Positions 1-64,000 of a stretch of DNA of 64,000 bases are shown here, one piece after another. The position numbers were made by a program, and so were the translations under genes. Location: NCBI GenBank assembly GCA_024911895.1, contig GCA_024911895.1_3948.1. One strand, 5' to 3'. Each line of letters begins with the position of its first letter. Positions within the stretch are counted from its first letter, which is position 1. Origin of the DNA: a phage. Below the pieces are notes generated by a model. It had not been told where the DNA came from and ran no database searches. It was given only the letters and a program-made list of their open reading frames with translations.

Positions 1-1050
1 AAAAAAATATCTGTCTAGGATGTATATCTGCTTGGTAGCCCTTAACATCTCCCTTACAAGTGCTTTGCAAAATTTTAAAATATCCTTAACAATCTCTTAA
101 CAGTTCTCACAAGCTCTTAACATCTCTTCAGAGGTCTTAACAGTTTCTTAACAGAACTAACAAGGGTGTAACAGTTTCTTAACAGTTGATACATAGACTT
201 TACAGAGTCTTAACAGATGACTAACAAGAGCTAACAAGTTAATTTTAAAGAGTTATTTTGTTAAGATAATTAACAAGTTCCTAACAAGTGTTTAACCTTT
301 TTAACAAGCTGTTAACATGGTCACTATCTCTTTTCTTATCGTTCCCTTTCCTTTCTTAGTGATTCTTTAAATAGCCCTTTTAAAAGCTCTGTATAGCTCT
401 GTATAGCCCCTTTTAAGTCTCTTCCTAGTAATTACACCCCAACTGTACAGACACCTCCTTATAGGGCTTTTCAGGAGCTTTAAAGGCTATGCCAAAGGCT
501 CTTACAAGGCTTTTACGTGGTTTTAACAGAGATTTAACAAGTTGCTAACAAGTGCCTTAAAAGCATAACTATTTAGGGATTGTTAAGAAATTGTTAAGAA
601 AATGTTAAGGGGGCTAGCATTTACGTAACTTTTAAGCTACTTTTAAGCAACTTTATAGCCCCTATAACATACTTTTAAGACACTAACAATAGGATTCGAT
701 AGATTCCTATCTCATAGCCCTTTTTAGTTATTCACAAGATACTAACGAGATAATAAAGCTTACACCCTTATAAGATTCTTTTAAGGCTCTGGGAAGCTTT
801 ATAAAGGGCTTTTAAGGGTGAGGTAATGCAATCCCTTAAGTTAGGTTGATAAGGCTGTTATAGGGCTTTATAGAGCGTTTAAATGGTTGCCCTTCCCTTT
901 CGGGTTATGGGCTTATATTTAAGTTGATTTGATAAAAGGCTATAGAGTAGACTATAGAGTTATTGCTTTTTAAGGTATGAGATAGATTCTGACTTGTTAG
1001 GGAGTCTTTAAGATTCTGGGAAGGGATTAGATAGACGTAAAAAAGCCCCT
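1..1050. repeat. ~1 kb AT-rich non-coding region packed with short direct and inverted repeats (TAACAG/TAACAAG iterons, CTCTGTATAG x2, CTATAGAGT x2, TTGTTAAGAAA-type x3, several CTTTTAAG)
   Basis: no ORF with a ribosome-binding site; about 16 copies of TAACA(G/A) between ~40 and ~320, many spaced 10-11 bp apart; inverted copies (TTGTTAAG) at ~581-612. Confidence 0.6.
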
Positions 1051-1101
1051 ATGATAAGGAGCTTTTCAGGTATCTGGGGCTATTTAGCCCCGCTGCGTCG
1101 A

Positions 1102-1350
1102 TTAGTTATAATCTTGCTTGTTGTAGTACAGGGAGACGATTTTTTCTCCCCAATAATGATAAGTATAACCATCCTTGAGAACTTCTTGTTTTGTTTCCTC
1201 CCAGAACTCATCCGAAGGATTATAATCTTTGATGGTCTGACTGATAAGACCTTTCACCATTTCAAAGGCGTTATCAGTACCTGCAATGTCAAATTTAACA
1301 TCCAGAGAGGAAAAACCGAACTCGTTAACAGTAGCGCGGATAGTTGCCAT
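1102..1350 (-). CDS. hypothetical early protein (82 aa)
   Basis: ORF whose ATG follows the conserved family-A leader (GGAG 8 nt upstream); no domain recognised. Confidence 0.55.
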   Translation of the reverse strand: MATIRATVNEFGFSSLDVKFDIAGTDNAFEMVKGLISQTIKDYNPSDEFWEETKQEVLKDGYTYHYWGEKIVSLYYNKQDYN

Positions 1351-1426
1351 TTTTGAATCTCCTAGTTTAAGGACTTTACTTAGTAGGGAGGTTATCCCTC
1401 CCGTTGATTAGTAATTTACTTGTTTT
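1351..1426 (-). repeat. family-A early cassette: hairpin GGGAGG..CCCTCCC plus conserved leader ending TAAACTAGGAGATTCAAAA-ATG
   Basis: near-identical ~80-bp unit also at 1912, 3134 and 4184, each directly upstream (minus strand) of a small ORF start codon. Confidence 0.7.
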
Positions 1427-1563
1427 GATATCTGATTGCAAGCAATTTTTTAAGCTTATCTATAAAGAATCTTTTAAGCTAATCCCTTTTAGATAAACCC
1501 CCTCGAACAAAGTTACCAATGTCAAGGGGTATTGTCAACACTTTTTAAAAAGTTTTTTGTAAG

Positions 1564-1911
1564 TTATTGATTAACTGATGAATATTTTTCAGGTTTTACA
1601 TAGCTGATACGCTGACTTTTTAGCAGGTCATCCCAGATTAACGCGGCGATATGGGCATAACCGGATTCACGTAAAAGTTTCATTGTTTTACTTCTCGTTT
1701 CAAAACGGCTTGCATAGTACTCACTATTCAGCGTCGTTTTATTCCCTTCGTTGTCTACATGGATAATCTGCATCACTTGAAAGGGGCTTGTGTCCTCGCC
1801 TTTGTTCCACTGCTCAAAGTATTTTAGGCACTGCATAGGTGACATCTTATCACTTACTTGAGTTGACCATGATGCGCCAGCTTTATCGGTAATTACGGTT
1901 ACATAAGCCAT
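1564..1911 (-). CDS. hypothetical early protein (115 aa)
   Basis: ATG directly after family-A cassette leader; no domain recognised. Confidence 0.55.
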   Translation of the reverse strand: MAYVTVITDKAGASWSTQVSDKMSPMQCLKYFEQWNKGEDTSPFQVMQIIHVDNEGNKTTLNSEYYASRFETRSKTMKLLRESGYAHIAALIWDDLLKSQRISYVKPEKYSSVNQ

Positions 1912-1985
1912 TTTTAGAATCTCCAGTTTAGGACTTTATTTAGTGGGGAAGGTCATTCCCTCCCCGTTGATTGACAATTTACAGA
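1912..1985 (-). repeat. family-A early cassette (hairpin GGGGAAGG..CCCTCCCC plus conserved RBS leader)
   Basis: sequence repeat shared with 1351, 3134, 4184; abuts the ATG of ORF 1564..1911. Confidence 0.7.
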
Positions 1986-2001
1986 TTTTTATCAGGCTTG
2001 T

Positions 2002-2235
2002 CTAGTCTTTTTCAATGATAATTTCATATTGACCGTCAACACTGTCGAAATAGATTCCATCGTCATCTTCTGTCTTAAAGTAGCATTGAATATCATCACT
2101 GGCGGGATAGTCTTGCCTTGCTATCTGGCAAACCTGAATAGCGTTTTCTTTACTCCCTGTAAACTCTTCAAGCCCTTTAAAATCGCATGAATGACCATTA
2201 CAAATTGAGAGGATAAGATAAATGGTTGTAAGCAT
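2002..2235 (-). CDS. hypothetical small Cys-containing protein (77 aa) with hydrophobic N-terminus, possibly secreted
   Basis: N-terminus MLTTIYLILSICNG; 4 Cys; preceded by hairpin 2253..2269 and AAGAGG RBS. Confidence 0.45.
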   Translation of the reverse strand: MLTTIYLILSICNGHSCDFKGLEEFTGSKENAIQVCQIARQDYPASDDIQCYFKTEDDDGIYFDSVDGQYEIIIEKD

Positions 2236-2301
2236 GATTTAAGCCTCTTAAAAGCCCCTGTGAGGGGCTAATCAGTGTTTATAAGGTGATTGCATAGGTT
2301 T

Positions 2302-2844
2302 TTAGAAAAAGCTTCTTAAATCTTTCTCTGTGATGTTTCCCGTTAATGTGTCCATGATGTCACAAAAAACCTGAATACTGTCCGACTGTTGAACACTTTT
2401 AACAAGTAGCTCTAATGTCTCCTCAAGATAGTTTAAATTTGGATTATCCAGTGAAGGAAGACAAAAAGGTGAAAACATTGCATTAAACTCGGTTACGTAA
2501 ACCTTTTTAATCCAATTTAAATCGAAGTATTCTGTAAAACTTGCTACGCCAGACATATTATCACAAGAATAATCATCATTTAGGTCATCCTCTGGGATAT
2601 CAAGTTCTAAGATAACAATATTTTGGGTTTTCATCTGGAAAGCTGCGGTGATAGCGGCATTACCTAGAGCCTGCTGGATACCTTCAGAGATTATTTCTTC
2701 CTCATCGTCGCCATAGATTTTATTTTCTGGATACACGTAAAAATTGCCGTCCATATCCGAACAATTCCATGCGCCTGATGGTTTATCACCGTTATTAATC
2801 AGGTTGAGGAAATTTTCTTGAGTAGTACCGTGAAAGCATTTCAT
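2302..2844 (-). CDS. hypothetical acidic early protein (180 aa)
   Basis: ATG after family-B leader; strongly acidic composition (runs of D/E). Confidence 0.55.
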   Translation of the reverse strand: MKCFHGTTQENFLNLINNGDKPSGAWNCSDMDGNFYVYPENKIYGDDEEEIISEGIQQALGNAAITAAFQMKTQNIVILELDIPEDDLNDDYSCDNMSGVASFTEYFDLNWIKKVYVTEFNAMFSPFCLPSLDNPNLNYLEETLELLVKSVQQSDSIQVFCDIMDTLTGNITEKDLRSFF

Positions 2845-2932
2845 TTTAGAATCTCCAGTTTAGGATTGAGTGGTAAAGCTCTTTATCTGGGGCTTACTTT
2901 ATCGAACTATAAGCCCCTTGTAAAGTACTTTA
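2845..2932 (-). repeat. family-B early cassette: hairpin GGGGCTTA..TAAGCCCC, palindrome AAAGTACTTT, leader ending AAACTGGAGATTCTAAA-ATG
   Basis: 88-bp unit essentially identical to 3642..3726 and 2 mismatches from 5845..5932; abuts the ATG of ORF 2302..2844. Confidence 0.7.
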
Positions 2933-3133
2933 TTAGTTATTTTTTACAACTTTTAAAACTGCAAGGTAACCTAAGCAATAAGAATCACCGAAAAGAGTCC
3001 TACCCATGAAAGAATCCTCTTTTATATCCTTTTCAGTGACGGTTTTTTCTACTCCGTGAAAAAGGACTATATCACCGACTTTGATATCTTTGATATGAGT
3101 AGTTTCAATGTTTAAACCGTTAATAATAGCCAT
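2933..3133 (-). CDS. hypothetical early protein (66 aa)
   Basis: ATG after family-A leader. Confidence 0.5.
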   Translation of the reverse strand: MAIINGLNIETTHIKDIKVGDIVLFHGVEKTVTEKDIKEDSFMGRTLFGDSYCLGYLAVLKVVKNN

Positions 3134-3212
3134 TTTTGAATCTCCTAGTTTAAGGACTTTACTTAGTGGGGAAGGTCATTCCCTCCCCGTTGATTAGTAA
3201 TTTACTTGTTTT
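3134..3212 (-). repeat. family-A early cassette; minus-strand TTGACA-18bp-TAAATT promoter-like element at 3199..3228
   Basis: repeat family shared with 1351, 1912, 4184; abuts the ATG of ORF 2933..3133. Confidence 0.65.
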
Positions 3213-3236
3213 AAAAACCAGTGTCAACAAAATTTT

Positions 3237-3641
3237 TCAGAGTTCTGCATAAATTGCATCGCAGACATCACGAAAATCATGATTTGTTAAATTACGTTGC
3301 AACCATGTTGCGAAAAAGTCAGCGATTGCAAAATTTGCGTCATACTCAACAGATAGCCACACTTTAACAGCAAAACGAAACATTTTTAAATCAAGCTCTT
3401 TATTCATTACCTTAGATTTGCCTAACATGTCAGACATCTCATGTTGTGCACCGTCTAGCGTGATACCTGCTGCAACGTCAGCCAGTGAGTTTTTTACGTT
3501 TTCAACGTCTAAGATAACACTTTGAATCTTCCCAATAATGTTTTGCAGTGTTTCGTCTGGCGCTGATGATGTGATAACATTAATCCGGTTAACGGTCAAA
3601 CGTGCTTTTAAGATTGATAACTCACGGTTATTAATAGCCAT
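3237..3641 (-). CDS. hypothetical early protein (134 aa)
   Basis: ATG after family-B leader. Confidence 0.55.
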   Translation of the reverse strand: MAINNRELSILKARLTVNRINVITSSAPDETLQNIIGKIQSVILDVENVKNSLADVAAGITLDGAQHEMSDMLGKSKVMNKELDLKMFRFAVKVWLSVEYDANFAIADFFATWLQRNLTNHDFRDVCDAIYAEL

Positions 3642-3726
3642 TTTAGAATCTCCAGTTTAGGATTGAGTGGTAAAGCTCTTTATCTGGGGCTTACTTTATC
3701 GAACTATAAGCCCCTTGTAAAGTACT
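3642..3726 (-). repeat. family-B early cassette
   Basis: identical to 2845..2932 over ~88 bp; abuts the ATG of ORF 3237..3641. Confidence 0.7.
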
Positions 3727-3999
3727 TTATGCTAAGTGTAATTTTTTACCTTTTACCATGATGTAACTTGATGCGTTATTACTGCATACATCTTGATAAA
3801 TTCTGCGCAAACGTCCTTCGTAGTATACTTTCCAGCTAGTTGGAATCTTTTTCCCGTATCCTGTAGCAGTTTTTTGCAGTCCTGCAAGTTGCCAATCCAG
3901 AATATGTTGTTCAGCTTGTAAATCCTCGAAGTGCATTACACCGTTCACATAGTGGCGTAGGGTTATGTTTAAAGTGCGACCGTTGTTAGTAGTGTACAT
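3727..3999 (-). CDS. hypothetical early protein (90 aa); start moved from the GTG at 4041 in the ORF track to the ATG at 3999
   Basis: ATG at 3999 is preceded by CTAGGAGCTTTTAAA, the conserved leader/RBS; position 4041 is GTG. Confidence 0.5.
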   Translation of the reverse strand: MYTTNNGRTLNITLRHYVNGVMHFEDLQAEQHILDWQLAGLQKTATGYGKKIPTSWKVYYEGRLRRIYQDVCSNNASSYIMVKGKKLHLA

Positions 4000-4024
4000 T
4001 TTAAAAGCTCCTAGTTTAAGGATT

Positions 4025-4183
4025 TTATTTTGACAATTCACTAATTAAGACATCAAAGATTATATCATTATCTGCTACAGTTGCAACACCAGTGATATAA
4101 TCAATTTCTAAGATAACAACAACTTTCGTACATAAACCATCATCTATATCATTCCAGACAACTTTATCACCTGCACAAAACAT
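4025..4183 (-). CDS. hypothetical small acidic protein (52 aa), below the ORF-track size cutoff
   Basis: own translation: MFCAGDKVVWNDIDDGLCTKVVVILEIDYITGVATVADNDIIFDVLISELSK; ATG directly after family-A cassette leader. Confidence 0.5.
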   Translation of the reverse strand: MFCAGDKVVWNDIDDGLCTKVVVILEIDYITGVATVADNDIIFDVLISELSK

Positions 4184-4264
4184 TTTTGAATCTCCTAGTT
4201 TAAGGACTTTACTTAGTGGGGGAAGCTCATTCCCTCCCCGTTGATTAGTAATTTACTTGTTTTA
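4184..4264 (-). repeat. family-A early cassette
   Basis: repeat family shared with 1351, 1912, 3134; abuts the ATG of small ORF 4025..4183. Confidence 0.65.
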
Positions 4265-4274
4265 AAAACCAAAA

Positions 4275-4607
4275 TCAAGATGAATTTTTTCGTTTGCTCA
4301 ATTCTTGAACTATTACAGCATGATAATCTTTTAAATCACTGATATTTAAAGCATTTATCAGAGAGTTATAATCATCGACAAGCTGAAAATCATCTTTGAA
4401 AATGTCGCTGATTTGATAAGTTTTTGATTGAAATCTGAAGCTCATTTCTAACCGTTTTATTTGTTCATCGCTTAAACGCTCCAGAAAGCTCATTACAAGG
4501 TTATTATTGACCTGCTGCGTGATTGCCTTACTTGCCAAATTATATGCGCTATAAGCCTTGTAAAGTGCTATAATGGCAATGATTGCAGTGATACCCATCA
4601 TTAACAT
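4275..4607 (-). CDS. hypothetical membrane protein (110 aa, N-terminal TM helix)
   Basis: N-terminal hydrophobic segment GITAIIAIIALY; RBS AAGAGGAAG; overlaps the stop of the upstream gene (coupled). Confidence 0.5.
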   Translation of the reverse strand: MLMMGITAIIAIIALYKAYSAYNLASKAITQQVNNNLVMSFLERLSDEQIKRLEMSFRFQSKTYQISDIFKDDFQLVDDYNSLINALNISDLKDYHAVIVQELSKRKNSS

Positions 4608-4897
4608 GGTGCTTCCTCTTTACGTGATACCTTGCCATTTACAGTTATCTCATAAGATTCTAATAAATCGCTTTTAGACTTTACAGGGCTTTTAAAAGTA
4701 TCATCATAGATATTGACTTGTAATACAGGTTTTTTATATTCCCTGCAACTATTCCATAAGCAAATCACTACACGACGGCCTTTGATTTTTCCGTGTAACC
4801 ATTCCATAACATCATGACTATTCCTTGATGTTTCAATGAAATCAATTTTATTAAGTAATTTGCTTAGATTTTCACGGACTTTATTTGATAGTTTCAT
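4601..4897 (-). CDS. hypothetical early protein (98 aa)
   Basis: ATG after family-B-like leader. Confidence 0.5.
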   Translation of the reverse strand: MKLSNKVRENLSKLLNKIDFIETSRNSHDVMEWLHGKIKGRRVVICLWNSCREYKKPVLQVNIYDDTFKSPVKSKSDLLESYEITVNGKVSRKEEAPC

Positions 4898-4984
4898 TTT
4901 TGAATCTACAGTTTAGGACAGTTGATAAATCTCTTTATCTGGGGCTATCTTATCAGCTTGATAACCCCGTGTAAAGAGGTCTAT
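4898..4984 (-). repeat. family-B-like early cassette (variant hairpin GGGGCTATC..GATAACCCC)
   Basis: conserved leader TTTTTGAATCTACAGTTTAGGA and hairpin; abuts the ATG of ORF 4601..4897. Confidence 0.6.
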
Positions 4985-5497
4985 TTAGTCCTTAAAGATA
5001 TTCATCACTGAATCTTTTAATGCTTCCAAGCGTTCTAATACTTCAGATTCTGCGTCTGCGTTGTTCACTTCCTCTTTTAGCCTGTCATCTAAATCATCGC
5101 CGTCACTATAACACCAATCAAAAGCGTAACCAATATAAAAACTGTCTAAAATTGTTTGACCATTTGCATCGACAACTTTCGCGGCAAGGTTGTATTCTGA
5201 AGCCTCTAAATCTCTTTCTAGTTCTTTCTGTAAGCTGATGTAAGCCTCTCTTGATGGATTTTCCCGGCCTTGTTTTGCATAGTCACTTGAAAGCTGTTTA
5301 AGGCTGTAATGTAAAGGGATTGCATATTTAAATTCATTACGCTGACAGTTGGGGTTTTTAATAGTCACGCCGCCATGATGAGTGTCTGTAAACTCCCAAT
5401 TATCAAGATTATGGCTTGCTTCAAAGCAATTAACAGCTTCGTAAATGATGGAAAATTTTTCTTTTACAACTTCAAAGGTAGCTTCTACAGTTTTCAT
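4985..5497 (-). CDS. hypothetical acidic early protein (170 aa)
   Basis: ATG after family-B leader; D/E-rich. Confidence 0.55.
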   Translation of the reverse strand: MKTVEATFEVVKEKFSIIYEAVNCFEASHNLDNWEFTDTHHGGVTIKNPNCQRNEFKYAIPLHYSLKQLSSDYAKQGRENPSREAYISLQKELERDLEASEYNLAAKVVDANGQTILDSFYIGYAFDWCYSDGDDLDDRLKEEVNNADAESEVLERLEALKDSVMNIFKD

Positions 5498-5586
5498 TTT
5501 TGAATCTCCAGTTTAGGATTAATGTGGTAAAGCTCTTTATCTGGGGCTTAAGATATCAACTTTTAAGCCCCCTGTAAAGTACTTTA
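5498..5586 (-). repeat. family-B early cassette (hairpin GGGGCTTAA..TTAAGCCCC)
   Basis: close copy of 6314..6401; abuts the ATG of ORF 4985..5497. Confidence 0.7.
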
Positions 5587-5844
5587 TCAGATTAAATTGC
5601 CAGTTAATGATAAGTGCATTTTATAGCCTTTTTTGGTAAACACGTTCACTTTACCGAGTGATTTTACACCTTTAAAAAGATTGTTTGAACTGCGTTTTAA
5701 GGTTAGTTGTTTATCAGCCTTCACGCCCCATCTTACAGCAGATGGTTTTCCGTTGTCAACAACTTTCCCGCCTAACTTTTTCGCCATGATGCGAGCGTCA
5801 TCGCGAGTTTTTGCAGTAATTACAACGTTTTTGATAATAGCCAT
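5587..5844 (-). CDS. hypothetical basic early protein (85 aa)
   Basis: ATG after family-B leader; K/R-rich. Confidence 0.5.
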   Translation of the reverse strand: MAIIKNVVITAKTRDDARIMAKKLGGKVVDNGKPSAVRWGVKADKQLTLKRSSNNLFKGVKSLGKVNVFTKKGYKMHLSLTGNLI

Positions 5845-5932
5845 TTTAGAATCTCCAATTTAGGATTTAGTGGTAAAGCTCTTTATCTGGGGCTTACTTT
5901 ATCGAACTATAAGCCCCTTGTAAAGTACTTTA
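5845..5932 (-). repeat. family-B early cassette
   Basis: 2 mismatches from 2845..2932; abuts the ATG of ORF 5587..5844. Confidence 0.7.
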
Positions 5933-6313
5933 TCAGTTAATTTTGAAAATTGTCACATAACCATCACTACCGATTATTTGAGATACTCCAGCTTTTTCTA
6001 CATGATAGCCCATATTTTCAAGATGGTAAACAGCATCATCGTAACCATATGCGCCACCCTGATAACGTCTCTTATCGCATCTTATCAGGTTTTTACCACG
6101 TCCTGCAAGTGCATTCAGTACAGCTTTTTCACTTGATAGCGTACCATCTAACATGGTTGCCGTGTAATGGTTGATTTTATTCCCGTTAATATCATACTTA
6201 AAATTGAATGCGTGAACAACAATCAATTTGCCGTTAAATTTTTCATCAAGTGACTTCTCCAGTGCGTTGCGGAAGTTGTCTTTGTTGATGAATTTCGGTG
6301 CACGATAAGCCAT
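5933..6313 (-). CDS. hypothetical early protein (126 aa)
   Basis: ATG after family-A-type leader (TAAACTAGGAGATTCAAAA). Confidence 0.55.
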   Translation of the reverse strand: MAYRAPKFINKDNFRNALEKSLDEKFNGKLIVVHAFNFKYDINGNKINHYTATMLDGTLSSEKAVLNALAGRGKNLIRCDKRRYQGGAYGYDDAVYHLENMGYHVEKAGVSQIIGSDGYVTIFKIN

Positions 6314-6401
6314 TTTTGAATCTCCTAGTTTAAGGGTTAATTTAGTAAAGCTCTTTATCTGGGGCTTAAGATATCAACTTTTAAACCCCCTGTAAAGTAC
6401 T
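6314..6401 (-). repeat. family-B early cassette
   Basis: close copy of 5498..5586; abuts the ATG of ORF 5933..6313. Confidence 0.7.
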
Positions 6402-6623
6402 TTATTTGTCGTAGTAGTAAATCGCTGTCTGCCTTGTAAATTTCTTAGTGTTTCTTGTAAGGTAGCAATTAGAATTAATAGCCGTTTCTACATAGTTGCA
6501 ATAGTCGGCTTCTGATATTCTGGACCATACGCCACAGATTTGCATGTAAAAACGTTTTGCCTTTGTGTGAATGTTAGTTGTAACCATCAATTCGCGACTG
6601 TATATCATTATTTCGCGCTCCAT
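6402..6623 (-). CDS. hypothetical early protein (73 aa)
   Basis: ORF overlapping the end of 6608..6796 (translational coupling). Confidence 0.4.
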   Translation of the reverse strand: MEREIMIYSRELMVTTNIHTKAKRFYMQICGVWSRISEADYCNYVETAINSNCYLTRNTKKFTRQTAIYYYDK

Positions 6624-6796
6624 TTCTCAAAGAGTTCAGCAGGGAAACGTTCGCTATAACCTTTTAAGGAAAAAGTGTTATCTTCGTGGATAGCTTCCAC
6701 CTGATAAACCTTATAAGAGCGTATAGTTAGCATTTTGTAAGAGTATTCGTGCTTGATGTTAACCTCATCACCAACTTTAATCTTTCTTGATGCCAT
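6608..6796 (-). CDS. hypothetical early protein (62 aa), first gene downstream of the 6847..6875 promoter
   Basis: ATG after leader AAACTGGAGATTCAAAAA. Confidence 0.5.
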   Translation of the reverse strand: MASRKIKVGDEVNIKHEYSYKMLTIRSYKVYQVEAIHEDNTFSLKGYSERFPAELFEKWSAK

Positions 6797-6846
6797 TTTT
6801 TGAATCTCCAGTTTAGGAAGTGGGCTTGATTGCCCGTCTGATGCAA

Positions 6847-6875
6847 ATATTAGATAACTATACTCAAAGAGTCAA
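6847..6875 (-). promoter_or_regulatory. sigma70-like promoter (minus strand TTGACT-17bp-TAATAT) heading the leftward early cluster
   Basis: -35 at 6870..6875 and -10 at 6847..6852 read on the minus strand; 17-bp spacer; ~50 nt upstream of the ATG of ORF 6608..6796. Confidence 0.5.
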
Positions 6876-7050
6876 TAGGAATTTTAAAAATATTTTTTGC
6901 AAAAATTGTAATGAAACGGGTGCGCGCGACTACCACAAAACAGAACTACAATCAAGAATTATTTTTCAATCCGCTACAAATTTTTCTGTTGACTTTTATT
7001 TCCAGATGTGGTAGCCTTGTGAGAAATGGCGACATCCCCACCTGCACCCA

Positions 7051-7240
7051 CCTACCTGCACAATTCTAAAATGATTTTTCTTGCCAGACCTGATTTTTCT
7101 CTGCACGTTTTGAAAATGAAAAAGCTCTTTGGAGATTACCTGCACAGTTTGAAAATGAATTTTCTCTTTGGAGTTCAAAATTATCTCTACAGATTTCTCT
7201 ACAGAACTCTACCTGCACAATCCTGAAATGAAAAAGCCCT
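7051..7240. repeat. four direct repeats, core CTGCACa(a/g)tt(c/t)TGAAAATGA, at ~7051, 7099, 7136 and 7209 in a 500-bp intergenic region
   Basis: read directly; variable spacing 37-73 bp; no coding support (the plus ORF 7026..7226 is judged spurious). Confidence 0.6.
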
Positions 7241-7304
7241 CCTTACCTGAAAAATTTACCAGATAAGAAAGGCTTAGTCTATTGTGAATATACTACGAAG
7301 TTTC

Positions 7305-8090
7305 TTAGTTCTTTGCGTCTAAGAAGGTAAGCTCTGGTGAAGAGAAAACCGTCTCGATATCCTCATCAGTTCTTGCATAGATGTAAGCATCTGCATCACT
7401 GCCAAATGTTACTGCAATCCTGTGATTGCTCTTCGACAGGTGGGTAACTAGAGCGTTACTTAGAGACATCTTTTCAACCGGAGGGTTACTTTGATGTATC
7501 TTACCTTTTCTACGTCTGAAGAGGGTAACTGCATTATCTGTGAAAACTGCTACACCTGCAAAATATTCTGGTTCACAATAGTTCTTCCAACCTGAGCGTA
7601 ACTTATGGTACATTTCACCTTCATAGACATATAGGTAAACATCTACACTCTTCATCACCTGATTGATGATAACTGTGACGGCTTGAGGGTCCAGTCCACC
7701 GATACCTGCACCAATCATAGGTAACCCAACTTTCTTCAACTGATTCACTTCACAGTATCTGTTAAGCTGTTTCAAAGATGACTCTAAAGCACTGTATCGG
7801 GCATCTTTACCAGTCTTAAGCTGAGTGTAAAGGTTAGCTATACGGCCTTGTTTTAAACGTGCTACAGAGAAATTGCCTAGTAAATTCTCACAGGGCTTGT
7901 GGCCTATTCCACCTGCATACAGATAAACTTCTGTATCAGTCTCATATGCTTTTGGGTAAAGTTTAGAAATCTTGTCAGCGATACCTGCACCCATTAAGTT
8001 CATACAGTTGCAACCGTGACCGATGACGTCAAACTTACCTTTATCAAATGCTGCAAAGATATCGCCATTGATGATTTTTACAATACCCAT
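7305..8090 (-). CDS. macro-domain protein (ADP-ribose binding/processing; TARG1/OARD1-like N-terminal domain) with ~110-aa C-terminal extension
   Basis: motifs GHGCNCMNLMGAGIA and LPMIGAGIGGLD match, from memory, the TARG1-type macro signatures (CRMGAGIA ... PRIGCGLDRL). Confidence 0.55.
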   Translation of the reverse strand: MGIVKIINGDIFAAFDKGKFDVIGHGCNCMNLMGAGIADKISKLYPKAYETDTEVYLYAGGIGHKPCENLLGNFSVARLKQGRIANLYTQLKTGKDARYSALESSLKQLNRYCEVNQLKKVGLPMIGAGIGGLDPQAVTVIINQVMKSVDVYLYVYEGEMYHKLRSGWKNYCEPEYFAGVAVFTDNAVTLFRRRKGKIHQSNPPVEKMSLSNALVTHLSKSNHRIAVTFGSDADAYIYARTDEDIETVFSSPELTFLDAKN

Positions 8091-8327
8091 TTAACATCTC
8101 TCCCAAGATTCTTTATCTTCTGAAGGTTTTACACGTTGTCCTTCGTGGTCTACCCAGATACATCCACAACCTTCACAGATTACTGGCATTGCATAGCCAG
8201 CTTTAAAGTCATCTTCAGTGATAAGACCTTTTAAGTCTCCTGTATCACGCCCGAACATTTCGATAGCACAATCTTTGCAGAAATCAGCCATGAATAATTG
8301 CCTCTTGAATGATGATGCCTTCGCCAC
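8091..8327 (-). CDS. hypothetical Cys-rich small protein (78 aa)
   Basis: CKDC ... CEGCGC cysteine pairs suggest a zinc-binding fold. Confidence 0.45.
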   Translation of the reverse strand: MAKASSFKRQLFMADFCKDCAIEMFGRDTGDLKGLITEDDFKAGYAMPVICEGCGCIWVDHEGQRVKPSEDKESWERC

Positions 8328-8517
8328 AGCGACTTTTGAAGTCTTCTAATGGTTCAGAGATGAAGCCGCGTAAACGGTCACTGAATTTACGTTTTAAACC
8401 CTTCTTATAAGTTAGCACATCTTCCCCTGCAAACGGGACGACTTCATCTCTCCCTATGAATACTGCTGAACGTACAATCTTGCGGGTCTTTTTATCTCTG
8501 GCTAGTATTACTTTCAT
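8284..8517 (-). CDS. hypothetical protein (77 aa)
   Basis: ORF in an operon-like array; no domain recognised. Confidence 0.4.
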   Translation of the reverse strand: MKVILARDKKTRKIVRSAVFIGRDEVVPFAGEDVLTYKKGLKRKFSDRLRGFISEPLEDFKSRCGEGIIIQEAIIHG

Positions 8518-8818
8518 AGTTTACCTTCTCAGTTAGCTCATACAAGTCAACATGCTCAATGCTATCAATGTTGATACCAATCTTTTTGAAGCGTTCTATC
8601 ACTTCGTTGTCAGTCATCCATATCAGACACCAATGATTATGGATGGATTCCTCAAGAAGGTCAACACAATCTTTAAAAGTTTTTGTATCACTTCTCGTTC
8701 CAACTACTGCGATTGTTCCATATAGCCACTTACCATTGCCATAAGACACTTGTGCTACGCCAACTTCTTTATCTTTCTCGTAGTAAACGGCTACAAAGTC
8801 TCTTCCATTAATCTGCAT
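8492..8818 (-). CDS. hypothetical protein (108 aa)
   Basis: ORF in an operon-like array; no domain recognised. Confidence 0.45.
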   Translation of the reverse strand: MQINGRDFVAVYYEKDKEVGVAQVSYGNGKWLYGTIAVVGTRSDTKTFKDCVDLLEESIHNHWCLIWMTDNEVIERFKKIGINIDSIEHVDLYELTEKVNYESNTSQR

Positions 8819-8820
8819 AG

Positions 8821-9090
8821 TTACTTCCTCGTTTTAAGAACTGCTAAGATTTCTTTAGAATCTGGTAAGAACCATGTGTAGTGATTCTCTTTGATTTCTG
8901 GATGAGTGTCAACCTTTATTTTGCACTCTTTACCAACATGCTTAAGCTGTGCTGTGACACCTTGCATAAAGATATGACACATCACATTATCCATAATGGT
9001 TGGTATGAAGTCAATTCGCATATAAGTTTCTTTTGGTCGTGGTAGTAGTAAGTAACCTTCTACATAGAAAGTATCTTCGTTCTCTGTCAT
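8821..9090 (-). CDS. hypothetical protein (89 aa)
   Basis: ORF in an operon-like array. Confidence 0.45.
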   Translation of the reverse strand: MTENEDTFYVEGYLLLPRPKETYMRIDFIPTIMDNVMCHIFMQGVTAQLKHVGKECKIKVDTHPEIKENHYTWFLPDSKEILAVLKTRK

Positions 9091-9356
9091 TGCTGTTTGT
9101 TCCCTAATAAAATCATGTCAATAAGGTTATTAGCTTTTATAGTGCACTGGTAAAAACCATCACGATAAAACTCAAGGGCTGCTGCCACATCACTACCAGT
9201 ATTGCCTTTGACAGTGAATCTTGATTCTTCTTGAGTGTACTTGTCACTCTCACTTACTCGGGAGTTTTTGAATGTACTGTTCACTTTGTTCGTTGAACAC
9301 CCTGACATAATTATCAGTAACACAAACATTATAAAACTCTGGCTTAGTTTTTTCAT
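9087..9356 (-). CDS. lipoprotein (89-aa precursor); candidate o-spanin or superinfection-exclusion lipoprotein
   Basis: signal peptide MKKLSQSFIMFVLLIIMSGC with lipobox MSG-C; start lies inside the 3' end of 9250..9597 in another frame; AGAGG RBS. Confidence 0.45.
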   Translation of the reverse strand: MKKLSQSFIMFVLLIIMSGCSTNKVNSTFKNSRVSESDKYTQEESRFTVKGNTGSDVAAALEFYRDGFYQCTIKANNLIDMILLGNKQQ

Positions 9357-9597
9357 ATGTTAGTACCTCTTTTGTATGCTTATTCTTAGCAAGCACATCT
9401 TTCAAATCATTTTTGTAATTAGTGCTGAGTGTGGCTAAACCTTCCTGATAAGCATCTTTAGCAACACTTATCAGCTTCTCATTGTTTAACTCAGCTTCAG
9501 CAACTTGGTAGTCTCTATAAGAGTATCCTCCCCAGACACCTGCCCCAACTAAGAAAACAATTATGAAAGTAGCTTGGCAGAACTCTTTAAATGTCAT
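9250..9597 (-). CDS. type-II membrane protein with helical periplasmic domain; candidate i-spanin (115 aa)
   Basis: N-terminal TM ATFIIVFLVGAGVWGG; 107-nt out-of-frame overlap with the downstream lipoprotein gene. Confidence 0.4.
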   Translation of the reverse strand: MTFKEFCQATFIIVFLVGAGVWGGYSYRDYQVAEAELNNEKLISVAKDAYQEGLATLSTNYKNDLKDVLAKNKHTKEVLTYEKTKPEFYNVCVTDNYVRVFNEQSEQYIQKLPSK

Positions 9598-9606
9598 TTA
9601 ACAATC

Positions 9607-9638
9607 TCCTGAAATGAAAAAGGCTCCCGAAGGAGCCT
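9607..9638 (-). terminator. intrinsic terminator: 7-bp stem AGGCTCC/GGAGCCT, loop UUCG on the minus-strand RNA, then U-run
   Basis: plus strand AGGCTCC-CGAA-GGAGCCT at 9621..9638; T-run on the minus strand at 9607..9620. Confidence 0.6.
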
Positions 9639-9649
9639 GTATCTTAACC

Positions 9650-10129
9650 TTAACCGAGGACTTTAGCAAGGATATTTGCAGCCATCGAAGAAGCTTTTGC
9701 AGCAGCAACTACGCCAGCTTTGACAGTGCTATCCTTAATAGCAGATACCGTTGCAGCATCAGTAAAGAGATAAGTGATTGTTTTAGAACCACTCGTAAAG
9801 GAAAGCATAAGAGTAGTTTCCAGATTGAAAGAGCGATACGGAGCACCTTCTTTAACGATACCTTCAGCACCTAACTCTGAAGCCTTACCCATATCATAGA
9901 TAGTCATCAGGTTTTCTTTGTGTGCAGTCGTTGAACCAGCACCTTTTACGTGCTTTTTAACATTCAACAATGCACGATATTCACGAATGCTTCCATCAGC
10001 TTTTACATTAACAGCACGGAAAATTTTACCTTCAAAGTTGCCTTGAATCATTTTACGAACTACTTCAGATTTGTTTGCCGTATCGTCCAGTGCTACCGTA
10101 ATGATATTGTTCATAAGTTTTTCTCTCAA
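9650..10129 (-). CDS. hypothetical protein (159 aa)
   Basis: ORF; 4-nt ATGA overlap with the upstream gene. Confidence 0.5.
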   Translation of the reverse strand: MREKLMNNIITVALDDTANKSEVVRKMIQGNFEGKIFRAVNVKADGSIREYRALLNVKKHVKGAGSTTAHKENLMTIYDMGKASELGAEGIVKEGAPYRSFNLETTLMLSFTSGSKTITYLFTDAATVSAIKDSTVKAGVVAAAKASSMAANILAKVLG

Positions 10130-10821
10130 TGTTTAACTAACATGGTTTTAATGTGTGGAAGGATTCTGTTAACCTTCTGAACATTCTTCTCTGTATCTTC
10201 TATAAAGCATACTATATTAAAATAAGGAAGAATGCAAGACTGAATCATCCTCACTTTCAAACTTTCTGCACTTATAGAGTTAGTTCCAAAACCACGCATA
10301 AAAAGCATGTAGTCATGCTCTATGTTATGCCTTAAGAACATCTCAGTAGGTATTCTCTGAGATTCACCTCTCGCTGTCAAGAGTCCAATGGCAGCATGAT
10401 TAGCAATTGCATCAATAATACTAAAAACATATGTTGGTTTTGCTCTTACAGAGTCAAGAAGATTAGTGTATTGTGAGAATGACCCATCAGTCAATTCCGT
10501 TGAGCAATCTTCGTGATTAAAATTTGTAAGAACACCATCAATATCTGCTAAGATGAGGTTACCTTTTTCTACAAGGTCTTTATTGACTATGACTAAACTA
10601 TCACGACTTACACCTATAGCTTGTCCAGTTTCTTTATCCACAACGTTCACAATTGGTTCTGATGTGTGGAACTCTTCAAGTGAACATACAACTTCTCTTG
10701 CAGTGTCTTCAAAATCCCTGCACTGTTCTGGAGTCCATACACAGGAATCAAGACCTAACTCATGAGGATGCAAGTCATAAGCGTGGCACAGGACTTCATC
10801 AGACTTTCTTAATTTTTTCAT
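10126..10821 (-). CDS. HAD-superfamily phosphatase-like protein (231 aa)
   Basis: motif I LILADIDGVLT (DxDxV/T), motif II-like GLLTARG, acidic motif IEDTEKN. Confidence 0.4.
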   Translation of the reverse strand: MKKLRKSDEVLCHAYDLHPHELGLDSCVWTPEQCRDFEDTAREVVCSLEEFHTSEPIVNVVDKETGQAIGVSRDSLVIVNKDLVEKGNLILADIDGVLTNFNHEDCSTELTDGSFSQYTNLLDSVRAKPTYVFSIIDAIANHAAIGLLTARGESQRIPTEMFLRHNIEHDYMLFMRGFGTNSISAESLKVRMIQSCILPYFNIVCFIEDTEKNVQKVNRILPHIKTMLVKH

Positions 10822-11347
10822 GATTTACCTTAGAAATGTTTGTTGCAAATTCACATTGAGCAATAACTTTCATATTGTTATAGACATCTTGAGAGTATTT
10901 CTTAGCTTTAGGGATTTTGTACGAATACCCAGCATTATATGATGCTAAAACTTTTTGTAAAGTCTTCTTTGACTTTGGCTGACCATGTACCTTTGTCCAA
11001 AACTCAAGCTCTTTATGTGTTTCTTTTGCGGCATAGTCAAAGTCTTTTAAGAGTTTCTTTTTAGCAACATTAGGACTAATTTTGTTACGCTTTACAACAG
11101 TCTTCAAGTGATTCTGGAAGATACCGTAGTCATGGGTCTTTTTATTTTCTACCTTCAGACCTAACTCTGACTCTTGTAAGGCTATAGCTGCTAGAGTGAT
11201 ACCCCAACCTTTACCCATGTTATTCTCACCATACTGGTAAGCTTTTAACATGTTAACTTTTTGGCTAATTGATAGCTCTGGGCAGTCAACTGCATAAGAT
11301 AAGTGTGCTGTAAACATTAAGCACAAGCCTAGAATCAATTTCTTCAT
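10799..11347 (-). CDS. secreted lytic transglycosylase (SLT domain) protein, possible endolysin or cell-wall remodelling enzyme
   Basis: signal peptide MKKLILGLCLMFTAHLSYA; SLT family-1 motifs in order: LQESELG (E-S), DYGIFQ, SYNAGYS. Confidence 0.5.
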   Translation of the reverse strand: MKKLILGLCLMFTAHLSYAVDCPELSISQKVNMLKAYQYGENNMGKGWGITLAAIALQESELGLKVENKKTHDYGIFQNHLKTVVKRNKISPNVAKKKLLKDFDYAAKETHKELEFWTKVHGQPKSKKTLQKVLASYNAGYSYKIPKAKKYSQDVYNNMKVIAQCEFATNISKVNHEKIKKV

Positions 11348-11412
11348 TGGTTCTCCTGTTTAGTTTATCGTGACAACAATTATACAGCACTCTGCACAAA
11401 ATACAAATAAAA

Positions 11413-11430
11413 AAGGCCGCCGAAGCAGCC
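11413..11430 (-). terminator. hairpin terminator after rIIB (7-bp stem with one mismatch, UUCG loop), followed by a minus-strand U-run
   Basis: plus AGGCCGC-CGAA-GCAGCCT; the plus-strand A-run at 11401..11412 gives the minus-strand U-run. Confidence 0.5.
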
Positions 11431-11447
11431 TTTTAAGAAATTACTTA

Positions 11448-12557
11448 TTAGATTTCACGTTTACGTTGAGAGATAAGTTCACCAGCAGTGCCAACGATGA
11501 CATGCAAAGCTTCAGTCTTACCATCCCATGCTTTCAGCACTTTACGTTGATTATCAACGATTGCTGCAACTTCATAACGAGAGGAACGCATCTTCATATC
11601 GTTGTAATCAGTTGGTACGGATACAACATCTCGTGGATGGACACGAACCTTCAGGATGGTATCACCTGAGAAGCAACGAACATAATCCCAAGCGCCAACA
11701 TGAAGACCTTGAGAGCAAGTTACGTTACGGTTATTATCAACCATCCAACGTGGCATTTCTACAATGTTACCCAAATCATTAGGCACTTTGTAGGTGTGAG
11801 AGTCAACCAGCTTGCCTTCACGAGTAGAGACTTTCTTCCAACCAATGATGTAGCCCTCTTCATCAATTTCAACATCAAGGTGAGATACAAATCCCCAAAG
11901 TTGTTCTACAGAATCTTTAGATGGGTTTTCCATCAGTTTTTCGAAGAACATTACAAGTCGTTCAAAACCTTTATCACCAGTTTTCATCATGTGAAGAATA
12001 CGGTCAACCAGAGTAGAACGCATCTCAACAGCACCGTAGAATAGCTTGTCACCTTTGATTGTAATAGCACCCTGAGTGAAGTTTTCGATAGACTTACGAA
12101 TGTTCATTAGTTCAAATGCTTTCTTGAACTCACCTTTCACAACATGAACTACAATCTCTTGATAGTTTGGATGAGTAGACTCAACAATTTCAGATTCTGA
12201 ACCATAAGTCATAATTACAGAGTCACCAGTAATCATGTACTCAATCTTGTCATCTTTCTGCATAGCTTCGTGCAGTTTATTTACTGGAGCTTTCTGTACA
12301 GTCTCTTTAACGACCTTTTCAACTGGTTTGCCAGCTTTCTTTTTAAAAGTCTTAGCAACTTGCTTCAAAGTCTTCGTAGCTGGTGTAGAAGTTGCCTTTT
12401 TATTCCCTTTTAGGGTTGCTTCATGACGCTCTACAGCACGACCAACTGAACGGGTTGAAGTGTTAAATTTCTGTGCAATAGCTGTTTTGGTCAGCTTACC
12501 TTCTTTTACCAGTTTGTAAATTTCTGCGTCAATCTGTGCTTTAGTTTTAGTAGTCAT
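11448..12557 (-). CDS. rIIB: rIIB-like protein
   Basis: aligns by eye with T4 rIIB as recalled: LFYGAVEMRSTLVDRIL, CSQGLHVGAWDY, KVRVHPRDVVSVPTDYNDMKMR; lies directly downstream of rIIA. Confidence 0.75.
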   Translation of the reverse strand: MTTKTKAQIDAEIYKLVKEGKLTKTAIAQKFNTSTRSVGRAVERHEATLKGNKKATSTPATKTLKQVAKTFKKKAGKPVEKVVKETVQKAPVNKLHEAMQKDDKIEYMITGDSVIMTYGSESEIVESTHPNYQEIVVHVVKGEFKKAFELMNIRKSIENFTQGAITIKGDKLFYGAVEMRSTLVDRILHMMKTGDKGFERLVMFFEKLMENPSKDSVEQLWGFVSHLDVEIDEEGYIIGWKKVSTREGKLVDSHTYKVPNDLGNIVEMPRWMVDNNRNVTCSQGLHVGAWDYVRCFSGDTILKVRVHPRDVVSVPTDYNDMKMRSSRYEVAAIVDNQRKVLKAWDGKTEALHVIVGTAGELISQRKREI

Positions 12558-12602
12558 CTTATTACTCTCTCTTGTTAGTTAATCAATCAATTTGTGAGGC
12601 TA

Positions 12603-12632
12603 TTCTAAGGGGCTTTGAAGCCCCTTGTCAAA
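12603..12632 (-). promoter_or_regulatory. sigma70-like promoter for rIIB whose 18-bp spacer is a perfect hairpin (TTGACA-AGGGGCTTCAAAGCCCCT-TAGAAT on the minus strand)
   Basis: -35 at plus 12627..12632, -10 at plus 12603..12608; hairpin 12607..12626. Confidence 0.45.
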
Positions 12633-12636
12633 CACT

Positions 12637-15003
12637 TTAATCGTAAATTGTTGTACCTTCTGGAACACATTTCACATCAAAGCCTAAAAACTTACTCACT
12701 TCGATAGGTGATACTTTATTCCAATCTAAGTGTGAAAGCAAGAAGTTTTCTTGTTTTCTTTTTGAAAGATAGTTTGTCAGCTTAATGACCATACGGTCAC
12801 CAGCTTTCTTAATTTTCTTGTACAGCTTTGTATCATTGTCAAGGCACTCTTTCAAAGTTTGCAACCGACTAATAGTGTAAGTGTATGCAAACGGTGCAGC
12901 AACGTATTGGATTTTACCAAACATTGCCTCAACAGCATCTTCATTACCTTCTAAGAAGATAGTTTTGTTTGTGTCTCGTGAATAGCAATAGCCACGAGAA
13001 ATCTTCCTGTTATTGAACGTAAAGTTTCTGGCAATAATCCAACTGCTTGTAAGGTCAAGGACACCATTCATATAGATACGTGTCATATACCTGTTATGAT
13101 TAATCCAATGAACATCAGTTAAGCTGTCGTTCAAGAGTTTCTCATCTACTTCAATCCAGTCTTCTGGTATCTTTTTCCAATTTGCTTTTCGGAAAACATA
13201 GACTGTCTTTTCAATGACATTGGCAACTGACTTAGCTACATCTTCTGGAGATGAGCAAAAACATTCGCCATCAACTGTGTCACCTACTGCCTTAATATAA
13301 AGCTGAGGCTCTTCAATCGTGTCTAAGTCTTCTGACACCTCTTTGTATGAAGCTACACCTTCTGCTGGAACAGCTTTCCAGAGTTTTACAACACCTCTTA
13401 CAGCTTCTTTACGCTGGTAATGGTGTTCCTTATCAGACATCTTCACAATCTTTAACAAGCTTTTATCAAGTTTGTGCAGATTGATTAGGTCGTCTAGCTC
13501 TTCCTCATTAGAGAATACAAAGACAATACCATTGTATCTGTGAAACAGACTTGACTCGCTGGCATAGTCTCGACATGCACCACGCAGAATCTGATTGCGT
13601 CCTACAGTCTTCTCAGTACCATTTTTATTGCGACGGTCATTTATAACAAACAAAAACTGTTCAATTTGACTTTTACGCATTGCGCCAAATATATTGAACA
13701 TACTTGCCTCTTGAGTGTAGGAAAGCGCTGTTGCACGAATCTTACTCTCTAAAGAGTTAAACTTAACATAAGCAACTGGATTATAAAGATAATCTACTTT
13801 AGGGATGTTGTTTCCGTTCCTATCAACCTTAATATTACCTTTACCATCACGTTCATAGATAACTGAGCCGTCTTCTGCGTAGATAATTCCACGACGAATG
13901 TTTAGTAATTCTTCTTCCAGAGAATCAAGCTTAACGCCTCCCCACTCTAGCTTTGGACACACAGCATTAAACATCTCTCGTGAGTTCAAACGTAACTCAG
14001 CATAAGCCTGTGCAGCATCCATGAGTGTAGGTTGGCTATTAACTTTCTTGATAACATCCTTTGTAATGGCTTCAGTTATCTTTTTAGTAGCCTCAATGAT
14101 AACATTTTTTGTCGTGTCATTCATCTGCAATGCTTCACGAGAAGCTGCAATAGCAACTGAACCAATAGGCATGTAGATGTTTACAAGGTCTACGCTCCTA
14201 CGGAAAAATTCTGGCAATACTTTGAAGAAATCATCTCCAAGTAATGCTTCCATGTTAACAGGGTAGGCAATGTTACCCATCACCACATTAAACTCTGTTC
14301 TGTTAGCGCCAGAACGCCAGCTTTGCTTATGAATCATGGCATCATAAACACCTTCTTCACGGGCAATGACGTTCATATCTGCTAATACATCGTCGTACTC
14401 AATATTACTTTCTGGTTTTACAGTGAAGTATGAGTACACATTCCCAGCTTCTTCAAAGAACTTTGAGATACGGTGGTCAGCAACTGCCACACGTACAGCT
14501 AAACCATTAGGTTCTTTTGTTGGGTTAGTTGTCAGCTTAGTTACTTGAGGGATACCATTCTCAAGATAAACAGAGTACTTATTAACAACACCGTCAACAT
14601 AGCTAGATACTGTGAATGACTGAGCAATTGCAAATGGTGACTTTGAGCCGATACCCATTGCACCAATGTAGTCATTAGAGTCATTCTTCGTAGAAGCTCC
14701 ATAGTTTAGGTACAAACTCATAACTTTATCATGAGTCAATCCAGTTCCAAAATCACGAACTTCGAAGTAAGGCTCAAAACGAGTAGGTAAATGCACATGG
14801 AATGGAATGTTCTCTTTTCCAGCTTCTTTCTGAGCATCTACTGCGTTACATGACAGTTCACGAATCACTGCCCTTTCTTTAAAGGTGTATACACCAGAAC
14901 TCAAAAGGCTGAACATCTCAGGTGTCATTGTAATCTGTGCTTGAGACGTCTCTAAAGAAGTTGAACTCTTAATCACTTCTGCGTGGTCATTTACCATGCG
15001 CAT
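12637..15003 (-). CDS. rIIA: rIIA-like protein with N-terminal GHKL/HATPase-like domain
   Basis: AVIRELSCNAVDA, EVRDFGTGL, SNDYIGAMGIGSKSPF match the T4 rIIA N-terminus as recalled; 788 aa. Confidence 0.75.
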   Translation of the reverse strand: MRMVNDHAEVIKSSTSLETSQAQITMTPEMFSLLSSGVYTFKERAVIRELSCNAVDAQKEAGKENIPFHVHLPTRFEPYFEVRDFGTGLTHDKVMSLYLNYGASTKNDSNDYIGAMGIGSKSPFAIAQSFTVSSYVDGVVNKYSVYLENGIPQVTKLTTNPTKEPNGLAVRVAVADHRISKFFEEAGNVYSYFTVKPESNIEYDDVLADMNVIAREEGVYDAMIHKQSWRSGANRTEFNVVMGNIAYPVNMEALLGDDFFKVLPEFFRRSVDLVNIYMPIGSVAIAASREALQMNDTTKNVIIEATKKITEAITKDVIKKVNSQPTLMDAAQAYAELRLNSREMFNAVCPKLEWGGVKLDSLEEELLNIRRGIIYAEDGSVIYERDGKGNIKVDRNGNNIPKVDYLYNPVAYVKFNSLESKIRATALSYTQEASMFNIFGAMRKSQIEQFLFVINDRRNKNGTEKTVGRNQILRGACRDYASESSLFHRYNGIVFVFSNEEELDDLINLHKLDKSLLKIVKMSDKEHHYQRKEAVRGVVKLWKAVPAEGVASYKEVSEDLDTIEEPQLYIKAVGDTVDGECFCSSPEDVAKSVANVIEKTVYVFRKANWKKIPEDWIEVDEKLLNDSLTDVHWINHNRYMTRIYMNGVLDLTSSWIIARNFTFNNRKISRGYCYSRDTNKTIFLEGNEDAVEAMFGKIQYVAAPFAYTYTISRLQTLKECLDNDTKLYKKIKKAGDRMVIKLTNYLSKRKQENFLLSHLDWNKVSPIEVSKFLGFDVKCVPEGTTIYD

Positions 15004-15031
15004 AATACTTTCCTCTTAGTTTACTGTTAAA

Positions 15032-15208
15032 TTACTTATTAAACATTTTACCAGAACCACCACACATAGGGCAACAACCTGCTCTTGTATACCCTTCCCC
15101 ATTGCAGTAATCACACTTCTTGTGTTCTGCAAAGTACTTGCAAAGAAGGTAAACAAATACTGCTACGCTACCAAGTGACAGTAAAATTTCTATCCAATAT
15201 GCTTGCAT
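15032..15208 (-). CDS. small membrane-anchored Cys-rich protein (58 aa), below the ORF-track cutoff
   Basis: own translation: MQAYWIEILLSLGSVAVFVYLLCKYFAEHKKCDYCNGEGYTRAGCCPMCGGSGKMFNK; TM helix plus CxxC..CCxxC. Confidence 0.45.
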   Translation of the reverse strand: MQAYWIEILLSLGSVAVFVYLLCKYFAEHKKCDYCNGEGYTRAGCCPMCGGSGKMFNK

Positions 15209-15525
15209 GACTCACCTCTCATATTTTTGTAAAGGATAAAGCTTCTGTCATGGACGATACTTGTAGATACTGCAAAGTTACTTTCAAGCATCTGTTTGTT
15301 TGGATTGTAGAAGCTTTTTTTAAACTCGTCAAGCGCAAATTGGTGGTTGTCTGGAAGACCTTTTACACAAACTTTTATTGTGACTGCTGCTGCAATCTTG
15401 CCATTCAGTTCTTCTTTAGCTGCTACTAAAATTTTGTTAAGGAACTTTTTACCATCTTCAGGTTTCTTAATATTCTCCCAACGCTCTTCTAAGACAATGT
15501 TGATGTTCATCTCTTTGATTTTCAT
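15190..15525 (-). CDS. hypothetical protein (111 aa)
   Basis: ORF; no domain recognised. Confidence 0.5.
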   Translation of the reverse strand: MKIKEMNINIVLEERWENIKKPEDGKKFLNKILVAAKEELNGKIAAAVTIKVCVKGLPDNHQFALDEFKKSFYNPNKQMLESNFAVSTSIVHDRSFILYKNMRGESCKHIG

Positions 15526-15532
15526 AATCTTC

Positions 15533-15564
15533 TCCAGAAATTAAAAAGGCTCCCGTAGGAGCCT
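15533..15564 (-). terminator. intrinsic terminator after the Nampt-like gene (stem AGGCTCC/GGAGCCT, UACG loop, U-run)
   Basis: plus AGGCTCC-CGTA-GGAGCCT at 15547..15564; minus-strand T-run at 15533..15546. Confidence 0.6.
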
Positions 15565-15578
15565 CTTATCATATACTT

Positions 15579-17360
15579 TTAAAGCTGCTTGTCAATATTA
15601 TTTCGAATATCACCAAGAGTTGTGTAACCGAACTGCTCAGAGTCGCTAAAGACTAAACGTAAAGCACAAGCTGGATGCTCAAGTGCATCTGCAAAACTCT
15701 GGAATCCATAGCCGTCTACAGCTTTCAGACTCTCACCATCCCACATAGGGGCTACACCACCAAAAGCAGACTTCTTAACACCACTATCTGTTTTAGGGTC
15801 TTTTGCAAGCATAATCTCTTTACCACCAATGCTTGCAAGAGTTGCTTTGACAGCAAATGCAAAGGTGTCACGAGTCATGTACTGGTAAGTGTAAGAACCC
15901 ACACCAAACACTACGTTAGAGCTTGCAAAACCCATTTCATACAAACGCTTCAGGATTTCGTTTGCACGTTCCAACGTGATAGAGTCACCATAAATAAGGC
16001 CAATGTGCTCATCCAGCACCTTAAAGCCTTTAGAGTTGATAGTTCCTCCAAAGATGTTATACAGTGTTTTGATAGCTCCATCAATCTCCGCTACAGGACG
16101 TGTTACAACGTTTGCAGAACCAACCATATAAGCATTTTTCAACAGCACTGTATCAGCAACTTCAAAGTCTTCTCTGTCAACAACCATTTCGTAGCCTTCT
16201 GACAGTAGCCATCCAGCAATACCATAACTGATATTTTCAAGCTTCATGTTCAGAACAGCATTCAACATCGTGTCGCTGGCTTCAAGCTTGCTTAAGTGTT
16301 CGTAATAAGCCTTTTTAGCACACTCTAAATGGATTGCTTTGTATCCTGCGACAATATGTACAGGGTCTCCAGAATCAGGACGAATTACCAGTTTACCATC
16401 ACGTCCCATAATCTCTTTGCGGAGTTCTGGTAATATGACTGATACAGTCCTCCAGAAATTATAAGTATCTGAGACAACACTTGCAATACCAGTTGGGTAA
16501 GTCTCTGTTAAAAAACGACGGAAGGTTTGTAACTCACCTTTAAAACGTCTTTCATCTTCAATCAACTCATTACCACCTTCCCAAGCAATGTTTGCACACA
16601 TTACAGAGTGTTCAGTGGCTGGTACAGAGCTACCAATATCAGAGATTGGGTAGGACTGTCCATAGATACGTTTAGCTGTATACACAGCAGGAAAACTGTC
16701 AGTTCCTTTAAAGCTTGTTAAGTGACCTACAGCGTTAAATGCATCATCAGTAAAGCCGGACATGCCGCGCATAGCAAAGTCATGGCACTGATAAGGTAAA
16801 TGCAAGTCGTTGTCACAAGTAAGGTCAGCCCACTTCTTACAAATGCGTTTGTAATGTAATGCAATAGTTGCAATGGTGCAAGCCTTCCAAATCTCAGCAG
16901 AGAAAGCATCTTCCAGATAACCTGCTACCCAATGGAAACCTGAAACAGTGTTCTGGAAGACAATCATTGGGACACGCATCGGGACAACTGTGCCTTCTTC
17001 TACAGCGTATACTTCAACTGGTAGGTAACCTAAGTCGTGAAGTGCTTCCCAATGCTCTCGACCGATAGCATCTTTACCCAGAACACCATTCATGACTTCT
17101 AAGATTTCGTCAATTGCTTCTTTTTTATCACGTTCAAAGAAAGTGGCGTTCCAGTGGTCTATCAGGTAATCTTTAACAAAACGTTGAATACCAAAAGCCA
17201 CTACACCATCAATTACTAAGGGGCTGTTAAACCACTTATCACTACGTGGTGTCAGGTTCAACATAAGATATTGCGTAGCATCTGGATACTGATATATATG
17301 TGATGCCTTGTAAGCATCTGCATTAAGACCTGCTGGTACTGCGTAAAGTGACTTACTCAT
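15579..17360 (-). CDS. nicotinamide phosphoribosyltransferase-family protein (Nampt-like; could instead be a nicotinamide-ADPR transferase-type enzyme)
   Basis: 593 aa; overall Nampt-like composition and length class; adjacent to a Prs-like gene; family call from memory of phage NadV-type proteins. Confidence 0.6.
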   Translation of the reverse strand: MSKSLYAVPAGLNADAYKASHIYQYPDATQYLMLNLTPRSDKWFNSPLVIDGVVAFGIQRFVKDYLIDHWNATFFERDKKEAIDEILEVMNGVLGKDAIGREHWEALHDLGYLPVEVYAVEEGTVVPMRVPMIVFQNTVSGFHWVAGYLEDAFSAEIWKACTIATIALHYKRICKKWADLTCDNDLHLPYQCHDFAMRGMSGFTDDAFNAVGHLTSFKGTDSFPAVYTAKRIYGQSYPISDIGSSVPATEHSVMCANIAWEGGNELIEDERRFKGELQTFRRFLTETYPTGIASVVSDTYNFWRTVSVILPELRKEIMGRDGKLVIRPDSGDPVHIVAGYKAIHLECAKKAYYEHLSKLEASDTMLNAVLNMKLENISYGIAGWLLSEGYEMVVDREDFEVADTVLLKNAYMVGSANVVTRPVAEIDGAIKTLYNIFGGTINSKGFKVLDEHIGLIYGDSITLERANEILKRLYEMGFASSNVVFGVGSYTYQYMTRDTFAFAVKATLASIGGKEIMLAKDPKTDSGVKKSAFGGVAPMWDGESLKAVDGYGFQSFADALEHPACALRLVFSDSEQFGYTTLGDIRNNIDKQL

Positions 17361-17376
17361 ATTTTATCTCTCTCTC

Positions 17377-17868
17377 TTAGTTATGTCTTGCAAACTCACC
17401 ATGAAGTTCTATTCGCTTTTTAATTACAGCTTCTTTTGCTTCTTCTACCGTTTTAAATCTTCCACAAAAGTATTCTTTATGGTAAAGCATGACTCTTGCT
17501 TTGTAAAGACCTGTTTGTTTACAAAAACTTACACCCTTCACACCAGTTTTATTATTCTTGTATATACCCCTATTCCTCTGATTTTGTGACTTTGTGCTAA
17601 GTCTTAAATTCTCCAACTTATTATTAGGTTTATCAAGGTCTATGTGGTCTATCTCATATCCACTTGGTATCTCACCTCCAGACATAATCCATGCAATATT
17701 ATGTGCATAGTACCTCTTCTTATTTATCTGGACTTGGATATAACCCTTCTTAGACCTTGTGCCAGCCACATTACCAGCAATAGCGGTACTGCAAAGGGTT
17801 ACTCTCCAAATTAATAAACCTGTATCTGGCTCATATATTAGGTATCTTTCAAAATAACCCTTATTCAT
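17377..17868 (-). CDS. HNH homing endonuclease with C-terminal AP2 DNA-binding domain
   Basis: HNH region GYEIDHIDLDKPNNKLENLRL; AP2-like GVKGVSF...GRFKTVEEAKEAV...HGEFA; inserted between the Nampt-like and Prs-like genes. Confidence 0.7.
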   Translation of the reverse strand: MNKGYFERYLIYEPDTGLLIWRVTLCSTAIAGNVAGTRSKKGYIQVQINKKRYYAHNIAWIMSGGEIPSGYEIDHIDLDKPNNKLENLRLSTKSQNQRNRGIYKNNKTGVKGVSFCKQTGLYKARVMLYHKEYFCGRFKTVEEAKEAVIKKRIELHGEFARHN

Positions 17869-17876
17869 ACTGTTAC

Positions 17877-18758
17877 CTAATCAATGTTTGCTACAGTAAC
17901 TTGACCATAATGTGTTAAGCCACGGTCTTTAGCTTCCCCTAAAGAGTTTGTAGTGTAAATGTGGTCAATACCATTGTCAAGAAGGTTTTCAACACCTTTA
18001 GAGAAAATACCATGTGTTACATAGAGTTCCACACGTTTTGCACCTGCTTCACGAAGATGTTTAGCTGCCTCTACGAATGTTCGACCACCATCACAGATAT
18101 CATCAAGAATCATGACAGTTTTATCTGTCAAATCAACATCATCAAGGATTCGCATACCAGTTATTTCACCAGTCTTAAGGTTGCGTACTTTAGACATTGT
18201 GATATATGGTTTATCCACCTCTTTAGCAGTCTCTGCAATCTTCTTAGCAGCACCTGCATCTGGGGCTACTAAGTAGTCAACCAGAGGGTCATTTGCATAG
18301 TGGACTGCAATCTCCTTTTGAGGAATACTCTGGAAGCAATTGAAAAGGTTATCTGGAACGTAACTGTGAGGGTCAACTGCACAGACTGCACCAAATCCCA
18401 TTGCATTTACCTGTTTAGAAAAAACCTTCAAAGCTGCTGCGTCGCCTTTAAACATGTGACGGTCATATCGTGCATTTGGTAAGTAGTAAAAGATGACAGT
18501 CTTTAAAGCATAATCATGAGGAATTAAATCATCAATTGCTTCTTTAGCAAGCGCCACAGCAAACAATGTGTCTTTATCATAACCTTTTACAATCATAATC
18601 ACATTGTTGATGGATGATGCAGCATAAGCAGTAAAATCAACAAACTCTGGTGAAAAGTGTCCACCAATCTCACCAGAAGGGAATTGGATGATGTTAAACT
18701 CTTCTTCATGAGTTCCTTTAGTTGGTGAATGAACTGTAACACGTATAGATGTTTTCAT
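17877..18758 (-). CDS. ribose-phosphate pyrophosphokinase-family protein (Prs-like; could instead be an ADPR-pyrophosphate synthetase-type enzyme); start moved to the ATG at 18758
   Basis: PRPP-binding loop VMILDDICDGGRT, VDPH, APDAGA; GA-rich RBS GAGAGAGAAA; the ORF-track start at 18773 is TTG. Confidence 0.6.
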   Translation of the reverse strand: MKTSIRVTVHSPTKGTHEEEFNIIQFPSGEIGGHFSPEFVDFTAYAASSINNVIMIVKGYDKDTLFAVALAKEAIDDLIPHDYALKTVIFYYLPNARYDRHMFKGDAAALKVFSKQVNAMGFGAVCAVDPHSYVPDNLFNCFQSIPQKEIAVHYANDPLVDYLVAPDAGAAKKIAETAKEVDKPYITMSKVRNLKTGEITGMRILDDVDLTDKTVMILDDICDGGRTFVEAAKHLREAGAKRVELYVTHGIFSKGVENLLDNGIDHIYTTNSLGEAKDRGLTHYGQVTVANID

Positions 18759-18769
18759 AATTTTCTCTC

Positions 18770-19048
18770 TCAATCAAAAGTTACGTTAGTTACTGCCATT
18801 GCAGACTTGCATTTTACAGGGTCTACAACGTGATAAAGTACACTACAGTTTCCTGTGCTATCTGGCACAGGCTTTACCCATTGCTGCTTGACAGTTGGTT
18901 CTCCTAAGTCTTTGTAAGAACCATCTGTAAAGTTGTTTACCATCTCAAGTGCAATTGGCTCTGGAACATGACCACGTATCATGTACATTTCACAACCATT
19001 ACCACCTTCACTGACTAATGGTAAAATCTCCCACTTTTCTTTAGCCAT
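18770..19048 (-). CDS. hypothetical protein (92 aa)
   Basis: ORF with ATG start. Confidence 0.45.
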   Translation of the reverse strand: MAKEKWEILPLVSEGGNGCEMYMIRGHVPEPIALEMVNNFTDGSYKDLGEPTVKQQWVKPVPDSTGNCSVLYHVVDPVKCKSAMAVTNVTFD

Positions 19049-19556
19049 TGTAAGTTGCCCTATAAACTATCTCGAACTTCAACAGGAGAGATATTGCCAA
19101 ATCTGTATAGTCGTTGTCAAGCACATCTGGCATATTATTTTTGATATATCTCTCTTGCTCTTCATAGGTCATCTTAGGGGTACTTAAAAGACTATCTCCT
19201 TGCTTCTGGTTATCAGCTTTAGTCTGAATAAACCAGTTTGCACAGTGATGTTCACCACCTTTTGTAACAGGTTTGTGATGACCTAATGTGAAGGATTGAC
19301 TGCCTGTGTATCTGCAAAGTTTATTGAGTACTGTAATGGTGTTCTTCACAACAAAACATTCATACAGATTATCTATGGTGTAGTGTGGGTAATATCGAAA
19401 TAATGCTCTTTCACGAGTACTCTCACGATTCCAGAGAATCATGTGATTGGAGTTGGAAGGGTCGTATTGGTGGGAGTCAATGAACTCTTGACGTTCCTCA
19501 AAGCTGAGTCTTAAAACTGACATTGCAGCCGAACGTTTCAGGTTTGACAGATACAT
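19041..19556 (-). CDS. hypothetical protein with HNH-like motif (possible HNH endonuclease)
   Basis: LGHHKPVTKGGEHHCANW resembles the HH..GG..N core of HNH nucleases. Confidence 0.35.
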   Translation of the reverse strand: MYLSNLKRSAAMSVLRLSFEERQEFIDSHQYDPSNSNHMILWNRESTRERALFRYYPHYTIDNLYECFVVKNTITVLNKLCRYTGSQSFTLGHHKPVTKGGEHHCANWFIQTKADNQKQGDSLLSTPKMTYEEQERYIKNNMPDVLDNDYTDLAISLLLKFEIVYRATYNG

Positions 19557-19607
19557 ATTATCTCCAAAATAAAAAGGGAACCTTTACAGTTCCCTTATAG
19601 TATCTGC

Positions 19608-19928
19608 TTACTGAGCTACTTTCAAGATTCTTGTGAATGGAATTTCACTTTCTTCCATTAACTCTTTAGTTTCTTTGGTAACTTTCACAAAGTTATCTAG
19701 GCAGATAATCTTCTTATCTTTCTTACTATAGGTTAATTTAACCTTTTCAATATCTTTCTCAGAGCTTTTCTCTTCATTGAAGAGTTTTACAGCCTCTTTG
19801 AATGGGAGATATGAGCCATCATTATCACTAATGAATCCTGTACCACAATAGTAGGAGTTATGCTCTCTAGCCATAAACTGGCACAGTAAGAAAATCTGTA
19901 ATTTACGAGTGTTATAAACTTTGCTCAT
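19608..19928 (-). CDS. hypothetical protein (106 aa)
   Basis: ORF. Confidence 0.45.
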   Translation of the reverse strand: MSKVYNTRKLQIFLLCQFMAREHNSYYCGTGFISDNDGSYLPFKEAVKLFNEEKSSEKDIEKVKLTYSKKDKKIICLDNFVKVTKETKELMEESEIPFTRILKVAQ

Positions 19929-19930
19929 GA

Positions 19931-20197
19931 TTATTTAGCCTTCTTATTACGTTTACGGTTACGAGCTTTCTTAGCTGCTCGTTTAATAGCTGCTGCACCA
20001 GACGGACGGTGGGCTTGTTTCTTACCACCTTTGCCACGGCCTACATAGATGTAAGGCTGCTGTTCAATTTGGCTTGTAAGAACCTGTGCAACCGCTGAAG
20101 CATCTACACCGACTTGCTTTCCAGTCATAGAAACAATTGCTGCTGCTTTTGCCAGTGCCTTCAAGAATCCAGCTTTCATATTACCTAAAATTCCCAT
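19931..20197 (-). CDS. hypothetical basic protein (88 aa) with Lys/Arg-rich C-terminus
   Basis: ATG at 20197, preceded on the minus strand by a (GA)12 tract. Confidence 0.5.
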   Translation of the reverse strand: MGILGNMKAGFLKALAKAAAIVSMTGKQVGVDASAVAQVLTSQIEQQPYIYVGRGKGGKKQAHRPSGAAAIKRAAKKARNRKRNKKAK

Positions 20198-20204
20198 TTT
20201 TTAG

Positions 20205-20228
20205 TCTCTCTCTCTCTCTCTCTCTCTC
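20205..20228 (-). repeat. (TC)12 on plus = (GA)12 on the minus strand, 8 nt upstream of the ATG of 19931..20197
   Basis: perfect 24-nt dinucleotide repeat read directly. Confidence 0.9.
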
Positions 20229-20310
20229 ATTAAAGTTTAATACAGAACTTATGAAGTTCTTCTTCAGTGATACCAATTGGAGTTATACCTTAGTCCATTT
20301 GCCAGAATAA

Positions 20311-20796
20311 TCACTCTGCTCTCCACTGACAATCACCTTGCCACCCATACTCTTTTCTCCAGAGGTTTTGGTTATCAGAACCACGATATGGTTTAACTGT
20401 TGGTTTAGATGAATCATACTTACCATCAATCACCACGTCAACATATTTCATCACATCAAGGTGAATTTTTTCATGTAACTGAAAACCTGTCCAGAGCCAG
20501 ATAGATTTTTCTGGGTAAACGGTTTTAATACGTTTGCATATGTTGGTAACCTCTTGAATGTTTCTATCATCCAGAGGTTCTCCACCAAGTATTGACAGCC
20601 CACTGATGGCATTATCATCCATTAACTTAATGATGCCATAAAGGTTTGCATAAGTGAACTCTTTACCAGCATTAAACTTCCAAGATTCCTTATTAAAGCA
20701 ACCTTCACAGTGATGCTTACAACCAGCTACGAAGAGGCTTACACGAACCCCTTCACCATTAGCTGTGTCAAATGGTCGAATCTCCATGTAATTCAT
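20311..20796 (-). CDS. nrdG: anaerobic ribonucleotide reductase activating protein (radical SAM)
   Basis: CKHHCEGC (CxxxCxxC) near the N-terminus; 161 aa; same operon orientation as nrdD. Confidence 0.7.
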   Translation of the reverse strand: MNYMEIRPFDTANGEGVRVSLFVAGCKHHCEGCFNKESWKFNAGKEFTYANLYGIIKLMDDNAISGLSILGGEPLDDRNIQEVTNICKRIKTVYPEKSIWLWTGFQLHEKIHLDVMKYVDVVIDGKYDSSKPTVKPYRGSDNQNLWRKEYGWQGDCQWRAE

Positions 20797-20805
20797 CTAG
20801 TTACC

Positions 20806-21105
20806 TCACCAATACATATAAGTGTTCTTAGCGGCTTTCTTTGGAGACTTGCTATCAATATCAAAATCTTCATCTAAGAAGGATGTCTTAGAAAGCTGCC
20901 TGATTTGTGTTCTTGTAAGACGTTTAGTAGCCTTCTTAATCTCCCTACAAGGTTGACTTGTAAAGTCATAAGAGCCACCTTTTCTGGACATCATATCAGA
21001 ATGGAAGTAGACATCTGAGGCATTTTCTCTGTTACGCACCTCATTCCTCCACTCATAGAGTCCGTGAACGTTCTTTAAACCTTTTCTTCGAATTGTTTTA
21101 CTCAT
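20806..21105 (-). CDS. hypothetical protein (99 aa)
   Basis: ORF. Confidence 0.45.
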   Translation of the reverse strand: MSKTIRRKGLKNVHGLYEWRNEVRNRENASDVYFHSDMMSRKGGSYDFTSQPCREIKKATKRLTRTQIRQLSKTSFLDEDFDIDSKSPKKAAKNTYMYW

Positions 21106-21497
21106 TCAAACACCACCTGACAGGGAACCTGTTTAGTAATAAACTCTTCACAGTGCTCTTTAATGAAGTTTTGTAATGGCACACAATCTTGTGCACAAGT
21201 CATTAGCATAATGTACTCTGGATTCATAATATTTTCAAGACTGTAGAAGACAACATCGTCAGATAATTCATGACCGTCTTCTTCAGACCAAGTTCCAGTG
21301 ACTACAGCTAATTTGTCAAGCAATTCATTAGGCAATGCTACACCATCTTCTACAGAATCACTTAGAACGTTGTCACCAACATACAATGTGAAGGTCGTAT
21401 GAAATGTTGAGTATTTTACGTGATTCTTTTCGCAAGAGCCACACTCTGAGGCGTAATCTTTAATCCACTCTAATTGTTTTTGGCTTAACTTAATCAT
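21102..21497 (-). CDS. hypothetical protein (131 aa)
   Basis: ORF; ATGA overlap with neighbours. Confidence 0.5.
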   Translation of the reverse strand: MIKLSQKQLEWIKDYASECGSCEKNHVKYSTFHTTFTLYVGDNVLSDSVEDGVALPNELLDKLAVVTGTWSEEDGHELSDDVVFYSLENIMNPEYIMLMTCAQDCVPLQNFIKEHCEEFITKQVPCQVVFE

Positions 21498-21709
21498 AAT
21501 TTGACCTTAGTTGGTATTGCAGAAAATGCAATAGTTAACCCTAAAAATGGTTTGAAGCATGACCACAAATCCATCTGACCCTGATATGAAAACTCCCATT
21601 GTGGGTCTGAGAAACCCCATACTGTGACACTAACCCCAATAAAGAATACCGCTATATGCAGTATGGGTGTCGACACCTTTAAAAGCTTAGACATAATTAA
21701 TTCCACCAT
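21494..21709 (-). CDS. hypothetical membrane protein (71 aa)
   Basis: two hydrophobic segments. Confidence 0.4.
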   Translation of the reverse strand: MVELIMSKLLKVSTPILHIAVFFIGVSVTVWGFSDPQWEFSYQGQMDLWSCFKPFLGLTIAFSAIPTKVKL

Positions 21710-22080
21710 ATAGTTTTCCCATTATCACATGTGTAAAGATATTCTATAGAAGTTTGTGGAACAAGTATAGTGGTACTCCCACTAAGCACGCTCACAAAAT
21801 AAGTTACCTCACGGTTTTGAGAGGTTTTTACACAATTGTTTGCATCCATCCATGCCATTACCTTATACGAATCATATACAACAAAAGCACAAAATATAAG
21901 GAATCCCACTACCATAGCTTTAAAGATAAACTCAGGCCAAAAATCTGAGCAAATAATGTCTTTAAAACGCATGACACCGATAATGATTAATATGATGAGA
22001 CATGCAAGGCTACAAACTGCTACATAAAGCCACAAGTCCATGATACAACTCCAATAAAAAAGGTGATGTAAGCCTATCAA
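21697..22080 (-). CDS. hypothetical membrane protein (127 aa)
   Basis: multiple hydrophobic helices (LWLYVAVCSLACLIILIIIGV, AMVVGFLIFCAFVVY). Confidence 0.45.
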   Translation of the reverse strand: MIGLHHLFYWSCIMDLWLYVAVCSLACLIILIIIGVMRFKDIICSDFWPEFIFKAMVVGFLIFCAFVVYDSYKVMAWMDANNCVKTSQNREVTYFVSVLSGSTTILVPQTSIEYLYTCDNGKTIWWN

Positions 22081-22103
22081 GACTCACACCACCATGTCAA
22101 GTT

Positions 22104-24248
22104 TTACATAGAAACTCTGTCACGAATCTCAGCGATTTTTGCATCATTCATTCGTGATTCACCTTTAATCTTAGTCCATCCAAGATAACCACACACCCTG
22201 TTAATCACAGAGATATCATGTGAATGGCAAACCTCACATTCTTCAACATCAGCCTTTGGTCTGTTACCACAATGCTCACAGATTGCTAAGTCAAAGTTAA
22301 GTCCCTGATAAAAACCTTTCAACATGCCTCTTGTAATACAGCTTTTAAGTGCTGATAAGTTTTCTGGGTTAGCCACCCTTACATACTGGATTCTGCCACC
22401 TCTACAGATATGGAAGAATGGCTCTTCTAAGTCCTGCTTCTCAAATGGTGAGATGTCTGCTGCAACATTCATATGAAAACTGTTTGTGAAGTATTCCTTG
22501 TCAGAAACACCTTTAATAACGCCAAACATATCTCTGAACTGTTTTAGTTGAGTTCCACAAAGTGATTCTGCTGGAGTACCATAGACGGCATATAAGAAGC
22601 CATCTTCGTTTTTAAACTCTTCAGTTTTCATGTTGATGTATGCCAGAACATCGTATGCAAAACTATAGCTTCCAACTTCATGAAGTCGTTTACCCTCAGC
22701 AAGAACAGATAACTCATCAAGCGCAGTAACCCCAAAAGAAGCTGTGAAAGACTTCACGATATCCCAACCAACCTTGTCAGTAGGTTTCTTAGTCCCTTTG
22801 TACAGACCACCTTGTGTGAATGCAAGAGGGTTAGAACTTGCTGGCATATTAGCAATCATTTCGTAGCGTTTCTTGTGGAAGTTGCGAATCATCTCTAGGT
22901 GCTTATCAAGCTCTTTCCAGAAATCTAAACCATTCTCTTTAGAATACTGGTAAATCATTGGTAAGTTCAAAGATACAGCACCAATGTTAGCACGACCAAC
23001 GTAGAACTCTTCTCCACCCTCATTAAGATATGGAGATAAAAAGGCTCTGCAACCCATCGGTGAAATTACCTTACCAGAACGCTCAAAAGCCTCTGCTACA
23101 GCGCCATGACCAGACACACTTAAGAAATCTGGGTACATTGCTTTAGAGCAACACTCGATGGCTTTACTGTACAGGTGACCTTGACAGATATTTTCATCAT
23201 GTCTCTTCTGGTCATAAATATAAACCAGTTTAGGGAATACAACAGGTTTTTTGCTCTTGCCTTGTCCATTCATACGAACATCTAGGAGAGTACTTGCAAT
23301 CATGTATTGGAGTCGATTATCCTCATTAGACATATCTGAGTCAAGTAAACCAAATGTTAAAGTTGTGAATGCAAAATCACCACGGCTACAAGGTACGGTA
23401 TTTAGTTTCATCTCAAGTGACTGAAAACCCTGAGTCAGTTCAATTTGTAACTGCTCCATTACATAATTGTGGTAATGCTCTTTAGGAATACCATAAGATG
23501 ATGCTTTCTCAGCATGATAGCGTAGAGACTTCTTAGCATACGGTACAAGTACCTTATCAATCTCTGCTAAAGTAAAACCACCAAATTGCTGTGCAGTTGC
23601 TGAAAGTACTACGTCACCAATAACCTGCAACGCTGACAGTACAGATTTAGGTTCACAGTACTCAATGCCGGACATTTCAAAGCCACCTTTTAGTACTTTA
23701 CCAATGTCAAACAGGCAACAGTTAATACCACCAAAAATCAGGTCTCTCAAATCGTGGATATAGATAAAGCCTTTCTCAATGGCTTCAAGTTCCTCTGGTG
23801 TTAGATGATACTGTTTAAAGATTTCTTTAGTCAGATAACCACGGATAATTGAACCTTTCGTAGAAATTAAACTACTGTCAAAGTTAGCATTTTCACGGTC
23901 ACCTAAGAAGAGTGTATCTTTAGTCTTCTGGTAGAGTTCATCCCAATTTTGAGCAACCTCTTTACGGTAATTTCTGTATGTTGAGTAAGACTCATAAATC
24001 TCGTGATTGACCTCTGCCAAAGCACCTTCAACAATACTGTGAATATCATTTACCGAAATTAGTAAATTATTCTGTTTAGTAGATTTTACCAGAATCCTCA
24101 TAAATGCTGACTCAAGAGCTTGAGTAACATCTGGTGGGAGTTCTTTATACCCAACCCTATTAGCTGACTTTGTGACTGCTGCTAAAACTTTTTTGATATC
24201 AGGTTCTTCGAGTGAGCCATTCTTTTTAATAATCTGTACTTTGTTCAT
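22104..24248 (-). CDS. nrdD: anaerobic (class III) ribonucleoside-triphosphate reductase
   Basis: 714 aa; C-terminal glycyl-radical motif RVCGYLG; Cys cluster CEHCGN..CEVCH. Confidence 0.8.
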   Translation of the reverse strand: MNKVQIIKKNGSLEEPDIKKVLAAVTKSANRVGYKELPPDVTQALESAFMRILVKSTKQNNLLISVNDIHSIVEGALAEVNHEIYESYSTYRNYRKEVAQNWDELYQKTKDTLFLGDRENANFDSSLISTKGSIIRGYLTKEIFKQYHLTPEELEAIEKGFIYIHDLRDLIFGGINCCLFDIGKVLKGGFEMSGIEYCEPKSVLSALQVIGDVVLSATAQQFGGFTLAEIDKVLVPYAKKSLRYHAEKASSYGIPKEHYHNYVMEQLQIELTQGFQSLEMKLNTVPCSRGDFAFTTLTFGLLDSDMSNEDNRLQYMIASTLLDVRMNGQGKSKKPVVFPKLVYIYDQKRHDENICQGHLYSKAIECCSKAMYPDFLSVSGHGAVAEAFERSGKVISPMGCRAFLSPYLNEGGEEFYVGRANIGAVSLNLPMIYQYSKENGLDFWKELDKHLEMIRNFHKKRYEMIANMPASSNPLAFTQGGLYKGTKKPTDKVGWDIVKSFTASFGVTALDELSVLAEGKRLHEVGSYSFAYDVLAYINMKTEEFKNEDGFLYAVYGTPAESLCGTQLKQFRDMFGVIKGVSDKEYFTNSFHMNVAADISPFEKQDLEEPFFHICRGGRIQYVRVANPENLSALKSCITRGMLKGFYQGLNFDLAICEHCGNRPKADVEECEVCHSHDISVINRVCGYLGWTKIKGESRMNDAKIAEIRDRVSM

Positions 24249-24262
24249 TATTGCCCCTTTAC

Positions 24263-24288
24263 ATGCTAAAAAGGTCTCCGAAGAGACC
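24263..24288 (-). terminator. UUCG-loop hairpin with U-run just upstream of nrdD (terminator or attenuator)
   Basis: plus GGTCTC-CGAA-GAGACC at 24273..24288; minus-strand T-run at 24263..24272. Confidence 0.45.
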
Positions 24289-24296
24289 CTTTCATT

Positions 24297-24503
24297 TTAA
24301 ATCTTTTTAGAAAACTTCGAAACGAGTTTTCTTAGTTTTTCAGTGATGCCTAGCTGTATCTCTAATATTTCAAAGATAACCCATAGTAACATGGCCCCAA
24401 ACAATGAACCTTGTTCAAAATCAGTAAATAGGTTAACAATCAGCATACCAATCACAATAGCTGGTGCATCAACAACCAAACCTTCCCAAATGCGTTTAAG
24501 CAT
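24297..24503 (-). CDS. hypothetical small membrane protein (68 aa)
   Basis: hydrophobic segments. Confidence 0.4.
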   Translation of the reverse strand: MLKRIWEGLVVDAPAIVIGMLIVNLFTDFEQGSLFGAMLLWVIFEILEIQLGITEKLRKLVSKFSKKI

Positions 24504-24738
24504 TATTCACCTCTGCCATAAAATTCTGTAGCGTCCCAACAGGTTTTAGGTTTTGTCCATCAGTTTTCATGATGAATGGCATCTGACGAACTGGCATCTG
24601 TGCAATATCCATCAGGTCTGACAGTTCATAATCCTGCCCTAACATTCTCACAACATGGTCAATACCACGAGCTTTTGCAAAATTCTTTGCAGTCTCACAC
24701 TGAGGGCATCCAGTTTTGGAGTAAATCACATAAGTCAT
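24496..24738 (-). CDS. glutaredoxin/NrdH-like redoxin
   Basis: CPQC active-site motif at residues 11-14; 80 aa; adjacent to nrdB. Confidence 0.65.
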   Translation of the reverse strand: MTYVIYSKTGCPQCETAKNFAKARGIDHVVRMLGQDYELSDLMDIAQMPVRQMPFIMKTDGQNLKPVGTLQNFMAEVNNA

Positions 24739-25811
24739 TAAGGAACCTCTAAAAATCCACTATTCAAATCATCTACAACAGTATTCAACAGGTACGCACC
24801 GTTCTGTTGCTCCTGATTAGCATTCTGCTCTTTATCAATTTCCATCTTCTTAATCATATACTTCAAAGGTGGTTCTTTAGGAGCTACAAAATCTCTGGGA
24901 ATGCCAAACATATCATACAGTGGGGCAGCATTATAGTAAACCCACTCATGAAGAAGTTTTGTATTTAAGCCAACTACAGCACGTCCTTCGGAGAAGATAT
25001 AATACGACCATTTCTCTTCACTTTCAACTACTTCATCTAGGATTACTTTAATCTCTGGAAGAATTTGTTGAAAAGCTTTCTGCCACTCATCATCTCTTAA
25101 AGTTTCTTTTAAAACTTCAATATCAATTTTAGTGTGAAGGATTTCATCAAGCATAATTTTCTGGACAGCTTGAGCAATACCCTGAAATTTATCTTGAGCA
25201 TCAAGTGCAAAAGTACATGCAAAGGATGCCATAAAAGATATACCTTCAAGTGCAGTCACTGCAAACAGCCCTTTCAGAATCGCTTTATGGAAGTGTAAAG
25301 GGTCTTTGTCCAGAAGTGAATCACGGACATAACTCAGGCGATAGTTTATACCTTCATCCAGTAATTCTTCAAGAACACGATTCACAGTTTTTAATCGGTC
25401 TTGTACAGCAACATTCTGGTTAATCTCATCTAAGATTGTTTCAGGGTTTTTAATACATTGCCTTACAATCTCCGAGTAAGTGAGAGCATGTAGGTTTTCA
25501 ATCTCAGACTGCTTCATAATTGCAGTTGCATAGATGTCATCAGAGATAAATGGTGCAAAGGCAAATGCCAAGCTCTTAGCAACTTGAGTATCTGCTTCCC
25601 ATTGCCACTTAAGAATCTCAAGCATTACACCTGACATTGATGCTGGGACACTCTCAAAATCAAGACGTGATTGTTCAAAAGGGAACTCATCTTCTGACCA
25701 GTCTTGCGCTTTTTGTTGTTTATATAGCTCAAAGATTTTTGGGTAGTGCTTATTAAGTGAGTCAAATGTCTTTCTCTCACCACCTAAAAAGATTGGGTGT
25801 TGGTTAATCAT
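24738..25811 (-). CDS. nrdB: ribonucleotide reductase class Ia beta subunit; start moved to the ATG at 25811 with AAGGAGA RBS
   Basis: ferritin-like diiron protein of typical length next to nrdA; RBS AAAGGAGA 9 nt upstream. Confidence 0.75.
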   Translation of the reverse strand: MINQHPIFLGGERKTFDSLNKHYPKIFELYKQQKAQDWSEDEFPFEQSRLDFESVPASMSGVMLEILKWQWEADTQVAKSLAFAFAPFISDDIYATAIMKQSEIENLHALTYSEIVRQCIKNPETILDEINQNVAVQDRLKTVNRVLEELLDEGINYRLSYVRDSLLDKDPLHFHKAILKGLFAVTALEGISFMASFACTFALDAQDKFQGIAQAVQKIMLDEILHTKIDIEVLKETLRDDEWQKAFQQILPEIKVILDEVVESEEKWSYYIFSEGRAVVGLNTKLLHEWVYYNAAPLYDMFGIPRDFVAPKEPPLKYMIKKMEIDKEQNANQEQQNGAYLLNTVVDDLNSGFLEVP

Positions 25812-26065
25812 AGTGTGATTTCTCCTTTCTTTATCATTTCTAAGGCTTGTTTTCGGTCTAGAACTTCCCAATTTTCTTTGTTGAACATCTCATAAGGTCT
25901 TGCGTAGATTTTACCATCTGCTGTAGAGATGTAAGAGATACCAGTGACCCATGAGTCATCATTTTGTTTTATCATCATGTCTGTGCTACTCACATAGTAC
26001 ATCGTTTTCCGAGGTTTGTGGAGCAAATATATGGGTCTCTCATGTTTTTCTATTAGGTCTTTCAT
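25808..26065 (-). CDS. hypothetical protein (85 aa) between nrdA and nrdB
   Basis: ATG at 26065 with GGAGA RBS; stop overlaps the nrdB start (ATGA). Confidence 0.4.
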   Translation of the reverse strand: MKDLIEKHERPIYLLHKPRKTMYYVSSTDMMIKQNDDSWVTGISYISTADGKIYARPYEMFNKENWEVLDRKQALEMIKKGEITL

Positions 26066-26120
26066 AGTTTCTCCAAAGTTAATTTTAGAGGGTCTTTTAC
26101 GACCCTCATAGTTATTAAAA

Positions 26121-28355
26121 CTAAACACCACAACCCTCGCAATAAGCATCTTGCAGTGCAGATTTACCTACACCGATGCGACTGTTAAGGTAGTACATGG
26201 TTTTCATACCCACTGAGTTGGCATAAATCATGTACTTCAAAGCTTGAGCCAATGATACCTTCTTAGCTTTTGCGTAGTCAACATAGAAATCTGAAGAGAT
26301 AGCTTGACCAGTGAACTTTTGAACAATTGCATAACAATCAATCAGGTCAAAGGTGTCAATACCCCAAGCAATTTCATATACATACTTCAACTCTTCATAA
26401 TCTGGAACAATAAACAGCACGTTACCAGTTGCAGACTTTTTAGTTAAAATAAAGTCACGAATTGGGTACAAGCCATTTGTCGTATTAGTTGCTAGTGAAG
26501 AACTTTCATTAGGCATGTAAGCTTCTAATACAGAGTTTCGGATTCCACCATTCTCTTTGATACGTTGTGCTAAGTCATCCCAATCATATCGTAGTTTCGC
26601 ATCATGCTTTTCATCAATCTTCTTGTTAGCTGTCTTTGGAGGAACCCACCCTTCAGGATACTTAGTGAACTGCATATACTCAGGTACACCACGTTCTTTA
26701 GCAAGTCTTAAAGAAGCTTCGTGTAAGTAGTAAGAGTGCATTTCAGCAAGCTCATGAAGCTTCGTCTTACCTGCTCTTGAAGAGTAGTTCACGTAGTTTT
26801 TTGCAAGGTAATGAGCCACATTTGTAAGGCCAATACCAACAGAACGACGCTTCTGAACATGGTTACGCATCGACGGATACGGATAATCCATAAGGTCAAT
26901 AACGGAGTCAACCATTGCAAGAGCATAATAAGCAACGTCAGCGTATTCATCTTCTGAAATTCTCCCTGCAACCAAACTAGCTAGGAAGCAAAGAGCTACC
27001 TCACCATCCTCTTTCACAGCATCATCTCTGTAAAGGTCTGTCTCTTTCTCAAAGCCGTACACTGGCAACACAATTTCCATACAAAGGTTTGACATCTTCA
27101 AAGGCTCTTTAAATGGTGTATGTGTGTTTGCATTATTCGTGAAGAATGGGTACACACGGCCTGTTGCATAACGCTGCTGGATAAACAGTTTAGCAATTTC
27201 ACGAGCCTTCACCCGTCTGTGTTTAACACCTGAATGTACTGCGTGACCAACTGCCATAGCAAACTCATCAGCAGATGCTGTGTAGAACATGTCATAGAGC
27301 TTTGGTGCATCCTTGTAAGAGAATAGCAACCAGTCTGTATCATATTGAACACACTGCCAGAAATAATCATTTGTACCAAATGAGTAGTCCATCTCGTTAA
27401 TACGTTTCGAAGGAACCGTTGTGGGGTGCTTCAAACGCAGTAAATCTTCAATCTGCGGGTCTAGAGCAGTGTAGAAGTTGTTAGCTGAACCACCACGGCT
27501 CTTCTGTTTGTTTGCCTCTACAGATGAACGTACAAGCTTGTAATAAGGTAGTTTACCCATGTGCTCAATAGTATTTTGACGAATACCATCACCAATAGTG
27601 CGAGTCTCCATCAGCATACCAATACCAGCTTGCTTTGTAGTCATATCATAAGCAACCTTTGCAGCAATACCGAGAGATTCAGCAGTATCATTCGCCTTAA
27701 TCAAACAGCATGACGCATAACCTGATTTAGTAGCTCTTAAACCATTCAGATAAGGCGTAGGAGCATTAATCTTCAGGTCAGATAGGTAAGTGTACAGCTT
27801 GATAACATCTTGCAGTCTACGGTGCTTTGGTTGCTTCTCAAAGGCTTTCATAGCCATACCCATAAACATAAATTGTGGTGACTCAAAAAGTCTTCCCGTT
27901 TTAATATCACGGATACCATACTTGTCTCTGAACTGTTTCAAGACTGCATAACCGTAAGAGATATCTTTTGAGTGCACAATGTAACCTTGCAGATATTCAA
28001 GCTCTTCCTGAGAATAGTCCATCTTCTCCCAAAGTCCTGCTCTCTCCATATTTTTAACGAAGGTAACCAGTGTAGGAACCTTAGTAAAGCCTCCAAAGGC
28101 TTCTTTGTAGATAATTCCCAGAAGTAGCCGTCCAGCCATATCTGAGTACTCTTGAGTTTGCTTATCAACACAAACATCAATCATGGCTTGGTGCATCTCT
28201 TTTGTAGTGCAACCCTCATAGACACGTTTCATGGCTTCCATAGTGACTTCTGACCAGATAATACCACGCTTATCTGCCCATGATGCCCACTTATTCAGTC
28301 TTTCTGGGTCAAAGTTTACTACTGTACCATTTGATTTTTTAATTGTCTTAATCAT
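26121..28355 (-). CDS. nrdA: ribonucleotide reductase class Ia alpha subunit
   Basis: 744 aa; N-terminal ATP-cone-like segment; active-site NLCMEI motif. Confidence 0.8.
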   Translation of the reverse strand: MIKTIKKSNGTVVNFDPERLNKWASWADKRGIIWSEVTMEAMKRVYEGCTTKEMHQAMIDVCVDKQTQEYSDMAGRLLLGIIYKEAFGGFTKVPTLVTFVKNMERAGLWEKMDYSQEELEYLQGYIVHSKDISYGYAVLKQFRDKYGIRDIKTGRLFESPQFMFMGMAMKAFEKQPKHRRLQDVIKLYTYLSDLKINAPTPYLNGLRATKSGYASCCLIKANDTAESLGIAAKVAYDMTTKQAGIGMLMETRTIGDGIRQNTIEHMGKLPYYKLVRSSVEANKQKSRGGSANNFYTALDPQIEDLLRLKHPTTVPSKRINEMDYSFGTNDYFWQCVQYDTDWLLFSYKDAPKLYDMFYTASADEFAMAVGHAVHSGVKHRRVKAREIAKLFIQQRYATGRVYPFFTNNANTHTPFKEPLKMSNLCMEIVLPVYGFEKETDLYRDDAVKEDGEVALCFLASLVAGRISEDEYADVAYYALAMVDSVIDLMDYPYPSMRNHVQKRRSVGIGLTNVAHYLAKNYVNYSSRAGKTKLHELAEMHSYYLHEASLRLAKERGVPEYMQFTKYPEGWVPPKTANKKIDEKHDAKLRYDWDDLAQRIKENGGIRNSVLEAYMPNESSSLATNTTNGLYPIRDFILTKKSATGNVLFIVPDYEELKYVYEIAWGIDTFDLIDCYAIVQKFTGQAISSDFYVDYAKAKKVSLAQALKYMIYANSVGMKTMYYLNSRIGVGKSALQDAYCEGCGV

Positions 28356-28367
28356 TTTTAAATCCTA

Positions 28368-28395
28368 CAGATGAAAAGAGCCTCCGAAGAGGCTC
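28368..28395 (-). terminator. UUCG-loop hairpin plus U-run between gene 28402..28743 and nrdA
   Basis: plus GAGCCTC-CGAA-GAGGCTC at 28378..28395. Confidence 0.5.
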
Positions 28396-28401
28396 CCTAG
28401 T

Positions 28402-28743
28402 TTAAATCTTGAAAATTTGCTCATTCTGCCACATATCGTAAAACTTATCACTTACTTTTGTGACTGAAGAAGTGTGCATACAATTCAGGAAGAACCATGA
28501 TGATGATGTATTATCATCCATAAGTGTTTCAAGTTTTTGTGTAACGTTCACATCCATGTCTGCAACAACGTAATTACCTCGCATCTTGCAAACAATCCTT
28601 CCAAACAAGATTGCACTTCTCCCTCTTCTGTCATCACAGTACATAACTGTGTCTCCGTGCTTAACGTCTTGTCCGATACTGTCAACACCTAACTTAGCAC
28701 CTGAGATAATGTCATCATAAGATAGCTTTTTTGCTTTAGACAC
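28402..28743 (-). CDS. hypothetical protein (113 aa)
   Basis: ORF. Confidence 0.45.
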   Translation of the reverse strand: MSKAKKLSYDDIISGAKLGVDSIGQDVKHGDTVMYCDDRRGRSAILFGRIVCKMRGNYVVADMDVNVTQKLETLMDDNTSSSWFFLNCMHTSSVTKVSDKFYDMWQNEQIFKI

Positions 28744-29068
28744 GGTATTTCTCCAAGTTTCTTTTTAGATATAACCAACCATAGTCGGTTCTTTCTACAC
28801 CCATGAAGAGTGGAGCCATCACAACTTTACCGAAAGTATTTCTGTGTTGGCAGATTTCAAAGGAATACTCTTTCTCAATATCAATCCCGTATTTGTACAG
28901 GACTGCTTTTAAAACTTGTTCATTGTCCAGAAGTGTATCTGGAGTCTCACCATATTTTTCTAGTAACGAGTCATTCATAAACACCGTCATAGAAATATTG
29001 TAGTTTGAGAAGTGGCTCTTCTGAGCCACACACTCTTTATTAATGTTCTGTGAATCCATTATAACCAA
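28736..29068 (-). CDS. hypothetical protein (110 aa)
   Basis: ORF. Confidence 0.45.
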   Translation of the reverse strand: MVIMDSQNINKECVAQKSHFSNYNISMTVFMNDSLLEKYGETPDTLLDNEQVLKAVLYKYGIDIEKEYSFEICQHRNTFGKVVMAPLFMGVERTDYGWLYLKRNLEKYRV

Positions 29069-29795
29069 CCCCTTTTAACCAGCACTTCAGGTTATTAGCA
29101 TCATAATTCAGTTTCGGGTATGAGGTTACATGGAACTGCTCACCATCATAGTAGACAATATCTGCAATCCATAGTCCGTTCTCTTTACAGAAGTCTTTAT
29201 CTGCTTTAGAGGTAATTGGATTAACTTCTACAAAACCATCTACACCCAAATCCTTTAAGCTACCTACAATACCTTTGCAGATAACGCATGTCTCAGATAC
29301 TACCACAAAAAGTTCTTGGCTTTCAAGTTCTACAATGTATTCACCAAGCTGCACTTTAGGGAGATTAGACTGCTTCATAATCTTACCATCGGCTGCACGA
29401 ACAATCGCATACCACTCTTTACCATCAACTACTGACATTCTGATGATACACTCTTGACCAGTACGCTTCTCAATATCTGCAAGACGTTTTAAAGCTTCTT
29501 CATAGTCGTCTGTATACTTCAGGTCATTATTATGGCAAACAGCTTCCATAGCACCATTGTGGTCATGTTGTGACAGATAAATCAATCCGTCAAGAACATA
29601 TTGCAAATCTGCCTGAGCATCCAGTGTCTCAATGGGGTCTTTCTCTTCAATTGCTTTTACAAGCTCTTTTGCTTCTTCAAGCATACACAGAGATTGAGAT
29701 TTTAAAGATTCCCAATACTCATCACTGTAAGGTTGCTTTTGAGTGTTTCCACAACGAAGATTCCAGTTTTTTACTGATTCTCTTGAGTTAAACAT
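29040..29795 (-). CDS. hypothetical protein (251 aa); N-terminal segment weakly resembles a MazG-like all-alpha NTP pyrophosphohydrolase
   Basis: MLEEAKELVKAIEE ... DAQADLQYVLDGLIYL (EExxEL / DxxDxL pattern); weak. Confidence 0.25.
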   Translation of the reverse strand: MFNSRESVKNWNLRCGNTQKQPYSDEYWESLKSQSLCMLEEAKELVKAIEEKDPIETLDAQADLQYVLDGLIYLSQHDHNGAMEAVCHNNDLKYTDDYEEALKRLADIEKRTGQECIIRMSVVDGKEWYAIVRAADGKIMKQSNLPKVQLGEYIVELESQELFVVVSETCVICKGIVGSLKDLGVDGFVEVNPITSKADKDFCKENGLWIADIVYYDGEQFHVTSYPKLNYDANNLKCWLKGVGYNGFTEH

Positions 29796-30034
29796 TTGGA
29801 CTCCTTAAAATATCTGCTAACCTTTAGCTCTCGTGTTTCAATATATTCCAGATGCTCACGTAGCTCTTGACGTTTAAGCATTAGGTGCTGCATTTGAGAT
29901 TCAACAGCTTCAACCTCTTTAATTATTGACTCTCTGGCATTTGCAAGAATGCGCTCAAGTTCTTCAATCTTGCTGTCAACCTTTGCTACATGACTCACAG
30001 CTTTACTTTTGTTAAACATTTTATTCTCTCTCAA
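29771..30034 (-). CDS. hypothetical coiled-coil protein (87 aa)
   Basis: heptad-like charged sequence. Confidence 0.4.
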   Translation of the reverse strand: MRENKMFNKSKAVSHVAKVDSKIEELERILANARESIIKEVEAVESQMQHLMLKRQELREHLEYIETRELKVSRYFKESKCLTQENQ

Positions 30035-30040
30035 TAGTTG

Positions 30041-30541
30041 TCAAGTACAATTTGCTTTCATTACCTTATGGATTCTTTTTTCAGCATCTTCATAAGTTTC
30101 TTTAGTAATAAACTTAATTGCTGCAATATTGGCATTGTAGAAGAGTCTGAGCTTCGAGTCAATCCTTTTTGTCATTACATCGAACTTATGTTGAAGGTTT
30201 GCTTCACCATAAACTAGGCCACCTTTTGTGTAGTAGGTTTGAATAATGTAAAAGTCAAAAAATTCTTTTCCAAAGCTCTCAATATCTTTTTTAATATACT
30301 CAGAAGAAGTCTCATAAGTCATCCAATCACTTTCCTTAGTGACTACCTTCTTCCGAGTCTTCCCAGCAACTTTTCTTTTAGTCACACTATTAAGCTGTTT
30401 CTTACCCAAATAGTACTGTCCAGTCTTTTTGCAGTACACTAGGTAGACAAAGCCAAAGTGCTTTGCTGGGTCAACTTCACCACATAGTGAAACCCAATGT
30501 CCATATTCAGGGCAATTGCCAAAACCTTTTATTTTTCTCAT
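30041..30541 (-). CDS. GIY-YIG-like domain protein, possible homing endonuclease
   Basis: GFVYLVYCKKTGQYYLGKK resembles GIY..(10)..YIG. Confidence 0.3.
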   Translation of the reverse strand: MRKIKGFGNCPEYGHWVSLCGEVDPAKHFGFVYLVYCKKTGQYYLGKKQLNSVTKRKVAGKTRKKVVTKESDWMTYETSSEYIKKDIESFGKEFFDFYIIQTYYTKGGLVYGEANLQHKFDVMTKRIDSKLRLFYNANIAAIKFITKETYEDAEKRIHKVMKANCT

Positions 30542-31065
30542 TCATCACCTTTATTAGCAAACTCTTTGTGTAAACGTTGACGTTCCCTATTTACAACCTC
30601 TGCTGCTTCATCAATAGTGTCATAGTTGCCGAAGAAGTAGACCCTCTTCTTAAAAGTTATCTGTGTAGACCACTTACCATACTGTTTTTTGTAGTACACA
30701 CCTTTAACACCTGATTTATTGTTCTTATTGAGCAACCTATTACATTGGTTCTCTGATAACGTACATGCCCTAAGATTTACCCAGCGATTGTCTAGTGTTA
30801 CATGATTTTTATGGTCAACACACTCAGGTAGGTATCCATCCATATACAGAACGGCTAGGGTATGTGCATAATAGCCCTTACCAAACAAATAAATTCTGGT
30901 GTACCCTCTTAAGTTTGTACCTGCAACAGAGCCAATTTTTGTGTGTCTAGCAGATTTCTTAATCCAAGTAAAGACCCCTGTTTCGGGGTCATAATGTAGG
31001 TACTCTTTAAGAGTTTGTTGAGTTAACATTTGGTGTCCACCCATACTTATCAAAAGTAAAATCAT
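30538..31065 (-). CDS. HNH homing endonuclease with AP2 domain (true start probably internal, near 31029-31044)
   Basis: VDHKNHVTLDNRWVNLRACTLSEN; AP2-like GVKGVYY...GNYDTIDEAAEVV...HKEFA; overlaps the 3' end of the exonuclease gene. Confidence 0.65.
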   Translation of the reverse strand: MILLLISMGGHQMLTQQTLKEYLHYDPETGVFTWIKKSARHTKIGSVAGTNLRGYTRIYLFGKGYYAHTLAVLYMDGYLPECVDHKNHVTLDNRWVNLRACTLSENQCNRLLNKNNKSGVKGVYYKKQYGKWSTQITFKKRVYFFGNYDTIDEAAEVVNRERQRLHKEFANKGDE

Positions 31066-32053
31066 CTTTCTTATTTCTTTCCTGATAAGCTAAGAAGAAG
31101 TGTTGCTGCATTAGTTCTAAAGGTGTTCTGGTAACTGTTTGACCATCCCACGAGACATAAGTGTAGGACTCTTTCTTAGCATAAAGTTCATAGATAGCAT
31201 CAAGACACTCTTTGTAAGTTGTTTTCCCTTCAAGAGCCTTCATCACAGTAGCTTTACCAACACCCTTTAAACCAAAATAATTATCCGCATTGTCGCCAGC
31301 CACAGCTTGATAGCAAAGAAATTTAAAACCTACCCCAACTGTCTTCTTAGCTTTTGGTGTCGATTTTATTGGACAATCCCAAATTTCACCAACGTTGTTA
31401 TCAGCAATGAAGATTAAAGGTGATTTTTCATAGGTCATATCAATGCAGTAAGTGCCTTCAGCTTGGCGAAGGTCTTTATCAATGCTCATTAAGGCAGCCT
31501 TTTTACCCATCTTTTCAGCTTTAGCAATAACGATAGAGTCAGCTTCAAATCCATCAAGAATCAATTTGAACTCTGGTCTTGACAGAAGGTATTCACGACA
31601 AGCGACTAAGTGTGTTGGTGTGACAGCATCTTTACGGTTACCTTGATATTGGTGCTCAAGACCTTTAACGTCTTTATGTTTATGCACACCTTTCTCTGTT
31701 AAATAACCTACCCAAGTTCTCTCTTTACCAACAATCTTAAGCCATTCCTGAAGCACCTGTTGAGTAGCCATGATAGCTTCTTTTTCACTCTTAGCTTCTT
31801 TCCAAGTCTGTCTTTCCCATTCATCTTCATCAAATGTCAGGCCAAGTTCTTCCACAAGGATTCTCTGGTCTGCTAACCATCTTGCAGCATCTTTCGCATT
31901 ATCAAATGGCTCAGACTCTTCTGCTGTGAGTTTATTGACGTATTTATATTTTGCTTTCTCAACTACACAAGCACCTTTATAGGCAATACTATCAGAGTCA
32001 ATAAAGACATGTGTAACTGAATCGGGAAGCTTTGTTAATGTGTACTTCTCCAT
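31007..32053 (-). CDS. 5'-3' exonuclease / flap endonuclease (T7 gp6 / T4 RNase H family)
   Basis: N-terminal VFIDSDSIAYKGA; helix-3-turn-helix motif AGDNADNYFGLKGVGKATVMKAL. Confidence 0.65.
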   Translation of the reverse strand: MEKYTLTKLPDSVTHVFIDSDSIAYKGACVVEKAKYKYVNKLTAEESEPFDNAKDAARWLADQRILVEELGLTFDEDEWERQTWKEAKSEKEAIMATQQVLQEWLKIVGKERTWVGYLTEKGVHKHKDVKGLEHQYQGNRKDAVTPTHLVACREYLLSRPEFKLILDGFEADSIVIAKAEKMGKKAALMSIDKDLRQAEGTYCIDMTYEKSPLIFIADNNVGEIWDCPIKSTPKAKKTVGVGFKFLCYQAVAGDNADNYFGLKGVGKATVMKALEGKTTYKECLDAIYELYAKKESYTYVSWDGQTVTRTPLELMQQHFFLAYQERNKKDDFTFDKYGWTPNVNSTNS

Positions 32054-32115
32054 TATGGCTCTCCATATGAAAAAGCCCCATACTAAGTACAGGGCTTTAA
32101 AGTAACTTTTAGAGA

Positions 32116-32973
32116 TTAGTCTTCTGTATCGAAGTCTTCATCTTCTTCGTCATCTGGGTCTGGCAAGTCTTCATCGTCACCATCATCAGAATCATTCGAA
32201 GATTTATGGTCTGTTGCGTCTTCTTCAGTGATTTCACCGTTATCTTCAACACCATCAAGACCAAGCATAGCCAATTCATCTTCATCCAGTTCAGGCTCAC
32301 CATTAGCACCGTTACCACCAGTGTAAGGTACAAGAGTATCAATGATAAACTGTTCCTGAATAGGTTTTGTCAGAACATTGTTCTCAAAAGTGTAGAAGTG
32401 AGTAGAGAGAATCACACTACCAAAAGAACCGTTGCCAACTGCGATATCTGGATGAATTACGTCATAGTTCTTGTCATCTTCATGTTTATCAGAAGCTTGA
32501 GCTTTGATTTTCTTCATCGGCTGCTTAACAGCTACACGCTTACCATTTACCTCTTCAATCAGCATTACAGGGAATGACTGTTTAGCTGTCCACACAGCAC
32601 CATCTTTATAAGCTGCTGCACGACTTACTTTCAAGATGTAGTAAGTATCTGCTTCAAATGGTGGTTTGCAGCCAAACTTCTCTTCGAAGTCATCTGCATC
32701 AACTGCTTCAGTAGTGACTTTATCCCAACCTTCTGGGTTTTTCTTAGACTTAGTAAACTCTTTAAAGAGTTTGTTACCGTCTTCTGCCAGAATTGATACG
32801 CTGTAGTTACAGTCTTTGCCTGGGAATTTCTTATCAATAGACTTACCTTTTCCCGGACGTGGTGAAGTGTTCAGGTAATAAAACCAGACATCTTTCAGCA
32901 GGTAACGCAGAGTTTGACGTTCAGTACCGTTGTACTTCTCTACCGGAGCTTTCATTTTAACAACTTTAGACAT
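32116..32973 (-). CDS. putative single-stranded DNA-binding protein with acidic C-terminal tail
   Basis: C-terminus DDGDDEDLPDPDDEEDEDFDTED; located in the replication module. Confidence 0.4.
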   Translation of the reverse strand: MSKVVKMKAPVEKYNGTERQTLRYLLKDVWFYYLNTSPRPGKGKSIDKKFPGKDCNYSVSILAEDGNKLFKEFTKSKKNPEGWDKVTTEAVDADDFEEKFGCKPPFEADTYYILKVSRAAAYKDGAVWTAKQSFPVMLIEEVNGKRVAVKQPMKKIKAQASDKHEDDKNYDVIHPDIAVGNGSFGSVILSTHFYTFENNVLTKPIQEQFIIDTLVPYTGGNGANGEPELDEDELAMLGLDGVEDNGEITEEDATDHKSSNDSDDGDDEDLPDPDDEEDEDFDTED

Positions 32974-33045
32974 TATTTAAACCTCTATCTCAATTTATGA
33001 AGAGTACCAATTCTAGTTTGTTGATACTCTATTGTCAAATACTAA

Positions 33046-33195
33046 TTACTGGAAGTTGTGCTTATCTTTAGAAGCTGCTTTGCGTGCAGTTTTTCCAGTT
33101 CTTACACGTTTTTCTTCATAGTATTTTGCTGGTTTTCCAGCAGTGGCTTTTAAGGAATCCCCAAAAACTTTTTCAAATGCTTTAGAGTGTTTCAT
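33046..33195 (-). CDS. small basic protein (49 aa), below the ORF-track cutoff
   Basis: own translation: MKHSKAFEKVFGDSLKATAGKPAKYYEEKRVRTGKTARKAASKDKHNFQ; GGAGAA RBS 7 nt upstream. Confidence 0.4.
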   Translation of the reverse strand: MKHSKAFEKVFGDSLKATAGKPAKYYEEKRVRTGKTARKAASKDKHNFQ

Positions 33196-33485
33196 GATAT
33201 TCTCCGATATACTTGATATTCAAACACATTTTCTTTAATTATAAACAGCCAACTAATATTATGCTGAGGCAGCGAAATGATGACTGTAATCATGCTTTGG
33301 TGGAAATCTTCTTTTATCTCAACTTCCCCGTTGCATTTCATAAGGAGCATTCTATAGAACCTATCAATCTTTGTCAAACACTCTTCCTGAAATTTATTTA
33401 AACTTTTTTCTTCAAAGAAGGGTACGAACCCCTCTCTTTTATAACTATCACTCAGTTTCAAACGGGCAGTCATCTGCATCCTCAC
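33192..33485 (-). CDS. hypothetical protein (97 aa)
   Basis: ORF overlapping the primase-helicase 3' end. Confidence 0.35.
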   Translation of the reverse strand: MRMQMTARLKLSDSYKREGFVPFFEEKSLNKFQEECLTKIDRFYRMLLMKCNGEVEIKEDFHQSMITVIISLPQHNISWLFIIKENVFEYQVYRRIS

Positions 33486-35439
33486 TTAATACAGGTGGAA
33501 TCGTTGAGCTTTGACGCTGTTCTTCAGTATAGACTTCGCCAGTCTCACGGTCAAATACTTCATCCTCATAATGAGGTAAAGAGTCATCATAATGGTCTTC
33601 AGCTTCACCAATACCAAACTGTTGACGAATATTTTCTGCTGCACCATCAATGTCAACACCACATCCAGAAGCTTTGATAAGGCGGCCTGTCTCAGGATTA
33701 TACCAAGTGTGACCAGCAATACCAGTTGACTTACCATGACGACGACACTTAGTTAGTTTAATCTTCGTGATGTTCTTCTTAACAGGGTCTGGGTCAACCT
33801 TGTTACGCATTAACAAAATATTATTCATGGAAATCTGGAAATACGCACCAGAGCCTTTAATATCCTCTTCAGAGATATCTCCACCTTCAGAGTTGGCTTT
33901 CTGACCACCTGCGCTCTTACGAACGTGACAGACGTTCACCTGTGCATACTGGTAGCGTTTGCAACGACGCAATAGTTCAGACAAAACTTCCTCTTCATCA
34001 GTATCTGAACGTGACAGAGCCAACGTAATAGGGTCAAGAATAATAATCTTACAGTCTAAACTGTTAACAAGATAGTCAACAAATTCCAGCAGGTTATCTT
34101 GGTCAATTGCACCTTGATGGTCTACGATATGGATACGACGACCTTTAGATAGCTCTGCATGTGCTTCCTTCAATTCATCCCAATCTCGTTCATCATAAGG
34201 AATCTCAGAAATCTGCTTGCTCAGGTGAATTGCACAGAGCATCTCCATCAACTCTTCATAGGTATCTTCAACTGGAATTACACCAATATTGTAATCGGTT
34301 TCCTTCCAAGCAGTGTAAATCATTTCACGGGTATATGCTGATTTACCTACTGAAGATGGTGCTGCCAGAGTTGTAATCTCACCTAAACCATAACCACCAT
34401 AAGTCAGCCTGTTCAAATCTCCGAAAGATTCTGGGAAAGGAATCAATGGAATCTGACCACGATTCTTCATTGCCTCAAAACCATCTGCGAAGTTCTTGAT
34501 ACCAGCAGGACAGTAACGAGGTGCATTGTAGATACGCTGCTTAAACCCTTCCAGAACTGTATCTTTCTCTTTATAGAACTTTGTCCACCATTCGTTAAGG
34601 TCTTTTACACCTTCTGGATACTGGAACAAACGAACCTTCTCAATAGGTAGGATACCAGCCGCCTCTTTGGTAGCTTTAGCACCTGCTTCATCGTTATCAA
34701 AGCACAAGTAAATCTCATCAAATGATGTGATGTACTGATAGTTGTCTTTGATAGACTTAATGTTTGCACCTGATGGAACAGATACGTGACAGTAATTCTT
34801 ACGACGAGACTTATCTTTAATCGCCAAAGAAGTCATGTAGATAGCTGTAGCGCACTCCATCTCACCTTCCCAGATGAATAGACGGTTGCCACCTTCTGGA
34901 GCAACCCATGAACCGAACATTGCCAGTTCACCTTTAATGTCTCCAACACCACCTGAAAAGTCTTTTAACTTTCCACGTAGATGTTCTTTTGGGTGGTCTT
35001 CTGGGTAACGGTGACGAACACGGTAGCCAACATGTTCTAGCTTGCCATCCTCATTACGTTTGTAAGTTGGATAGAAATGTGCATCAATTTCACCATCACT
35101 GTCAATGTCTACCTTGATGCCTAAGCGTTCAAGAACTTTTGCAGGAATCTTCCTGTCTTTTAAGTCCATTGCTTCAAGGTTTTCTTTTACATCGTCTAAA
35201 TCCATTCCACGGAAAGTACGGTTTTTATTGTCTGAACCAGTAGAATAAGTGCTCACGATTTGTCCTTTATCAAAATCCCACTCTGGGAAACCTTTGTTAC
35301 AACTAAAGCAAGTCATCGAATAAGAATCATCGTCATGATGGTAGATTGAACCAGCATCTGATGAACCACAACGTGGACATGCACAATGACCAATAAACTG
35401 ACCAGCCTCTTTCAATTTACGACCTTTAGACATTAGCAC
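33448..35439 (-). CDS. DNA primase-helicase (zinc-finger primase plus DnaB-like helicase)
   Basis: N-terminal CPRCGSS...CFSCNKG zinc ribbon; Walker A LAAPSSVGKSAYT; 663 aa. Confidence 0.75.
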   Translation of the reverse strand: MLMSKGRKLKEAGQFIGHCACPRCGSSDAGSIYHHDDDSYSMTCFSCNKGFPEWDFDKGQIVSTYSTGSDNKNRTFRGMDLDDVKENLEAMDLKDRKIPAKVLERLGIKVDIDSDGEIDAHFYPTYKRNEDGKLEHVGYRVRHRYPEDHPKEHLRGKLKDFSGGVGDIKGELAMFGSWVAPEGGNRLFIWEGEMECATAIYMTSLAIKDKSRRKNYCHVSVPSGANIKSIKDNYQYITSFDEIYLCFDNDEAGAKATKEAAGILPIEKVRLFQYPEGVKDLNEWWTKFYKEKDTVLEGFKQRIYNAPRYCPAGIKNFADGFEAMKNRGQIPLIPFPESFGDLNRLTYGGYGLGEITTLAAPSSVGKSAYTREMIYTAWKETDYNIGVIPVEDTYEELMEMLCAIHLSKQISEIPYDERDWDELKEAHAELSKGRRIHIVDHQGAIDQDNLLEFVDYLVNSLDCKIIILDPITLALSRSDTDEEEVLSELLRRCKRYQYAQVNVCHVRKSAGGQKANSEGGDISEEDIKGSGAYFQISMNNILLMRNKVDPDPVKKNITKIKLTKCRRHGKSTGIAGHTWYNPETGRLIKASGCGVDIDGAAENIRQQFGIGEAEDHYDDSLPHYEDEVFDRETGEVYTEEQRQSSTIPPVLSEDADDCPFETE

Positions 35440-35626
35440 CTCTTCGTTGTAGTTCTGCCTTCAATCCGTTTTCAATCTTGTCCAGTTCATGAATTTCATC
35501 TGCAATCTCTTTCCTTCGTGATTCAACTCTCTTAAGACGTTCAATCATTACCTCATCGGAAAGAGATGAGAGTTCCACTAAACGATGGTCAATAACTTTA
35601 AAATTATCTTTTACTCTCATCTTCAT
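35426..35626 (-). CDS. hypothetical coiled-coil protein (66 aa)
   Basis: ORF overlapping the primase start. Confidence 0.35.
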   Translation of the reverse strand: MKMRVKDNFKVIDHRLVELSSLSDEVMIERLKRVESRRKEIADEIHELDKIENGLKAELQRRGANV

Positions 35627-35634
35627 TCTCTCTT

Positions 35635-36381
35635 TTAAATTTTCAGGATAGCTCTTAGCTTGCTTTCAAGGTCTTCAAGAGTACCATTATTATGGATAAT
35701 GTCACGCGCATATTTGGTAGAAATTCCATTTTCTGAAACATGTGATGAAACCTTGTCCACATTGTCTCTTTTTACTTCAATAGTTTGGTGTGCAAATCTA
35801 CTCAGCCACTCAGCTTCAGAGTCAAACCTTAAGTCACTGATTAAAACGACACCTTCTTGATTCCTAAGTGAGCAAACGTCAAAGAAGTTTACCATCCTTT
35901 TTTCAAGGTCTTTAGACCAGAACTTGTCACCCATAACTTTACGGATTACTTCAGTGCCCCAAATCTGTTGAATTTGTCTTGATGAGAATTTATACTTTTT
36001 GCTAAATCCCAGACGTGTCAATAGAGTCGGTTTAGCAACCTTCTTAAGCTCCATGATTAATCGTCCGGTTAACTCCGAAATAAGCTTAAAGTCCATATGG
36101 TAACGTTCATCTCTGAAGGTGAACTCCATAGCTTCCGTAACTTTAGTCATAAGTTCAGAGTATGATAAATCAAAGACCTGTGGAGTCTCTTTAGTTTCAC
36201 CGTACAGGTCATTCCAAGTCAGGTCAAATATCTTTGATGCAGATAGCTTAAGATTGTCTGCATAGGCCATTACTGCAACATTGTAGCCATACTCATCTTC
36301 TAAGATATTCTTAACAATAGAACAGGAGGTGTCTTTTCCAGAACGTGCCTTTCCAGTAAATGCAATAATACTACTACTCAT
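35635..36381 (-). CDS. deoxynucleoside monophosphate kinase (T4 gp1-like); start moved to the ATG at 36381
   Basis: P-loop FTGKARSGKDT; C-terminal IIHNNGTLEDLESKLRAIL resembles T4 gp1 ITNDGSLEELFSKIKNTL as recalled. Confidence 0.65.
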   Translation of the reverse strand: MSSSIIAFTGKARSGKDTSCSIVKNILEDEYGYNVAVMAYADNLKLSASKIFDLTWNDLYGETKETPQVFDLSYSELMTKVTEAMEFTFRDERYHMDFKLISELTGRLIMELKKVAKPTLLTRLGFSKKYKFSSRQIQQIWGTEVIRKVMGDKFWSKDLEKRMVNFFDVCSLRNQEGVVLISDLRFDSEAEWLSRFAHQTIEVKRDNVDKVSSHVSENGISTKYARDIIHNNGTLEDLESKLRAILKI

Positions 36382-36442
36382 TTTGTCTACCTTAATTACC
36401 AAAAAGCCCCCAACTAAGGAGGCTTGCAAGATTTATAAAGAC

Positions 36443-37255
36443 TTAGTGCAGTTTGTCACTAGTAATCTGTGATTGCTCTTTTTCAGCCATAGCTGAGACT
36501 TGCTTCACAAAATCGTCACCAAAGTTAATGCGAAGCTTCTCTTCAATGATTGAAGCACCAATGTTTACCAAAACATCATTGATTGCTTGCATACTGACAC
36601 CACCAGTCATCTCCTCAACGAACTCAATGGTTACACCCAACATCTGAGAAAGTTGGATTAGTGCAACGATATTCATCATTGTAGAGATAGCAGGAATCAT
36701 CAGAGCAACCTTAACCTGTAGTGGTTCTACATCAGCTACAGAATCATCTTTCACAGCTTCTGCTAAAGAGTCTTTAGTTTGCTGGATAATCTCTTTGATT
36801 CGTGGGTTTAGCTCTTCTACACCCCAATCAAGTTTTTCATATCGTGACAGCTTCTCTTCCATTCGCTTCTCAAGAGCAGCCATAACAGCACTCGTTGACG
36901 AAATTAACAGGTCAACTAGCTCATTATTATCTAAGAGCAGTAGCGAGTCTTTTTCTTCAGAGGTCATGGCAATATAGTCATTTTTCTGCATCTCATAGAA
37001 AATGAACTCTGCAAGAGCATCAACACCTACAACGATAGATGCTAAAGCAAGTTTTTTGTCACACAGCATCATATTAACCTGTTCTGCAAAAGCACCGTTA
37101 TCAGACTTGTCTTTAGGCAAGTTATAGCTTGCAGGCATAAACTGCTCTGTGTAGTTGTTTCCACGAAGAATCATAGCCATGCTTTCTACGGCATTGATTA
37201 AGAATGCTTCGTCAATACCTTTTTCTTCAAGCATCTGGTCTACAGTAGTATTCAT
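36443..37255 (-). CDS. hypothetical protein (270 aa)
   Basis: ORF. Confidence 0.5.
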   Translation of the reverse strand: MNTTVDQMLEEKGIDEAFLINAVESMAMILRGNNYTEQFMPASYNLPKDKSDNGAFAEQVNMMLCDKKLALASIVVGVDALAEFIFYEMQKNDYIAMTSEEKDSLLLLDNNELVDLLISSTSAVMAALEKRMEEKLSRYEKLDWGVEELNPRIKEIIQQTKDSLAEAVKDDSVADVEPLQVKVALMIPAISTMMNIVALIQLSQMLGVTIEFVEEMTGGVSMQAINDVLVNIGASIIEEKLRINFGDDFVKQVSAMAEKEQSQITSDKLH

Positions 37256-37256
37256 A

Positions 37257-37679
37257 TTATTTCTCTCTCAGTTGGTTAAGTTTCTTTCTAGAACATTTTA
37301 AGTTTTCTGATGAAGAAAAGTCAAGTGTCTTTTCAGAACGTGGATAGTAATGTCTATCCCAAGAAGTTTCAACATCATTAATCAGTGACGCTAGATTACA
37401 CAGGTCTGTACCACTTTGCAACTTCTTTTTAAGAGAATCTAGTAAAGCAACTGTATCTTTAGCTTTACGTCTCGCTGTAGCAACATCTTTCATATGCTCA
37501 AATACAGAGCATTTTAAGTCATCTTCATAGTTTTCAGACAACTCTATTTCATGTTGTATATCAACCATTCTCCTGTGATGGTGAGCATATTCCCGTTGAG
37601 CAGCAATGTCAAGTTCTTCCAACTTCTGCAAAGCTCTAACAAAGTCAGCTATGTCTGGGTGAACAAACATTTTCTGCAT
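37257..37679 (-). CDS. hypothetical protein (140 aa)
   Basis: ORF; AGAGG RBS. Confidence 0.5.
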   Translation of the reverse strand: MQKMFVHPDIADFVRALQKLEELDIAAQREYAHHHRRMVDIQHEIELSENYEDDLKCSVFEHMKDVATARRKAKDTVALLDSLKKKLQSGTDLCNLASLINDVETSWDRHYYPRSEKTLDFSSSENLKCSRKKLNQLREK

Positions 37680-37936
37680 GTAAGCCTCTTTTAAGTAACT
37701 ATTAAGTTTTAATCTTTTATCTTAACGTATTCTATACGTTATACTTTAAAGCTTTTTAAAAGCTATTAAATAATCTTTTAAGAGTTTTAAAGTATCTGTA
37801 TAGTTAAACTGTTAAGTAACCTTTTAAGTAAAAACCCACTTCGCAAAGATTAACACCTTGTCAAGTACATTGTCAACTTGCTTTTTATAATTTTTTGCAG
37901 TAATGTATGAGGTTAATGATTTTAGAGGGAGTAAAA
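37680..37936. promoter_or_regulatory. AT-rich divergent intergenic region between the leftward and rightward gene blocks, carrying copies of motifs from the 1-1000 region (TCTGTATAG, CTGTTAAG, CTTTTAAG)
   Basis: read directly; GAGGGAG RBS before the polymerase ATG at 37937. Confidence 0.5.
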
Positions 37937-40636
37937 ATGGAAAACGTAGATTTTAAAAACTTACATTTAGTTGGTGATACAGAAACTGATGGTTTACTCC
38001 TTGAGTTCACTAAAGTTCACGTAATGGCTTTCGCAGATTATAAATCTGACGATGAAGAGCCACCTGTATGGGTCTTTACAGATGAGCCTATCCTCGGTCA
38101 CAAGTACACTAAGTACATTAAGGGTGGTTTACGTGAAGGTGTTGAGTTTGCGTTAAAGGCAAAACGACTTTGTATCCATAACGGCCTCGGTTATGACTGG
38201 TGGGTCTTCAATCACATTGCACCGGATTTATGGAACTTTGATAATCCAAAATGTAAGCCGTGGAGTAATTTCTTTCAGGATTCTCTTATCCAGTCTCGTG
38301 TTCAGTGGATGGATAGACCAACTCCAAAGGGTTATAAAGGTGCTCATGGTTTGGCTGCATGGGGTGCTCGTGTTGGTGTTCGTAAACCAGAGATTGAACA
38401 TTGGGGTGTGTGGAATGCAGAAATCTTCACTCGTGTTGTAGAAGATATCCGTATTAACGCCAAAACTAAACGGGCACTTGATAATGAATATCTCAAGCTT
38501 AAGAAGTGTGGTATAGACACTTATGAAACTTACATGCGAGCTAAAGAAACATCTTTCTGGATGAGTCAACAGGCTATCAATGGCTGGAAAGCTGATAAAG
38601 AGCTTATGGAGTTCCATGTAAAGGAACTTGACAAGTTGACTAATGAGCTTGCTTCAGAGGTTGAACCACATCTACCTCCAACTATTAAGACCAAAGGTAA
38701 AGTTACTGGAGAAGAATTTGCAAGAGCTTGGAATGAGTATGTTGAAACATTTGGTCATGCAGATGGACTGAAGAGAATCACCAAGTATCCTAAGACAAAG
38801 TATCGTCAGCAGGTACGTAACGGTGAGATGCAGACATATGAAATCAAGCCATTTGGTAAGCCAACTACAAAGATTTTTAACATTGAAAAGAGAAATTGCT
38901 ATACACCAACCAACTCTGTAACTGGTGAAGAGTACAAGGAAGGTTTTGTAGCAATGAAGGATGCTCGTGCAATTTGCAATGAGTTGAATGCAAAGATTGG
39001 TAAGAAATGCAAAGACTGGAAGCCAGTAAAAACAGTTAAAACTGTGAAGTACTATAACAGTCATGTTGTTAACCACTTTGAGCTTGAGTCAAGTCGCTAC
39101 ACAGGTTTGATTGATGCACCATATACACCAATTGAGTTCGAAGTTTCTCGTATGACTCAGGTAGCAGTTGTTAAAGACTACTTGAAATCAGTTGGTTGGA
39201 TTCCAGATGACTGGAACTACAAGAAAGACTCAGATGGTCGTCCTGTTAAGGTTTGTCGTTTCAAAGACAACAAAAAGATGATTACCAAGCATCCTAAATG
39301 GCAGGAGATGGTTGAACGGTGTGGTTTGAGTTATGTTGAACATGAAGGTGTCCAGTACATTGAGCATAACTGGTCTGTGAAGAAGTACACAGATTTGCTT
39401 GAGCCTTGCTTAATCCGTACTTCACCAAAACTTACTGAATCATCTTATGATACGATTGAAGGTGAGCTTGGACAGAAGATTGCTAAGTACTATACTTTGA
39501 TGCACCGACGCAGAACTATTGAGAACTCAAAGGATGATGAAAAAGGTTGGTTGAACCAGATTCGTCCTGATGGTCGACTTAGTGCTGGTGCAATGGTGTT
39601 TGGTACTTCAACTGGACGTATGACACAATATGGTATTGTAAACGTACCGTCTGGTGCTGCTGTCTATGGAGCACCTATGAGGGAGGTATGGACTTGTGAA
39701 GATGGTACAGATATCATCTCCGTAGACCAAAACTCAGCACAGCTAGTTCTCCTTTGTAACTTTATGGGTGATGAAGACTTCACTAAAGCGGTAACTGAGG
39801 GTAAAGAGTCAGTAGAGTTCACTAAGCAAGAGGATGGCAGATACTACTGTAAGCATCTTGATAAGTATCTTAACCCAGAAACTGACAAGTATCTTCGTTA
39901 TGATGCTGAGAATGACCTCTATGAAGTCTATACAGGGACTGATGCACATACATTGAACAGTATTTACTTTGGTCTTAACAAAGAAGAGGATATTATTCTT
40001 TGTAGGGAGACACAGGATGAGGAACTTCTTCACGAGATTACAAAAGGTCGTAAGAAGAGCAAAAATGGCATCTACGCCCTGTTATTTGGAGCCGGAGATG
40101 AGAAGTTTGCGAAAACTATCAAGGCATCATCTACGGAAGAGGGTGCGTTGACTAAACAAACTTACTTTGTGCGTCTACCTAAGATTAAAAAACTGCTTGA
40201 TAGATTAGAGGAAGACTTCAAAGCAACTAAGAAAGCACTTGAAGAGGTTTTCGGAAAAACTTCTGCAATTGCCAAAGGTGGCTATATCAAAGTTGCTGGA
40301 GCGTGGTTATGGTGTAAATCTCCACATAAGTTATTGAATTACACACTTATGGGCAGTGAGGCGCAGGTGCAGAATGAGGGTATTAACTTGGCTAACAGAG
40401 AGTTAACAGAGCGCAAGCTTACAGTTCTAAATGGTAGGAAGCCTGCTATTGGTGCTAGGTGGGTCTGTAGTTACCACGATGAGGTCTCTTTAGAGGTTCC
40501 AACCAAAGATGTACCTGATGTTAAGGAGATTATTGATAGAATGTATGGTCAAGCATCAAAAAATCTTGGATTAAAGAGTAAGACGCTTGTTACAGGCACT
40601 GGTAAGGTAGGTAAGACATGGTACGCCGTACACTAA
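37937..40636 (+). CDS. DNA polymerase, family A (with 3'-5' exonuclease domain)
   Basis: exo motif LVGDTETDGL; motif A-like ISVDQNSAQLVLL; motif B RKKSKNGIYALLFGAG; motif C VCSYHDEVSLE. Confidence 0.8.
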   Translation: MENVDFKNLHLVGDTETDGLLLEFTKVHVMAFADYKSDDEEPPVWVFTDEPILGHKYTKYIKGGLREGVEFALKAKRLCIHNGLGYDWWVFNHIAPDLWNFDNPKCKPWSNFFQDSLIQSRVQWMDRPTPKGYKGAHGLAAWGARVGVRKPEIEHWGVWNAEIFTRVVEDIRINAKTKRALDNEYLKLKKCGIDTYETYMRAKETSFWMSQQAINGWKADKELMEFHVKELDKLTNELASEVEPHLPPTIKTKGKVTGEEFARAWNEYVETFGHADGLKRITKYPKTKYRQQVRNGEMQTYEIKPFGKPTTKIFNIEKRNCYTPTNSVTGEEYKEGFVAMKDARAICNELNAKIGKKCKDWKPVKTVKTVKYYNSHVVNHFELESSRYTGLIDAPYTPIEFEVSRMTQVAVVKDYLKSVGWIPDDWNYKKDSDGRPVKVCRFKDNKKMITKHPKWQEMVERCGLSYVEHEGVQYIEHNWSVKKYTDLLEPCLIRTSPKLTESSYDTIEGELGQKIAKYYTLMHRRRTIENSKDDEKGWLNQIRPDGRLSAGAMVFGTSTGRMTQYGIVNVPSGAAVYGAPMREVWTCEDGTDIISVDQNSAQLVLLCNFMGDEDFTKAVTEGKESVEFTKQEDGRYYCKHLDKYLNPETDKYLRYDAENDLYEVYTGTDAHTLNSIYFGLNKEEDIILCRETQDEELLHEITKGRKKSKNGIYALLFGAGDEKFAKTIKASSTEEGALTKQTYFVRLPKIKKLLDRLEEDFKATKKALEEVFGKTSAIAKGGYIKVAGAWLWCKSPHKLLNYTLMGSEAQVQNEGINLANRELTERKLTVLNGRKPAIGARWVCSYHDEVSLEVPTKDVPDVKEIIDRMYGQASKNLGLKSKTLVTGTGKVGKTWYAVH

Positions 40637-41121
40637 CACTTCAAGATTACAAGGATAATTTTATTTATGACCCCGACAAAGGGGTCTTCTACAACAAGTA
40701 TGACAGGAATAGACAAGCTAAAGCTGGACAGATTGCAGGAGGAAGTGATACTTATGGTTACAAAGTACTTAAATTCAAAGGTGTCGTAATAAAAGTTCAT
40801 CACCTCGTTTGGTGGTTCGAACATGGTTACAAACCCACTAAGATGATAGACCACATTGATGGTAACAGAAGTAATAATCATATCTCTAATCTTAGGGAGG
40901 CTGATAAGTATGGAAACGCCCAAAACAGGGTTAAGCAGACAGCTAACAAGTCAGGTTACAAGGGTGTGCATTATTTTAAAGACTGCAATAAATGGAGGGC
41001 TGCTATAACATGCAGAGGTAAAAGGACATCACTTGGTTTATTTGACACACCAGAAGAAGCCCATAAAGCTTACTGTGAAGCTGCTGTAAAACTCCACGGA
41101 GAGTTTGCAAAACTAAGTTGA
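40618..41121 (+). CDS. HNH homing endonuclease with AP2 domain
   Basis: IDHIDGNRSNNHISNLREA; AP2-like GYKGVHY...GLFDTPEEAHKAY...HGEFA; overlaps the polymerase 3' end. Confidence 0.7.
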   Translation: MVRRTLTLQDYKDNFIYDPDKGVFYNKYDRNRQAKAGQIAGGSDTYGYKVLKFKGVVIKVHHLVWWFEHGYKPTKMIDHIDGNRSNNHISNLREADKYGNAQNRVKQTANKSGYKGVHYFKDCNKWRAAITCRGKRTSLGLFDTPEEAHKAYCEAAVKLHGEFAKLS

Positions 41122-41172
41122 CAATGTGCTCAGGGAAGAGTACCTTATACTGTATCTTGTATAGGAGGTTAT

Positions 41173-41385
41173 ATGACACTTGCAGACGTTATTCAGCAAC
41201 TTCACGACAATTGCTACACTCCAGAGATGATTCAGGAGATGCTTATTGTAGTGATGCCTAGTAAGTTCGTAAAAGGTTTTAATCATGATTCTTTAAGGTC
41301 TGCGCATATCCTTATTGTCGATGGTAAGATTGCAAGAGACCGCACAGGAGTCCTTAAGGGTGCACGTATTAGTATTGACCTCTGA
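41173..41385 (+). CDS. hypothetical protein (70 aa)
   Basis: ORF with GGAGG RBS. Confidence 0.5.
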   Translation: MTLADVIQQLHDNCYTPEMIQEMLIVVMPSKFVKGFNHDSLRSAHILIVDGKIARDRTGVLKGARISIDL

Positions 41386-41402
41386 GTATTGGGGATACCA
41401 AA

Positions 41403-41558
41403 ATGAAACGCAAAGTTAAGTTTTTTAATTTATATGGAAGAGTTGGTAAAGGTTTTGACTGGCAACTGTTACGTTCAAATGTTAAAAGCAATGAATTAGC
41501 ACCACTTATCATTCATTATCGACGTACATACAGAGAAGTAGAGCATCGTGAACAGTAA
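41403..41558 (+). CDS. small basic protein (51 aa), below the ORF-track cutoff
   Basis: own translation: MKRKVKFFNLYGRVGKGFDWQLLRSNVKSNELAPLIIHYRRTYREVEHREQ; GGGGA upstream. Confidence 0.4.
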   Translation: MKRKVKFFNLYGRVGKGFDWQLLRSNVKSNELAPLIIHYRRTYREVEHREQ

Positions 41559-41571
41559 TAGGAGAAGTGTT

Positions 41572-41808
41572 ATGTGGAAAGTAGTAATTGCGCTTGGTGT
41601 TATTTTTCTATCTGGCTGCAACCCTTCTTATGAAGATAAAAATGCTTCTTACAGCCTCCCACCAGAGATGCAAGATTGCAGAGTATACAAGTTACATGGT
41701 GATGCTATAAGCAGAGATATTGTTGTTGTAAGATGTCCAAATTCTCAAACAACAACATCTTATAGCTATGGCAAAAATGGTCAATCACATACCACGGTTA
41801 TTGAGTGA
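41572..41808 (+). CDS. outer-membrane-type lipoprotein (78-aa precursor); start at the ATG at 41572 rather than the GTG at 41548
   Basis: MWKVVIALGVIFLSGC with lipobox LSG-C; AGGAGA RBS 7 nt upstream; two further Cys in the mature part. Confidence 0.55.
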   Translation: MWKVVIALGVIFLSGCNPSYEDKNASYSLPPEMQDCRVYKLHGDAISRDIVVVRCPNSQTTTSYSYGKNGQSHTTVIE

Positions 41809-41818
41809 GGTTTTCACG

Positions 41819-42025
41819 ATGGAAGTATTAGTAAACTACATCTATCGTTATGATGTTGTTCACTCCACTACAACCGTAGCTCAACGTAATCCAATCGTCC
41901 CACGAGAAGGTGAGTTGGTTCGCATTGAGGGTTGGACTTACACTGTGGAAAGCATCATTCATAAGTTTGATGTTGCTGGTGATGTTCAAGTTATCGACGT
42001 AGAGATTGGTGATAAGAGAAAATGA
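41819..42025 (+). CDS. hypothetical protein (68 aa); start at the ATG at 41819
   Basis: GTGAGG RBS; the upstream extension in the ORF track would overlap the lipoprotein gene. Confidence 0.45.
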   Translation: MEVLVNYIYRYDVVHSTTTVAQRNPIVPREGELVRIEGWTYTVESIIHKFDVAGDVQVIDVEIGDKRK

Positions 42026-42213
42026 CTGTAGAAGATAAATTTAAGAACGCAGTTCTTACAGAAGATGGTGAGCTTGAAACATTCATTCTTCGTGTTGATG
42101 GTAAACTATTCCGGTGTCGTTGTGGGTCAAACTGTTTCCATAAACCAGATAAAAATGACTTAGAGCTTTACGCATGTAATGCTTGCAACACTTGGTATCA
42201 CTCAGAGGAATAA
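42022..42213 (+). CDS. small zinc-ribbon protein (63 aa)
   Basis: CRCGSNC ... CNACNTW cysteine pairs. Confidence 0.5.
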   Translation: MTVEDKFKNAVLTEDGELETFILRVDGKLFRCRCGSNCFHKPDKNDLELYACNACNTWYHSEE

Positions 42214-42214
42214 A

Positions 42215-43315
42215 ATGACAATTCTGTACAAACAAAATAAAGACGGCTCTTTTAACGTCTGGTCATGCGTTGCTGTAGGTGACAAAGTTATTACAACCTA
42301 CGGTAAAGAAAATGGCAAGATGATGTTTGAAGAGTATACAGCAGAACCTAAAAACATCGGTAAAAAGAATGAGCGTAACGCTGAACAGCAAGCTCTCTTT
42401 GAAGTTGCTGCTAAGTATAAAAAGCAAGTTGACCGTAAAGGGTATGCTTACACAAAAGAGTCTGCACAGAATACTGAGAAGGTAGGTGTACAGCTTGCTC
42501 ATGATGCTGCAAAGGTTAGTCATGCAAAGTATCTGAAGTTCCCTGCTGATGCTCAACCAAAACTTGATGGTGTCCGTTGTAGAATTTCAAGAGATGCTGA
42601 TTCAGTTAGTTTTACGGCTTATTCTCGTGAGAATACTGTTTACAACGTTCCAGCAGAACTAATCCCAGATTTGCTTTTGTTGCTTAAATTACATCCGCAA
42701 GTTGAGGACTTTGATGGTGAGATTTATGCTCATGGTTGGGACTTAGAAGATATTGTCTCTATGATTAAGAATGCTGACAATCCAGACCGTCACCTTCTTA
42801 AGTTCTACTGGTATGATATCTGTGACAATTCAAAAACTTGGCCTGAGCGTCGTGAAGTTATTGATAACTCACCCATTATTGAGCTTGGTGATACCTGTAG
42901 AGTTGTTCCTGTACAGACTATCCGTGTCAACTCTTGGGAAGAGTTCGATGAAGCTCATGATAAGTGGGTTGAAGCTAAGTTTGAAGGTGCAATGTACCGT
43001 TCAATCTCTGAAGACTCCTTCTATGAGTGTTGTCACCGTTCATACTTCTTGATTAAGCACAAGAAGATGCACACTGAAGAGTTTAAAGTGACTGGTGTAA
43101 AGACCGATAAACGTGGTCATGGCAAGTTCGTTGTAGAGACTCTTCCTAACGTCTTTGTAGATGTCTCATGGAAAACTACTCATGAGAAGAAACAGTATCT
43201 TGCTGAGCATCCTGAAGAGTTTATCGGTAAACCTTTAACGGTTCAGTTCCAGAAGATGACTCGTAAGGGGTCTTTACAGTTCCCTGTGGGGTTAGTTATA
43301 CGAGATTATGAATAA
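42215..43315 (+). CDS. ATP-dependent DNA ligase; start at the ATG at 42215
   Basis: adenylation motif I KLDGVRC; GAGGAA RBS; 366 aa. Confidence 0.7.
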   Translation: MTILYKQNKDGSFNVWSCVAVGDKVITTYGKENGKMMFEEYTAEPKNIGKKNERNAEQQALFEVAAKYKKQVDRKGYAYTKESAQNTEKVGVQLAHDAAKVSHAKYLKFPADAQPKLDGVRCRISRDADSVSFTAYSRENTVYNVPAELIPDLLLLLKLHPQVEDFDGEIYAHGWDLEDIVSMIKNADNPDRHLLKFYWYDICDNSKTWPERREVIDNSPIIELGDTCRVVPVQTIRVNSWEEFDEAHDKWVEAKFEGAMYRSISEDSFYECCHRSYFLIKHKKMHTEEFKVTGVKTDKRGHGKFVVETLPNVFVDVSWKTTHEKKQYLAEHPEEFIGKPLTVQFQKMTRKGSLQFPVGLVIRDYE

Positions 43316-43321
43316 AAGTTG

Positions 43322-43349
43322 TTGACATAGATAATTTGGTGAGTATACT
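43322..43349 (+). promoter_or_regulatory. sigma70-like promoter TTGACA-16bp-TATACT in the 280-bp intergenic region upstream of the secreted-protein gene
   Basis: -35 at 43322..43327, -10 at 43344..43349; a second TTGACA at ~43525. Confidence 0.5.
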
Positions 43350-43597
43350 GAGCAGCATAAACCAACAGGTACTCACCAGCATCACTTAAGAATCTTATAA
43401 GAGGGTTTTTAAGTAATGTATTGCACGGTAAGGTGATGTGAAGTCTGGTTTTGCATGGTGTGGTTTGGTATGGAAGGATGGCAGTAGCCTTATAAAAAAT
43501 CTGCCAAATAAGCTATAAAGTCTGTTGACAAGTCAGGTGTTATAGCTTATTTTTATACTCAATGTAATACAAAATTTAATATAACTTTGAGGTCATT

Positions 43598-43981
43598 ATG
43601 AAAAAGATTTTATTAGCTGCTGCAATGGTTATGACGATGAATTTACCAGTCAATGCAACAGAACTTCCAAATGTGGACTTATCAGGTGTTCCAGAAGACA
43701 CTTGTCAGATTGTAAAAGGTGTTGCCCTGACTAATGGTGAGCTACTTAAACCAATCTCTGAAGAGTCTTTAACAGAGATGACCGATAAGGTAACTGACTA
43801 TCAGTATCGTGTTCTTGCAGAGTATTTCCTGCAATCTGCAAATATTAAAGAGAAGCACCCTGATGATATTGATGTACAGGCTATGCTCAATCATCGTATT
43901 CAGTTTAAAGAAGATTTGATGCAAAAAGCTATGTATGGTGTTGAGTATTTCTTAGAAAACAGAAGCTGCACAGGTATTTGA
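43598..43981 (+). CDS. secreted/periplasmic protein (127 aa) with cleavable signal peptide
   Basis: MKKILLAAAMVMTMNLPVNA signal peptide; own promoter region upstream. Confidence 0.55.
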   Translation: MKKILLAAAMVMTMNLPVNATELPNVDLSGVPEDTCQIVKGVALTNGELLKPISEESLTEMTDKVTDYQYRVLAEYFLQSANIKEKHPDDIDVQAMLNHRIQFKEDLMQKAMYGVEYFLENRSCTGI

Positions 43982-43982
43982 T

Positions 43983-44195
43983 ATGGCTCTTAAAAAGTTA
44001 CATCCCAGAAGCGGTTATGGTAAGATAATTGATGATACAGATGGCTTTACAGTCTTTACAGTTATCTGTCAAGATGATTCACAGATTGAAAAGGCTCTTG
44101 ATGATTATCTTAATGATGAACGTGAAAAGGTCAGAGCTACAAACATAGACTCATTAATTGATACTTCACGTAAACGGAAGAAGAAAGATGAATGA
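43983..44195 (+). CDS. hypothetical protein (70 aa)
   Basis: ORF. Confidence 0.45.
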   Translation: MALKKLHPRSGYGKIIDDTDGFTVFTVICQDDSQIEKALDDYLNDEREKVRATNIDSLIDTSRKRKKKDE

Positions 44196-44487
44196 GGTTT
44201 TTGACCCTTATGCTCCACAAGATGATTGGGAGGCTGATAGAGAGGCTGAAATGGAGAGTTATATTTGTCCAATGGATGTAGACGAAATGAGAGACTTCGT
44301 TGCACATCGTTTTAAGAGAGAGATTAAATCCAGAGGTCTTTCTCAAGAGCAAGTCGCTAAAATTTGTGGTATCTCTCAAGCTCGTGTATCCAACATAATC
44401 CACCTCACTGGGAATGTCTCTCTTGAGTATATGTTGGAAGTGTGTGAAAAATTTGGTGTTAATTTCAATTTAAGGTTGGCAGATTAA
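44188..44487 (+). CDS. helix-turn-helix (XRE-like) DNA-binding protein; start at the ATG at 44188
   Basis: HTH segment LSQEQVAKICGISQARVSNII; GGAAGAAGAAAG upstream. Confidence 0.5.
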   Translation: MNEVFDPYAPQDDWEADREAEMESYICPMDVDEMRDFVAHRFKREIKSRGLSQEQVAKICGISQARVSNIIHLTGNVSLEYMLEVCEKFGVNFNLRLAD

Positions 44488-44488
44488 T

Positions 44489-44848
44489 ATGAAACGTGAA
44501 AACATTATCCACTCTGAAAACTTCGCATTAGGCTTTTATGGTGCACCTACTCACCTTGAAAAGTACTACGGTGTAGAAATTCTTTCCAATCTCATTATGG
44601 CTTACAAAGATGGTAAGATTAAGCATACTGAGAAGAAACGTGTCATGGGTTATATGGCTGTAGGTTCAGCAATCTCAAACATTAAGCTGGAAACAACTAG
44701 CAGCCAGATTGTGAAAGACCACTTCATCAAAGAACTTTACCACAATCTTGATGGTGTAGATGTTCAGGCTGTTTGGCTAGATGTTGATGGTCACAACTAC
44801 ACAAGTTTCGTTTTCAAAAACGATGACATTAAGTGTCTGTTCCCATAA
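44489..44848 (+). CDS. hypothetical protein (119 aa)
   Basis: ORF. Confidence 0.5.
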   Translation: MKRENIIHSENFALGFYGAPTHLEKYYGVEILSNLIMAYKDGKIKHTEKKRVMGYMAVGSAISNIKLETTSSQIVKDHFIKELYHNLDGVDVQAVWLDVDGHNYTSFVFKNDDIKCLFP

Positions 44849-44861
44849 TAGGTGATTAACG

Positions 44862-45377
44862 ATGATTGATATCTACTTACAAGATGCTCATGCAGACTTC
44901 CTTAAAGAGATGCTTAAAAAGTTTATGGCTTCACAGTATGAGAATGAAGCATCTTTTAAAATAGTGACATGTGGTGACGAAGCTGGTTTTGTTGAGATTG
45001 AACATGAAGGTACTGGAAAGACTGTTTGTAAGTTACCTGATAGTATGTTCTCTAACACGTTCTTAACAAAGACTATTATAAATGTTAAGCTTGTGCCTCA
45101 GATTGAAACATACTCTGGTACAGATTACCCTAAAGGTTTTAAGTCACTGATGAAGTACTTCTTAGATGACTTTGTGAGTAATCTTCTGCGAGAGGTAAAA
45201 GAAAGTCGTACAGTGTTAACTGTAGAGAACATCGGAGGAACTGTCAGGGTTACTTCTGACTGTTTTGTGATGAGCCTCTTCGACTTCGTTCCTAAGAACT
45301 TTGATGGTATTCTGGATGAAGAAGATGACTGTGTAGACTTTATATTGGTTCTTGAGCCAGTTTTTGAGGTTAAATAA
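44862..45377 (+). CDS. hypothetical protein (171 aa)
   Basis: ORF. Confidence 0.5.
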   Translation: MIDIYLQDAHADFLKEMLKKFMASQYENEASFKIVTCGDEAGFVEIEHEGTGKTVCKLPDSMFSNTFLTKTIINVKLVPQIETYSGTDYPKGFKSLMKYFLDDFVSNLLREVKESRTVLTVENIGGTVRVTSDCFVMSLFDFVPKNFDGILDEEDDCVDFILVLEPVFEVK

Positions 45378-45638
45378 ATGAAAATTGAACACTGCTATGA
45401 GTCTGATGGAACACCTATCCGATGTCCACATTGTGGGTGTACAGACTTACAAGGTGAGGTAAGTGAAATAGTCAACGGTCATATTGCTGAAGAAAGTACA
45501 AGGTGTACAGGGTGTAATGAAATTATCGCTTTCTGGGCTTATGGTTCATACCAACCATCTCCACATTTTATCTACCATCGTAGTAAAGTCGTGAAGAGTG
45601 TCATTAACTGGTTCATTAAGAAAGGGTTTACAAAATGA
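45378..45638 (+). CDS. small zinc-ribbon protein (86 aa)
   Basis: CPHCGC ... CTGCNE. Confidence 0.5.
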   Translation: MKIEHCYESDGTPIRCPHCGCTDLQGEVSEIVNGHIAEESTRCTGCNEIIAFWAYGSYQPSPHFIYHRSKVVKSVINWFIKKGFTK

Positions 45639-46180
45639 TTAAGCTAATATTTGCAAGTGGTGAAAACGGTGAATTTGGTACACCTACTGGTATGCCGTGG
45701 CCTCGACATAAACAGGATATGCAAGAGTTTAAGAGACTCACTAAAAATAACTTAGTAGTCATGGGTAATGAGACTTTTAAGACTCTGGGTAGTAAACCTT
45801 TACCAGAACGTGCAAACCTTATCTTAACAAACTCTGTACCATATTTAGGCATAGACTTTGACAAAGATGAGATAATGTATGCTAAGGCCACTAAAGAGTC
45901 ATTTGGAGCATTTTTGAAGTATCTTGATAGCTCTATTGATGAAGATGTCTTTGTAATTGGTGGTGCAGGTGTCCTTGTAAATGCTTTACCATATGCTGAT
46001 GTAGTGTTCCATACAGTTTTCCATAAAGTTACTGAAGAGGCCACTGTGCATTTACCTTTTGAAAACTTCTTTGAGAAGTTGTATGATAGTCGTGTATTTG
46101 CAAAGGTGCAGTCAAGACCCTCCGATGATGGTAAAGCAACCTTTGAGATTTATGTTCCACAAGTAAAAGGACACTTTTGA
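45635..46180 (+). CDS. frd: dihydrofolate reductase
   Basis: N-terminal MIKLIFASGENGEFG..GMPWP...LVVMGNETFKTL, typical DHFR signature; 181 aa; directly upstream of thymidylate synthase. Confidence 0.75.
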   Translation: MIKLIFASGENGEFGTPTGMPWPRHKQDMQEFKRLTKNNLVVMGNETFKTLGSKPLPERANLILTNSVPYLGIDFDKDEIMYAKATKESFGAFLKYLDSSIDEDVFVIGGAGVLVNALPYADVVFHTVFHKVTEEATVHLPFENFFEKLYDSRVFAKVQSRPSDDGKATFEIYVPQVKGHF

Positions 46181-46181
46181 T

Positions 46182-47081
46182 ATGTCACAAGCTGATTTGA
46201 GTTACAAAAATATCATGAACCATGTTTTATCCGTTGGTGAACTGCGTACTACACGAACTGGAGATGTTATCTCTGCATTTGCTCCACCACAGTTTCGCTT
46301 TGATATGCGAACTGGTTTCCCGCTCTTAACATCTAAACAGGTGTTTACACGGCAAGTTATCGGAGAAGCTTTATGGTTCCTGAATGGTGAGAATAAACTT
46401 GGTGAACTCCGTTACCGTACTTGGGGTGAAAATGATGGAGAACGCTGGACTATCTGGTCAGATGATTTTAAACGCTGGTTAAGCTCTAACTATTCTTCTG
46501 AACAAGATTGGTTAGAGGATGCAGGTGGGAGAATCTACGGAGTTCAGTGGAGAAACTTTGAAGGTCATAATGGTTGTGTTGTAGACCAACTAGAGACCTT
46601 AGTAGCAAAGATGAAGGGTGATATCACAGACCGTTACATGCTTGTTAATGCTTGGAATGCAGCAGATATTGCAGCAAACTCAATGGCTTTAGCACCTTGT
46701 CATGTTCTGTTTCAGATTTATATCACTAATGAAGGGGAAGTAGATTTGCAATGGTATCAGCGTTCTGTAGACACCTTTTTAGGACTTCCATTTAACATTG
46801 CATCTTACGGCTTTATTCTGGAAGTTCTTTGTAAGATGACTGGGTACACTCCACGATACTTGATAGGTGTCTTTGGAGATACTCAAATTTATCAGAACCA
46901 TATGAAGCAGGTTTATGAACTGATGAATAATGAAGAGTTCCATGCGCCTACTTTTGAGATTGGTGTACAGCTTAACACTCTAAGTGACCTTAAACATCTT
47001 ACCGCAAGTGATTTTATTGGTGGTATTAGCAACTACAAACATGCAGGAAAGATTGAAGCACCTTTATCAGTGGGTAAGTAA
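46182..47081 (+). CDS. thyA: thymidylate synthase (ThyA type)
   Basis: active-site LAPCHVLFQIY and QRSVDTFLGLPFNIASYGFIL motifs; 299 aa. Confidence 0.8.
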   Translation: MSQADLSYKNIMNHVLSVGELRTTRTGDVISAFAPPQFRFDMRTGFPLLTSKQVFTRQVIGEALWFLNGENKLGELRYRTWGENDGERWTIWSDDFKRWLSSNYSSEQDWLEDAGGRIYGVQWRNFEGHNGCVVDQLETLVAKMKGDITDRYMLVNAWNAADIAANSMALAPCHVLFQIYITNEGEVDLQWYQRSVDTFLGLPFNIASYGFILEVLCKMTGYTPRYLIGVFGDTQIYQNHMKQVYELMNNEEFHAPTFEIGVQLNTLSDLKHLTASDFIGGISNYKHAGKIEAPLSVGK

Positions 47082-47082
47082 A

Positions 47083-47125
47083 AACAAAAAGGCTCCTTTT
47101 TACGGGAGCCTTAAAATTTTATTTT
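47083..47125. terminator. hairpin (AAGGCTCC..GGAGCCTT) between the convergent blocks; probable bidirectional terminator
   Basis: stem 47089..47096 / 47105..47112, flanked by A-run and T-run. Confidence 0.5.
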
Positions 47126-47490
47126 TCAGTATTCTTTGTGTTCTTTTCAGTAATAGCTTGGAGGGCTGATACTGATTGAGCCAGATTATTTACACTGTCA
47201 GAGAATTTATCAAGAGTTTTGGTAAGTTTTGCGTTTTCACCCTTAACATTCTCTAACTGAACTTTCTGGTTCTCCATCCCTAGTTGAATCAATCTCATGT
47301 CAGACTGTAAATCACGAATAGCTGAATAATTACTTTTGGAATAATTATCTAGCTGCTGTAACTTTGTTGTGATAGACACTTCTTGTTTACCATCCGAAAC
47401 TTGCATGGTGGTATACATCCCAATAACACTAAAAATACCAACTACAATTGCACCAATATTATTTTTAAAAGCTTCCTCTAGCCACTTCAT
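47119..47490 (-). CDS. membrane-anchored coiled-coil protein (123 aa); lysis or fiber-assembly accessory candidate
   Basis: N-terminal TM IGAIVVGIFSVIGMY then heptad-rich region; GGGGGAGAAA RBS. Confidence 0.45.
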   Translation of the reverse strand: MKWLEEAFKNNIGAIVVGIFSVIGMYTTMQVSDGKQEVSITTKLQQLDNYSKSNYSAIRDLQSDMRLIQLGMENQKVQLENVKGENAKLTKTLDKFSDSVNNLAQSVSALQAITEKNTKNTEK

Positions 47491-47685
47491 TTATTTCTCC
47501 CCCTTAAAAGCTTTTTCTAAGTTATCTACGAACTCATCATCAATAGGTGTATCTGTCTTACTTGCGAGATATCTTGCGAGTCTGAAGAACACTTTCTCAA
47601 TCATGTATTCACTTAGAAGGGATAAAATGAGTTTCCAGAAGAAGCTACCTAGATTTTTTAGAAGAATTGCTAGGATTGTAGGCAT
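47491..47685 (-). CDS. small membrane protein (64 aa), holin-like topology
   Basis: hydrophobic N-terminal half, charged C-terminus; TAA-ATG junction with the downstream gene. Confidence 0.35.
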   Translation of the reverse strand: MPTILAILLKNLGSFFWKLILSLLSEYMIEKVFFRLARYLASKTDTPIDDEFVDNLEKAFKGEK

Positions 47686-47764
47686 TTAATCACCTCATCA
47701 GCCAAGATGGTGAGAATACCCATAAAGAATATTAACACCATCTTAACAATCAGTCAACAAGGGA

Positions 47765-50314
47765 TTAAGCAGTTCTTACCCAAGCCATTAACTTATAGAA
47801 CTGGTTAGTTACACTAAATGCTGAACCAGAACCTGTACCACCAGTGTCGCCACTGAATGTGTGGTTGTGTCCACCAATACCTACACCGTGAGTATGAGCA
47901 TCTACCCAACTTGTTCTACCTGTCCAAGCTCTAGAGGCATAGAAGTTAACAGGAGTACCATAAGTGAAGTTATTACCTGTGAATCCTCTAGAGGCTTGTG
48001 AACCTGAGATAGCAAATGCCCCACTTGCTGTATAAAAGCTATTTGCGTCACTTCTGAAGAAACCGAAGTCGCCAGAGATTTCCATATTACCTCTGTCGTG
48101 GTCGTGAGCACCCTGACCATCTGTATACTTAGTGCCATAGTCAAACCAAGAAGTTGTTCCAGAGAAGCTATGCGTGTGTGAAGGTAAGTTACCAACAGAC
48201 AACGTTACAGAATCTGAACCACCAGTTGTAGCAACATCTGAACCATTTGCTGCTGCGATTCTGATAGTTCTACCAACACCATTATTCAGGTACGTCCAAG
48301 TTAACCCAGGAAGTGCTGTATTAGGGTTAACATTACTGTTAAACCACGTTACAATACCTACTGGATAGATTTTATTAAGGTCTGTGGAGTCACTGATGGC
48401 CTGTGCAATCTTCTGGTCAGTTTCAGTTTTAGTGTATGCACCGATGTCTGAAGGGGTTGGTTTTTGCAAACTTGTGTAGTATTTTGCAATTGTACCCTTC
48501 ACAATACCTTGCGGAGCATCATCAAATGTCTGTGGAACTTCAAACAACTGTACACTTGCATTACTAGAAGATTGAACTCTTGATGTTGTGTTATTTTGGT
48601 ATGAACCAACTCTACAGTAAATGTCATAAGTATCACCAGATGTATTAACATGACCGATATCAGTGATGATAGTATTATCTGATGTTCTCCAAGCCACGAC
48701 ATTTAAACCTTTCGGATAATCATTCGATGTTCGTAAAACAATCTCACACTTACCTGCTTGGTGTGGTGTATTGGCATTAAAACCTGACCCACCAAATACC
48801 TCAATGACAGCAGTGGAGGCTGATTGTGGCATAACAACAGTAGCAATTTTAGCCCATTTTTCATCGTATCCCATATTGAAGCTAGTGCTTCTGATTCTCA
48901 GGTATCTGCTATCGGCAGATGATTTGTTATAGTATCTCCCATCAATGTTAGTCCAGTCTTGTGGTTGAACCTGACCATTGATATACAGATTCTTATTTAC
49001 ACTTACTAACGTTGACTCAAGAGAAATCTGAGTCCCAGAAAAGCTGTTACTTAGTGTCACGTTATTACTATCTGCACCACCAATACCAACCCACCATCTT
49101 GATACATTAGCAGTGTCCACACCACGAATATATAATGGCTTGCTCTGAGTAGAGTTTTTAATAACTAGACCTTCGTTATCACTAACAACTGTCTGCACAC
49201 CATTAAAAGTATTCATTGCATTGGTTCTTGCAATTGTACTTAATGTTGCTGCCGGAATATATCTAGAGTCAATGTTAGACCAATCAGAAGGTTGAACTTG
49301 ACCAGTGATTTTTACACCCTTATTAAATGTTACACCAGACGCGTTTAATTTAATAGAAGTATCACCCTTGTAATCATAAAGTGTGATATTAGAGGTTGCA
49401 TCACCTTTACCAATAAACCACAAACCATTGTTTTCACTATCTCTTGCTAGGATGAACAAAGTATCATTAACAGTTTTATTTTTTAAAATGATAGCAGCCC
49501 CATCAGAGTTCACGCTAACATTATTACTGAATGTGTTTAAACCACTAAAAGTATTATTACCAGCTAACTGTGCAAATCTCTGATTAGCAACTGTCTGAGT
49601 GAAGTATCTAGCATCTAAGTTAGAGAAGTCAGAAGGTTTGACTTGACCAGTGATGCTTAATGTTTTATTGAGAGCCACGACACTAGATAGAATAACTTCA
49701 CAGTCTGTCTTGTGGTTGCGGATAGTAACATTATCACCCCCTGAACCATTACCGATATACCATCTATACTCACCAGCACTATCCTGACCTCTGATATATA
49801 ACGGTGAGTTCTCAGAAGAGTTTTTTAACCTAATAGCTTCACCATTTGCTTGGATAGTTTGTTGGGATGTAAAGATGTTATTTGCAGCAAGCCTTGCATA
49901 TCTTGCATCATTCTCTTCATTAGTTCTCATACCAAGCTCATTAGGACTTGGCTTATTCAGAGTATGATAAACAGTTGCTGACCTTGAAGCATCTGCAATA
50001 GTGAGTTTAAGACCATTTGAGTTAATTTTAAAAGTCTTTAAAATATCCCCAATAGTAATCTCGGAAGAGTCTGTAGGGTCAAATACTACCTTTCCACCGT
50101 AAAGCAACTTGACAATACCTAAATCCCCCGTCATAGTGCTCCCAGCAATCTGAACAAACCTTTCTAGTTTGAAGGAAGCTAAGAAGTCTTGATAGGTCAT
50201 TCTACGGTCTTCGTCACCCAACATTTCAGGTCTTTTCTTAACTCTGATGTGCAATAGGTCTTCTGAACGAATTGTGTCGATTGAGTTTAATTGACTCAAT
50301 TTGTAATCTGCCAT
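47765..50314 (-). CDS. long tail fiber protein (849 aa)
   Basis: three internal ~80-aa repeats (..IRLKNSSENSPLYIRG.., ..IILKNKTVNDTLFILAR.., ..LVIKNSTQSKPLYIRGV..); His-rich C-terminus (HTHSFSGTT, HTHGVGIGGHNHTFSG). Confidence 0.7.
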   Translation of the reverse strand: MADYKLSQLNSIDTIRSEDLLHIRVKKRPEMLGDEDRRMTYQDFLASFKLERFVQIAGSTMTGDLGIVKLLYGGKVVFDPTDSSEITIGDILKTFKINSNGLKLTIADASRSATVYHTLNKPSPNELGMRTNEENDARYARLAANNIFTSQQTIQANGEAIRLKNSSENSPLYIRGQDSAGEYRWYIGNGSGGDNVTIRNHKTDCEVILSSVVALNKTLSITGQVKPSDFSNLDARYFTQTVANQRFAQLAGNNTFSGLNTFSNNVSVNSDGAAIILKNKTVNDTLFILARDSENNGLWFIGKGDATSNITLYDYKGDTSIKLNASGVTFNKGVKITGQVQPSDWSNIDSRYIPAATLSTIARTNAMNTFNGVQTVVSDNEGLVIKNSTQSKPLYIRGVDTANVSRWWVGIGGADSNNVTLSNSFSGTQISLESTLVSVNKNLYINGQVQPQDWTNIDGRYYNKSSADSRYLRIRSTSFNMGYDEKWAKIATVVMPQSASTAVIEVFGGSGFNANTPHQAGKCEIVLRTSNDYPKGLNVVAWRTSDNTIITDIGHVNTSGDTYDIYCRVGSYQNNTTSRVQSSSNASVQLFEVPQTFDDAPQGIVKGTIAKYYTSLQKPTPSDIGAYTKTETDQKIAQAISDSTDLNKIYPVGIVTWFNSNVNPNTALPGLTWTYLNNGVGRTIRIAAANGSDVATTGGSDSVTLSVGNLPSHTHSFSGTTSWFDYGTKYTDGQGAHDHDRGNMEISGDFGFFRSDANSFYTASGAFAISGSQASRGFTGNNFTYGTPVNFYASRAWTGRTSWVDAHTHGVGIGGHNHTFSGDTGGTGSGSAFSVTNQFYKLMAWVRTA

Positions 50315-50333
50315 TATAAATTTTCCTCTTAAA

Positions 50334-50351
50334 AGGGGCTATAAAGCCCCT
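50334..50351 (-). terminator. hairpin (AGGGGCT-ATAA-AGCCCCT) followed by UUUUAAGAGG and the next ATG: attenuating terminator/RBS module between the two fiber genes
   Basis: read directly; the same module type occurs at 2253..2269. Confidence 0.45.
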
Positions 50352-50360
50352 GTAAAGAAA

Positions 50361-51536
50361 TTAAGCTGTTCTTTGCCACACATATACTACAAAAGATGGT
50401 TGCTCAACACTGAAAGCTTGACCACCACCAACAGAACCAGATGTTCCTGAGTGTGTATGTTCAGAGCTAGAGACAGTAACAGTGCCAGTATGACTGTGTG
50501 AACCAATATTAACAGTGTGGCTATGAGCACCAATTGCAACAGTATGGCTATGAGCACCAGATGATGCAGTTGTGCCTGAGAAGCTATGGGTGTGAGCACC
50601 TGCTAAATCAGTATACGAAGCATTACCAACCCCAGCATCAGCAGACGCGGTAATAGCATTCCACCCACTCCTATCATTACCTCTCAGTGGTACTCTATGG
50701 TTATGGTTACCTTCATTACTTGTTGTTCCGCTAAATGTGTGAGCGTGAGCACCAGCACCATCTGTTGCCTTCGTACCATAATCGAAAGTTGATGTACTTC
50801 TTGAACCATAATCAAAACTGGAGATAGATGCACTTGCAGAGTGTGTATGACCACCACCTGTTAAATAGATAGAGTGAGTATGTGCTGGTAAATTATTATT
50901 TGTTAATGCTACAGTCTGAGAACCAAACGTTGAACCAACAGGTCTAGAGTCTGTATCATAACCAACTAGTGCCCTACCTTTAGAGACTAACTCCCAAGTA
51001 CCTCCACAGAGTAAGTAAGTGGATGGGTTAGCAGAGTTAACAGACAGATGAATAGTACCTACTGGATAAGAGGCTTGAATAGCTTTGTATAGATTATTCA
51101 CTGCTCTCGCGGTAGCATATTTATCAGCATCTTCATTGTACAGGTTGGATGTTGTCCAGTTCTGAACATTACTTAATCCAACCTGTGCTTTCGTTGTATT
51201 GTGTGGGTTACTTTTGTCGTCAATATGTTGCTGGATTAAGTTATTCACTTCCTCTGACGACATAATTTGTAGATTTGCTCTTGCCTCAGCAACATTTACA
51301 ATATCTGACAAGTTATTAGCTGCAACTAATTGAAGAGAGTTAATAACATTATCAAGACCAACTTGTGATTTAGTTACACCATGAGGGTTATTCCTCAAAG
51401 ATGCGTGAGGTGCTAACAACTGTTCAAGCGTACATCTTTTATCCTCAACACCTTGCTTAAGATGGAAGATATCACTCAAATCAATTGGTAAGGCCGCTTG
51501 TGGCAAGGCACTAATTTGAATTTCACCTACTGCCAT
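50361..51536 (-). CDS. tail fiber protein (391 aa) with phage tail-fibre repeats and His-rich C-terminal region
   Basis: repeats NPHGVTKSQVGLDNV / NPHNTTKAQVGLSNV; HTHSIYLTGGGHTHS, AHAHTFSGTT; C-terminus similar to that of the 849-aa fiber. Confidence 0.7.
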   Translation of the reverse strand: MAVGEIQISALPQAALPIDLSDIFHLKQGVEDKRCTLEQLLAPHASLRNNPHGVTKSQVGLDNVINSLQLVAANNLSDIVNVAEARANLQIMSSEEVNNLIQQHIDDKSNPHNTTKAQVGLSNVQNWTTSNLYNEDADKYATARAVNNLYKAIQASYPVGTIHLSVNSANPSTYLLCGGTWELVSKGRALVGYDTDSRPVGSTFGSQTVALTNNNLPAHTHSIYLTGGGHTHSASASISSFDYGSRSTSTFDYGTKATDGAGAHAHTFSGTTSNEGNHNHRVPLRGNDRSGWNAITASADAGVGNASYTDLAGAHTHSFSGTTASSGAHSHTVAIGAHSHTVNIGSHSHTGTVTVSSSEHTHSGTSGSVGGGQAFSVEQPSFVVYVWQRTA

Positions 51537-51538
51537 TA

Positions 51539-51841
51539 TTAAGCTCCTACATATTCATATGTGTAAAGGTTTCTTGTACTTGTTGATGCAGTCCCTGTCT
51601 CAGACTTAATTAGATTCCAGCCATTAGCCACTAAATCTGGTTGCTCGGTTGCATAGGAGCGAACTTCACCAACAGTGCCATTTACTTTATTCAGCAGGTA
51701 GTTGATAATATAGTTGAACCACTGTCTACCCATAGGCTCACCCTTTAAAAGACCTGTCTCTTGAACTTCCGTTGGTGGTAAAACTTTTAACTGATTACCA
51801 TCAGTATCCACTTCATTTGTAGACCAATTTAAAACTGCCAT
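51539..51841 (-). CDS. small tail-fiber-associated protein (100 aa)
   Basis: position between baseplate and fiber genes; [16 protein letters not shown] segment. Confidence 0.4.
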
Positions 51842-52695
51842 TAAGAATTTCCTTCTTGTTGTGATTTATCTTTTCTGCCTTTGACAATTTGTGCAACCTC
51901 AGCCATGATTCCATATGCACCACCTGCAATAGCTTCTTTACCAACGATGAAATATCCACTAGTATTAGACCTATCTACAGCCATGTAATCATCACTCTGT
52001 GAGTTTGCTGTTCTGTCAACCTTAAAGTAACCATCAATAACACCAGCATCTGCAAGACTTCCTACTAGGTTGGACTCCAGAGAGCCACCAGTGTTATTTG
52101 TGACAAGACCCCTGTTAGCATCAGTTACAAACCAGTTCTCTTTATCATCAACAATAGCAAGTGCTGAGTCAGCAACCTCTACAGGTGTCCAAGCAGTTCC
52201 ATTTAAAGTAACATCTCTTAAGATAACAGCAGAACCAGTAGTTGTTGCAGAAATCTTTGACAGTGTATATGCAGCATCAAGAACGCTCTTTCTGGTGTTA
52301 ATACGGATAACGATACCACCAGTCTTAGGGGTAATATGCTCAAAAATCTGAGAGAAAGTTGCACCATATAGTGTCATAATTGCTTTTTGCAAGAATGTTG
52401 GAGTAGTGTCAGAGCGTCTTAGGAAGATTTGGATATAAAGCATAGCTCTATATGTTTCATCATCAGCACCTAAAGGTCTAGGAACTTTAATCAGTGAGCC
52501 AATATTATCAAGTTGTTGGCCTACTGACGTCCTAATATTTCTCTCTGTGTGCATCTGCCAGCAAACATCCTCTAGTGTTTGTAGCTCATCAGTGACTGCT
52601 TTCAAGATGCTTGTGTAGATAAATTTATCTTTAAACTGTGTTACAGTTCGTTCATCAAGTGTTTTGTAATAAACACTATCAATCTTTTCAAACAT
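51841..52695 (-). CDS. baseplate protein (gpI-like, fiber attachment)
   Basis: synteny: directly downstream of the J-like baseplate gene. Confidence 0.35.
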
Positions 52696-52697
52696 TA

Positions 52698-54166
52698 TTA
52701 CTCCTTAGCGATGGTATACTGGCTGCTTTCCCAAACAGTATATTGGTCACCGTCAACAGTAATTCTTGCTGTAGTATATTGTCCGTCACTAGGTGGAACT
52801 GATTGGCTGTTTGATAAGGCTACTTTAACCTCGTTAATCTCAATACCTTTAATTACGTCATAGATATATCCGTAGATTCTGTTAGGGATAACGTCATTAC
52901 CAACCTTAAGAGTTCTTCCGTAGGCATTAATACCTTGTACAATACTGTCTCTGATATCCTCTTCAGGGATTGTCAAGCTCTCTTCGTCATATAAAGAGTA
53001 AGAGACTTTAACAAATGCGTATTTTGGTGTTGGTCTGCTAAAATAAATATTATGTGCTAAACCACCTAAATCATAGGCTGTGCCAAAAATCGAGCCATAA
53101 GCCCTAATACCAGCAGGTTTTGTATCCCAGATTGCTTGAGCAACATTATCATTTTGACCACCAACTACGACAATCTTAAAAGATTTTGGTGGAAGACCTT
53201 CTGAGTTTGTCTCTTCAGTATCATTTTCAACACCTGAAGCATCTGAGACCCCTTGAACTCTTTTAACAGCAGCTACAATTGCATCCAAAGTCCCTACACC
53301 AGTAACTGCTAATGATTCTAAATATCTCTGTCTAAGTTCTGTGTCAGTTTCTTCGTTTCTACCAGTTGTTAAGTCATACCTGTTATAGATGCTGTCAAGA
53401 CCATCAACAGTTGTCTCAATCTCAATAAGAGTTCCAGCTAAAGCAGGAATAGCACCAACCTCTTCAGCCACTACATCTGAGATAGTTGTAATCTTTGTAA
53501 AGGTCAGAAACGTTGTCGCAGTAACAACCATAGGGTTTGTTCTTGCAATGATATCACCCTCATCTTTATAGATTCTTAATGAGGCTCCATCATTGATAAC
53601 TTCTGCTTTTGCTACAATACCACCATTAATAGCCTCTGCTAATTTAGTTAGTAGTGTGGTAATTGTGTCTGATGAGGTTGGTTTATATGAGAAAATAATG
53701 TTATCAATAATAATAACATAATCTGCATCAGTTCGTAAAGAGTTAACTTCAAGAACAGCTTCAACACAATATGATGGGGTAAGGGTAATATTGTTAACTG
53801 GATAAAAGATATTTCCAGCAGTACTTCTCAATCTTGTTGTTGAAGAGATGGTAGCACCAGTTGTTCCAGTGAACTCAACCTGACCCCTTGTTGCCTGAGC
53901 AACATATCTGTATACAGCATTCAAAGCTGTAATATCATCAAGGTTAAATCCTTCAGCCTTGTCAATTGTCCCGCCGTCATAGATTTCTGATAGAATCTCG
54001 TGTGTATCTGCTAAAGACCTTGCAATTGAAGCTAGGAAGAGACCTAACTGGCTATCTTCAGAGACGTCAAGGTTTGGTGAAATATCTCTAAGAAGTCTTG
54101 ATTTGATATTATCAAAAATTTCCTGATATCTTAGAGTTTGTAATCCTGTTGTAGTTAATCCTGCCA

Positions 54167-54167
<1 letters not shown>
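52698..54167 (-). CDS. baseplate J-like protein (489 aa)
   Basis: size and position after the gp25/gpW-like gene. Confidence 0.45.
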
Positions 54168-59551
<5,384 letters not shown>

Positions 59552-59552
<1 letters not shown>

Positions 59553-59791
59553 TACATTTTTCCTGCTCTTCTAAGTTCGTTGTAAGCAATTTCCTCTTTA
59601 TACGACCTCTGAATCTCAAGAAATTGTCTCAATGATAATAAATCAGAGAATGTCATAGCAAAGAGTTGGTCAAGTGTTTCTTTACACCCTTCCATACCAT
59701 AAATAGCAAGCACAAATTTCATCTCGTCTGCTTCTTCATAGGTTGCCTCTACAGCAGCATCAGTTAGTGGTGTCTGTAGAGTGTTACCCAT
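59552..59791 (-). CDS. tail assembly chaperone, -1 frame partner (probable C-terminal extension of a frameshift fusion)
   Basis: lies in the -1 frame relative to 59794..60192; that frame is open from the slippery site to this ORF; no RBS before its ATG. Confidence 0.5.
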
Positions 59792-59793
59792 GT

Positions 59794-60192
59794 TTACTGA
59801 GAAGTTAGGCTTTTGAAAATGCTTGCTTCGAAAAAACTTCCGAAGTTTGCCTCCAGCGCAAATGCTAAGTAATCAATAAATTCACCGTAATTTGCTTGGA
59901 AGTAGGTATCGATATTTAGTGGGAAGTCATCAACAGTTGCTCCTTGAAATAGTAGGTTAGCCATTTCTTCAAGGTTAATTTCTTCAATTCTGTCAAAACA
60001 AGCTTCAACAAGTTCTTTAAATGGAACCATTGGAGCTTCTTTCTTACCCTTGTCAGTCAGACTTGACAGCATCTGTGCAAAAGTTGGAACAACAATTTTA
60101 CCCAACTTCATAGACATCTTAATACCATCTCTTGCCCCAAGCAGAACGATATTTACTTTCTTACCATTAATTACTCTAGCTTCTGTTTTCAT
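59794..60192 (-). CDS. tail assembly chaperone (gpG/E-like)
   Basis: 132 aa, between the tail tube and tape measure genes; contains the slippery site near its 3' end. Confidence 0.5.
   Translation of the reverse strand: MKTEARVINGKKVNIVLLGARDGIKMSMKLGKIVVPTFAQMLSSLTDKGKKEAPMVPFKELVEACFDRIEEINLEEMANLLFQGATVDDFPLNIDTYFQANYGEFIDYLAFALEANFGSFFEASIFKSLTSQ
59830..59836 (-). other. candidate -1 programmed ribosomal frameshift site, heptamer T_TTT_TTC (codons AGT TTT TTC)
   Basis: heptamer is in the zero frame of 59794..60192, 11 codons before its stop; -1 frame reads FFRSKHFQKPNFSVN-MGNTLQTP.. without a stop. Confidence 0.5.
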
Positions 60193-60213
60193 TGTGATTC
60201 CTTAATACTTTTA

Positions 60214-60253
60214 AAAGAAACAAAAAAGGGGAAGACCTTTTAAAGTCTCCCCC
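60214..60253 (-). terminator. intrinsic terminator after the tail tube gene (9-bp stem with one mismatch, then U-run)
   Basis: plus GGGGAAGAC-CTTTTAAA-GTCTCCCCC at 60228..60253; minus-strand T-run at 60214..60227. Confidence 0.55.
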
Positions 60254-60265
60254 TTATAGGATTTA

Positions 60266-60712
60266 TTAAACACTTGACGCTGGAATTGTAGAAGTGTAGT
60301 CTAGCTTCTCACAACCAAAAATCCAAGTCTTAGAGTTCTGGTCACGACCAAGTTCAATCTGTGGTAGTTCCTGCAACCAAGCGTTAATACCAGTTGCCAG
60401 AACAGAGCCTGATGGGTCGTAGATTACGAAGTTAGAAGAGATATCTTCTTCAAGTTCCATATTGTCTTGTTTAGCTTGAATTGCAGAAAGCATCTGGTTA
60501 GAGAGAGAAGTCTGCATTAGCTCAATCTCGATAGTACCTGTCTTGTCTGCATTTCTTGTCAGAGCAACTTGACCACCTGCACCTACAACTGGTGTCACAA
60601 GTGGTGATGTTCTCTGTAGACGTAAGAATGAGTCTGGGGCAAAGCCTTCAATGGCAATACCATTCCAGCTACACACAACGTCTTTAGGGGAATATTGCTG
60701 ATACATAGCCAT
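60266..60712 (-). CDS. tail tube protein
   Basis: 148 aa, directly downstream of the sheath gene and followed by a strong terminator. Confidence 0.5.
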   Translation of the reverse strand: MAMYQQYSPKDVVCSWNGIAIEGFAPDSFLRLQRTSPLVTPVVGAGGQVALTRNADKTGTIEIELMQTSLSNQMLSAIQAKQDNMELEEDISSNFVIYDPSGSVLATGINAWLQELPQIELGRDQNSKTWIFGCEKLDYTSTIPASSV

Positions 60713-60727
60713 TCCAATTTACCTCTA

Positions 60728-62080
60728 TTATTCGTAAGCCACTGTACCTTTCAAGTCAACATCCAAGATAGCTCCTGCTAAGATACCTGAGAAGGTAACG
60801 TCTTTCAGGATACGAGCTTTCTTGTCTGCTAAAGCAACTTGAGAGGCTTTAGGAACATTAACTGTGTAAGATGACAGGAAGTTTCTGTTGACTGCTCTTT
60901 GCAGAGAGGTTTCAATGACTTGACGAATACGGGTAATACCAGTATCATCATAAGTAATCTTACCACCCTTCTGGTTAATTAGCAAGTCTCTCAGAGAAGT
61001 TTTCAGGTCTGATTCTAACCAGTCAACACCACGGATGATATCAATCCATTCCCCACCAGAAGTAATCCCTCTACGAACCACTGGAACACCACCATCAAGG
61101 TCAATAAAGTTACAGTGACGTGCATCTAAAGCTGACTTCTGAATACTTGTCAGAGGTCTCTTATTAGCTGGCTGTAGAGAAGCAGCTACACCAGTTAGCT
61201 GTGCATTGCCCCAAGCAATCGAACCTGCATCATATGGAGCACCATAAGCAGTGTATGCCATTTCTGGATAGTCTTCTGCTGCTGTGTGATGCCACAAGCA
61301 AACGGTACGAGTGTACTGACTCTTAGCAAGCTGTGCTGGAACATCATTTGCACTAGCTAATTCTGTACCTTGCAGTGCTGTTACATCAGAGTTAGCTGTA
61401 AAGAAAATCTTCTTACGAGCTTGAATCTCAGAAGCCATTGCTAAGACAAACTGTTGAGTTCTGTCTTCTGCTGCAATGAAATACCAGTCAGTTGAATAAG
61501 CTTCAATAGCTGCCAGAGCAGTTGATGCTGTATCAGCAGTTGTACTTGCAATTGACACTGTTTGTGCTGTAGTGGTAACCTTCACGAAGTCGTTCACACC
61601 AGCTTTGGTGATTACCATTGTTGCTGAACCGCCAGCACCAGTTACATTGACAGTGACCTTATCTTTAATTGTTGGGTCAGCTTCAATCTGTGTTTTAAGC
61701 TGCTGTAACACCTTCTCAGCAGTATCTTCTGACTGTGAAGTGTACTGGAATGGTTGAGAAACTCCACCGCCCACAGCTACAGTTAAAGAATAATTGGTGC
61801 TTTCAGTAACAGAGTCAGGAATTGATACAGTGTACTGCATAGCACGTCTACCAATATAAAGCTGGGTTACTTTAGGAGTCTGACTCCAAAGTTGTTTAGC
61901 AGCCTTATATGCAGCAGAATTTTCATCGAAATCTTCAGCAACTTCAGTTAAGGAAGTGTAACCACGGACTCTTTCTTCAAAGTTATCTGTTGAAGCTAAA
62001 AATAGTGGTAGCCCAAAACCTTCTCTTGTAGTTCCTGCGGTGTTCAATGTAATATCTACATTAACAATTGGATTCCACAT
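60728..62080 (-). CDS. tail sheath protein
   Basis: 450 aa, directly upstream of the tube gene in a myovirus-type tail module. Confidence 0.5.
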   Translation of the reverse strand: MWNPIVNVDITLNTAGTTREGFGLPLFLASTDNFEERVRGYTSLTEVAEDFDENSAAYKAAKQLWSQTPKVTQLYIGRRAMQYTVSIPDSVTESTNYSLTVAVGGGVSQPFQYTSQSEDTAEKVLQQLKTQIEADPTIKDKVTVNVTGAGGSATMVITKAGVNDFVKVTTTAQTVSIASTTADTASTALAAIEAYSTDWYFIAAEDRTQQFVLAMASEIQARKKIFFTANSDVTALQGTELASANDVPAQLAKSQYTRTVCLWHHTAAEDYPEMAYTAYGAPYDAGSIAWGNAQLTGVAASLQPANKRPLTSIQKSALDARHCNFIDLDGGVPVVRRGITSGGEWIDIIRGVDWLESDLKTSLRDLLINQKGGKITYDDTGITRIRQVIETSLQRAVNRNFLSSYTVNVPKASQVALADKKARILKDVTFSGILAGAILDVDLKGTVAYE

Positions 62081-62680
62081 TTATTTTACCCCTTTGGAGT
62101 CTACATCTAGATGGATAGTATATTCTGGTGGCTCTTGTCCTTCTCCGTAAACCAATTCACCATCAACAATGACACGTTCAATAATACCTCCACGTTCATC
62201 TTTCAGGACTGAATTTTTTACAAGAGTTACAACAAGAGGTGCAGAATTTTCGAAATCTGTATTAAGATAAGTATAGTCATTTGGTATAGCTCCAGTATCT
62301 AGAACTGTAGCTCCTGTCTCTTCAAGGATTAAATCTCTGACTGAACTCATCTCTAATCGTTGTTTAAGCTCAAGTATAATACTGTGAGCACCTTTACCAT
62401 TTACCGTAATTAATACTGGAATCTGAAAAGCAATTCTGTAGCAAACTACATCATCCTCAACAAACTTATCAAGAACCCAACCATAAGGTGTTGCAGCATC
62501 TTGACAATATACGGTAATAAATGGTTGGTCAGGTTTTAAACCTTTGTCATTTGAGTTATCAGAAGGGTAAGCTCTAATTACATTTGGTCTATTATTTTTA
62601 TCACGAGCTAGTCTGTGACCAATAACATCCACTAAGGTTCTAACTAGACCTTTTTCAAGTTCTGCTGTTTCTAACTGCAT
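62081..62680 (-). CDS. tail completion / sheath terminator-like protein (199 aa)
   Basis: synteny upstream of the sheath gene. Confidence 0.3.
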   Translation of the reverse strand: MQLETAELEKGLVRTLVDVIGHRLARDKNNRPNVIRAYPSDNSNDKGLKPDQPFITVYCQDAATPYGWVLDKFVEDDVVCYRIAFQIPVLITVNGKGAHSIILELKQRLEMSSVRDLILEETGATVLDTGAIPNDYTYLNTDFENSAPLVVTLVKNSVLKDERGGIIERVIVDGELVYGEGQEPPEYTIHLDVDSKGVK

Positions 62681-63056
62681 TCATTTTATCCCTTCTAATA
62701 ATGATATATTCATAATGGGACGTATGGGCTAATTGCTGTGACCAATCCATAGTCATAAATACTTCATACTCATGACCATCAATCATAACAATGTCAGACT
62801 CATTCCACTCTACATCATCTGAAGTTCTAAGTTTATATGTGGTATACAGGATTCTTGTATCGGTAAGCCTGATACCTTCCGGTAAAGCAATCTGTGTACC
62901 ATTCTTTACAGAACCTTTGATATATGGCTGGATATTACCTTTGCAGTTAACCTCTACAATATCTTGTGAAGCTACCCAATCACCATCATCATTATAATAA
63001 CCGTCTTCAGAGACTTTACGCTTTACTACAAAGCTGTGTCTGTTTAAGAGTCTCAT
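62655..63056 (-). CDS. neck / head-tail joining protein (133 aa)
   Basis: synteny. Confidence 0.3.
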   Translation of the reverse strand: MRLLNRHSFVVKRKVSEDGYYNDDGDWVASQDIVEVNCKGNIQPYIKGSVKNGTQIALPEGIRLTDTRILYTTYKLRTSDDVEWNESDIVMIDGHEYEVFMTMDWSQQLAHTSHYEYIIIRRDKMNAVRNSRT

Positions 63057-63535
63057 TTTTTAATACCCTTCTTAGTAGAAATTTTATAAGCAAGGTTCTC
63101 CCTTAAGTCACCTGTCTCAACAAGAGGTGCATTAAAGCCTTTTTTCTTGACTGTGGAAGGTGCGTTAGGAGGGAGGATAGCAGAGTTACCAAAACCTCTT
63201 TTAATTGCCTTTTGAGCATTCTTTGCAAATGCTTCTAAGGTATCTGAAGGGTCTGTGTTGAGACTGCTAAGTTGCTTATATAGATTCTTCTTAGTCTGCT
63301 CTAACAAGGTCTGTTTGTTTAGCATCATAGTGATTTCAAACAACCTACGATATACTTTACCAGAAGCTGAAGGAACCCCAATAACTTCTTGTAAATACAT
63401 TAAAGCAGGATAAGAAAAACCAGAGCTATGTTGACCTTGTTCTTGAAAATACCCAACTTGAGCATTAGCCGTTTGCAAGTTCTTCATAGCCCCGACTAAT
63501 TTTGCTCTAGCGGGGTGAATAACCCTTTTAACCAT
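63053..63535 (-). CDS. virion morphogenesis / head-tail connector-associated protein (160 aa)
   Basis: synteny; ATGA-type overlaps with neighbours. Confidence 0.3.
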   Translation of the reverse strand: MVKRVIHPARAKLVGAMKNLQTANAQVGYFQEQGQHSSGFSYPALMYLQEVIGVPSASGKVYRRLFEITMMLNKQTLLEQTKKNLYKQLSSLNTDPSDTLEAFAKNAQKAIKRGFGNSAILPPNAPSTVKKKGFNAPLVETGDLRENLAYKISTKKGIKK

Positions 63536-63984
63536 TATTCATCTCGCTCGATAATAAATACGCCATTAACACGGTTGCAGTAATCTCTGCCTTCGTATCT
63601 GGCAGCATCACCATATTCTGTGTATTTCTTGACAGAGCAAGGATTCTGACGACGCATGTCAATATCACACTGATTAATACCACCTGCATAGGGTAGTCCT
63701 GAAACAGAGCTTTTAACAAGGTCGTCATAAACAGCTTTCAGAGACTTGAATCTGGAAGAGTTACGTAAATAAACACCACCAACCTTCTCATCTCCCATCT
63801 TGGCTACTTGAAAGAGTAAATATTTAAGAGCTTTGATGGCTGCTTTCTTTTCATCCTTTCCAGATTCTAGATAGAACCACTCTAGCACAGACTGCTCAAT
63901 AAGAATTTCATCATTATTGGTGTCTGTGCAGAGGATTCTTACTCTATCAAGAGGGTTATTGGCTGGGTCGCCTGTATAACACAT
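63535..63984 (-). CDS. head completion / neck protein (149 aa)
   Basis: AAGGAGGG RBS upstream at 63990..63997; synteny. Confidence 0.35.
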   Translation of the reverse strand: MCYTGDPANNPLDRVRILCTDTNNDEILIEQSVLEWFYLESGKDEKKAAIKALKYLLFQVAKMGDEKVGGVYLRNSSRFKSLKAVYDDLVKSSVSGLPYAGGINQCDIDMRRQNPCSVKKYTEYGDAARYEGRDYCNRVNGVFIIERDE

Positions 63985-64000
63985 TCATAACCCTCCTTAC

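Follow-up and report, generated by a model that had tools for sequence, protein, structure and literature searches.

Three predicted free-standing HNH-AP2 homing endonuclease genes at polymorphic junctions of a Felix O1-like phage genome segment

The DNA analysed here is a 64,000-nt stretch of phage sequence (hereafter, the window) with a G+C content of 38.6%. A 5-kb query around the site of the first endonuclease gene matched 260 phage records, nearly all from Felix O1-like myoviruses and at 90–96% identity, with Escherichia, Salmonella, Shigella and Citrobacter as the hosts of the matched Felix O1-like records; by this measure of sequence similarity, the window is a segment of the genome of a Felixounavirus (a Felix O1-like myovirus). 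Three open reading frames, denoted here HNH1, HNH2 and HNH3, were originally predicted to encode HNH endonucleases with AP2 DNA-binding domains. All three are present, at 17377..17868 (minus strand), 30538..31065 (minus strand) and 40618..41121 (plus strand), and the proposed identity of the neighboring genes, NAMPT and Prs for HNH1, the exonuclease for HNH2 and the polymerase for HNH3, was borne out by the Pfam and PHROG searches. At each of the three sites, the endonuclease gene abuts or overlaps the genes next to it. The genes considered below are the following:

15579..17360, minus strand: nadV (nicotinamide phosphoribosyltransferase), downstream of HNH1; Pfam NAPRTase and NAMPT_N, phrog_448 (1e-200)
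17377..17868, minus strand: HNH1, predicted HNH-AP2 homing endonuclease gene, 163 aa; HNH_3 and AP2 domains, phrog_99, structural model
17877..18761, minus strand: prs (ribose-phosphate pyrophosphokinase), upstream of HNH1; phrog_619 (1.7e-96)
19041..19556, minus strand: conserved 171-aa ORF with the HNH-reminiscent motif GHHKPVTKGGEHHCANW..DNQKQG; phrog_3500 (unknown function; 8e-91)
30041..30541, minus strand: SegE-like GIY-YIG domain gene, 166 aa; Pfam SegE_GIY-YIG PF19835 (E 8.9e-27)
30538..31044, minus strand: HNH2, predicted HNH-AP2 homing endonuclease gene; HNH_3 (1.3e-11) and AP2 (4.6e-4), with the ORF extending to 31065
31007..32053, minus strand: exo (5'-3' exonuclease), the tail of which is provided by the HNH2 insert; phrog_107 (4.4e-66)
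40618..41121, plus strand: HNH3, predicted HNH-AP2 homing endonuclease gene, 167 aa; HNH_3 (1.7e-12) and AP2 (8.7e-10)

The three proteins are paralogous to one another (E 1e-20 to 1e-31), and the search for a further HNH-AP2 paralogue within the window found none beyond them. All three belong to phrog_99, 'HNH endonuclease' (E about 1e-64 to 1e-69; 3.6e-67 for HNH1), and score above the Pfam HNH_3 cut-off of 24.8 bits (HNH1, 66.2 bits, E 2e-18; HNH2, 44.4 bits, E 1.3e-11; HNH3, 47.2 bits, E 1.7e-12). For the Pfam AP2 domain, with a cut-off of 33.3 bits, HNH3 is over the threshold (39.2 bits, E 8.7e-10), and HNH1 and HNH2, at 20.9 bits each (E 4.6e-4), are sub-threshold on their own; most of the HNH-AP2 homologues carry the combination of PF00847 and PF13392. 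A PDB search with the single sequence of HNH1 produced no match, the similarity to I-HmuI and to AP2 proteins being seen only with a family profile. This profile, made from 64 sequences, matched the nuclease domain of I-HmuI (1U3E, E 1.8e-9) over residues 32–105 and the AP2 domain of the plant AP2/ERF protein WRI1 (E 9.4e-11) over residues 108–160, with further AP2 matches to TEM1, ERF096 and AtERF1 (E range 9e-11 to 4e-3). Six residues (D74, H75, N87, R89, N96 and N99) are invariant in the alignment of the 64 homologues, which includes all three window proteins, and align with the DH..N..N motif of 1U3E. The AlphaFold model of HNH1 (pLDDT 94.6) has I-HmuI (1U3E) as its top match in a Foldseek comparison with the PDB (E 8e-5, probability 1.00) and superposes on the AP2 domains of TEM1 and AtERF1 with an rmsd of 1.2–1.4 Å. 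Judging from these profile and model comparisons, and in agreement with the domain assignment made originally, the N-terminal half of each protein forms a beta-beta-alpha-metal nuclease of the I-HmuI type in which the catalytic Asp-His and Asn are intact, and an AP2 DNA-binding domain, with its three-stranded sheet plus a helix, makes up the C-terminal half. All three ORFs in the window are full length, and HNH1, HNH2 and HNH3 are predicted to be active nucleases. The ending HGEFA, initially ascribed to all three proteins, holds for HNH1 and HNH3 but not for HNH2, which reads LHKEFANKGDE.

The site of HNH1 (site 1) involves two features in addition to the genes themselves:

17361..17876, minus strand: the whole site-1 insert, 516 nt, from the prs stop to the nadV ATG; alignment with Felix O1 (filled) and with REP9 and wV8 (empty), junctions in 29 loci
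17265..17360, minus strand: the first ~96 nt of nadV, a haplotype block tied to the presence of HNH1; allele linkage

Site 1 is filled in 62 of the 234 related GenBank phage records and the gene is absent in about 170, with the empty-site records producing a two-piece match to the query that is about 470 nt shorter; when searched alone, the HNH1 ORF was found in the same 62 records, as a single copy in each. Among 28 viral contigs, the site is filled in 6 and empty in 22. The empty alleles contain a conserved 45-nt spacer, AACTTTATAGGGGCTTAAAAGCCCCATTTTGAGAGAGATTAAAAG, that is swapped out for the 516-nt insert in the filled alleles. The parts of the spacer are AACTTTATA, a GGGGC-loop-GCCCC stem-loop, ATTTT, and the ribosome-binding region GAGAGAGATTAAAAG; the filled alleles have 8 nt, followed by the 163-codon ORF and then by a GAGAGAGA-type ribosome-binding site for nadV. 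The hairpin of the empty site was considered as a candidate intrinsic terminator and rejected, given that the scanner makes no call and the T-run is too short. The separation of prs from nadV by an endonuclease gene, highlighted as notable in the original prediction, is less remarkable than it seemed: Felix O1 and about a quarter of the relatives carry the insert, and the ribosome-binding site of nadV is kept. Every filled allele ends prs with TAG, and the empty ones end it with TGA or TAA; in the annotation of phage Mijalis, the ribosome-binding site of the HNH gene is an AGG that overlaps the TAGG at the prs stop.

The presence of HNH1 is linked to the sequence at the beginning of nadV. Position 5 of nadV (Ser2 vs Thr2) is G in 15 of the 15 filled alleles and C in 27 of the 27 empty ones; position 18 is C in all 15 filled alleles and T in 25 of the 27 empty ones. 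Position 18 failed as a perfect HNH1 marker in a second sample, where two of the six empty alleles have the filled-type base. The linkage is strong over nt 34–96 and disappears past ~nt 96, and there are no HNH1-linked positions in the body of prs among the alleles compared. The 5' block of nadV can be considered a putative co-conversion tract and/or target region. The HNH1 genes of VpaE1, Si3 and GEC_vB_B1 match that of the window with 99.6% identity, against 93.8–94.1% for the surrounding 5 kb, and those of phiSUSP1, Moogle and Mijalis with ~90% identity, against ~80% in the flanks; this excess of gene over flank identity was computed for HNH1. Moogle and Mijalis belong to Mooglevirus, and phiSUSP1, which is annotated within Ounavirinae but outside Felixounavirus, we take to be a Suspvirus. 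Over its first 50 nt, nadV reaches 98% identity in the filled genomes of these other genera, compared to 88% in the empty loci L024 and L030 of a neighboring non-Felixounavirus lineage. Taken together, the conservation of HNH1 and the short nadV tract present, at the level of sequence, the footprint expected of horizontal spread with short co-conversion. The HNH1 gene of Felix O1 has 89.6% nucleotide identity to that of the window, and the closest relative of the window overall, IMGVR_UViG_3300045988_004167, carries a different HNH1 sub-lineage (88.6% nucleotide identity) and, at site 2, another HNH lineage.

At site 2, where HNH2 adjoins the 3' end of exo, one additional feature is relevant:

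31037..31103, minus strand: exo 3' tract, ~66 nt, tied to the presence of any HNH gene at site 2; association test

The ATG of HNH2 at 31065 is not kept in relatives, in which the conserved starts are 31044, yielding a protein of 168 aa (annotated so in pinkbiff), or 31029, yielding one of 163 aa, the length of HNH1; one of these two is probably the true start, in which case the overlap with exo would be 23–38 nt rather than 59. When the site is empty, exo encodes 346 aa and ends with WEPCMNED*, and the ATG of the GIY-YIG gene overlaps the last 11 nt of exo; when it is filled, exo encodes 348 aa and ends with WTPNVNSTNS*, the new tail being encoded, in another frame, by the 5' end of the HNH gene, so that the overlap between exo and HNH2 belongs to the insert. 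The stop codon of HNH2, in turn, overlaps the ATG of the GIY-YIG gene (ATGA). Of 28 loci, 16 have no insert at site 2, 4 have the window-type HNH2, and the remaining 8 have a gene from either of two further HNH lineages. The ~66-nt exo tract is associated with the presence of an HNH gene (12 filled vs 16 empty alleles, p down to 3e-8), and the same test detected no linked positions either farther upstream in exo or on the GIY-YIG side. The three HNH lineages at this site are 76–96% identical at the nucleotide level over the first ~20 codons (93–96% between the window type and the type represented by locus L033) and 33–70% identical beyond that, and the last ~20 codons are 100% identical between two of the three.

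Two features characterize site 3, at the 3' end of the polymerase gene (pol):

39700..40636, plus strand: divergent 3' module of pol, adjoining HNH3; identity profile along pol against 17 loci
41047..41172, plus strand: last ~75 nt of HNH3 together with a 51-nt spacer; codon-aligned identity profiles and junction sequences

The first six codons of HNH3 lie inside the last six codons of pol, leaving the length of pol unchanged, with a pol tail of KTWYAVH* in the carriers vs KSWLEVH* in the empty alleles. The overlap of HNH2 with the 3' end of exo and that of HNH3 with the 3' end of pol, both noticed in the window alone, are real and are conserved in relatives. The window-type HNH3 was found only in loci L060–62, pinkbiff and nataliec; the other relatives either are empty at this site or contain one of three other HNH lineages (<65% amino acid identity). 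In the sample of 29 Felixounavirus-level loci, the window-type gene is present in 3, a gene of another HNH lineage in 13, and no insert in 12. The four site-3 lineages are 80–100% identical at the nucleotide level, synonymous positions included, over the last ~75 nt of the ORF and the spacer, and 30–60% identical over the remainder; the HNH-derived 75 nt are missing from the empty alleles. The sharing of this short segment by four otherwise divergent lineages indicates recombination within the endonuclease ORFs. The motif in the spacer occurs once in the window; the spacer was also evaluated as a sigma-70 promoter and rejected, with no scanner call and a hexamer spacing of 22 nt. Along pol, most relatives are ~96% identical to the window up to position ~39,700 (~40,150 in one group), then 74–78%, and finally 56–66% over the last ~330 nt (17 loci), and this abrupt drop beside HNH3 places the endonuclease gene at the border of a pol module that has been exchanged. 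In relatives, an insert with an HNH ORF is located inside pol, at about window position 40120.

The comparison with relatives reveals empty alleles at all three sites, with the adjacent genes intact; the absence of such alleles, named in the original prediction as an outcome that would refute it, is therefore not what is observed. The linked flanking tracts are ~100 nt of nadV for HNH1, ~66 nt of exo for any HNH gene at site 2, and the pol 3' module for HNH3; the original suggestion that the positions of the endonuclease genes mark recombination hot spots fits these boundaries, namely, those of the nadV block and the exo tract and the fall of pol identity from ~96% to 56–78%.

Two other ORFs had been proposed as possible additional endonuclease genes. 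For the one at 30041..30541, the GIY-YIG domain is confirmed (PF19835, 94.2 bits with a cut-off of 25, residues 22–139) but the mobility is not, the gene being in the same position in 28 of the 28 loci, from several genera; the 'NAD synthetase' label that is attached to this gene is probably an annotation error. The ORF at 19041..19556 has a weak match to the HNH family phrog_2214 (E 1.4e-4) and a visible invariant HH..GG..N..N motif; it has no match in Pfam, the hhalign comparison with the HNH-AP2 family gives a probability of 0.2%, and the ORF is present in 31 of the 31 related loci. The PDB search with this ORF gave no informative match (the apparent matches to protein A, which were discarded, are sums of weak repeat matches that are individually non-significant), and the single-sequence AlphaFold model, with a pLDDT of 41, is unusable. 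The identification of this ORF as a homing endonuclease is not supported. Both genes are fixed in all relatives examined and so show no mobile behavior at this timescale. ORF 19608..19928, labeled 'putative HNH' in some relatives, was rejected as a candidate, matching DUF7390 alone, and the 976-nt window-specific segment at 5857–6832, which is absent in pinkbiff, contains small hypothetical ORFs and no endonuclease.

The existence in the window of three free-standing HNH-AP2 homing endonuclease genes, occupying junctions at which relatives have the same gene, a different one or none, is well supported by these sequence comparisons, and classical intron-less homing is, in our assessment, the highly probable explanation. 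Under this scenario, a carrier phage and a relative without the gene would co-infect one cell, and the enzyme would bind at or near the empty junction and nick or cut the DNA there (I-HmuI-type enzymes are nickases). The carrier genome would then serve as the recombination template for the repair of the break, whereby the endonuclease gene would be copied along with a stretch of the adjacent carrier sequence. The carrier allele itself would be immune, as the insert would remove or alter the target site: at site 1, through the loss of the 45-nt hairpin spacer and the linked changes in the prs stop and in codon 2 of nadV, and at sites 2 and 3, through the recoding of the last codons of exo and pol. 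More speculatively, the AP2 domain of HNH1 might recognize the GC-rich stem (GGGGC/GCCCC) of the replaced spacer. The nuclease activity, the exact target, the immunity of the carrier allele and homing in the present day are what we infer. A transposon-like origin of the inserts was rejected because no direct or inverted repeats were found to flank them.

The linkage tests use related genomes, so that shared ancestry could mimic co-conversion; furthermore, in many relatives sites 2 and 3 already contain other HNH lineages, so that simple invasion of empty sites does not cover all events. We tentatively suggest, as a possibility that falls somewhat short of an even chance, that sites 2 and 3 are arenas where HNH-AP2 lineages swap via recombination inside the ORFs, in effect, a cassette exchange between site-specific 'arms', each exchange also bringing along a piece of exo or pol, with the 3' third of pol in the window being an imported module.

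The explanations that compete with homing are less well supported. It seems unlikely that the endonucleases mainly serve the phage, as weapons against co-infecting relatives or as AP2-type regulators of the neighboring genes, with mobility being secondary. The inserts do directly adjoin nadV, exo and pol, AP2 domains are transcription factors elsewhere, the conserved stem-loop ahead of nadV gives way to the insert at site 1, so that effects on expression are possible, and the linked divergent pol module could be co-selected cargo. However, HNH1 is absent from about three quarters of the relatives and HNH2 or HNH3 from many, so that none of the three is required for growth; the nuclease motif is kept, which would be needless in a pure regulator; and, in terms of mechanism, homing and the cutting of a competitor's genome do not differ, making this account more a shift of emphasis than a separate mechanism.

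Less probable still, in our view, is that the genes are relics, that is, past homing arrivals that are now inactive or decaying and are vertically inherited or deleted. Decay is indeed seen in such genes, the HNH gene at site 2 being truncated in locus L035 and the fixed GIY-YIG gene being split in locus L057, but the ORFs in the window are full length with invariant catalytic residues, and HNH1, with its 99.6% identity across genomes with ~94% identical flanks and its presence in three genera, where it exceeds the identity of the flanks, speaks for recent spread and against slow decay. The notion that the three genes belong to introns or inteins, or that they encode HNH packaging factors associated with a terminase, which could be entertained on the grounds that the closest solved structure, I-HmuI, is intron-encoded and that relatives have the HNH-containing insert within pol, can be effectively dismissed: the Rfam scan of the window detected no intron and no other RNA family, the ORFs are intergenic and overlap their neighbors in a different frame, the empty alleles have intact adjacent genes and no exon junction, in the annotation of pinkbiff none of the three sites has a terminase gene nearby, the presence-absence polymorphism speaks against an essential packaging role, and inteins were excluded in the Felix O1 genome paper (PMC3185647).

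With homing as the favored explanation, the three sites mark DNA exchange, and accordingly, the prs-nadV region, the 3' end of exo and the 3' third of pol should be treated as mosaic, a precaution that concerns phylogenies, taxonomy and engineered therapeutic Felix O1-like phages. The defined empty and filled junctions are ready substrates for a very common, uncharacterized family of HNH-AP2 nucleases. The current understanding of homing endonucleases is unchanged by these findings. The presence of HNH genes and the endonuclease polymorphism in Felix O1-like phages are already known: Felix O1 has been reported to encode six HNH homing endonuclease homologues, inteins being excluded (PMC3185647), and Moreno Switt et al. 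identified endonuclease indels between or within conserved genes as the major difference among Felix O1-like phages (PMC3728262). Modest new details, of a kind already familiar, are the anatomy of the individual junctions, the flanking tracts linked to the inserts, and the mosaicism among the HNH lineages that compete for the exo and pol sites.

Among the annotated phage genes, ORF128 of Felix O1 (NP_945017, 'HNH endonuclease') is the same gene as HNH1, at the same prs/nadV locus; pinkbiff has all three genes (pinkbiff_84, _109 and _120), annotated as homing endonucleases, at the same three junctions; and VpaE1, Si3 and others contain equivalent annotated HNH1 genes that differ by sequence-level variation only, with up to 99.6% nucleotide identity. 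I-HmuI, the nicking endonuclease of SPO1 (1U3E), is homologous in the N-terminal nuclease domain and has the DH...N...N motif in common with the window proteins, but it is intron-encoded, whereas the window proteins are free-standing and have an AP2 domain; in the I-HmuI structure, DNA is reportedly bound by C-terminal helices plus a helix-turn-helix.

The T4 seg and mob genes, including SegG, SegF, SegE and MobE, are free-standing as well, with SegH and Hef replacing mobC and mobE. They are intergenic, located between conserved genes for replication and nucleotide metabolism, and display presence-absence variation among relatives, co-conversion of flanking markers and the occupation of one locus by different endonuclease genes from phage to phage. 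The Seg proteins of T4 are GIY-YIG enzymes with other DNA-binding modules, and their cleavage and marker exclusion are experimental results, whereas the window genes are known from sequence; like seg and mob, the HNH genes of the window vary both in presence and in the lineage that occupies one locus. SegE and SegG are also cited in PMC10448857. In the latter work (Barth et al. 2023, citing Magnani et al. 2004), the HNH and AP2 combination is a recognized homing endonuclease family, and nuclease genes at the boundaries of genetic exchange, along with domain shuffling between them, are described in other phages (PMC10448857). The 'IPA-HNH' genes of the Vibrio phage ICP1 have the same architecture, with an N-terminal HNH and a C-terminal AP2 domain, and differ in being too divergent for Pfam HNH_3, which the window genes match strongly (PMC10448857). 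As in the window, HNH-AP2 genes in phages adjoin essential genes and the boundaries of exchange (PMC10448857).

The closest overall relative of the window, IMGVR_UViG_3300045988_004167 (loci L004, L033 and L060), shares 98–99% amino acid identity with it in prs, exo and the C-terminus of pol, and the two genomes have in common HNH3, the HNH-AP2 homing endonuclease gene at the 3′ end of pol. Despite this similarity, HNH1 of the relative, which occupies the prs-nadV junction, belongs to another sub-lineage (88.6% nucleotide identity, Felix O1-type, with the C-terminal motif HGKFA), and site 2, the junction that follows exo, is filled by an HNH lineage other than that of the window. Therefore, the turnover of the endonuclease genes exceeds that of the rest of the genome.

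Comparison of the loci shows that, in several relatives (L086–L091), pol itself is split at KNGIYA|LLFGAGDEK, equivalent to position ~40120 of the window, where pol (37907-40636) represents the uninterrupted allele. The insert comes in two forms, one of ~760 nt that contains a 160-aa ORF of the Endo VII-type HNH variety (DHDH..G..RG.LC..CN) and one of ~220 nt without an ORF; the element is likely to be a group I intron, found either together with its endonuclease or lacking it. At ~40,150, beside the insertion site, lies one of the recombination breakpoints in pol. The anaerobic ribonucleotide reductase gene nrdD is interrupted in pinkbiff, a related phage with all three HNH genes at the same junctions, by a 741-nt insert with an ORF annotated as 'homing endonuclease' (window equivalent, ~23051). 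In the window, nrdD (22104-24248) is unbroken and encodes a 714-aa protein with the NRDD, ATP-cone and Gly_radical domains, and thus represents the empty allele for the pinkbiff element.

A separate difference from pinkbiff, where it is missing, is a ~976-nt segment of the early-gene region, with no resemblance to endonucleases among its ORFs:
within 5857-6832, minus strand: three short hypothetical ORFs of 126, 73 and 62 aa

In the 45-nt prs-nadV spacer of the empty alleles (L001, L002 and 21 others), a GC-rich stem-loop (GGGGC-loop-GCCCC, then ATTTT) is conserved, with variation in the loop bases; it was not called under the criteria of the terminator scan. This stem-loop is missing whenever the endonuclease gene is present (window 17361-17876). 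The 51-nt spacer 3′ of HNH3 (41122-41172; consensus TTGACAAGGTGCTCA(G/T)GGAAGAGTACCTTATACTGTATCTTGTATAGGAGG) is conserved in both filled and empty alleles and occurs once in the window. The HNH3 stop codon TGA overlaps TTGACA of this spacer, which does not match the sigma-70 spacing and may be a phage-specific regulatory element.

The N-terminal LRLSFEERQEFIDSHQYDPSNS of ORF 19041-19556 (residues 12-57) is similar to a motif that is repeated in the domains of staphylococcal protein A. The profile E-value of 6e-7 comes from summed repeats, with no individual match significant, and the resemblance is probably due to chance.

PHROG 447 and many GenBank records give ORF 30041-30541 the label 'NAD synthetase'. 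Since the sole Pfam match is SegE_GIY-YIG (E 8.9e-27), this label appears to be an annotation error that has been passed on between records. The SegE-like GIY-YIG gene is fixed throughout the subfamily, and its 166-aa product leaves scant space for a DNA-binding domain; the gene may have been domesticated.

Follow-up and report, generated by a model that had tools for sequence, protein, structure and literature searches.

A conserved 88-aa gene in a Felixounavirus genome (a FelixO1-like myovirus, Ounavirinae) is preceded by a perfect (GA)12 dinucleotide tract. The window, as we call the whole 64-kb stretch of DNA analysed here, has its best GenBank match at 97.3% over 1.2 kb. On the minus strand, the order is nrdG, a 113-nt spacer that contains the tract, the 88-aa gene, a 106-aa DUF7390 gene and a terminator-like hairpin. 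The features of the locus, together with one related site elsewhere in the window, are as follows.

20311..20796, minus strand: nrdG (anaerobic ribonucleotide reductase activating protein), which precedes the 88-aa gene, probably in the same transcription unit
20283..20348, minus strand: 5' stub of a deleted phrog_5082 gene, 21 codons (MGGKVIVSGEQSDYSGKWTKV and stop), overlapping the nrdG 3' end
20244..20260, minus strand: hairpin AGAACTT-CAT-AAGTTCT with a 7-bp stem and 3-nt loop, its arms being the codons for EEL and KFC of the phrog_5082 relic
20231..20243, minus strand: conserved GTATTAAACTTTA directly 5' of the tract, coding for the final residues C-I-K-L of the deleted phrog_5082 gene, whose stop TAA (20232..20230) runs one base past this stretch
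20201..20230, minus strand: mini-ORF ATG AGA GAG AGA GAG AGA GAG AGA GAC TAA, whose upstream ATG overlaps the relic TAA
20205..20228, minus strand: perfect (GA)12 tract, the putative expanded AG-repeat ribosome-binding site (RBS) allele of the 88-aa gene; orthologous sites have n = 3-11
20198..20204, minus strand: spacer CTAAAAA, 7 nt, between tract and ATG
19931..20197, minus strand: 88-aa gene, phrog_4425 (E=1e-48), conserved in Felixounavirus, Mooglevirus and Suspvirus
19574..19596, minus strand: terminator-like hairpin and T-run after the 106-aa DUF7390 gene, from a terminator scan
17367..17376, minus strand: second GA-type RBS, (GA)5, before a nadV-like gene; length-polymorphic among relatives

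The main ATG at 20197..20195 (minus strand), which opens ORF 19931..20197, is invariant, as is the MGI(L/F) N-terminus that follows it. The N-terminus of the 88-aa protein is hydrophobic or amphipathic and its C-terminal tail very basic. Pfam, NCBIfam and PDB sequence searches returned no match to the protein, and phrog_4425 carries no function label. At the distal end of the gene group, annotated terminators in Meda, Moogle and Michonne lie at the place matching 19574..19596, and the hairpin and T-run there are likely to be the end of the transcription unit. The sole promoter candidate in the 113-nt spacer, TTGTCA-17-TATTCT (9/12), straddles the nrdG stop and was rejected, with 7 found versus 4.4 +/- 2.2 in shuffled sequences. 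Because the spacer holds no convincing promoter, the 88-aa gene is probably co-transcribed with nrdG.

Read on the minus strand, the site has the form ...TTAAACTTTAAT(GA)12CTAAAAAATGGGA, or, with more of its flanks, ...GAAGAAGAACTTCATAAGTTCTGTATTAAACTTTAAT(GA)12CTAAAAAATGGGAATT.... Direct reading places the (GA)12 run at exactly 20205..20228, as the first-pass annotation had it; the distance between tract and ATG, given there as 8 nt, is 7 nt (CTAAAAA, 20204..20198). The tract is the sole period-2 array that Tandem Repeats Finder detects in the window. Counts of the 10-mer GAGAGAGAGA illustrate how exceptional it is, with nine occurrences observed against 0.22 expected; eight of the nine fall inside the tract and the remaining one at 17367..17376.

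The length of the tract was compared across relatives in an allele survey made up of 29 Felixounavirus loci read directly and 74 full-length GenBank records scored by alignment span. For the latter, a 151-nt query was placed across the site and its span on each record reports n, a score that is indirect for about 60 records and was verified by direct reading for 13. Direct reads give n = 12 in the window, 11 in Salmonella phage P219, 8 in two IMG/VR contigs (L006 and L011), 7 in SPJ41, 6 in JLBYU32, 5 at seven loci and 4 at fifteen loci, including four metagenome loci, the only ones that a metagenome scan contributed. Two loci carry degenerate tracts, AAGAGAGAAT in L009 and GAGGGAGA in bumzen. 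Among the 74 records, spans of 148 (n = 11), 140 (n = 7) and 138 (n = 6) occur once each and a span of 136 (n = 5) five times; the remaining 66 or so have spans of 133, 134 or 135, corresponding to n = 4 with a 5-, 6- or 7-nt spacer. The modal allele is thus n = 4, found in about 85-90% of about 100 genomes. None has fewer than three units, the allele of the window is the longest seen, and n >= 7 occurs only in the window, in P219 and SPJ41, and in a single metagenomic phage.

The spacer, too, varies in length, through its A-run. CTAAA (HY02, NRG857CP1 and bumzen types), CTAAAA (modal) and CTAAAAA (the window and the BPS15S6 group, the latter at n = 4) set the distance between RBS and AUG at 5-7 nt, independently of n. 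In three Ounavirinae genera the site has a few GA units (n = 3-5), which end 5-7 nt ahead of the same start codon, and a GGAG-type core is absent: TAAT(GA)nCTAAAA-ATG in Felixounavirus, (A)GAGAGATATTAAA-ATG in Mooglevirus and AAGAGAGAGAGATTAAA-ATG in Suspvirus. On this distribution, a short GA run is the presumed ancestral state of the site.

The long alleles fall into three separate groups (the window; P219 and SPJ41; L006 and L011) that share 88-92% identity over 990 nt of flank. By flank, the nearest neighbours of the window are L013 with n = 5 (98.7%) and LF82P3 with n = 4 (98.5%). The closest long pair, P219 (n = 11) and SPJ41 (n = 7), differs by one substitution and a single 8-nt gap in the tract over 2,540 aligned nt, so that the tract shifts by several units on the time scale of a single substitution, as expected of replication slippage. 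The survey shows that at least three lineages gained long alleles independently and that length changes faster than point substitution. The first-pass annotation had anticipated slipped-strand changes and proposed a comparison of isolates; that comparison bears it out, with n = 3, 4, 5, 6, 7, 8, 11 and 12 all found and P219 and SPJ41 four units apart. Among duplicate or laboratory-evolved records, short alleles do not differ (LF82P3 twice, LF110P2 twice, NRG857CP1 twice, and VpaE1_ev78 with ev108).

The sequence between nrdG and the tract has a history of its own. Compared with the window, phiWec172, Meda, P219 and BPS15S6 contain 157 extra nt and an intact 91-aa gene, whose product in phiWec172 matches phrog_5082 with E=1e-36. 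The intact gene starts within the nrdG 3' end and its stop TAA lies directly before the GA run. In the window, about 60 nt of its 3' end are left in addition to the 5' stub, and the relics together span 20230-20348 (minus strand). A 157-nt deletion relative to these four phages separates two genome types within the genus. Since relatives hold an intact phrog_5082 gene at this place, the spacer is not a designed intergenic region. We also considered whether long alleles are linked to loss of phrog_5082, compensating for lost translational coupling, and set this aside: no clear link emerges, as both backgrounds contain short and long alleles.

The same relic accounts for the perfect hairpin at 20244..20260 to which the first-pass annotation drew attention. 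Its 7-bp stem is real, and as RNA it folds at -5.3 kcal/mol, with 9 of 200 shuffled sequences folding at least as well; the arms, however, are phrog_5082 codons, and the stem decays where the gene is missing, so that, on this evidence, the hairpin does not stand as an independent regulatory element. Intact copies of the gene, which occur in three genera, keep the arms but have different loops, as expected for a conserved peptide of the form ...EEELxxFCIKL followed by the stop. Genomes without the gene show one-sided stem disruptions in SeKF_63, JLBYU32, L015 and fjerdesal. No compensatory pair changes were seen among orthologous sites, where the arms are invariant as long as they code for EEL and (K/Q)FC. 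The terminator scan returned nothing at 20244..20260; 2 of the stem's pairs are G-C, and the sequence after it, GUAUUAAAC, is not a U-run. A role as terminator or regulatory RNA was rejected on these grounds, and because the arms are relic codons, lack a U-run and compensatory change, and decay without the gene, we do not treat the hairpin as functional.

The position of the tract suggests what it does. The (GA)12 run stops 7 nt before the ATG and the orthologous runs stop 5-7 nt before it, in each case with at least three repeats at the Shine-Dalgarno (SD) position. An SD core (GGAG, AGGA or GAGG) is absent within 25 nt upstream of the ATG of the 88-aa gene; the relative bumzen has mutated to GAGGGAGA. 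In E. coli, AG repeats can replace the SD sequence as RBS (PMC5389652; Evfratov et al., Nucleic Acids Res 2017), and by these two sequence criteria the phage tract would qualify as an AG-repeat RBS. The earlier suggestion of an extended purine-rich, SD-like element therefore stands as regards position: the tract occupies the RBS position, relatives have a shorter GA run at the same site, and there is no canonical SD. The added idea that its length tunes translation is plausible by analogy with E. coli. We propose, with a probability of about 0.7, that the tract is the AG-repeat RBS of the 88-aa gene, expanded from an ancestral and still modal (GA)4 to (GA)12 by replication slippage.

The published E. 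coli data give an idea of how strong such elements can be. In reporters, a synthetic (AG)6 leader yields an output five times that of a strong control; output falls 34-fold when the distal three repeats are destroyed and 3.6-fold when the proximal three are (PMC5389652). The natural leaders that ybaB, lon, rplY and lrp carry (GAGAGAGA-type) lose about ten-fold when AG is changed to AC (PMC5389652). The phage site resembles these: in both, the leader is unstructured and poor in C, and an AG or GA run stands in for the SD core 5-8 nt ahead of the AUG. In size and layout, the modal allele of the phage, TGAGAGAGACTAAAAATG, corresponds to the E. coli examples, ybaB (GAGAGAGAAACCUAUG), lon (GAGAGAGCUCUAUG), rplY and lrp, and the lon leader and the phage GA-type sites have TTAAACT and AAGAGAGAG in common. 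The systems differ in two respects. E. coli AG-repeat leaders are fixed runs of 3-3.5 repeats, whereas the phage tract is a microsatellite of up to 12 units in a virulent phage; and in the reporters of PMC5389652 the (AG)6 run adjoins the AUG in a synthetic context, whereas the added repeats of the phage lie 14-31 nt upstream.

Modelling of the contact with 16S rRNA suggests how AG repeats could act in this way. In a duplex model, GAGAGAG pairs with 16S 3'-UUCCUC-5' as GAG^GAG with one bulged A, at -5.6 kcal/mol when a 5' U is included versus about -2.9 kcal/mol for a lone GAG. About 3.5 repeats would suffice for this pairing, which would set the observed floor in repeat number. As the 3' end of the tract is anchored at the spacer, all alleles would hold the same productive proximal register, and extra repeats would add only upstream registers (standby or multiple-SD sites), 14-31 nt upstream in an unstructured leader. 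In the models the leader is unusually unstructured (z=+2.5 versus shuffled sequences) and the tract unpaired. Ensemble anti-SD binding in a thermodynamic model is -2.5 kcal/mol at n = 0, -4.4 at n = 4 and -6.0 at n = 12, so that going from four to twelve repeats shifts the total modelled affinity by only 1.6 kcal/mol. These calculations suggest that translation of the 88-aa protein would change in degree as the tract goes from 4 to 12 repeats, probably by a modest increase and not as an on/off switch. Since the added repeats lie 14-31 nt upstream, beyond the usual SD window, they may be neutral, stimulatory or inhibitory (as decoy sites).

The sequence directly 5' of the tract, GTATTAAACTTTA (20231..20243), is invariant or nearly so across genera and recalls a known translation enhancer. 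In the T7 gene 10 leader, a documented element under the name 'G10L RBS with epsilon enhancer' and whose sequence was verified, the 'epsilon' enhancer TTAACTTTA is followed by AAGAAGGAGA, the leader taking the form TTAACTTTAA / TTAACTTTAAGAAGGAGA. As in this leader, the phage sequence TTAAACTTTAA adjoins the 5' side of a purine-rich RBS, and it matches the T7 epsilon sequence UUAACUUUA, an enhancer complementary to 16S rRNA, with one inserted base. Unlike the T7 element, it also supplies a neighbouring gene with its last codons and stop, an overlap that can by itself account for its conservation, and the (GA)12 allele pushes it from about -27 to about -44. We regard the possible resemblance to T7 epsilon as a lead only.

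The tract is one of several GA-type sites in the genome. The first-pass remark that shorter GA-rich RBSs recur in the window agrees with a rough census of its putative starts, about 10 of 97 of which have a GAGAGA-type upstream sequence without a GGAG core, among them the prs-like and 369-aa genes. Two of these sites were followed through the relatives. At the nadV-like gene, n = 4 is modal, the window and TH10 have n = 5, SflM_004 has n = 6 and radambza GATA(GA)6, with spans of 149-157. The (GA)4 run of the prs-like gene is invariant among relatives, its span equalling that of the query in nearly all full-length matches. As the nadV site is polymorphic and the prs site is not, instability appears to be a property of GA-type RBSs above about four units and not a device of one gene.

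An alternative to an expansion of little consequence is that the tract is an adaptive tuning or contingency locus, in which slippage in the RBS generates subpopulations with differing amounts of the 88-aa protein and long alleles are selected. The high mutability of tract length fits this idea, as do the strong effect of repeat number on output in E. coli reporters (PMC5389652), the repeated gain of long alleles by independent lineages and the climb of modelled 30S affinity with n. The population pattern points the other way: n = 4 prevails in about 85-90% of about 100 genomes and long alleles are rare, scattered tip variants; tract purity is not maintained, as GAGGGAGA in bumzen and AAGAGAGAAT in L009 illustrate; and short alleles are unchanged in duplicate or laboratory-evolved records. 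The unrelated nadV RBS behaves alike, which suggests a property of the sequence and not of the gene, and an 88-aa protein without an assigned function permits no selective scenario to be stated. We consider selection of this kind unlikely. That long alleles are rare speaks against a switch that is maintained; local adaptive episodes would be compatible with it. A broader version, in which the microsatellite RBSs of the 88-aa gene and nadV form a reversible series of translation rates, a 'volume-control' form of contingency with (GA)11-12 as selected high-expression states, strikes us as distinctly improbable.

Comparison with established contingency loci leads in the same direction. SSR contingency loci, which vary by slipped-strand mispairing (reviewed in PMC4235727), include the CT repeats of Helicobacter pylori oipA (PMC10564699) and an (AG)12 tract in a Type III methyltransferase gene of Mycoplasma mycoides (PMC3498834). 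The phage tract is like these in being a perfect dinucleotide repeat that slips in length where this could influence expression, and the M. mycoides tract also has 12 units. Contingency tracts, however, lie in coding regions or between promoter elements, switch expression on and off, and are maintained as long tracts across strains. The phage tract lies in an RBS whose proximal geometry is unaffected by length, and its long alleles are rare: a hypermutable perfect repeat of 12 units is present, but a long tract is not maintained across strains.

Phages themselves offer a further comparison. The poly-G tracts of Campylobacter phages are runs of a single base within genes for receptor-binding proteins and exert their effect by frameshift. 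Their hypermutability was reportedly described by Sorensen et al. in Cell Reports in 2021. Those tracts and the GA tract have in common that a hypermutable simple repeat in a virulent phage is heterogeneous between close relatives; the GA tract differs in being a dinucleotide repeat and in lying in an untranslated leader. Taken together, a maintained contingency switch is not supported at the 88-aa gene. Within the reading of the tract as a slippage-expanded AG-repeat RBS, the long alleles are most plausibly transient, close to neutral by-products of a mutable sequence.

A role at the level of DNA is very improbable. A perfect mirror repeat of 24 bp is of a length compatible with triplex (H-DNA) formation, and the homopurine-homopyrimidine tract of the window is such a repeat; it might then serve as a replication or transcription pause site or as a recombination hotspot. 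The region is indeed a mosaic junction, with the phrog_5082 gene variably present immediately upstream, but the deletion junction lies about 60 nt from the tract and not at it. Most relatives, moreover, have only 8 bp of repeat, too short for H-DNA, which leaves no room for a conserved DNA-structural role.

Translation of the tract itself has still less in its favour, and we give it next to no weight. It would start from the ATG at 20230, which overlaps the relic stop (TA-ATG-AGAGAG), and produce either an Arg-Glu N-terminal extension or an n-dependent regulatory uORF; with n = 2 mod 3 and the modal spacer, this ATG shares the frame of the main ORF, and it serves as the start in several GenBank annotations. 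In the window, however, a TAA follows after nine codons, and the mini-ORF at 20201..20230 is probably not functional. Mooglevirus and Suspvirus (Moogle, Sf17, Michonne, SUSP2) lack the upstream ATG, as does L009, no RBS precedes it, and the main ATG and MGI(L/F) N-terminus are invariant. Because all residues of n mod 3 occur among the alleles, there is no reading-frame constraint on the tract. A uORF or N-terminal extension through the tract was rejected since the upstream ATG is not conserved and alleles occur in all frames.

The upstream ATG has nevertheless left its mark on annotation. GenBank coding sequences of the 88-aa gene are extended across the tract to this ATG in P219 (L017 1251-1547), fjerdesal (L022 1251-1535) and bumzen (L025 1251-1532), and in JLBYU32 (L005 1025-1357) to a TTG further upstream. 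As the open frame depends on repeat number, the annotated length of the 88-aa protein varies artificially between records.

Inflation of the tract by sequencing or assembly error is scarcely credible: dinucleotide repeats are prone to stutter and the window also has one extra A in the adjoining A-run, but stutter errors amount to about one unit and not eight, assemblies made independently in other laboratories show n = 7, n = 8 (in two contigs) and n = 11, sequencing reads are far longer than a 24-nt repeat, and the 7-nt spacer is also present in the BPS15S6 group.

In the literature, no earlier description was found of the site or of length-variable AG-repeat RBSs in phages, nor any work on Felixounavirus together with a dinucleotide repeat; general phage SSR surveys do not address the site. 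AG-repeat RBSs have so far been characterised by synthetic reporters and a few fixed E. coli leaders. The Felixounavirus site offers a natural allele series from n = 3 to n = 12 at one orthologous position, in part near-isogenic (P219 and SPJ41), on which the dose-response of translation to repeat number can be tested. The series also bears on the question whether slippage in an RBS could serve a lytic phage as a mutable dial for expression. In practical terms, the tract is a handy high-resolution marker that separates otherwise identical Felixounavirus isolates in phage therapy and biocontrol. If the extra repeats are neutral, the finding is a well-documented phage microsatellite.

Several further observations were made in the window and its database matches. 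Directly upstream of nadV lies an HNH homing-endonuclease gene (17377-17868), which only about 62 of 252 related records carry; in genomes without it, homology resumes exactly at the nadV GA run. Two of the matching records have unexpected labels: at the prs site, MG065664.1 (Campylobacter phage A132) matches over 151 nt with 100% identity, and across the GA site of the 88-aa gene GU169904.1 (Staphylococcus phage SA1) shows 84% identity, which suggests that these records are mislabelled or chimeric. Other repeats in the window are of different types. A cluster of short tandem and dispersed repeats with periods of 10-11 and 20 nt occupies 85-881 and might be an origin-like or regulatory repeat region, and a 742-aa ORF (57324-59552) contains, at 57803-57835, an imperfect CTG/12-nt repeat with 11 copies of period 3 and 76% matches.

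Between 1100 and 6800, about a dozen small ORFs on the minus strand share a near-identical leader of about 25 nt, (A/T)CCT(T)AAACT(A)GGAGATTC(A/T)AAAA-ATG. The ORFs with this leader start at 1350, 1911, 2844, 3133, 3641, 3999, 4183, 5497, 5844, 6313 and 6796 (minus strand). Its TAAACT motif occurs within 40 nt upstream of 94 starts 13 times against 1.8 expected, mostly at -18 to -20. The 25-nt leader looks like a repeated early-gene translation or transcription module.

Follow-up and report, generated by a model that had tools for sequence, protein, structure and literature searches.

A conserved divergent junction in Felix O1-like phages with candidate back-to-back promoters and a phased array of octamers

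In a Felixounavirus (Felix O1-like myovirus), the 257-bp intergenic region ahead of the DNA polymerase gene is tentatively read here as a conserved divergent-junction control region, combining weak back-to-back sigma-70 promoters with a multi-site protein-binding array. This gap was analyzed within a 64 kb stretch of phage DNA, below called the window. The left two-thirds of the gap form a 150-bp array with 21% GC, where at least nine TA-centered octamers (CTNTWWAG, mostly CTTTTAAG) placed approximately one helical turn apart are accompanied by two small palindromes and one inverted repeat, and the right third carries a twin TTGACA element between weak but conserved sigma-70-like hexamers. The strongest partner of the gap is the second divergent junction (gp40/41), which lies beyond the window and heads the structural and lysis operons, not the left region of the window. 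Coordinates of all elements are given in Table 1.

The gap is the counterpart of the region between genes 96 and 97 in Felix O1. The 2010 genome paper assumed divergent promoters there and found none; the same paper states the temporal control of transcription as unknown, with no promoters found at the two divergent junctions, and reports that pol is expressed within 5 min (RT-PCR), with no sigma-70 consensus promoter found at the gap (PMC3185647). Our literature searches found neither transcript mapping nor a description of the gap motifs for Ounavirinae, and the PhageMaP essentiality paper on Bas63 holds no intergenic data for this phage. The gap separates the primase/helicase genes from the polymerase gene and is a divergent junction of a leftward replication block and a rightward polymerase block, in line with its earlier reading as a divergent region. 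With GC content of 25.7%, it is the lowest-GC 100-, 150- and 200-bp window within the whole 64 kb (the minimum, 18% over 100 bp, is at 37692), hence motif counts need a composition control. Identity of the gap across genera is 81–86% vs. 62–67% at the third codon positions of pol. No ORF of 20 aa or longer is contained in the gap, so no hidden small gene is seen; the four ORFs listed at it comprise both flanking genes plus a pair of short ones (47 and 41 aa), mostly inside the flanking genes. The in-frame ATGs upstream of the polymerase start (37907, 37916) do not have an open frame in Suspvirus, where the sequence is ATG TAT TGA. Rfam covariance models have no match in the gap, the only signal being a sub-threshold snoRNA score inside the neighboring gene.

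Table 1. Elements of the gap, related elements of the left terminal region and the candidate regulator gene (window coordinates)
Feature	Position	Strand	Remarks
Class I iterons, [CT]TAACA (TGTTA on the opposite strand), direct repeats, 11-bp spacing	40..607		43-317 and 524-550 minus; 579-607 plus (TTGTTAAGAAaTTGTTAAGAAaATGTTAAGGG)
Class II boxes (gap type)	360..1000	.	clusters at 360-420 and 620-1000
Class II, CTTTTAAAAGCT-CTGTATAG-CTGTATAG-CCCCTTTTAAGT	373-419
Class II, CTTTTAAG, CTTTTAAG, CTTTATAG	629/640/651
Class II, CTTATAAG, CTTTTAAG	767/778
Class II, further copies	809, 866, 940, 952
Intergenic control region	37680..37936	.	from leftward 140-aa gene (37257-37679) to DNA polymerase ATG (37937)
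Shine-Dalgarno of leftward gene, AAGAGG	37690-37685	-	overlaps octamer 1
Octamer 1, CTTTTAAG	37688-37695
Octamer 2, CTATTAAG	37699..37706	+	11 bp past octamer 1
Inverted repeat ACGTAT-tct-ATACGT	37725..37739	.	center ~53 nt upstream of leftward start codon
Palindromic octamer CTTTAAAG	37744-37751	.	overlaps 15-bp perfect palindrome AGCTTTTTAAAAGCT (37750-37764)
Phased octamer run	37775..37828	+	spacings 10, 11, 13, 12 bp
Members of the run	37775, 37785, 37796, 37809, 37821		CTTTTAAG, TTTTAAAG, CTGTATAG, CTGTTAAG, CTTTTAAG, respectively
Strongly conserved GC-richer block AAAACCCACTTCGCAAAGATTAACACC	37831..37857	.	holds candidate leftward -10
Twin element CCTTGTCAAGTACATTGTCAAC	37856..37877	.	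two TTGACA hexamers, minus strand
Candidate leftward -35, distal TTGACA of twin element	37876-37871	-
Candidate leftward -10, TAATCT	37852-37847	-	TAnnCT kept in Mooglevirus (TAGTCT)
Candidate rightward polymerase promoter	37878..37906	+	TTGCTT 37878-37883, 17-bp T-rich spacer, TAATGT 37901-37906
Shine-Dalgarno GAGGGAG	37925-37931	+	polymerase start ATG 37937-37939
Cro/C1-type HTH protein	44188..44487	+	rightward operon; candidate binder

An earlier note on this sequence had listed three short motifs as shared by the gap and positions 1–1050, and all three are found where it placed them. CTTTTAAG occurs in the gap at 37688, 37775 and 37821, with seven further copies in 1–1050 (27 copies in the whole window vs. 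5.1 expected), TCTGTATAG at 37795–37803 and also at 388 and 398 (5 in the window vs. 0.8 expected), and AACTGTTAAG at 37807–37816 is the reverse complement of CTTAACAGTT at 96, 136 and 178 (4 in the window for both forms vs. 0.49 expected). Enrichment in the gap was estimated from 2000 dinucleotide-preserving shuffles of its own sequence. None of the 2000 reached the observed counts of CTTTTAAG (3 vs. 0.11), CTTWWAAG (4 vs. 0.18) or CTNTWWAG (7 vs. 0.53), the latter consensus having been fixed only after inspection of the data. Against local shuffles, the octamer CTTTTAAG is similarly found 7 times vs. 0.26 in 321–1050 of the left region and 3 times vs. 0.07 at the second junction, which played no part in defining the motif. 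Sharing of any k-mers between the gap and 1–1050 gave mixed results (local shuffles, p = 0.18, 0.08, 0.004, 0.04 and 0.22 for k = 7 to 11) and was replaced by explicit motif tests and by an unbiased vocabulary test, with all words repeated in 1–1050 scored in 257-bp windows. At k = 7 the gap ranks top among such windows of the genome (19 vs. 2.3 ± 2.3), and it exceeds its own shuffles with p = 0.0003, 0.007 and 0.034 for k = 7, 8 and 9. Hence the motifs are commoner than base composition predicts, whereas the earlier note had named the opposite outcome as speaking against its claim; the sharing is due to the CTTTTAAG/CTGTATAG class rather than to the TTAACA iteron.

The modal spacing of octamers is 11 bp, with 10 of 30 spacings in the range of 9–12 bp vs. 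2.2 expected, and further spacings are 20–21 and 31 bp. Octamers are found in both directions and as palindromic forms (CTTAAAAGgCTTTTAAG, AGCTTTTTAAAAGCT); some CTTTTAAG copies elsewhere merely adjoin ribosome-binding sites. Fourier analysis of the gap yields no significant AA/TT or GC periodicity; the AAG variant of this test was confounded by the shuffle design, and the statistics of site spacing were used in its place.

The octamer positions are conserved in Felixouna-, Susp- and Mooglevirus, the cores being kept in place while the intervening bases vary, and the box type is also present in a fourth group, Erwinia phages. The flanking C..G of CTNTWWAG is conserved as well. The middle of octamer 1 differs between genera (CTTTTAAG, CTTTATAG, CTGTTAAG, CTATTAAG) with CT..TAAG kept, and octamer 2 is conserved as CTATTAAG, CTATTAAA or CTATAAAG. 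Four cores of the phased run are conserved in three genera, where the first and last octamers of the run have single one-base variants, TTTTAAAG in a few Felixounavirus contigs and CTTTTAAG to CTATTAAG in Mooglevirus; the remaining site, CTGTTAAG at 37809, which is the core of AACTGTTAAG from the earlier note, changes to CTGTAAAG or CTATAAAG. The palindromes at 37744..37764 are nearly invariant in the three genera; the inverted repeat at 37725..37739 shows a compensatory change in Mooglevirus (ATGTAT..ATACAT) and is predicted to form an 8-bp RNA hairpin (–5.8 kcal/mol, z –2.7). The junctions of Erwinia phages are otherwise unalignable, yet the same box types recur there: in phiEa104 both junctions are top-density windows and have CTTTAAAG-N4-CTGTAAAGAC in common. 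At the second junction of phiEa104 the boxes are upstream of the promoter nearest the gene, and the boxes are on different promoter sides in different genera; together with both orientations and palindromes, this favors recognition at the DNA level. In IMG/VR, the palindrome CTTAAAAGNCTTTWAAG matched AT-rich contigs by chance so often that the scan was uninformative. As the octamers are also present at the other divergent junction and in a section of the terminal-repeat region, the CTTTTAAG-type boxes of the gap are probably protein-binding sites.

In the right third, the candidate promoters have the layouts TTGACA–18–TAATCT (leftward) and TTGCTT–17–TAATGT (rightward), with T1, A2 and T6 of the –10 hexamers kept across genera; these assignments are based on 3/6 hexamer matches and conservation. 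The rightward TTGCTT is invariant, its –10 hexamer being TAATGT, TAAGGT, TAGGGT or TAGTGT, and in 30 contigs the TTGTCAA cores of the twin element are invariant with a variable spacer. The same leftward promoter was predicted by the annotators of AYO145A by consensus. Read on the minus strand, the T-rich spacer of the rightward promoter is an A-rich UP-like tract for the leftward one. A consensus promoter scanner found nothing convincing in the gap and missed both candidates, the rightward one being too weak.

The 22-bp twin-TTGACA element is present at the second junction in a copy identical to that of the gap at 21 of 22 positions. It has a single copy within the window, and in the genome of a relative the second junction provides the only other one. 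The two junctions are collinear over ~110 bp; the second is less AT-rich (32.5% GC). Its hexamers are TTGACA–17–TAGSCT leftward and TTGACT–17–TACCAT rightward, and a different inverted repeat, AGATATC-N6-GATATCT, is located ~56 nt ahead of the start codon. In dune and FO1a the leftward strand of this junction also has the T4 late-promoter motif TATAAATA, which lacks conservation in Susp- and Mooglevirus and was therefore rejected as an element. The 140-aa protein flanking the gap and the DUF5681 protein encoded by the first gene of the second junction were considered as possible paralogs and have no similarity.

In the left region, ~32–649 is the counterpart of the direct terminal repeat determined experimentally in UAB_69/UAB_Phi87 (PMC4837284). 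Two motif classes, easily lumped in a reading of the raw sequence, are separated here, with different cores (TGTTA in iterons vs. CTTWWAAG in octamers). The class II elements are found again, in unchanged order, in the terminal regions of Susp- and Mooglevirus. TGTTA-N6-TGTTA pairs number 11 in 1–1050 and are absent from both the gap and the second junction. The TTAACA iteron is a separate element from the gap octamers, confined to the terminal region. The literal form of the earlier proposal, one regulator for the TTAACA iterons of 1–620 and the gap, is quite improbable. It can claim the single exact AACTGTTAAG in the gap, the best local alignment of 37772–37820, which is with rc(174–219) of the iteron array and better than in shuffles (p ~0.007), and one exact copy of the own terminal iteron of phiEa104, CTGTTAAGAG, in the gap of that phage. 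Still, the lone copy of the core TGTTAAG/CTTAACA is at chance level (1 vs. 0.10, p ~0.1, dinucleotide shuffles) and is replaced by CTGTAAAG or CTATAAAG at the aligned position in Suspvirus and Mooglevirus, the second junction has no iteron, and in phiEa104 TGTTA-N6-TGTTA pairs are never seen outside the terminal region; sharing of the CTTAACAGTT iteron by the gap has therefore to be dropped. What stands of the common regulator are the short motifs of the gap, which are not random, show purifying selection between genera and belong to the class found in the left region at 360–420 and 620–1000; a DNA-binding factor shared by the gap and the left region is therefore a reasonable suggestion. In Mooglevirus, CTAT-type boxes at both places hint at co-variation of junction and terminal octamers in a small sample. 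In phiEa104 the junctions keep the octamers while the terminal region carries TCTTAACA and CTTAGAAG instead, that is, the two do not co-vary.

The only recognizable sequence-specific DNA-binding regulator among 57 small ORFs in 47 kb of the window is the Cro/C1-type HTH protein (Pfam HTH_3, 6e-10; phrog_1373 "transcriptional regulator", 1.5e-26). This match was placed by targeted Pfam analysis, local phmmer with model HTH proteins being too noisy. The protein is conserved in Felixouna-, Susp- and Mooglevirus and was not detected in Erwinia phages, where octamers are present nonetheless. The adjacent 140-aa protein, considered as a candidate regulator, was uninformative: it has no Pfam or PHROG function and has homologs only in Ounavirinae, its AlphaFold model (pLDDT 76) is an all-helical hairpin, and Foldseek found no PDB match at E < 0.1.

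Among host factors, operators of ArcA-P in E. coli (e.g., icdA P1) consist of two to five direct repeats with an 11-bp center-to-center distance, overlapping the promoter or just downstream of it (PMC4173790). The left-region iterons have the same TGTTA core and 11-bp spacing, and at least two TGTTA repeats 11 bp apart are indeed present there (11 exact pairs, three repeats at 579–607). In the gap, each strand has a single TGTTA, with no pair 11 bp apart; the gap octamers, one copy aside, are devoid of the TGTTA core, and their conserved leading CT and trailing G are foreign to the ArcA repeat ATGTTAAAAA. The PmrA/BasR box is composed of CTTAAG-like and xTTAAT-like hexamers 5 bp apart (PMC3973317). 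The sole exact match of YTTAAK-N5-YTTAAK in the window is at 631–647 in the left region (window total 23 vs. 13.7 expected); the gap has one-mismatch matches only (37679, 37690, 37766), and the conserved leading CT of the octamer is left unexplained by this box. A long shot is the suggestion that the phage directly senses host two-component signaling: the terminal region would be a dense field of ArcA-P-type direct repeats (TGTTA every 11 bp, over 20 copies, kept in phages from those of E. coli to those of Erwinia), and the CTTTTAAG-type boxes of the two divergent junctions would be head-to-tail sites of another response regulator, of the OmpR/PhoB family.

In the tentative divergent-control model, leftward transcription would start near 37840 and rightward transcription near 37913, from the –35 and –10 hexamers listed in Table 1. 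The octamers would be bound by a sequence-specific protein assembling on one face of DNA just downstream of the leftward start, and this protein would govern the output of the two transcription units through a roadblock, bending or looping. The same module of octamers, inverted repeat and twin element would control the second junction gp40/41, and the same protein could bind those octamers of the terminal-repeat region that lie outside the iterons. Candidate binders are the phage Cro/C1-type HTH protein or a host factor recognizing direct repeats with 11-bp spacing. A comparable arrangement is the early/late switch of the Bacillus phage phi29, where the divergent promoters A2c/A2b and A3 are combined with multiple p4 sites and p6 coating; p4 is a small DNA-bending protein setting the output in both directions, and its sites are inverted repeats CTTTTT-N15-AAAATG. 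Shared with phi29 are a short AT-rich region between divergent units, a virulent phage, the host RNA polymerase and phased sites (predicted here), while there is no p4 or p6 homolog, the box sequence is different, and the module is duplicated at two junctions. Omega, a ribbon-helix-helix (RHH) repressor of inc18 plasmids, binds cooperatively to contiguous heptads with a 7-bp period. The gap resembles such arrays in having many short boxes in direct and inverted orientation, but its boxes are 8 bp long with a period of ~11 bp, and none of the 57 small ORFs was recognized as an RHH protein.

Some of these features would also fit a replication origin, with a promoter reading into an AT-rich unwinding element and phased repeats binding an initiator or loader. 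Its model would be the transcription-activated primary origin of T7, a phage with related polymerase and primase-helicase. The T7 primary origin consists of tandem promoters followed by an AT-rich region, and the gap likewise has a candidate promoter reading into very AT-rich DNA beside T7-like polymerase and primase-helicase genes, except that here the host RNA polymerase would be used and nothing in T7 corresponds to the phased octamers and palindromes. The gap offers a candidate unwinding element in the lowest-GC part of the 64 kb, short repeats in helical phase and a minimum of the cumulative GC skew, and it is flanked by the primase/helicase block on one side and the polymerase gene on the other; the replication proteins are T7-like (PMC3185647). 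Yet the skew turn is fully confounded with the switch of gene orientation, none of the eight DnaA boxes (TTWTNCACA) of the window is in the gap, no Rep/initiator domain was found in the neighboring or small ORFs, and units of 8 bp spaced by 10–13 bp differ from classical iterons of 17–22 bp. Moreover, the same module heads structural and lysis operons at the less AT-rich second junction, away from the replication genes. We consider an origin unlikely. A somewhat less likely explanation dispenses with a specific factor: AT-rich flexible or curved DNA associated with promoters, with UP-like tracts and TpA steps, would aid RNA polymerase or be coated by abundant nucleoid proteins (H-NS, Fis or IHF). 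TA-centered boxes are highly deformable, which, like the extreme AT content and the A-rich tract just upstream of the leftward –35, fits this explanation. It does not fit the octamer enrichment, which survives dinucleotide shuffles, nor the conservation of exact octamer cores with their flanking C..G while the adjoining AT bases drift, and the IHF core ATCAA/TTGAT was not seen by eye in the gap or at the second junction.

In the arrangement of the window the array is inside the predicted leftward leader, making a role at the RNA level possible. With the inferred leftward promoter it would span approximately +12 to +160 of the mRNA, and the CUUAAAAG-type boxes and the hairpin could serve as ribosome stand-by sites or enhancers, or else as signals for RNase or mRNA stability. 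The Shine-Dalgarno sequence shares bases with the last box, similar boxes adjoin ribosome-binding sites of other genes, and both junctions have an inverted repeat ~55 nt from the start codon, the two being different and both foldable. Against this stand boxes in both orientations and as palindromes, boxes upstream of the gene-nearest promoter at the second junction of phiEa104, and boxes in the terminal region beyond a terminator-like hairpin at ~1040–1075 (read by eye); as a whole, the leader shows no unusual degree of structure (z –1.9), and it has no Rfam match. Given these arguments, an RNA-level element seems improbable, slightly more so than the factor-free explanation.

Felix O1, a classical typing phage of Salmonella, has relatives in wide use for biocontrol and therapy. 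For the open question of its regulation, cis-elements can now be proposed, namely the duplicated octamer/twin-TTGACA module and the candidate promoters, the octamer and twin-TTGACA elements being conserved over the whole subfamily. If the two-component reading were true, replication, late transcription and perhaps packaging or genome ends of this virulent, LPS-binding phage would be gated by the redox or envelope state of the host; if the iterons are host ArcA sites, a virulent phage would, unusually, be coupled to the redox sensing of its host. If the boxes are operator sites, they would provide a handle for engineering expression in therapeutic phages.

Megablast searches of positions 37000–39000 and 1–1100 against GenBank phages (approximately 260 records) identify the window as a Felix O1-like myovirus of the genus Felixounavirus, with 97–99% identity to Felixounavirus records in the polymerase region and 87–91% at the left end. 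Annotated relatives have, in the leftward block, genes for a hypothetical 140-aa protein, a "minor tail protein", dNMP kinase and primase/helicase; the DNA polymerase gene is the first one of the rightward block. The left region is the neighbourhood of the terminal repeat: the 618-bp direct terminal repeat annotated in UAB_69 maps to window ~32–649; the related terminal repeat of UAB_Phi87 (608 bp) was determined by experiment (PMC4837284). Based on this gene order and on the terminal-repeat mapping, the AT-rich gap between the 140-aa gene and the polymerase gene (37680–37936) is the region between genes 96 and 97 of Felix O1. The genome paper on that phage assumed divergent promoters as the origin of transcription in this region, reported no sigma-70-like sequence in the 96/97 or 40/41 regions, save a candidate P41 in the latter, and stated the temporal regulation to be unknown, the polymerase mRNA being present within 5 min (PMC3185647). 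We place the polymerase start at 37937, given the GAGGGAG Shine–Dalgarno sequence and an upstream in-frame stop in Suspvirus; the longest polymerase ORF begins at 37907, and some GenBank records annotate the start there or at 37916.

The three motif strings that the earlier note reported in the gap and in the left region (1–1050) are all found in the gap exactly where it placed them. Compared to whole-window dinucleotide shuffles, the window contains five copies of TCTGTATAG (0.8 expected), four of CTTAACAGTT (0.49 expected) and 27 of CTTTTAAG (5.1 expected). As no other stretch of the 64 kb has a GC content as low as that of the gap (18% over 100 bp), local controls are essential, and 2000 dinucleotide shuffles of the gap itself were used. 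None of them reached the observed counts of CTTTTAAG (3 vs. 0.11 expected), the palindromic family CTTWWAAG (4 vs. 0.18), or the wider octamer family CTNTWWAG (7 vs. 0.53); the iteron core TGTTAAG/CTTAACA is found once (0.10 expected, p ~0.1). Motif choice by eye was avoided by taking all words repeated in 1–1050 as an unbiased vocabulary: the gap is the top 257-bp window genome-wide (k=7, 19 hits vs. 2.3 ± 2.3), and exceeds its own shuffles with p = 0.0003 (k=7), 0.007 (k=8), and 0.034 (k=9). Per kb, CTNTWWAG has a density of 35.2 in the gap and 23.8 in the left region, compared to 5.9 in other intergenic regions and 1.7 in coding DNA. The sharing of motifs thus exceeds what composition predicts, and the observation itself is real.

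The proposal of motifs common to the gap and the left region holds for the octamer boxes, but not for the iteron, as the left region contains two distinct motif classes. Class I is the [CT]TAACA iteron of the earlier note (TGTTA on the other strand), forming direct repeats at 11-bp spacing. Eleven of the 14 exact TGTTA-N6-TGTTA pairs in the window fall within 1–1050, and the exact-pair scan yields none in the gap and none at the second divergent junction described below, so this repeat-pair architecture is absent from the gap. In phiEa104, an Erwinia phage (Kolesnikvirus), all seven pairs lie inside the terminal non-coding region (L010 16472–17900). The core and spacing of class I, e.g., TTGTTAAGAAaTTGTTAAGAAaATGTTAAGGG at 579–607, resemble, at the sequence level only, the published ArcA-P site, which comprises two to five repeats of ATGTTAAAAA with an 11-bp centre-to-centre distance (ATGTTAAAAA-1-ATGTTAAAAA) and TGTTA as the most conserved core (PMC4173790); our literature search found no paper tying ArcA to these phages. 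An ArcA-operator-like arrangement is also seen at 47733–47759 (minus strand), where three repeats, TGTTG/TGTTA/TGTTA, are spaced by 11 bp and overlap TTGACT-17-TAATAT, a good sigma-70 promoter for which small genes 47491–47685 and 47119–47490 lie downstream.

Class II, the one in common with the gap, comprises CTTTTAAG, CTTTATAG, CTGTATAG and CTATAGAG boxes at 360–420 and 620–1000, clustered by two or three at ~11-bp spacing, their order and orientation being kept in Suspvirus and Mooglevirus terminal regions. The best local alignment of the gap with the left region (37772–37820 vs. the reverse complement of 174–219) is modestly significant (p ~0.007), reflecting the TnTwAAG skeleton and the period that both have in common. 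Class II clusters are few outside the three main regions; one is a pair 11 bp apart (CTTAAAAGattCTTTATAG, minus strand) at 1471–1489, a short way upstream of the last early gene's promoter (gene 1102–1350).

Coordinates of features in the gap, the left region and the second junction
Feature	Position	Remark
Class I iterons	40–320 and 524–550, minus strand; 579–607, plus strand	TGTTA core
Inverted repeat ACGTAT-N3-ATACGT	37725–37739	Compensatory double change in Mooglevirus
Octamer core CTTTAAAG	37744	Position fixed
15-bp palindrome AGCTTTTTAAAAGCT	37750–37764	Almost invariant
Octamer core CTTTTAAG	37775	Position fixed
Octamer core TTTTAAAG	37785	Position fixed
Octamer core CTGTATAG	37796	Position fixed
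Octamer core CTTTTAAG or CTATTAAG	37821	Position fixed
GC-richer block	37831–37857	Conserved
Twin element CCTTGTCAAGTACATTGTCAAC	37856–37877	Conserved; only the spacer between two TTGTCAA cores varies
Second junction, phage dune (L012)	18524–18770	Equivalent outside the window

The gap was aligned across 30 IMG/VR contigs and GenBank records of Felixounavirus, Suspvirus and Mooglevirus. Most octamer cores are positionally fixed in the three genera, with variable bases in between; the AACTGTTAAG site of the earlier note is not conserved, being CTGTAAAG or CTATAAAG in sister genera. The cross-genus identity of the gap (81–86%) exceeds that of polymerase third-codon positions (62–67%) and of the adjoining 140-aa gene (68–78%), and thus this non-coding DNA is under strong constraint. 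Octamer spacing is non-random, with the mode of 11 bp (10 of 30 spacings are at 9–12 bp vs. 2.2 expected) and further clusters at 20–21 and 31 bp, which places the boxes on one helix face.

A second junction, the Felix O1 gp40/41-type one, as read in phage dune, is 93% conserved across three genera and collinear with the gap over ~110 bp (local alignment score 48 vs. 22.8 ± 3 in shuffles). It carries a 17-bp palindrome CTTAAAAGgCTTTTAAG, octamers CTTTTTAG and CTTTTAAG (the latter with three copies vs. 0.07 expected in this independent region), an inverted repeat AGATATC-N6-GATATCT ~55 nt from the leftward start codon, as in the gap, and CCTTGTCAAGTACtTTGTCAAC, identical to the gap twin element at 21 of 22 positions; in the window and the fetched loci, the twin element is restricted to these two junctions. 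This junction is paralogous to the gap and, as its partner, more informative than the left region.

Intergenic DNA of phiEa104 is unalignable with the window. Still, CTTTAAAG, CTGTAAAG and CTGTTAAG boxes are found at both its junctions, which share CTTTAAAG-N4-CTGTAAAGAC and are the two highest-density box windows of that genome; the octamer array at divergent junctions is therefore a subfamily-wide feature. The phiEa104 terminal region has TCTTAACA and CTTAGAAG and is almost devoid of CTTWWAAG, and the junctions retain CTTTAAAG; hence there is no co-variation of junction and terminal boxes at that evolutionary distance, and enteric genera show only a hint of it. Directly downstream of the polymerase gene, 40618–41121 encodes an HNH endonuclease that has an AP2 DNA-binding domain. 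In Erwinia phages an HNH gene instead separates the control region from the polymerase gene; insertion of a homing endonuclease is thus tolerated to the right of the junction.

Candidate leftward promoter hexamers on the minus strand are TTGACA of the twin element (37876–37871), preceded by an A-rich tract, and, after 18 bp, TAATCT (TAGTCT in Mooglevirus); the equivalent at the second junction is TTGACA-17-TAGSCT in all three genera. Rightward, invariant TTGCTT (37878–37883) is followed after 17 bp by TAATGT, TAAGGT, TAGGGT or TAGTGT, with T1, A2 and T6 conserved. These would form weak back-to-back promoters with starts near 37840 and 37913, and their weakness would explain why the consensus promoter search fails in the gap, both here and in the Felix O1 genome paper (PMC3185647). 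Within the leftward transcription unit, the octamer array would then run from about nt 12 to the ribosome-binding site, and a DNA-binding protein, possibly common with the left region, would assemble along the helix over the octamers and modulate both promoters. The analysis shows that the module is present, enriched, conserved, phased and duplicated; the promoters, the binding of a protein and a factor in common with the left region are inferred from this.

With such an arrangement in the window, the array could also be an RNA-leader element, and equivalently placed hairpins at both junctions support this; the orientation and position of boxes in other genera argue against it. Recognition of DNA by a protein is favoured by the phasing of the boxes, by their presence in both orientations and as palindromes, by the phiEa104 second junction, where the nearest promoter has the boxes on its opposite side, and by boxes in the terminal region past a terminator-like hairpin, read from the sequence at ~1040–1075. 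Neither an Rfam match nor a hidden ORF was found in the gap. An effect of composition or nucleoid proteins alone is weakened by the shuffle controls, which the enrichment survives, and by conservation specific to octamer cores. A T7-type transcription-activated replication origin fits the AT maximum (GC minimum) of the 64 kb, the surrounding replication genes, which are T7-like, and the minimum of the skew at the gap. Against it, skew and gene orientation are confounded, no DnaA box lies in the gap, no initiator was recognised among neighbouring or small ORFs, and the junction of the structural and lysis genes is headed by the same module.

For the protein that would bind the octamers, the only recognisable sequence-specific regulator among 57 small ORFs is a Cro/C1-type HTH protein of the rightward operon (44188–44487), conserved in three enteric genera and not found in Erwinia phages. 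The 140-aa protein encoded next to the gap is helical and an orphan. At the second junction, the first leftward gene (L012 18152–18523, minus strand) encodes a DUF5681 protein with a GRPKG motif; its N-terminus GNPSGRPKGSRNK resembles an AT-hook, and it could be a DNA-binding protein for AT-rich repeats, possibly a small terminase. The PmrA-type box (PMC3973317) has an exact match at 631–647 and only imperfect matching in the gap, and is barely enriched overall.

Two further repeat features are seen in the window. Each small early gene in 1357–6401 is preceded by a near-identical ~88-bp intergenic module with a promoter (TTTACA or TTGACA, 17 bp, TAAAGT or TAAATT) and an embedded GGGGCTTA...TAAGCCCC hairpin, or with a leader that contains a GGGGAGGGAATGACCTTCCCC hairpin. 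Their counterparts in the Felix O1 genome paper (PMC3185647) are the direct repeats of 57 bp and 39 bp. A perfect (CT)11 microsatellite is found at 20206–20227; read on the coding strand, it is (AG)11. It ends ~8 nt before the start codon of gene 19931–20197, overlaps the ribosome-binding region, and could be an expression switch prone to slippage.

Overall, the best description of the gap is as one of a pair of paralogous control modules that are deeply conserved in Ounavirinae. Elements of this kind are familiar, and it forms no new category; this instance had not been described, and it is of use for a question acknowledged to be open in a well-known phage.

Follow-up and report, generated by a model that had tools for sequence, protein, structure and literature searches.

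A small lipoprotein of the PHROG 902 family in a Felix O1-type phage: a dispensable gene with a putative role in the envelope of the infected cell

We have identified a small gene, 41572..41808 (+), in the window (the whole analysed stretch of 64,000 nucleotides of phage DNA; GenBank assembly GCA_024911895.1, contig GCA_024911895.1_3948.1), whose product, a lipoprotein precursor of 78 amino acids (aa), probably changes the cell envelope during infection. Databases have contained the gene since publication of the Felix O1 genome, and its family is already catalogued as PHROG 902 (phrog_902), a family with no function assigned. The best guess we can offer for its role, and a tentative one, is superinfection exclusion. 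The features discussed below are collected in Table 1.

Table 1 Features of the window that bear on the lipoprotein gene
Feature	Position	Strand	Remarks
o-spanin candidate	9087..9356	-	MKKLSQSFIMFVLLIIMSG-C...; phrog_4180 (family with no function assigned); weakly matches Rz-like spanin phrog_456
i-spanin, Rz-like	9250..9597	-	phrog_1152, E=9e-42
DNA polymerase	37907..40636	+	Upstream flank of the lipoprotein gene
Two-gene accessory cassette (51-aa ORF and lipoprotein gene)	41386..41818	+	~430 bp; boundaries ±~10 bp
51-aa basic ORF	41403..41558	+	Upstream neighbour; phrog_2381, E=6.6e-20
Ribosome-binding site AGGAGA	41560..41565	+	6 nt 5' of the ATG; direct sequence reading
Lipoprotein precursor CDS, 78 aa	41572..41808	+	ORF listing, phrog_902 match, synteny, dN/dS
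Signal peptide, predicted signal-peptidase-II type	41572..41616	+	n-region MWK, h-region VVIALGVIFL, lipobox L-S-G before Cys16
Mature lipoprotein, 63 aa including lipid Cys	41617..41805	+	Alignments, AlphaFold2 model, phrog_902 match
Cys36 codon to Cys55 codon	41677..41736	+	Codons 41677-41679 and 41734-41736; both Cys invariant in 76 sequences
68-aa ORF	41819..42025	+	Downstream neighbour
ATP-dependent ligase	42179..43315	+	Downstream flank of the lipoprotein gene

The sequence-only reading had described a lipoprotein signal with Asn at +2, a mature part of about 62 aa with two further cysteines, and a ribosome-binding site of the gene's own, all within a block of replication genes, and each of these points was recovered here. 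The precursor starts at the ATG at 41572 and reads MWKVVIALGVIFLSG-C16-N17, with the lipobox LSG directly before Cys16, the predicted residue of lipid attachment (codon 41617-41619), Asn17 at the +2 position (C-N-P in the window protein) and the other cysteines at residues 36 and 55. An alternative start, GTG at 41548, leads to an identical mature lipoprotein. The product carries the features of bacterial-type lipoproteins, namely a positive N-terminus, a hydrophobic stretch in the range of 7-22 residues and a lipobox of the form [LVI][ASTVI][GAS]-C; a six-frame regular-expression scan for a basic N-terminus, hydrophobic stretch and lipobox returned two loci only in the 64 kb, this one and 9087..9356. 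In a comparison of seven Ounavirinae the signal peptide was variable and the mature domain conserved; wherever an estimate of dS was obtained (the values reached above 2), dN/dS of the mature part ranged from 0.04 to 0.29. We therefore consider 41572..41808 a real, conserved gene under strong purifying selection.

The mature part consists of a linker of ~20 residues with an LPPEMQD motif, followed by a small β-sheet domain with the motif VVRCPNSQTTTSYSYGK. An AlphaFold2 model, of moderate confidence only (pLDDT 73), places β-strands at residues 37-42, 49-54, 59-66 and 69-76, and names no partner. Exactly three cysteines are present in 187 of 234 family members, which suggests one cysteine for lipid attachment and one periplasmic disulfide; in the window protein, Cys36 and Cys55 probably form this bond. 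The mature protein would thus be a disulfide-stabilised β-sheet domain of ~50 residues, held in the periplasm on a tether of ~20 residues. Under the +2 rule of enterobacterial lipoproteins, Asn at +2 allows release by the Lol system to the outer membrane and Asp leads to retention in the inner membrane. The predicted destination of the window lipoprotein, from its Asn17, is the outer membrane.

The window belongs to a Felixounavirus (Felix O1-type phage): its region 40600-43400 shows 91-95% nucleotide identity to Felixounavirus genomes including radambza, skuden and Felix O1. The gene corresponds to Felix O1 ORF91 (NP_944949) and occupies the same position in Felixounavirus and Mooglevirus genomes, with synteny seen for Felix O1, radambza, Moogle, Sf15, AYO145A and UAB_Phi87. 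The DNA polymerase and ligase genes flank it within a long rightward run of genes (37907-47081, from polymerase to thymidylate synthase) that stops at a bidirectional terminator (47089-47112). Directly 5' of the gene no convincing sigma-70 promoter of its own was found; the best nearby candidate (9/12, at 41375-41404) was no better than those in shuffled sequence. According to RT-PCR data for Felix O1, the transcript maximum falls at 25 min for ORFs 88-90, 93 and 96 and at 5 min for ORF95, ORF91 being outside the series (PMC3185647).

Some further observations concern this region. An ORF of 127 aa at 43598..43981 (+), the equivalent of Felix O1 ORF87 (phrog_4332), begins with MKKILLAAAMVMTMNLPVNA/TE; by appearance this looks like an ordinary Sec signal peptide, and thus like a second exported protein in the operon, 1.8 kb downstream. 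The gene at 40618..41121 (+), which overlaps the DNA polymerase gene at its 3' end, encodes a homing-type endonuclease with HNH and AP2 domains. In many related phages the match to the query starts only at position 417, and hence the presence of this endonuclease appears variable. Two records under other host names, GU169904 (Staphylococcus phage SA1) and MG065664 (Campylobacter phage A132), contain Felix O1-like sequence with 87-91% identity in the lipoprotein region and are probably mixed or mislabelled assemblies.

The affiliation with PHROG 902 was supported both by the full-length protein (E=1.3e-16) and by the mature part alone (E=9.9e-11), and distant family members likewise match phrog_902. 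By tblastn, 586-590 phage records carry the family, and a profile search of 1.84 billion representative proteins yielded 656 clusters (50% identity) at E<=1e-3; all 150 of the profile matches listed are short (61-137 aa). Among the carriers are Felix-like phages with Escherichia, Salmonella, Shigella or Citrobacter as host, and T5-like Vibrio phages (Jesfedecavirus and ~290 oyster-associated Vibrio phages). From Acinetobacter come the T4-like Acj61, Saclayvirus and several phages of ~44-55 kb, and the jumbo phages are represented by Asteriusvirus and Eneladusvirus. The family is also present in Aeromonas phages and in Klebsiella, Enterobacter and Pectobacterium phages of ~145-155 kb. Members from myo- and siphophages of Escherichia, Salmonella, Vibrio, Aeromonas, Acinetobacter, Erwinia and Klebsiella share 30-56% identity. 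In an alignment of 76 sequences no variation was seen at C16, P30, C36, C55 or P56. The consensus is LPxELKDCKxY ... VVRCPNSxTSTxY..GK, to which many members add V-I-D-G; neither the cysteine pair nor the VVRCPNS..GK core varies among phages from at least eight genera of hosts.

No characterised relative emerged from the searches made. Pfam and NCBIfam scans gave no significant family, the matches being lipid-attachment sites or noise (TrbK, E=0.03, in the signal region). Precomputed tables list PF16225 (DUF4884) on nearly all members at E<=1e-5, whereas a local Pfam-A hmmscan of 76 members did not return it even at E<=10. A PDB sequence search with the family profile produced signal-peptide matches only (FlgP, ApoE and Llp), a structure search of BFVD returned uncharacterised family members only, and the lipoprotein matched none of the PADLOC models. 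In the literature we found nothing on the function of the PHROG 902 family or of Felix O1 ORF91.

The lipobox was found in 234 of the 241 family sequences examined, and the residue at +2 of these 234 members varies (T 47, E 43, S 36, D 31, N 25, G 13 and A 12). Asp thus occupies the +2 position in 31 members (13%), among them members from E. coli, Erwinia and Klebsiella phages that read C-D-A or C-D-G, and for these members inner-membrane retention is predicted. Related proteins would accordingly be anchored to either membrane, which suggests a periplasmic target rather than a single outer-membrane protein.

When neighbourhoods of 6 kb from nine lineages were compared all against all, no second common gene emerged, and on this ground the lipoprotein gene is a stand-alone, horizontally mobile module. 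In every lineage examined it is located among small early ORFs and genes of replication or nucleotide metabolism: between the polymerase and ligase genes in Felix-like phages, between those for an origin-binding protein and a helicase in Vibrio phage D124, upstream of thymidylate synthase in Vibrio phage JSF12, upstream of the replicative helicase in Klebsiella phage KP2025, and beside a DHFR gene in a metagenomic contig of 226 kb. In Acj61 it adjoins the primase gene and is found directly upstream of the annotated spackle gene, an adjacency seen in this one case only.

In the Felixounaviruses the gene is part of an accessory cassette of two genes, the other being the basic 51-aa ORF (phrog_2381) directly upstream, and the two are gained or lost jointly. 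Beside family members of other phage lineages phrog_2381 was not found. In phages HY02 and DE7 an ORF93-like gene is followed within 10 bp by an ORF90-like gene, and the 51-aa ORF and the lipoprotein gene are both cleanly absent. A megablast search with 41173-42213 revealed classes of Felixounavirus records at only 40-57% coverage, making up about one-sixth of the rows in an evenly spaced listing of the matches. Frameshifted copies of the lipoprotein gene occur in metagenomic contigs (P0013 and P0014). The lipoprotein gene is dispensable, and its absence from HY02 and DE7, together with the frameshifted copies, fits a function in competition rather than a core one.

Superinfection exclusion fits this gene because it is early, exported, stand-alone and dispensable, and its family is found mostly in virulent phages. 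The lipoprotein would modify the envelope of an already infected cell in such a way that later phages fail after adsorption, the blocked step being, for example, tail-tip penetration, passage through the peptidoglycan or DNA transfer, and to this end it would bind a periplasmic host component conserved across Gammaproteobacteria. Such a logic would be nearer to that of T4 Imm and Sp than to that of T5 Llp and Cor, which plug a specific receptor. It should be kept in mind that early expression and dispensability are equally compatible with other roles, such as counter-defence, shut-off of the host envelope or control of lysis timing.

The sequence-only reading had put forward exclusion through a block of the phage's own receptor. 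Of this proposal the exclusion logic stands, as outlined above, and the own-receptor part does not. Receptor masking would mean that the lipoprotein, anchored in the outer membrane, inactivates the receptor from its periplasmic face, as Llp does with FhuA and as Cor does in phi80, HK022 and T1, and thereby prevents both superinfection and the loss of progeny on cell debris. The size class and architecture shared with Llp and Cor (lipobox, short linker and two further cysteines) speak for it, together with the outer-membrane sorting predicted from Asn at +2. However, Felix O1 and phages of its type use the LPS core as receptor, which a lipoprotein facing the periplasm cannot mask. Since, in addition, the family is common to phages with unrelated receptors, 13% of its members have Asp at +2 and no receptor-binding gene is located nearby, we regard own-receptor masking as very improbable. 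In comparison with it, a block after adsorption, or another takeover of the envelope through a conserved periplasmic component, is more likely.

The comparison with the known receptor-masking proteins was made with the sequences of T5 Llp and HK022 Cor taken from their genomes. T5 Llp (PDB 8a60, chain B) resembles the window lipoprotein as a protein of a virulent phage whose precursor, of ~77 aa, has a lipobox followed by a short linker, and two cysteines besides that of the lipobox. It is expressed early in infection and is dispensable for plaque formation; the annotation of the T5 record states that it inactivates the FhuA receptor. The cysteines, however, are 47 residues apart in Llp and Cor and 19 in the window lipoprotein, llp is divergent from the receptor-binding gene oad whereas the window gene lies between polymerase and ligase, and the homologues of Llp amount to four closely related clusters against the 656 of PHROG 902. 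A local likeness between KDCKxYYMQ in the family and KDIKCEAYYMQ in Llp is weak. Homology to Llp was rejected: the full-length hhalign probability of 91%, mostly due to the signal peptide, fell to 0.5% (E=0.12, 9 columns) after the signal peptides were trimmed, no Llp chain was present among the structural matches of the lipoprotein model, and the PDB sequence match to 8a60_B covers the signal peptide only.

Cor of HK022, phi80, N15 and T1 (PHROG 1119) is likewise a small phage lipoprotein; it has 77 aa and three cysteines, and its annotation is that of an exclusion factor. The cor gene of HK022 is located 3' of a tail protein gene and annotated as a moron, unlike the window gene in position. 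In the PHROG scan the window lipoprotein gave no match to phrog_1119. Two distant relatives matched this profile at E~1e-3, and these matches vanish when mature sequences are used, while mature Cor keeps 3.8e-26; hhalign aligned the signal peptides only, with 0.2% probability for the mature parts, and homology to Cor was therefore rejected too. One PHROG 902 homologue, EcMJ_513 of Escherichia phage vB_Ec-M-J (Asteriusvirus; OQ718158, L012:2462-2713), is labelled 'Cor superinfection exclusion protein', and the loss of the phrog_1119 match without the signal peptide indicates that the label is a signal-peptide artefact. This corrects a misleading database entry.

Sp and Imm of T4 are early, non-essential envelope proteins which exclude superinfecting phages after adsorption and independently of the receptor. 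Neither of them is a lipoprotein: Sp, which has an ordinary signal peptide, is soluble in the periplasm, and Imm resides in the inner membrane. PHROG and Pfam scans of the window lipoprotein returned neither the Sp nor the Imm family; the likeness is one of logic only, beside the location of the Acj61 member next to spackle. Altogether, no link in sequence or fold was found between the PHROG 902 family and the known exclusion proteins.

A rather different explanation is that the lipoprotein acts for the benefit of the current infection, as an inhibitor of a conserved periplasmic or envelope machine of the host; possible targets include peptidoglycan hydrolases and their activators, sensors of envelope stress, the biogenesis of the outer membrane and envelope-sensing defence systems. 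Phages whose hosts range from Enterobacterales to Acinetobacter, Vibrio and Aeromonas share a strongly conserved core motif, which suggests that the host target is conserved as well, and the mixed predicted membrane sorting would suit one in the periplasm. The early or middle expression context and the occurrence of the family mostly in virulent phages, and rarely in bacterial genomes, are also in line with it. Against these points, neither PADLOC models nor any characterised family gave a match, and the isolates without the gene (again about one-sixth of the Felixounavirus listing) are viable, which means that the benefit must be conditional. We consider such a takeover or counter-defence function a serious rival to exclusion, if on the whole unlikely. 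With similar doubt we would extend the preferred reading to the whole family and view PHROG 902 as a new, receptor-independent type of envelope effector spread across phage groups, in which a disulfide-locked β-domain of ~50 residues, anchored to either membrane, would act on one conserved periplasmic component and bring about broad exclusion or the disabling of an envelope defence, unlike Llp, Cor, Sp and Imm.

A role in lysis deserves attention, as small outer-membrane lipoproteins of phages are most often o-spanins. The sequence-only reading had argued that a spanin was unlikely for want of an adjacent membrane-protein partner, and both statements agree with our data. The neighbouring ORFs, 41403..41558 and 41819..42025, encode small soluble proteins; neither was picked up by the lipobox scan, and no long hydrophobic stretch could be seen by eye. 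In none of the nine lineages does an i-spanin partner accompany the gene. The window has a separate spanin pair at 9087..9597 (-), an i-spanin with an overlapping, out-of-frame lipoprotein ORF, and hence 41572..41808 is not the spanin; with no i-spanin gene overlapping or adjacent to it, its assignment as an o-spanin was rejected. Rz1-type o-spanins are, like PHROG 902 proteins, small phage-encoded outer-membrane lipoproteins with periplasmic cysteines, but the window lipoprotein differs from them by its predicted folded β-sheet domain, early context, dispensability and missing i-spanin partner. One might still think of an unusual o-spanin, a regulator of spanin or holin, or a protein that guards the cell from lysing too early or from without. 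A homologue from Hylemonella weakly matches the Rz-like spanin profile phrog_456 (E=1.7e-5), a match that spans residues 2-55 with the signal peptide included. As the gene is dispensable and the family is encoded in early clusters of replication and nucleotide metabolism, outside lysis cassettes, any of these lysis-related roles seems improbable. Functions beyond exclusion, receptor masking, takeover and lysis account for the remaining probability.

Felix O1-type phages are classic typing phages of Salmonella and are widely used in cocktails for biocontrol and therapy. An accessory gene that changes the envelope could affect the mutual interference of phages in a cocktail, and phages with and without the cassette exist in nature for comparison. 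If the lipoprotein proves to be an exclusion or envelope effector, its family would be new to a kind of system already known, and its mechanism probably new as well. A function established for one member could annotate hundreds of 'hypothetical proteins' across phage families and host genera.

Beyond phage records, a motif scan of one genome per species, covering 185,579 bacterial and archaeal species, detected a single locus, in Hylemonella gracilis; as the scan required an exact 10-residue motif, this count is a lower bound. Related loci in the species genomes were searched with a 21-sequence subset of the family alignment as query. The copy in H. gracilis ATCC 19624 (NZ_AEGR01000062, L011:5956-6234) encodes 92 aa and is localised in a genomic island, beside a truncated Mg-chelatase-like gene. 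PDC-M68A/B, PADLOC candidate defence genes with a resemblance to LmuA/LmuB (Lamassu), follow 2 kb downstream of this copy; it is the single case of a copy in a defence island. Some family copies are found in 'plasmid' records of Acinetobacter baumannii of ~112 kb with phage-like genes of nucleotide metabolism. In one of them, NZ_CP062920 (113 kb; L020:5001-5219), residues 1-45 of the 86 query residues are matched at 84% identity on an annotated ORF of 72 aa. This record is typed as a mobilizable plasmid and carries genes for ribonucleotide reductase, nucleoside triphosphate pyrophosphohydrolase and exonuclease; it may represent a phage-plasmid.
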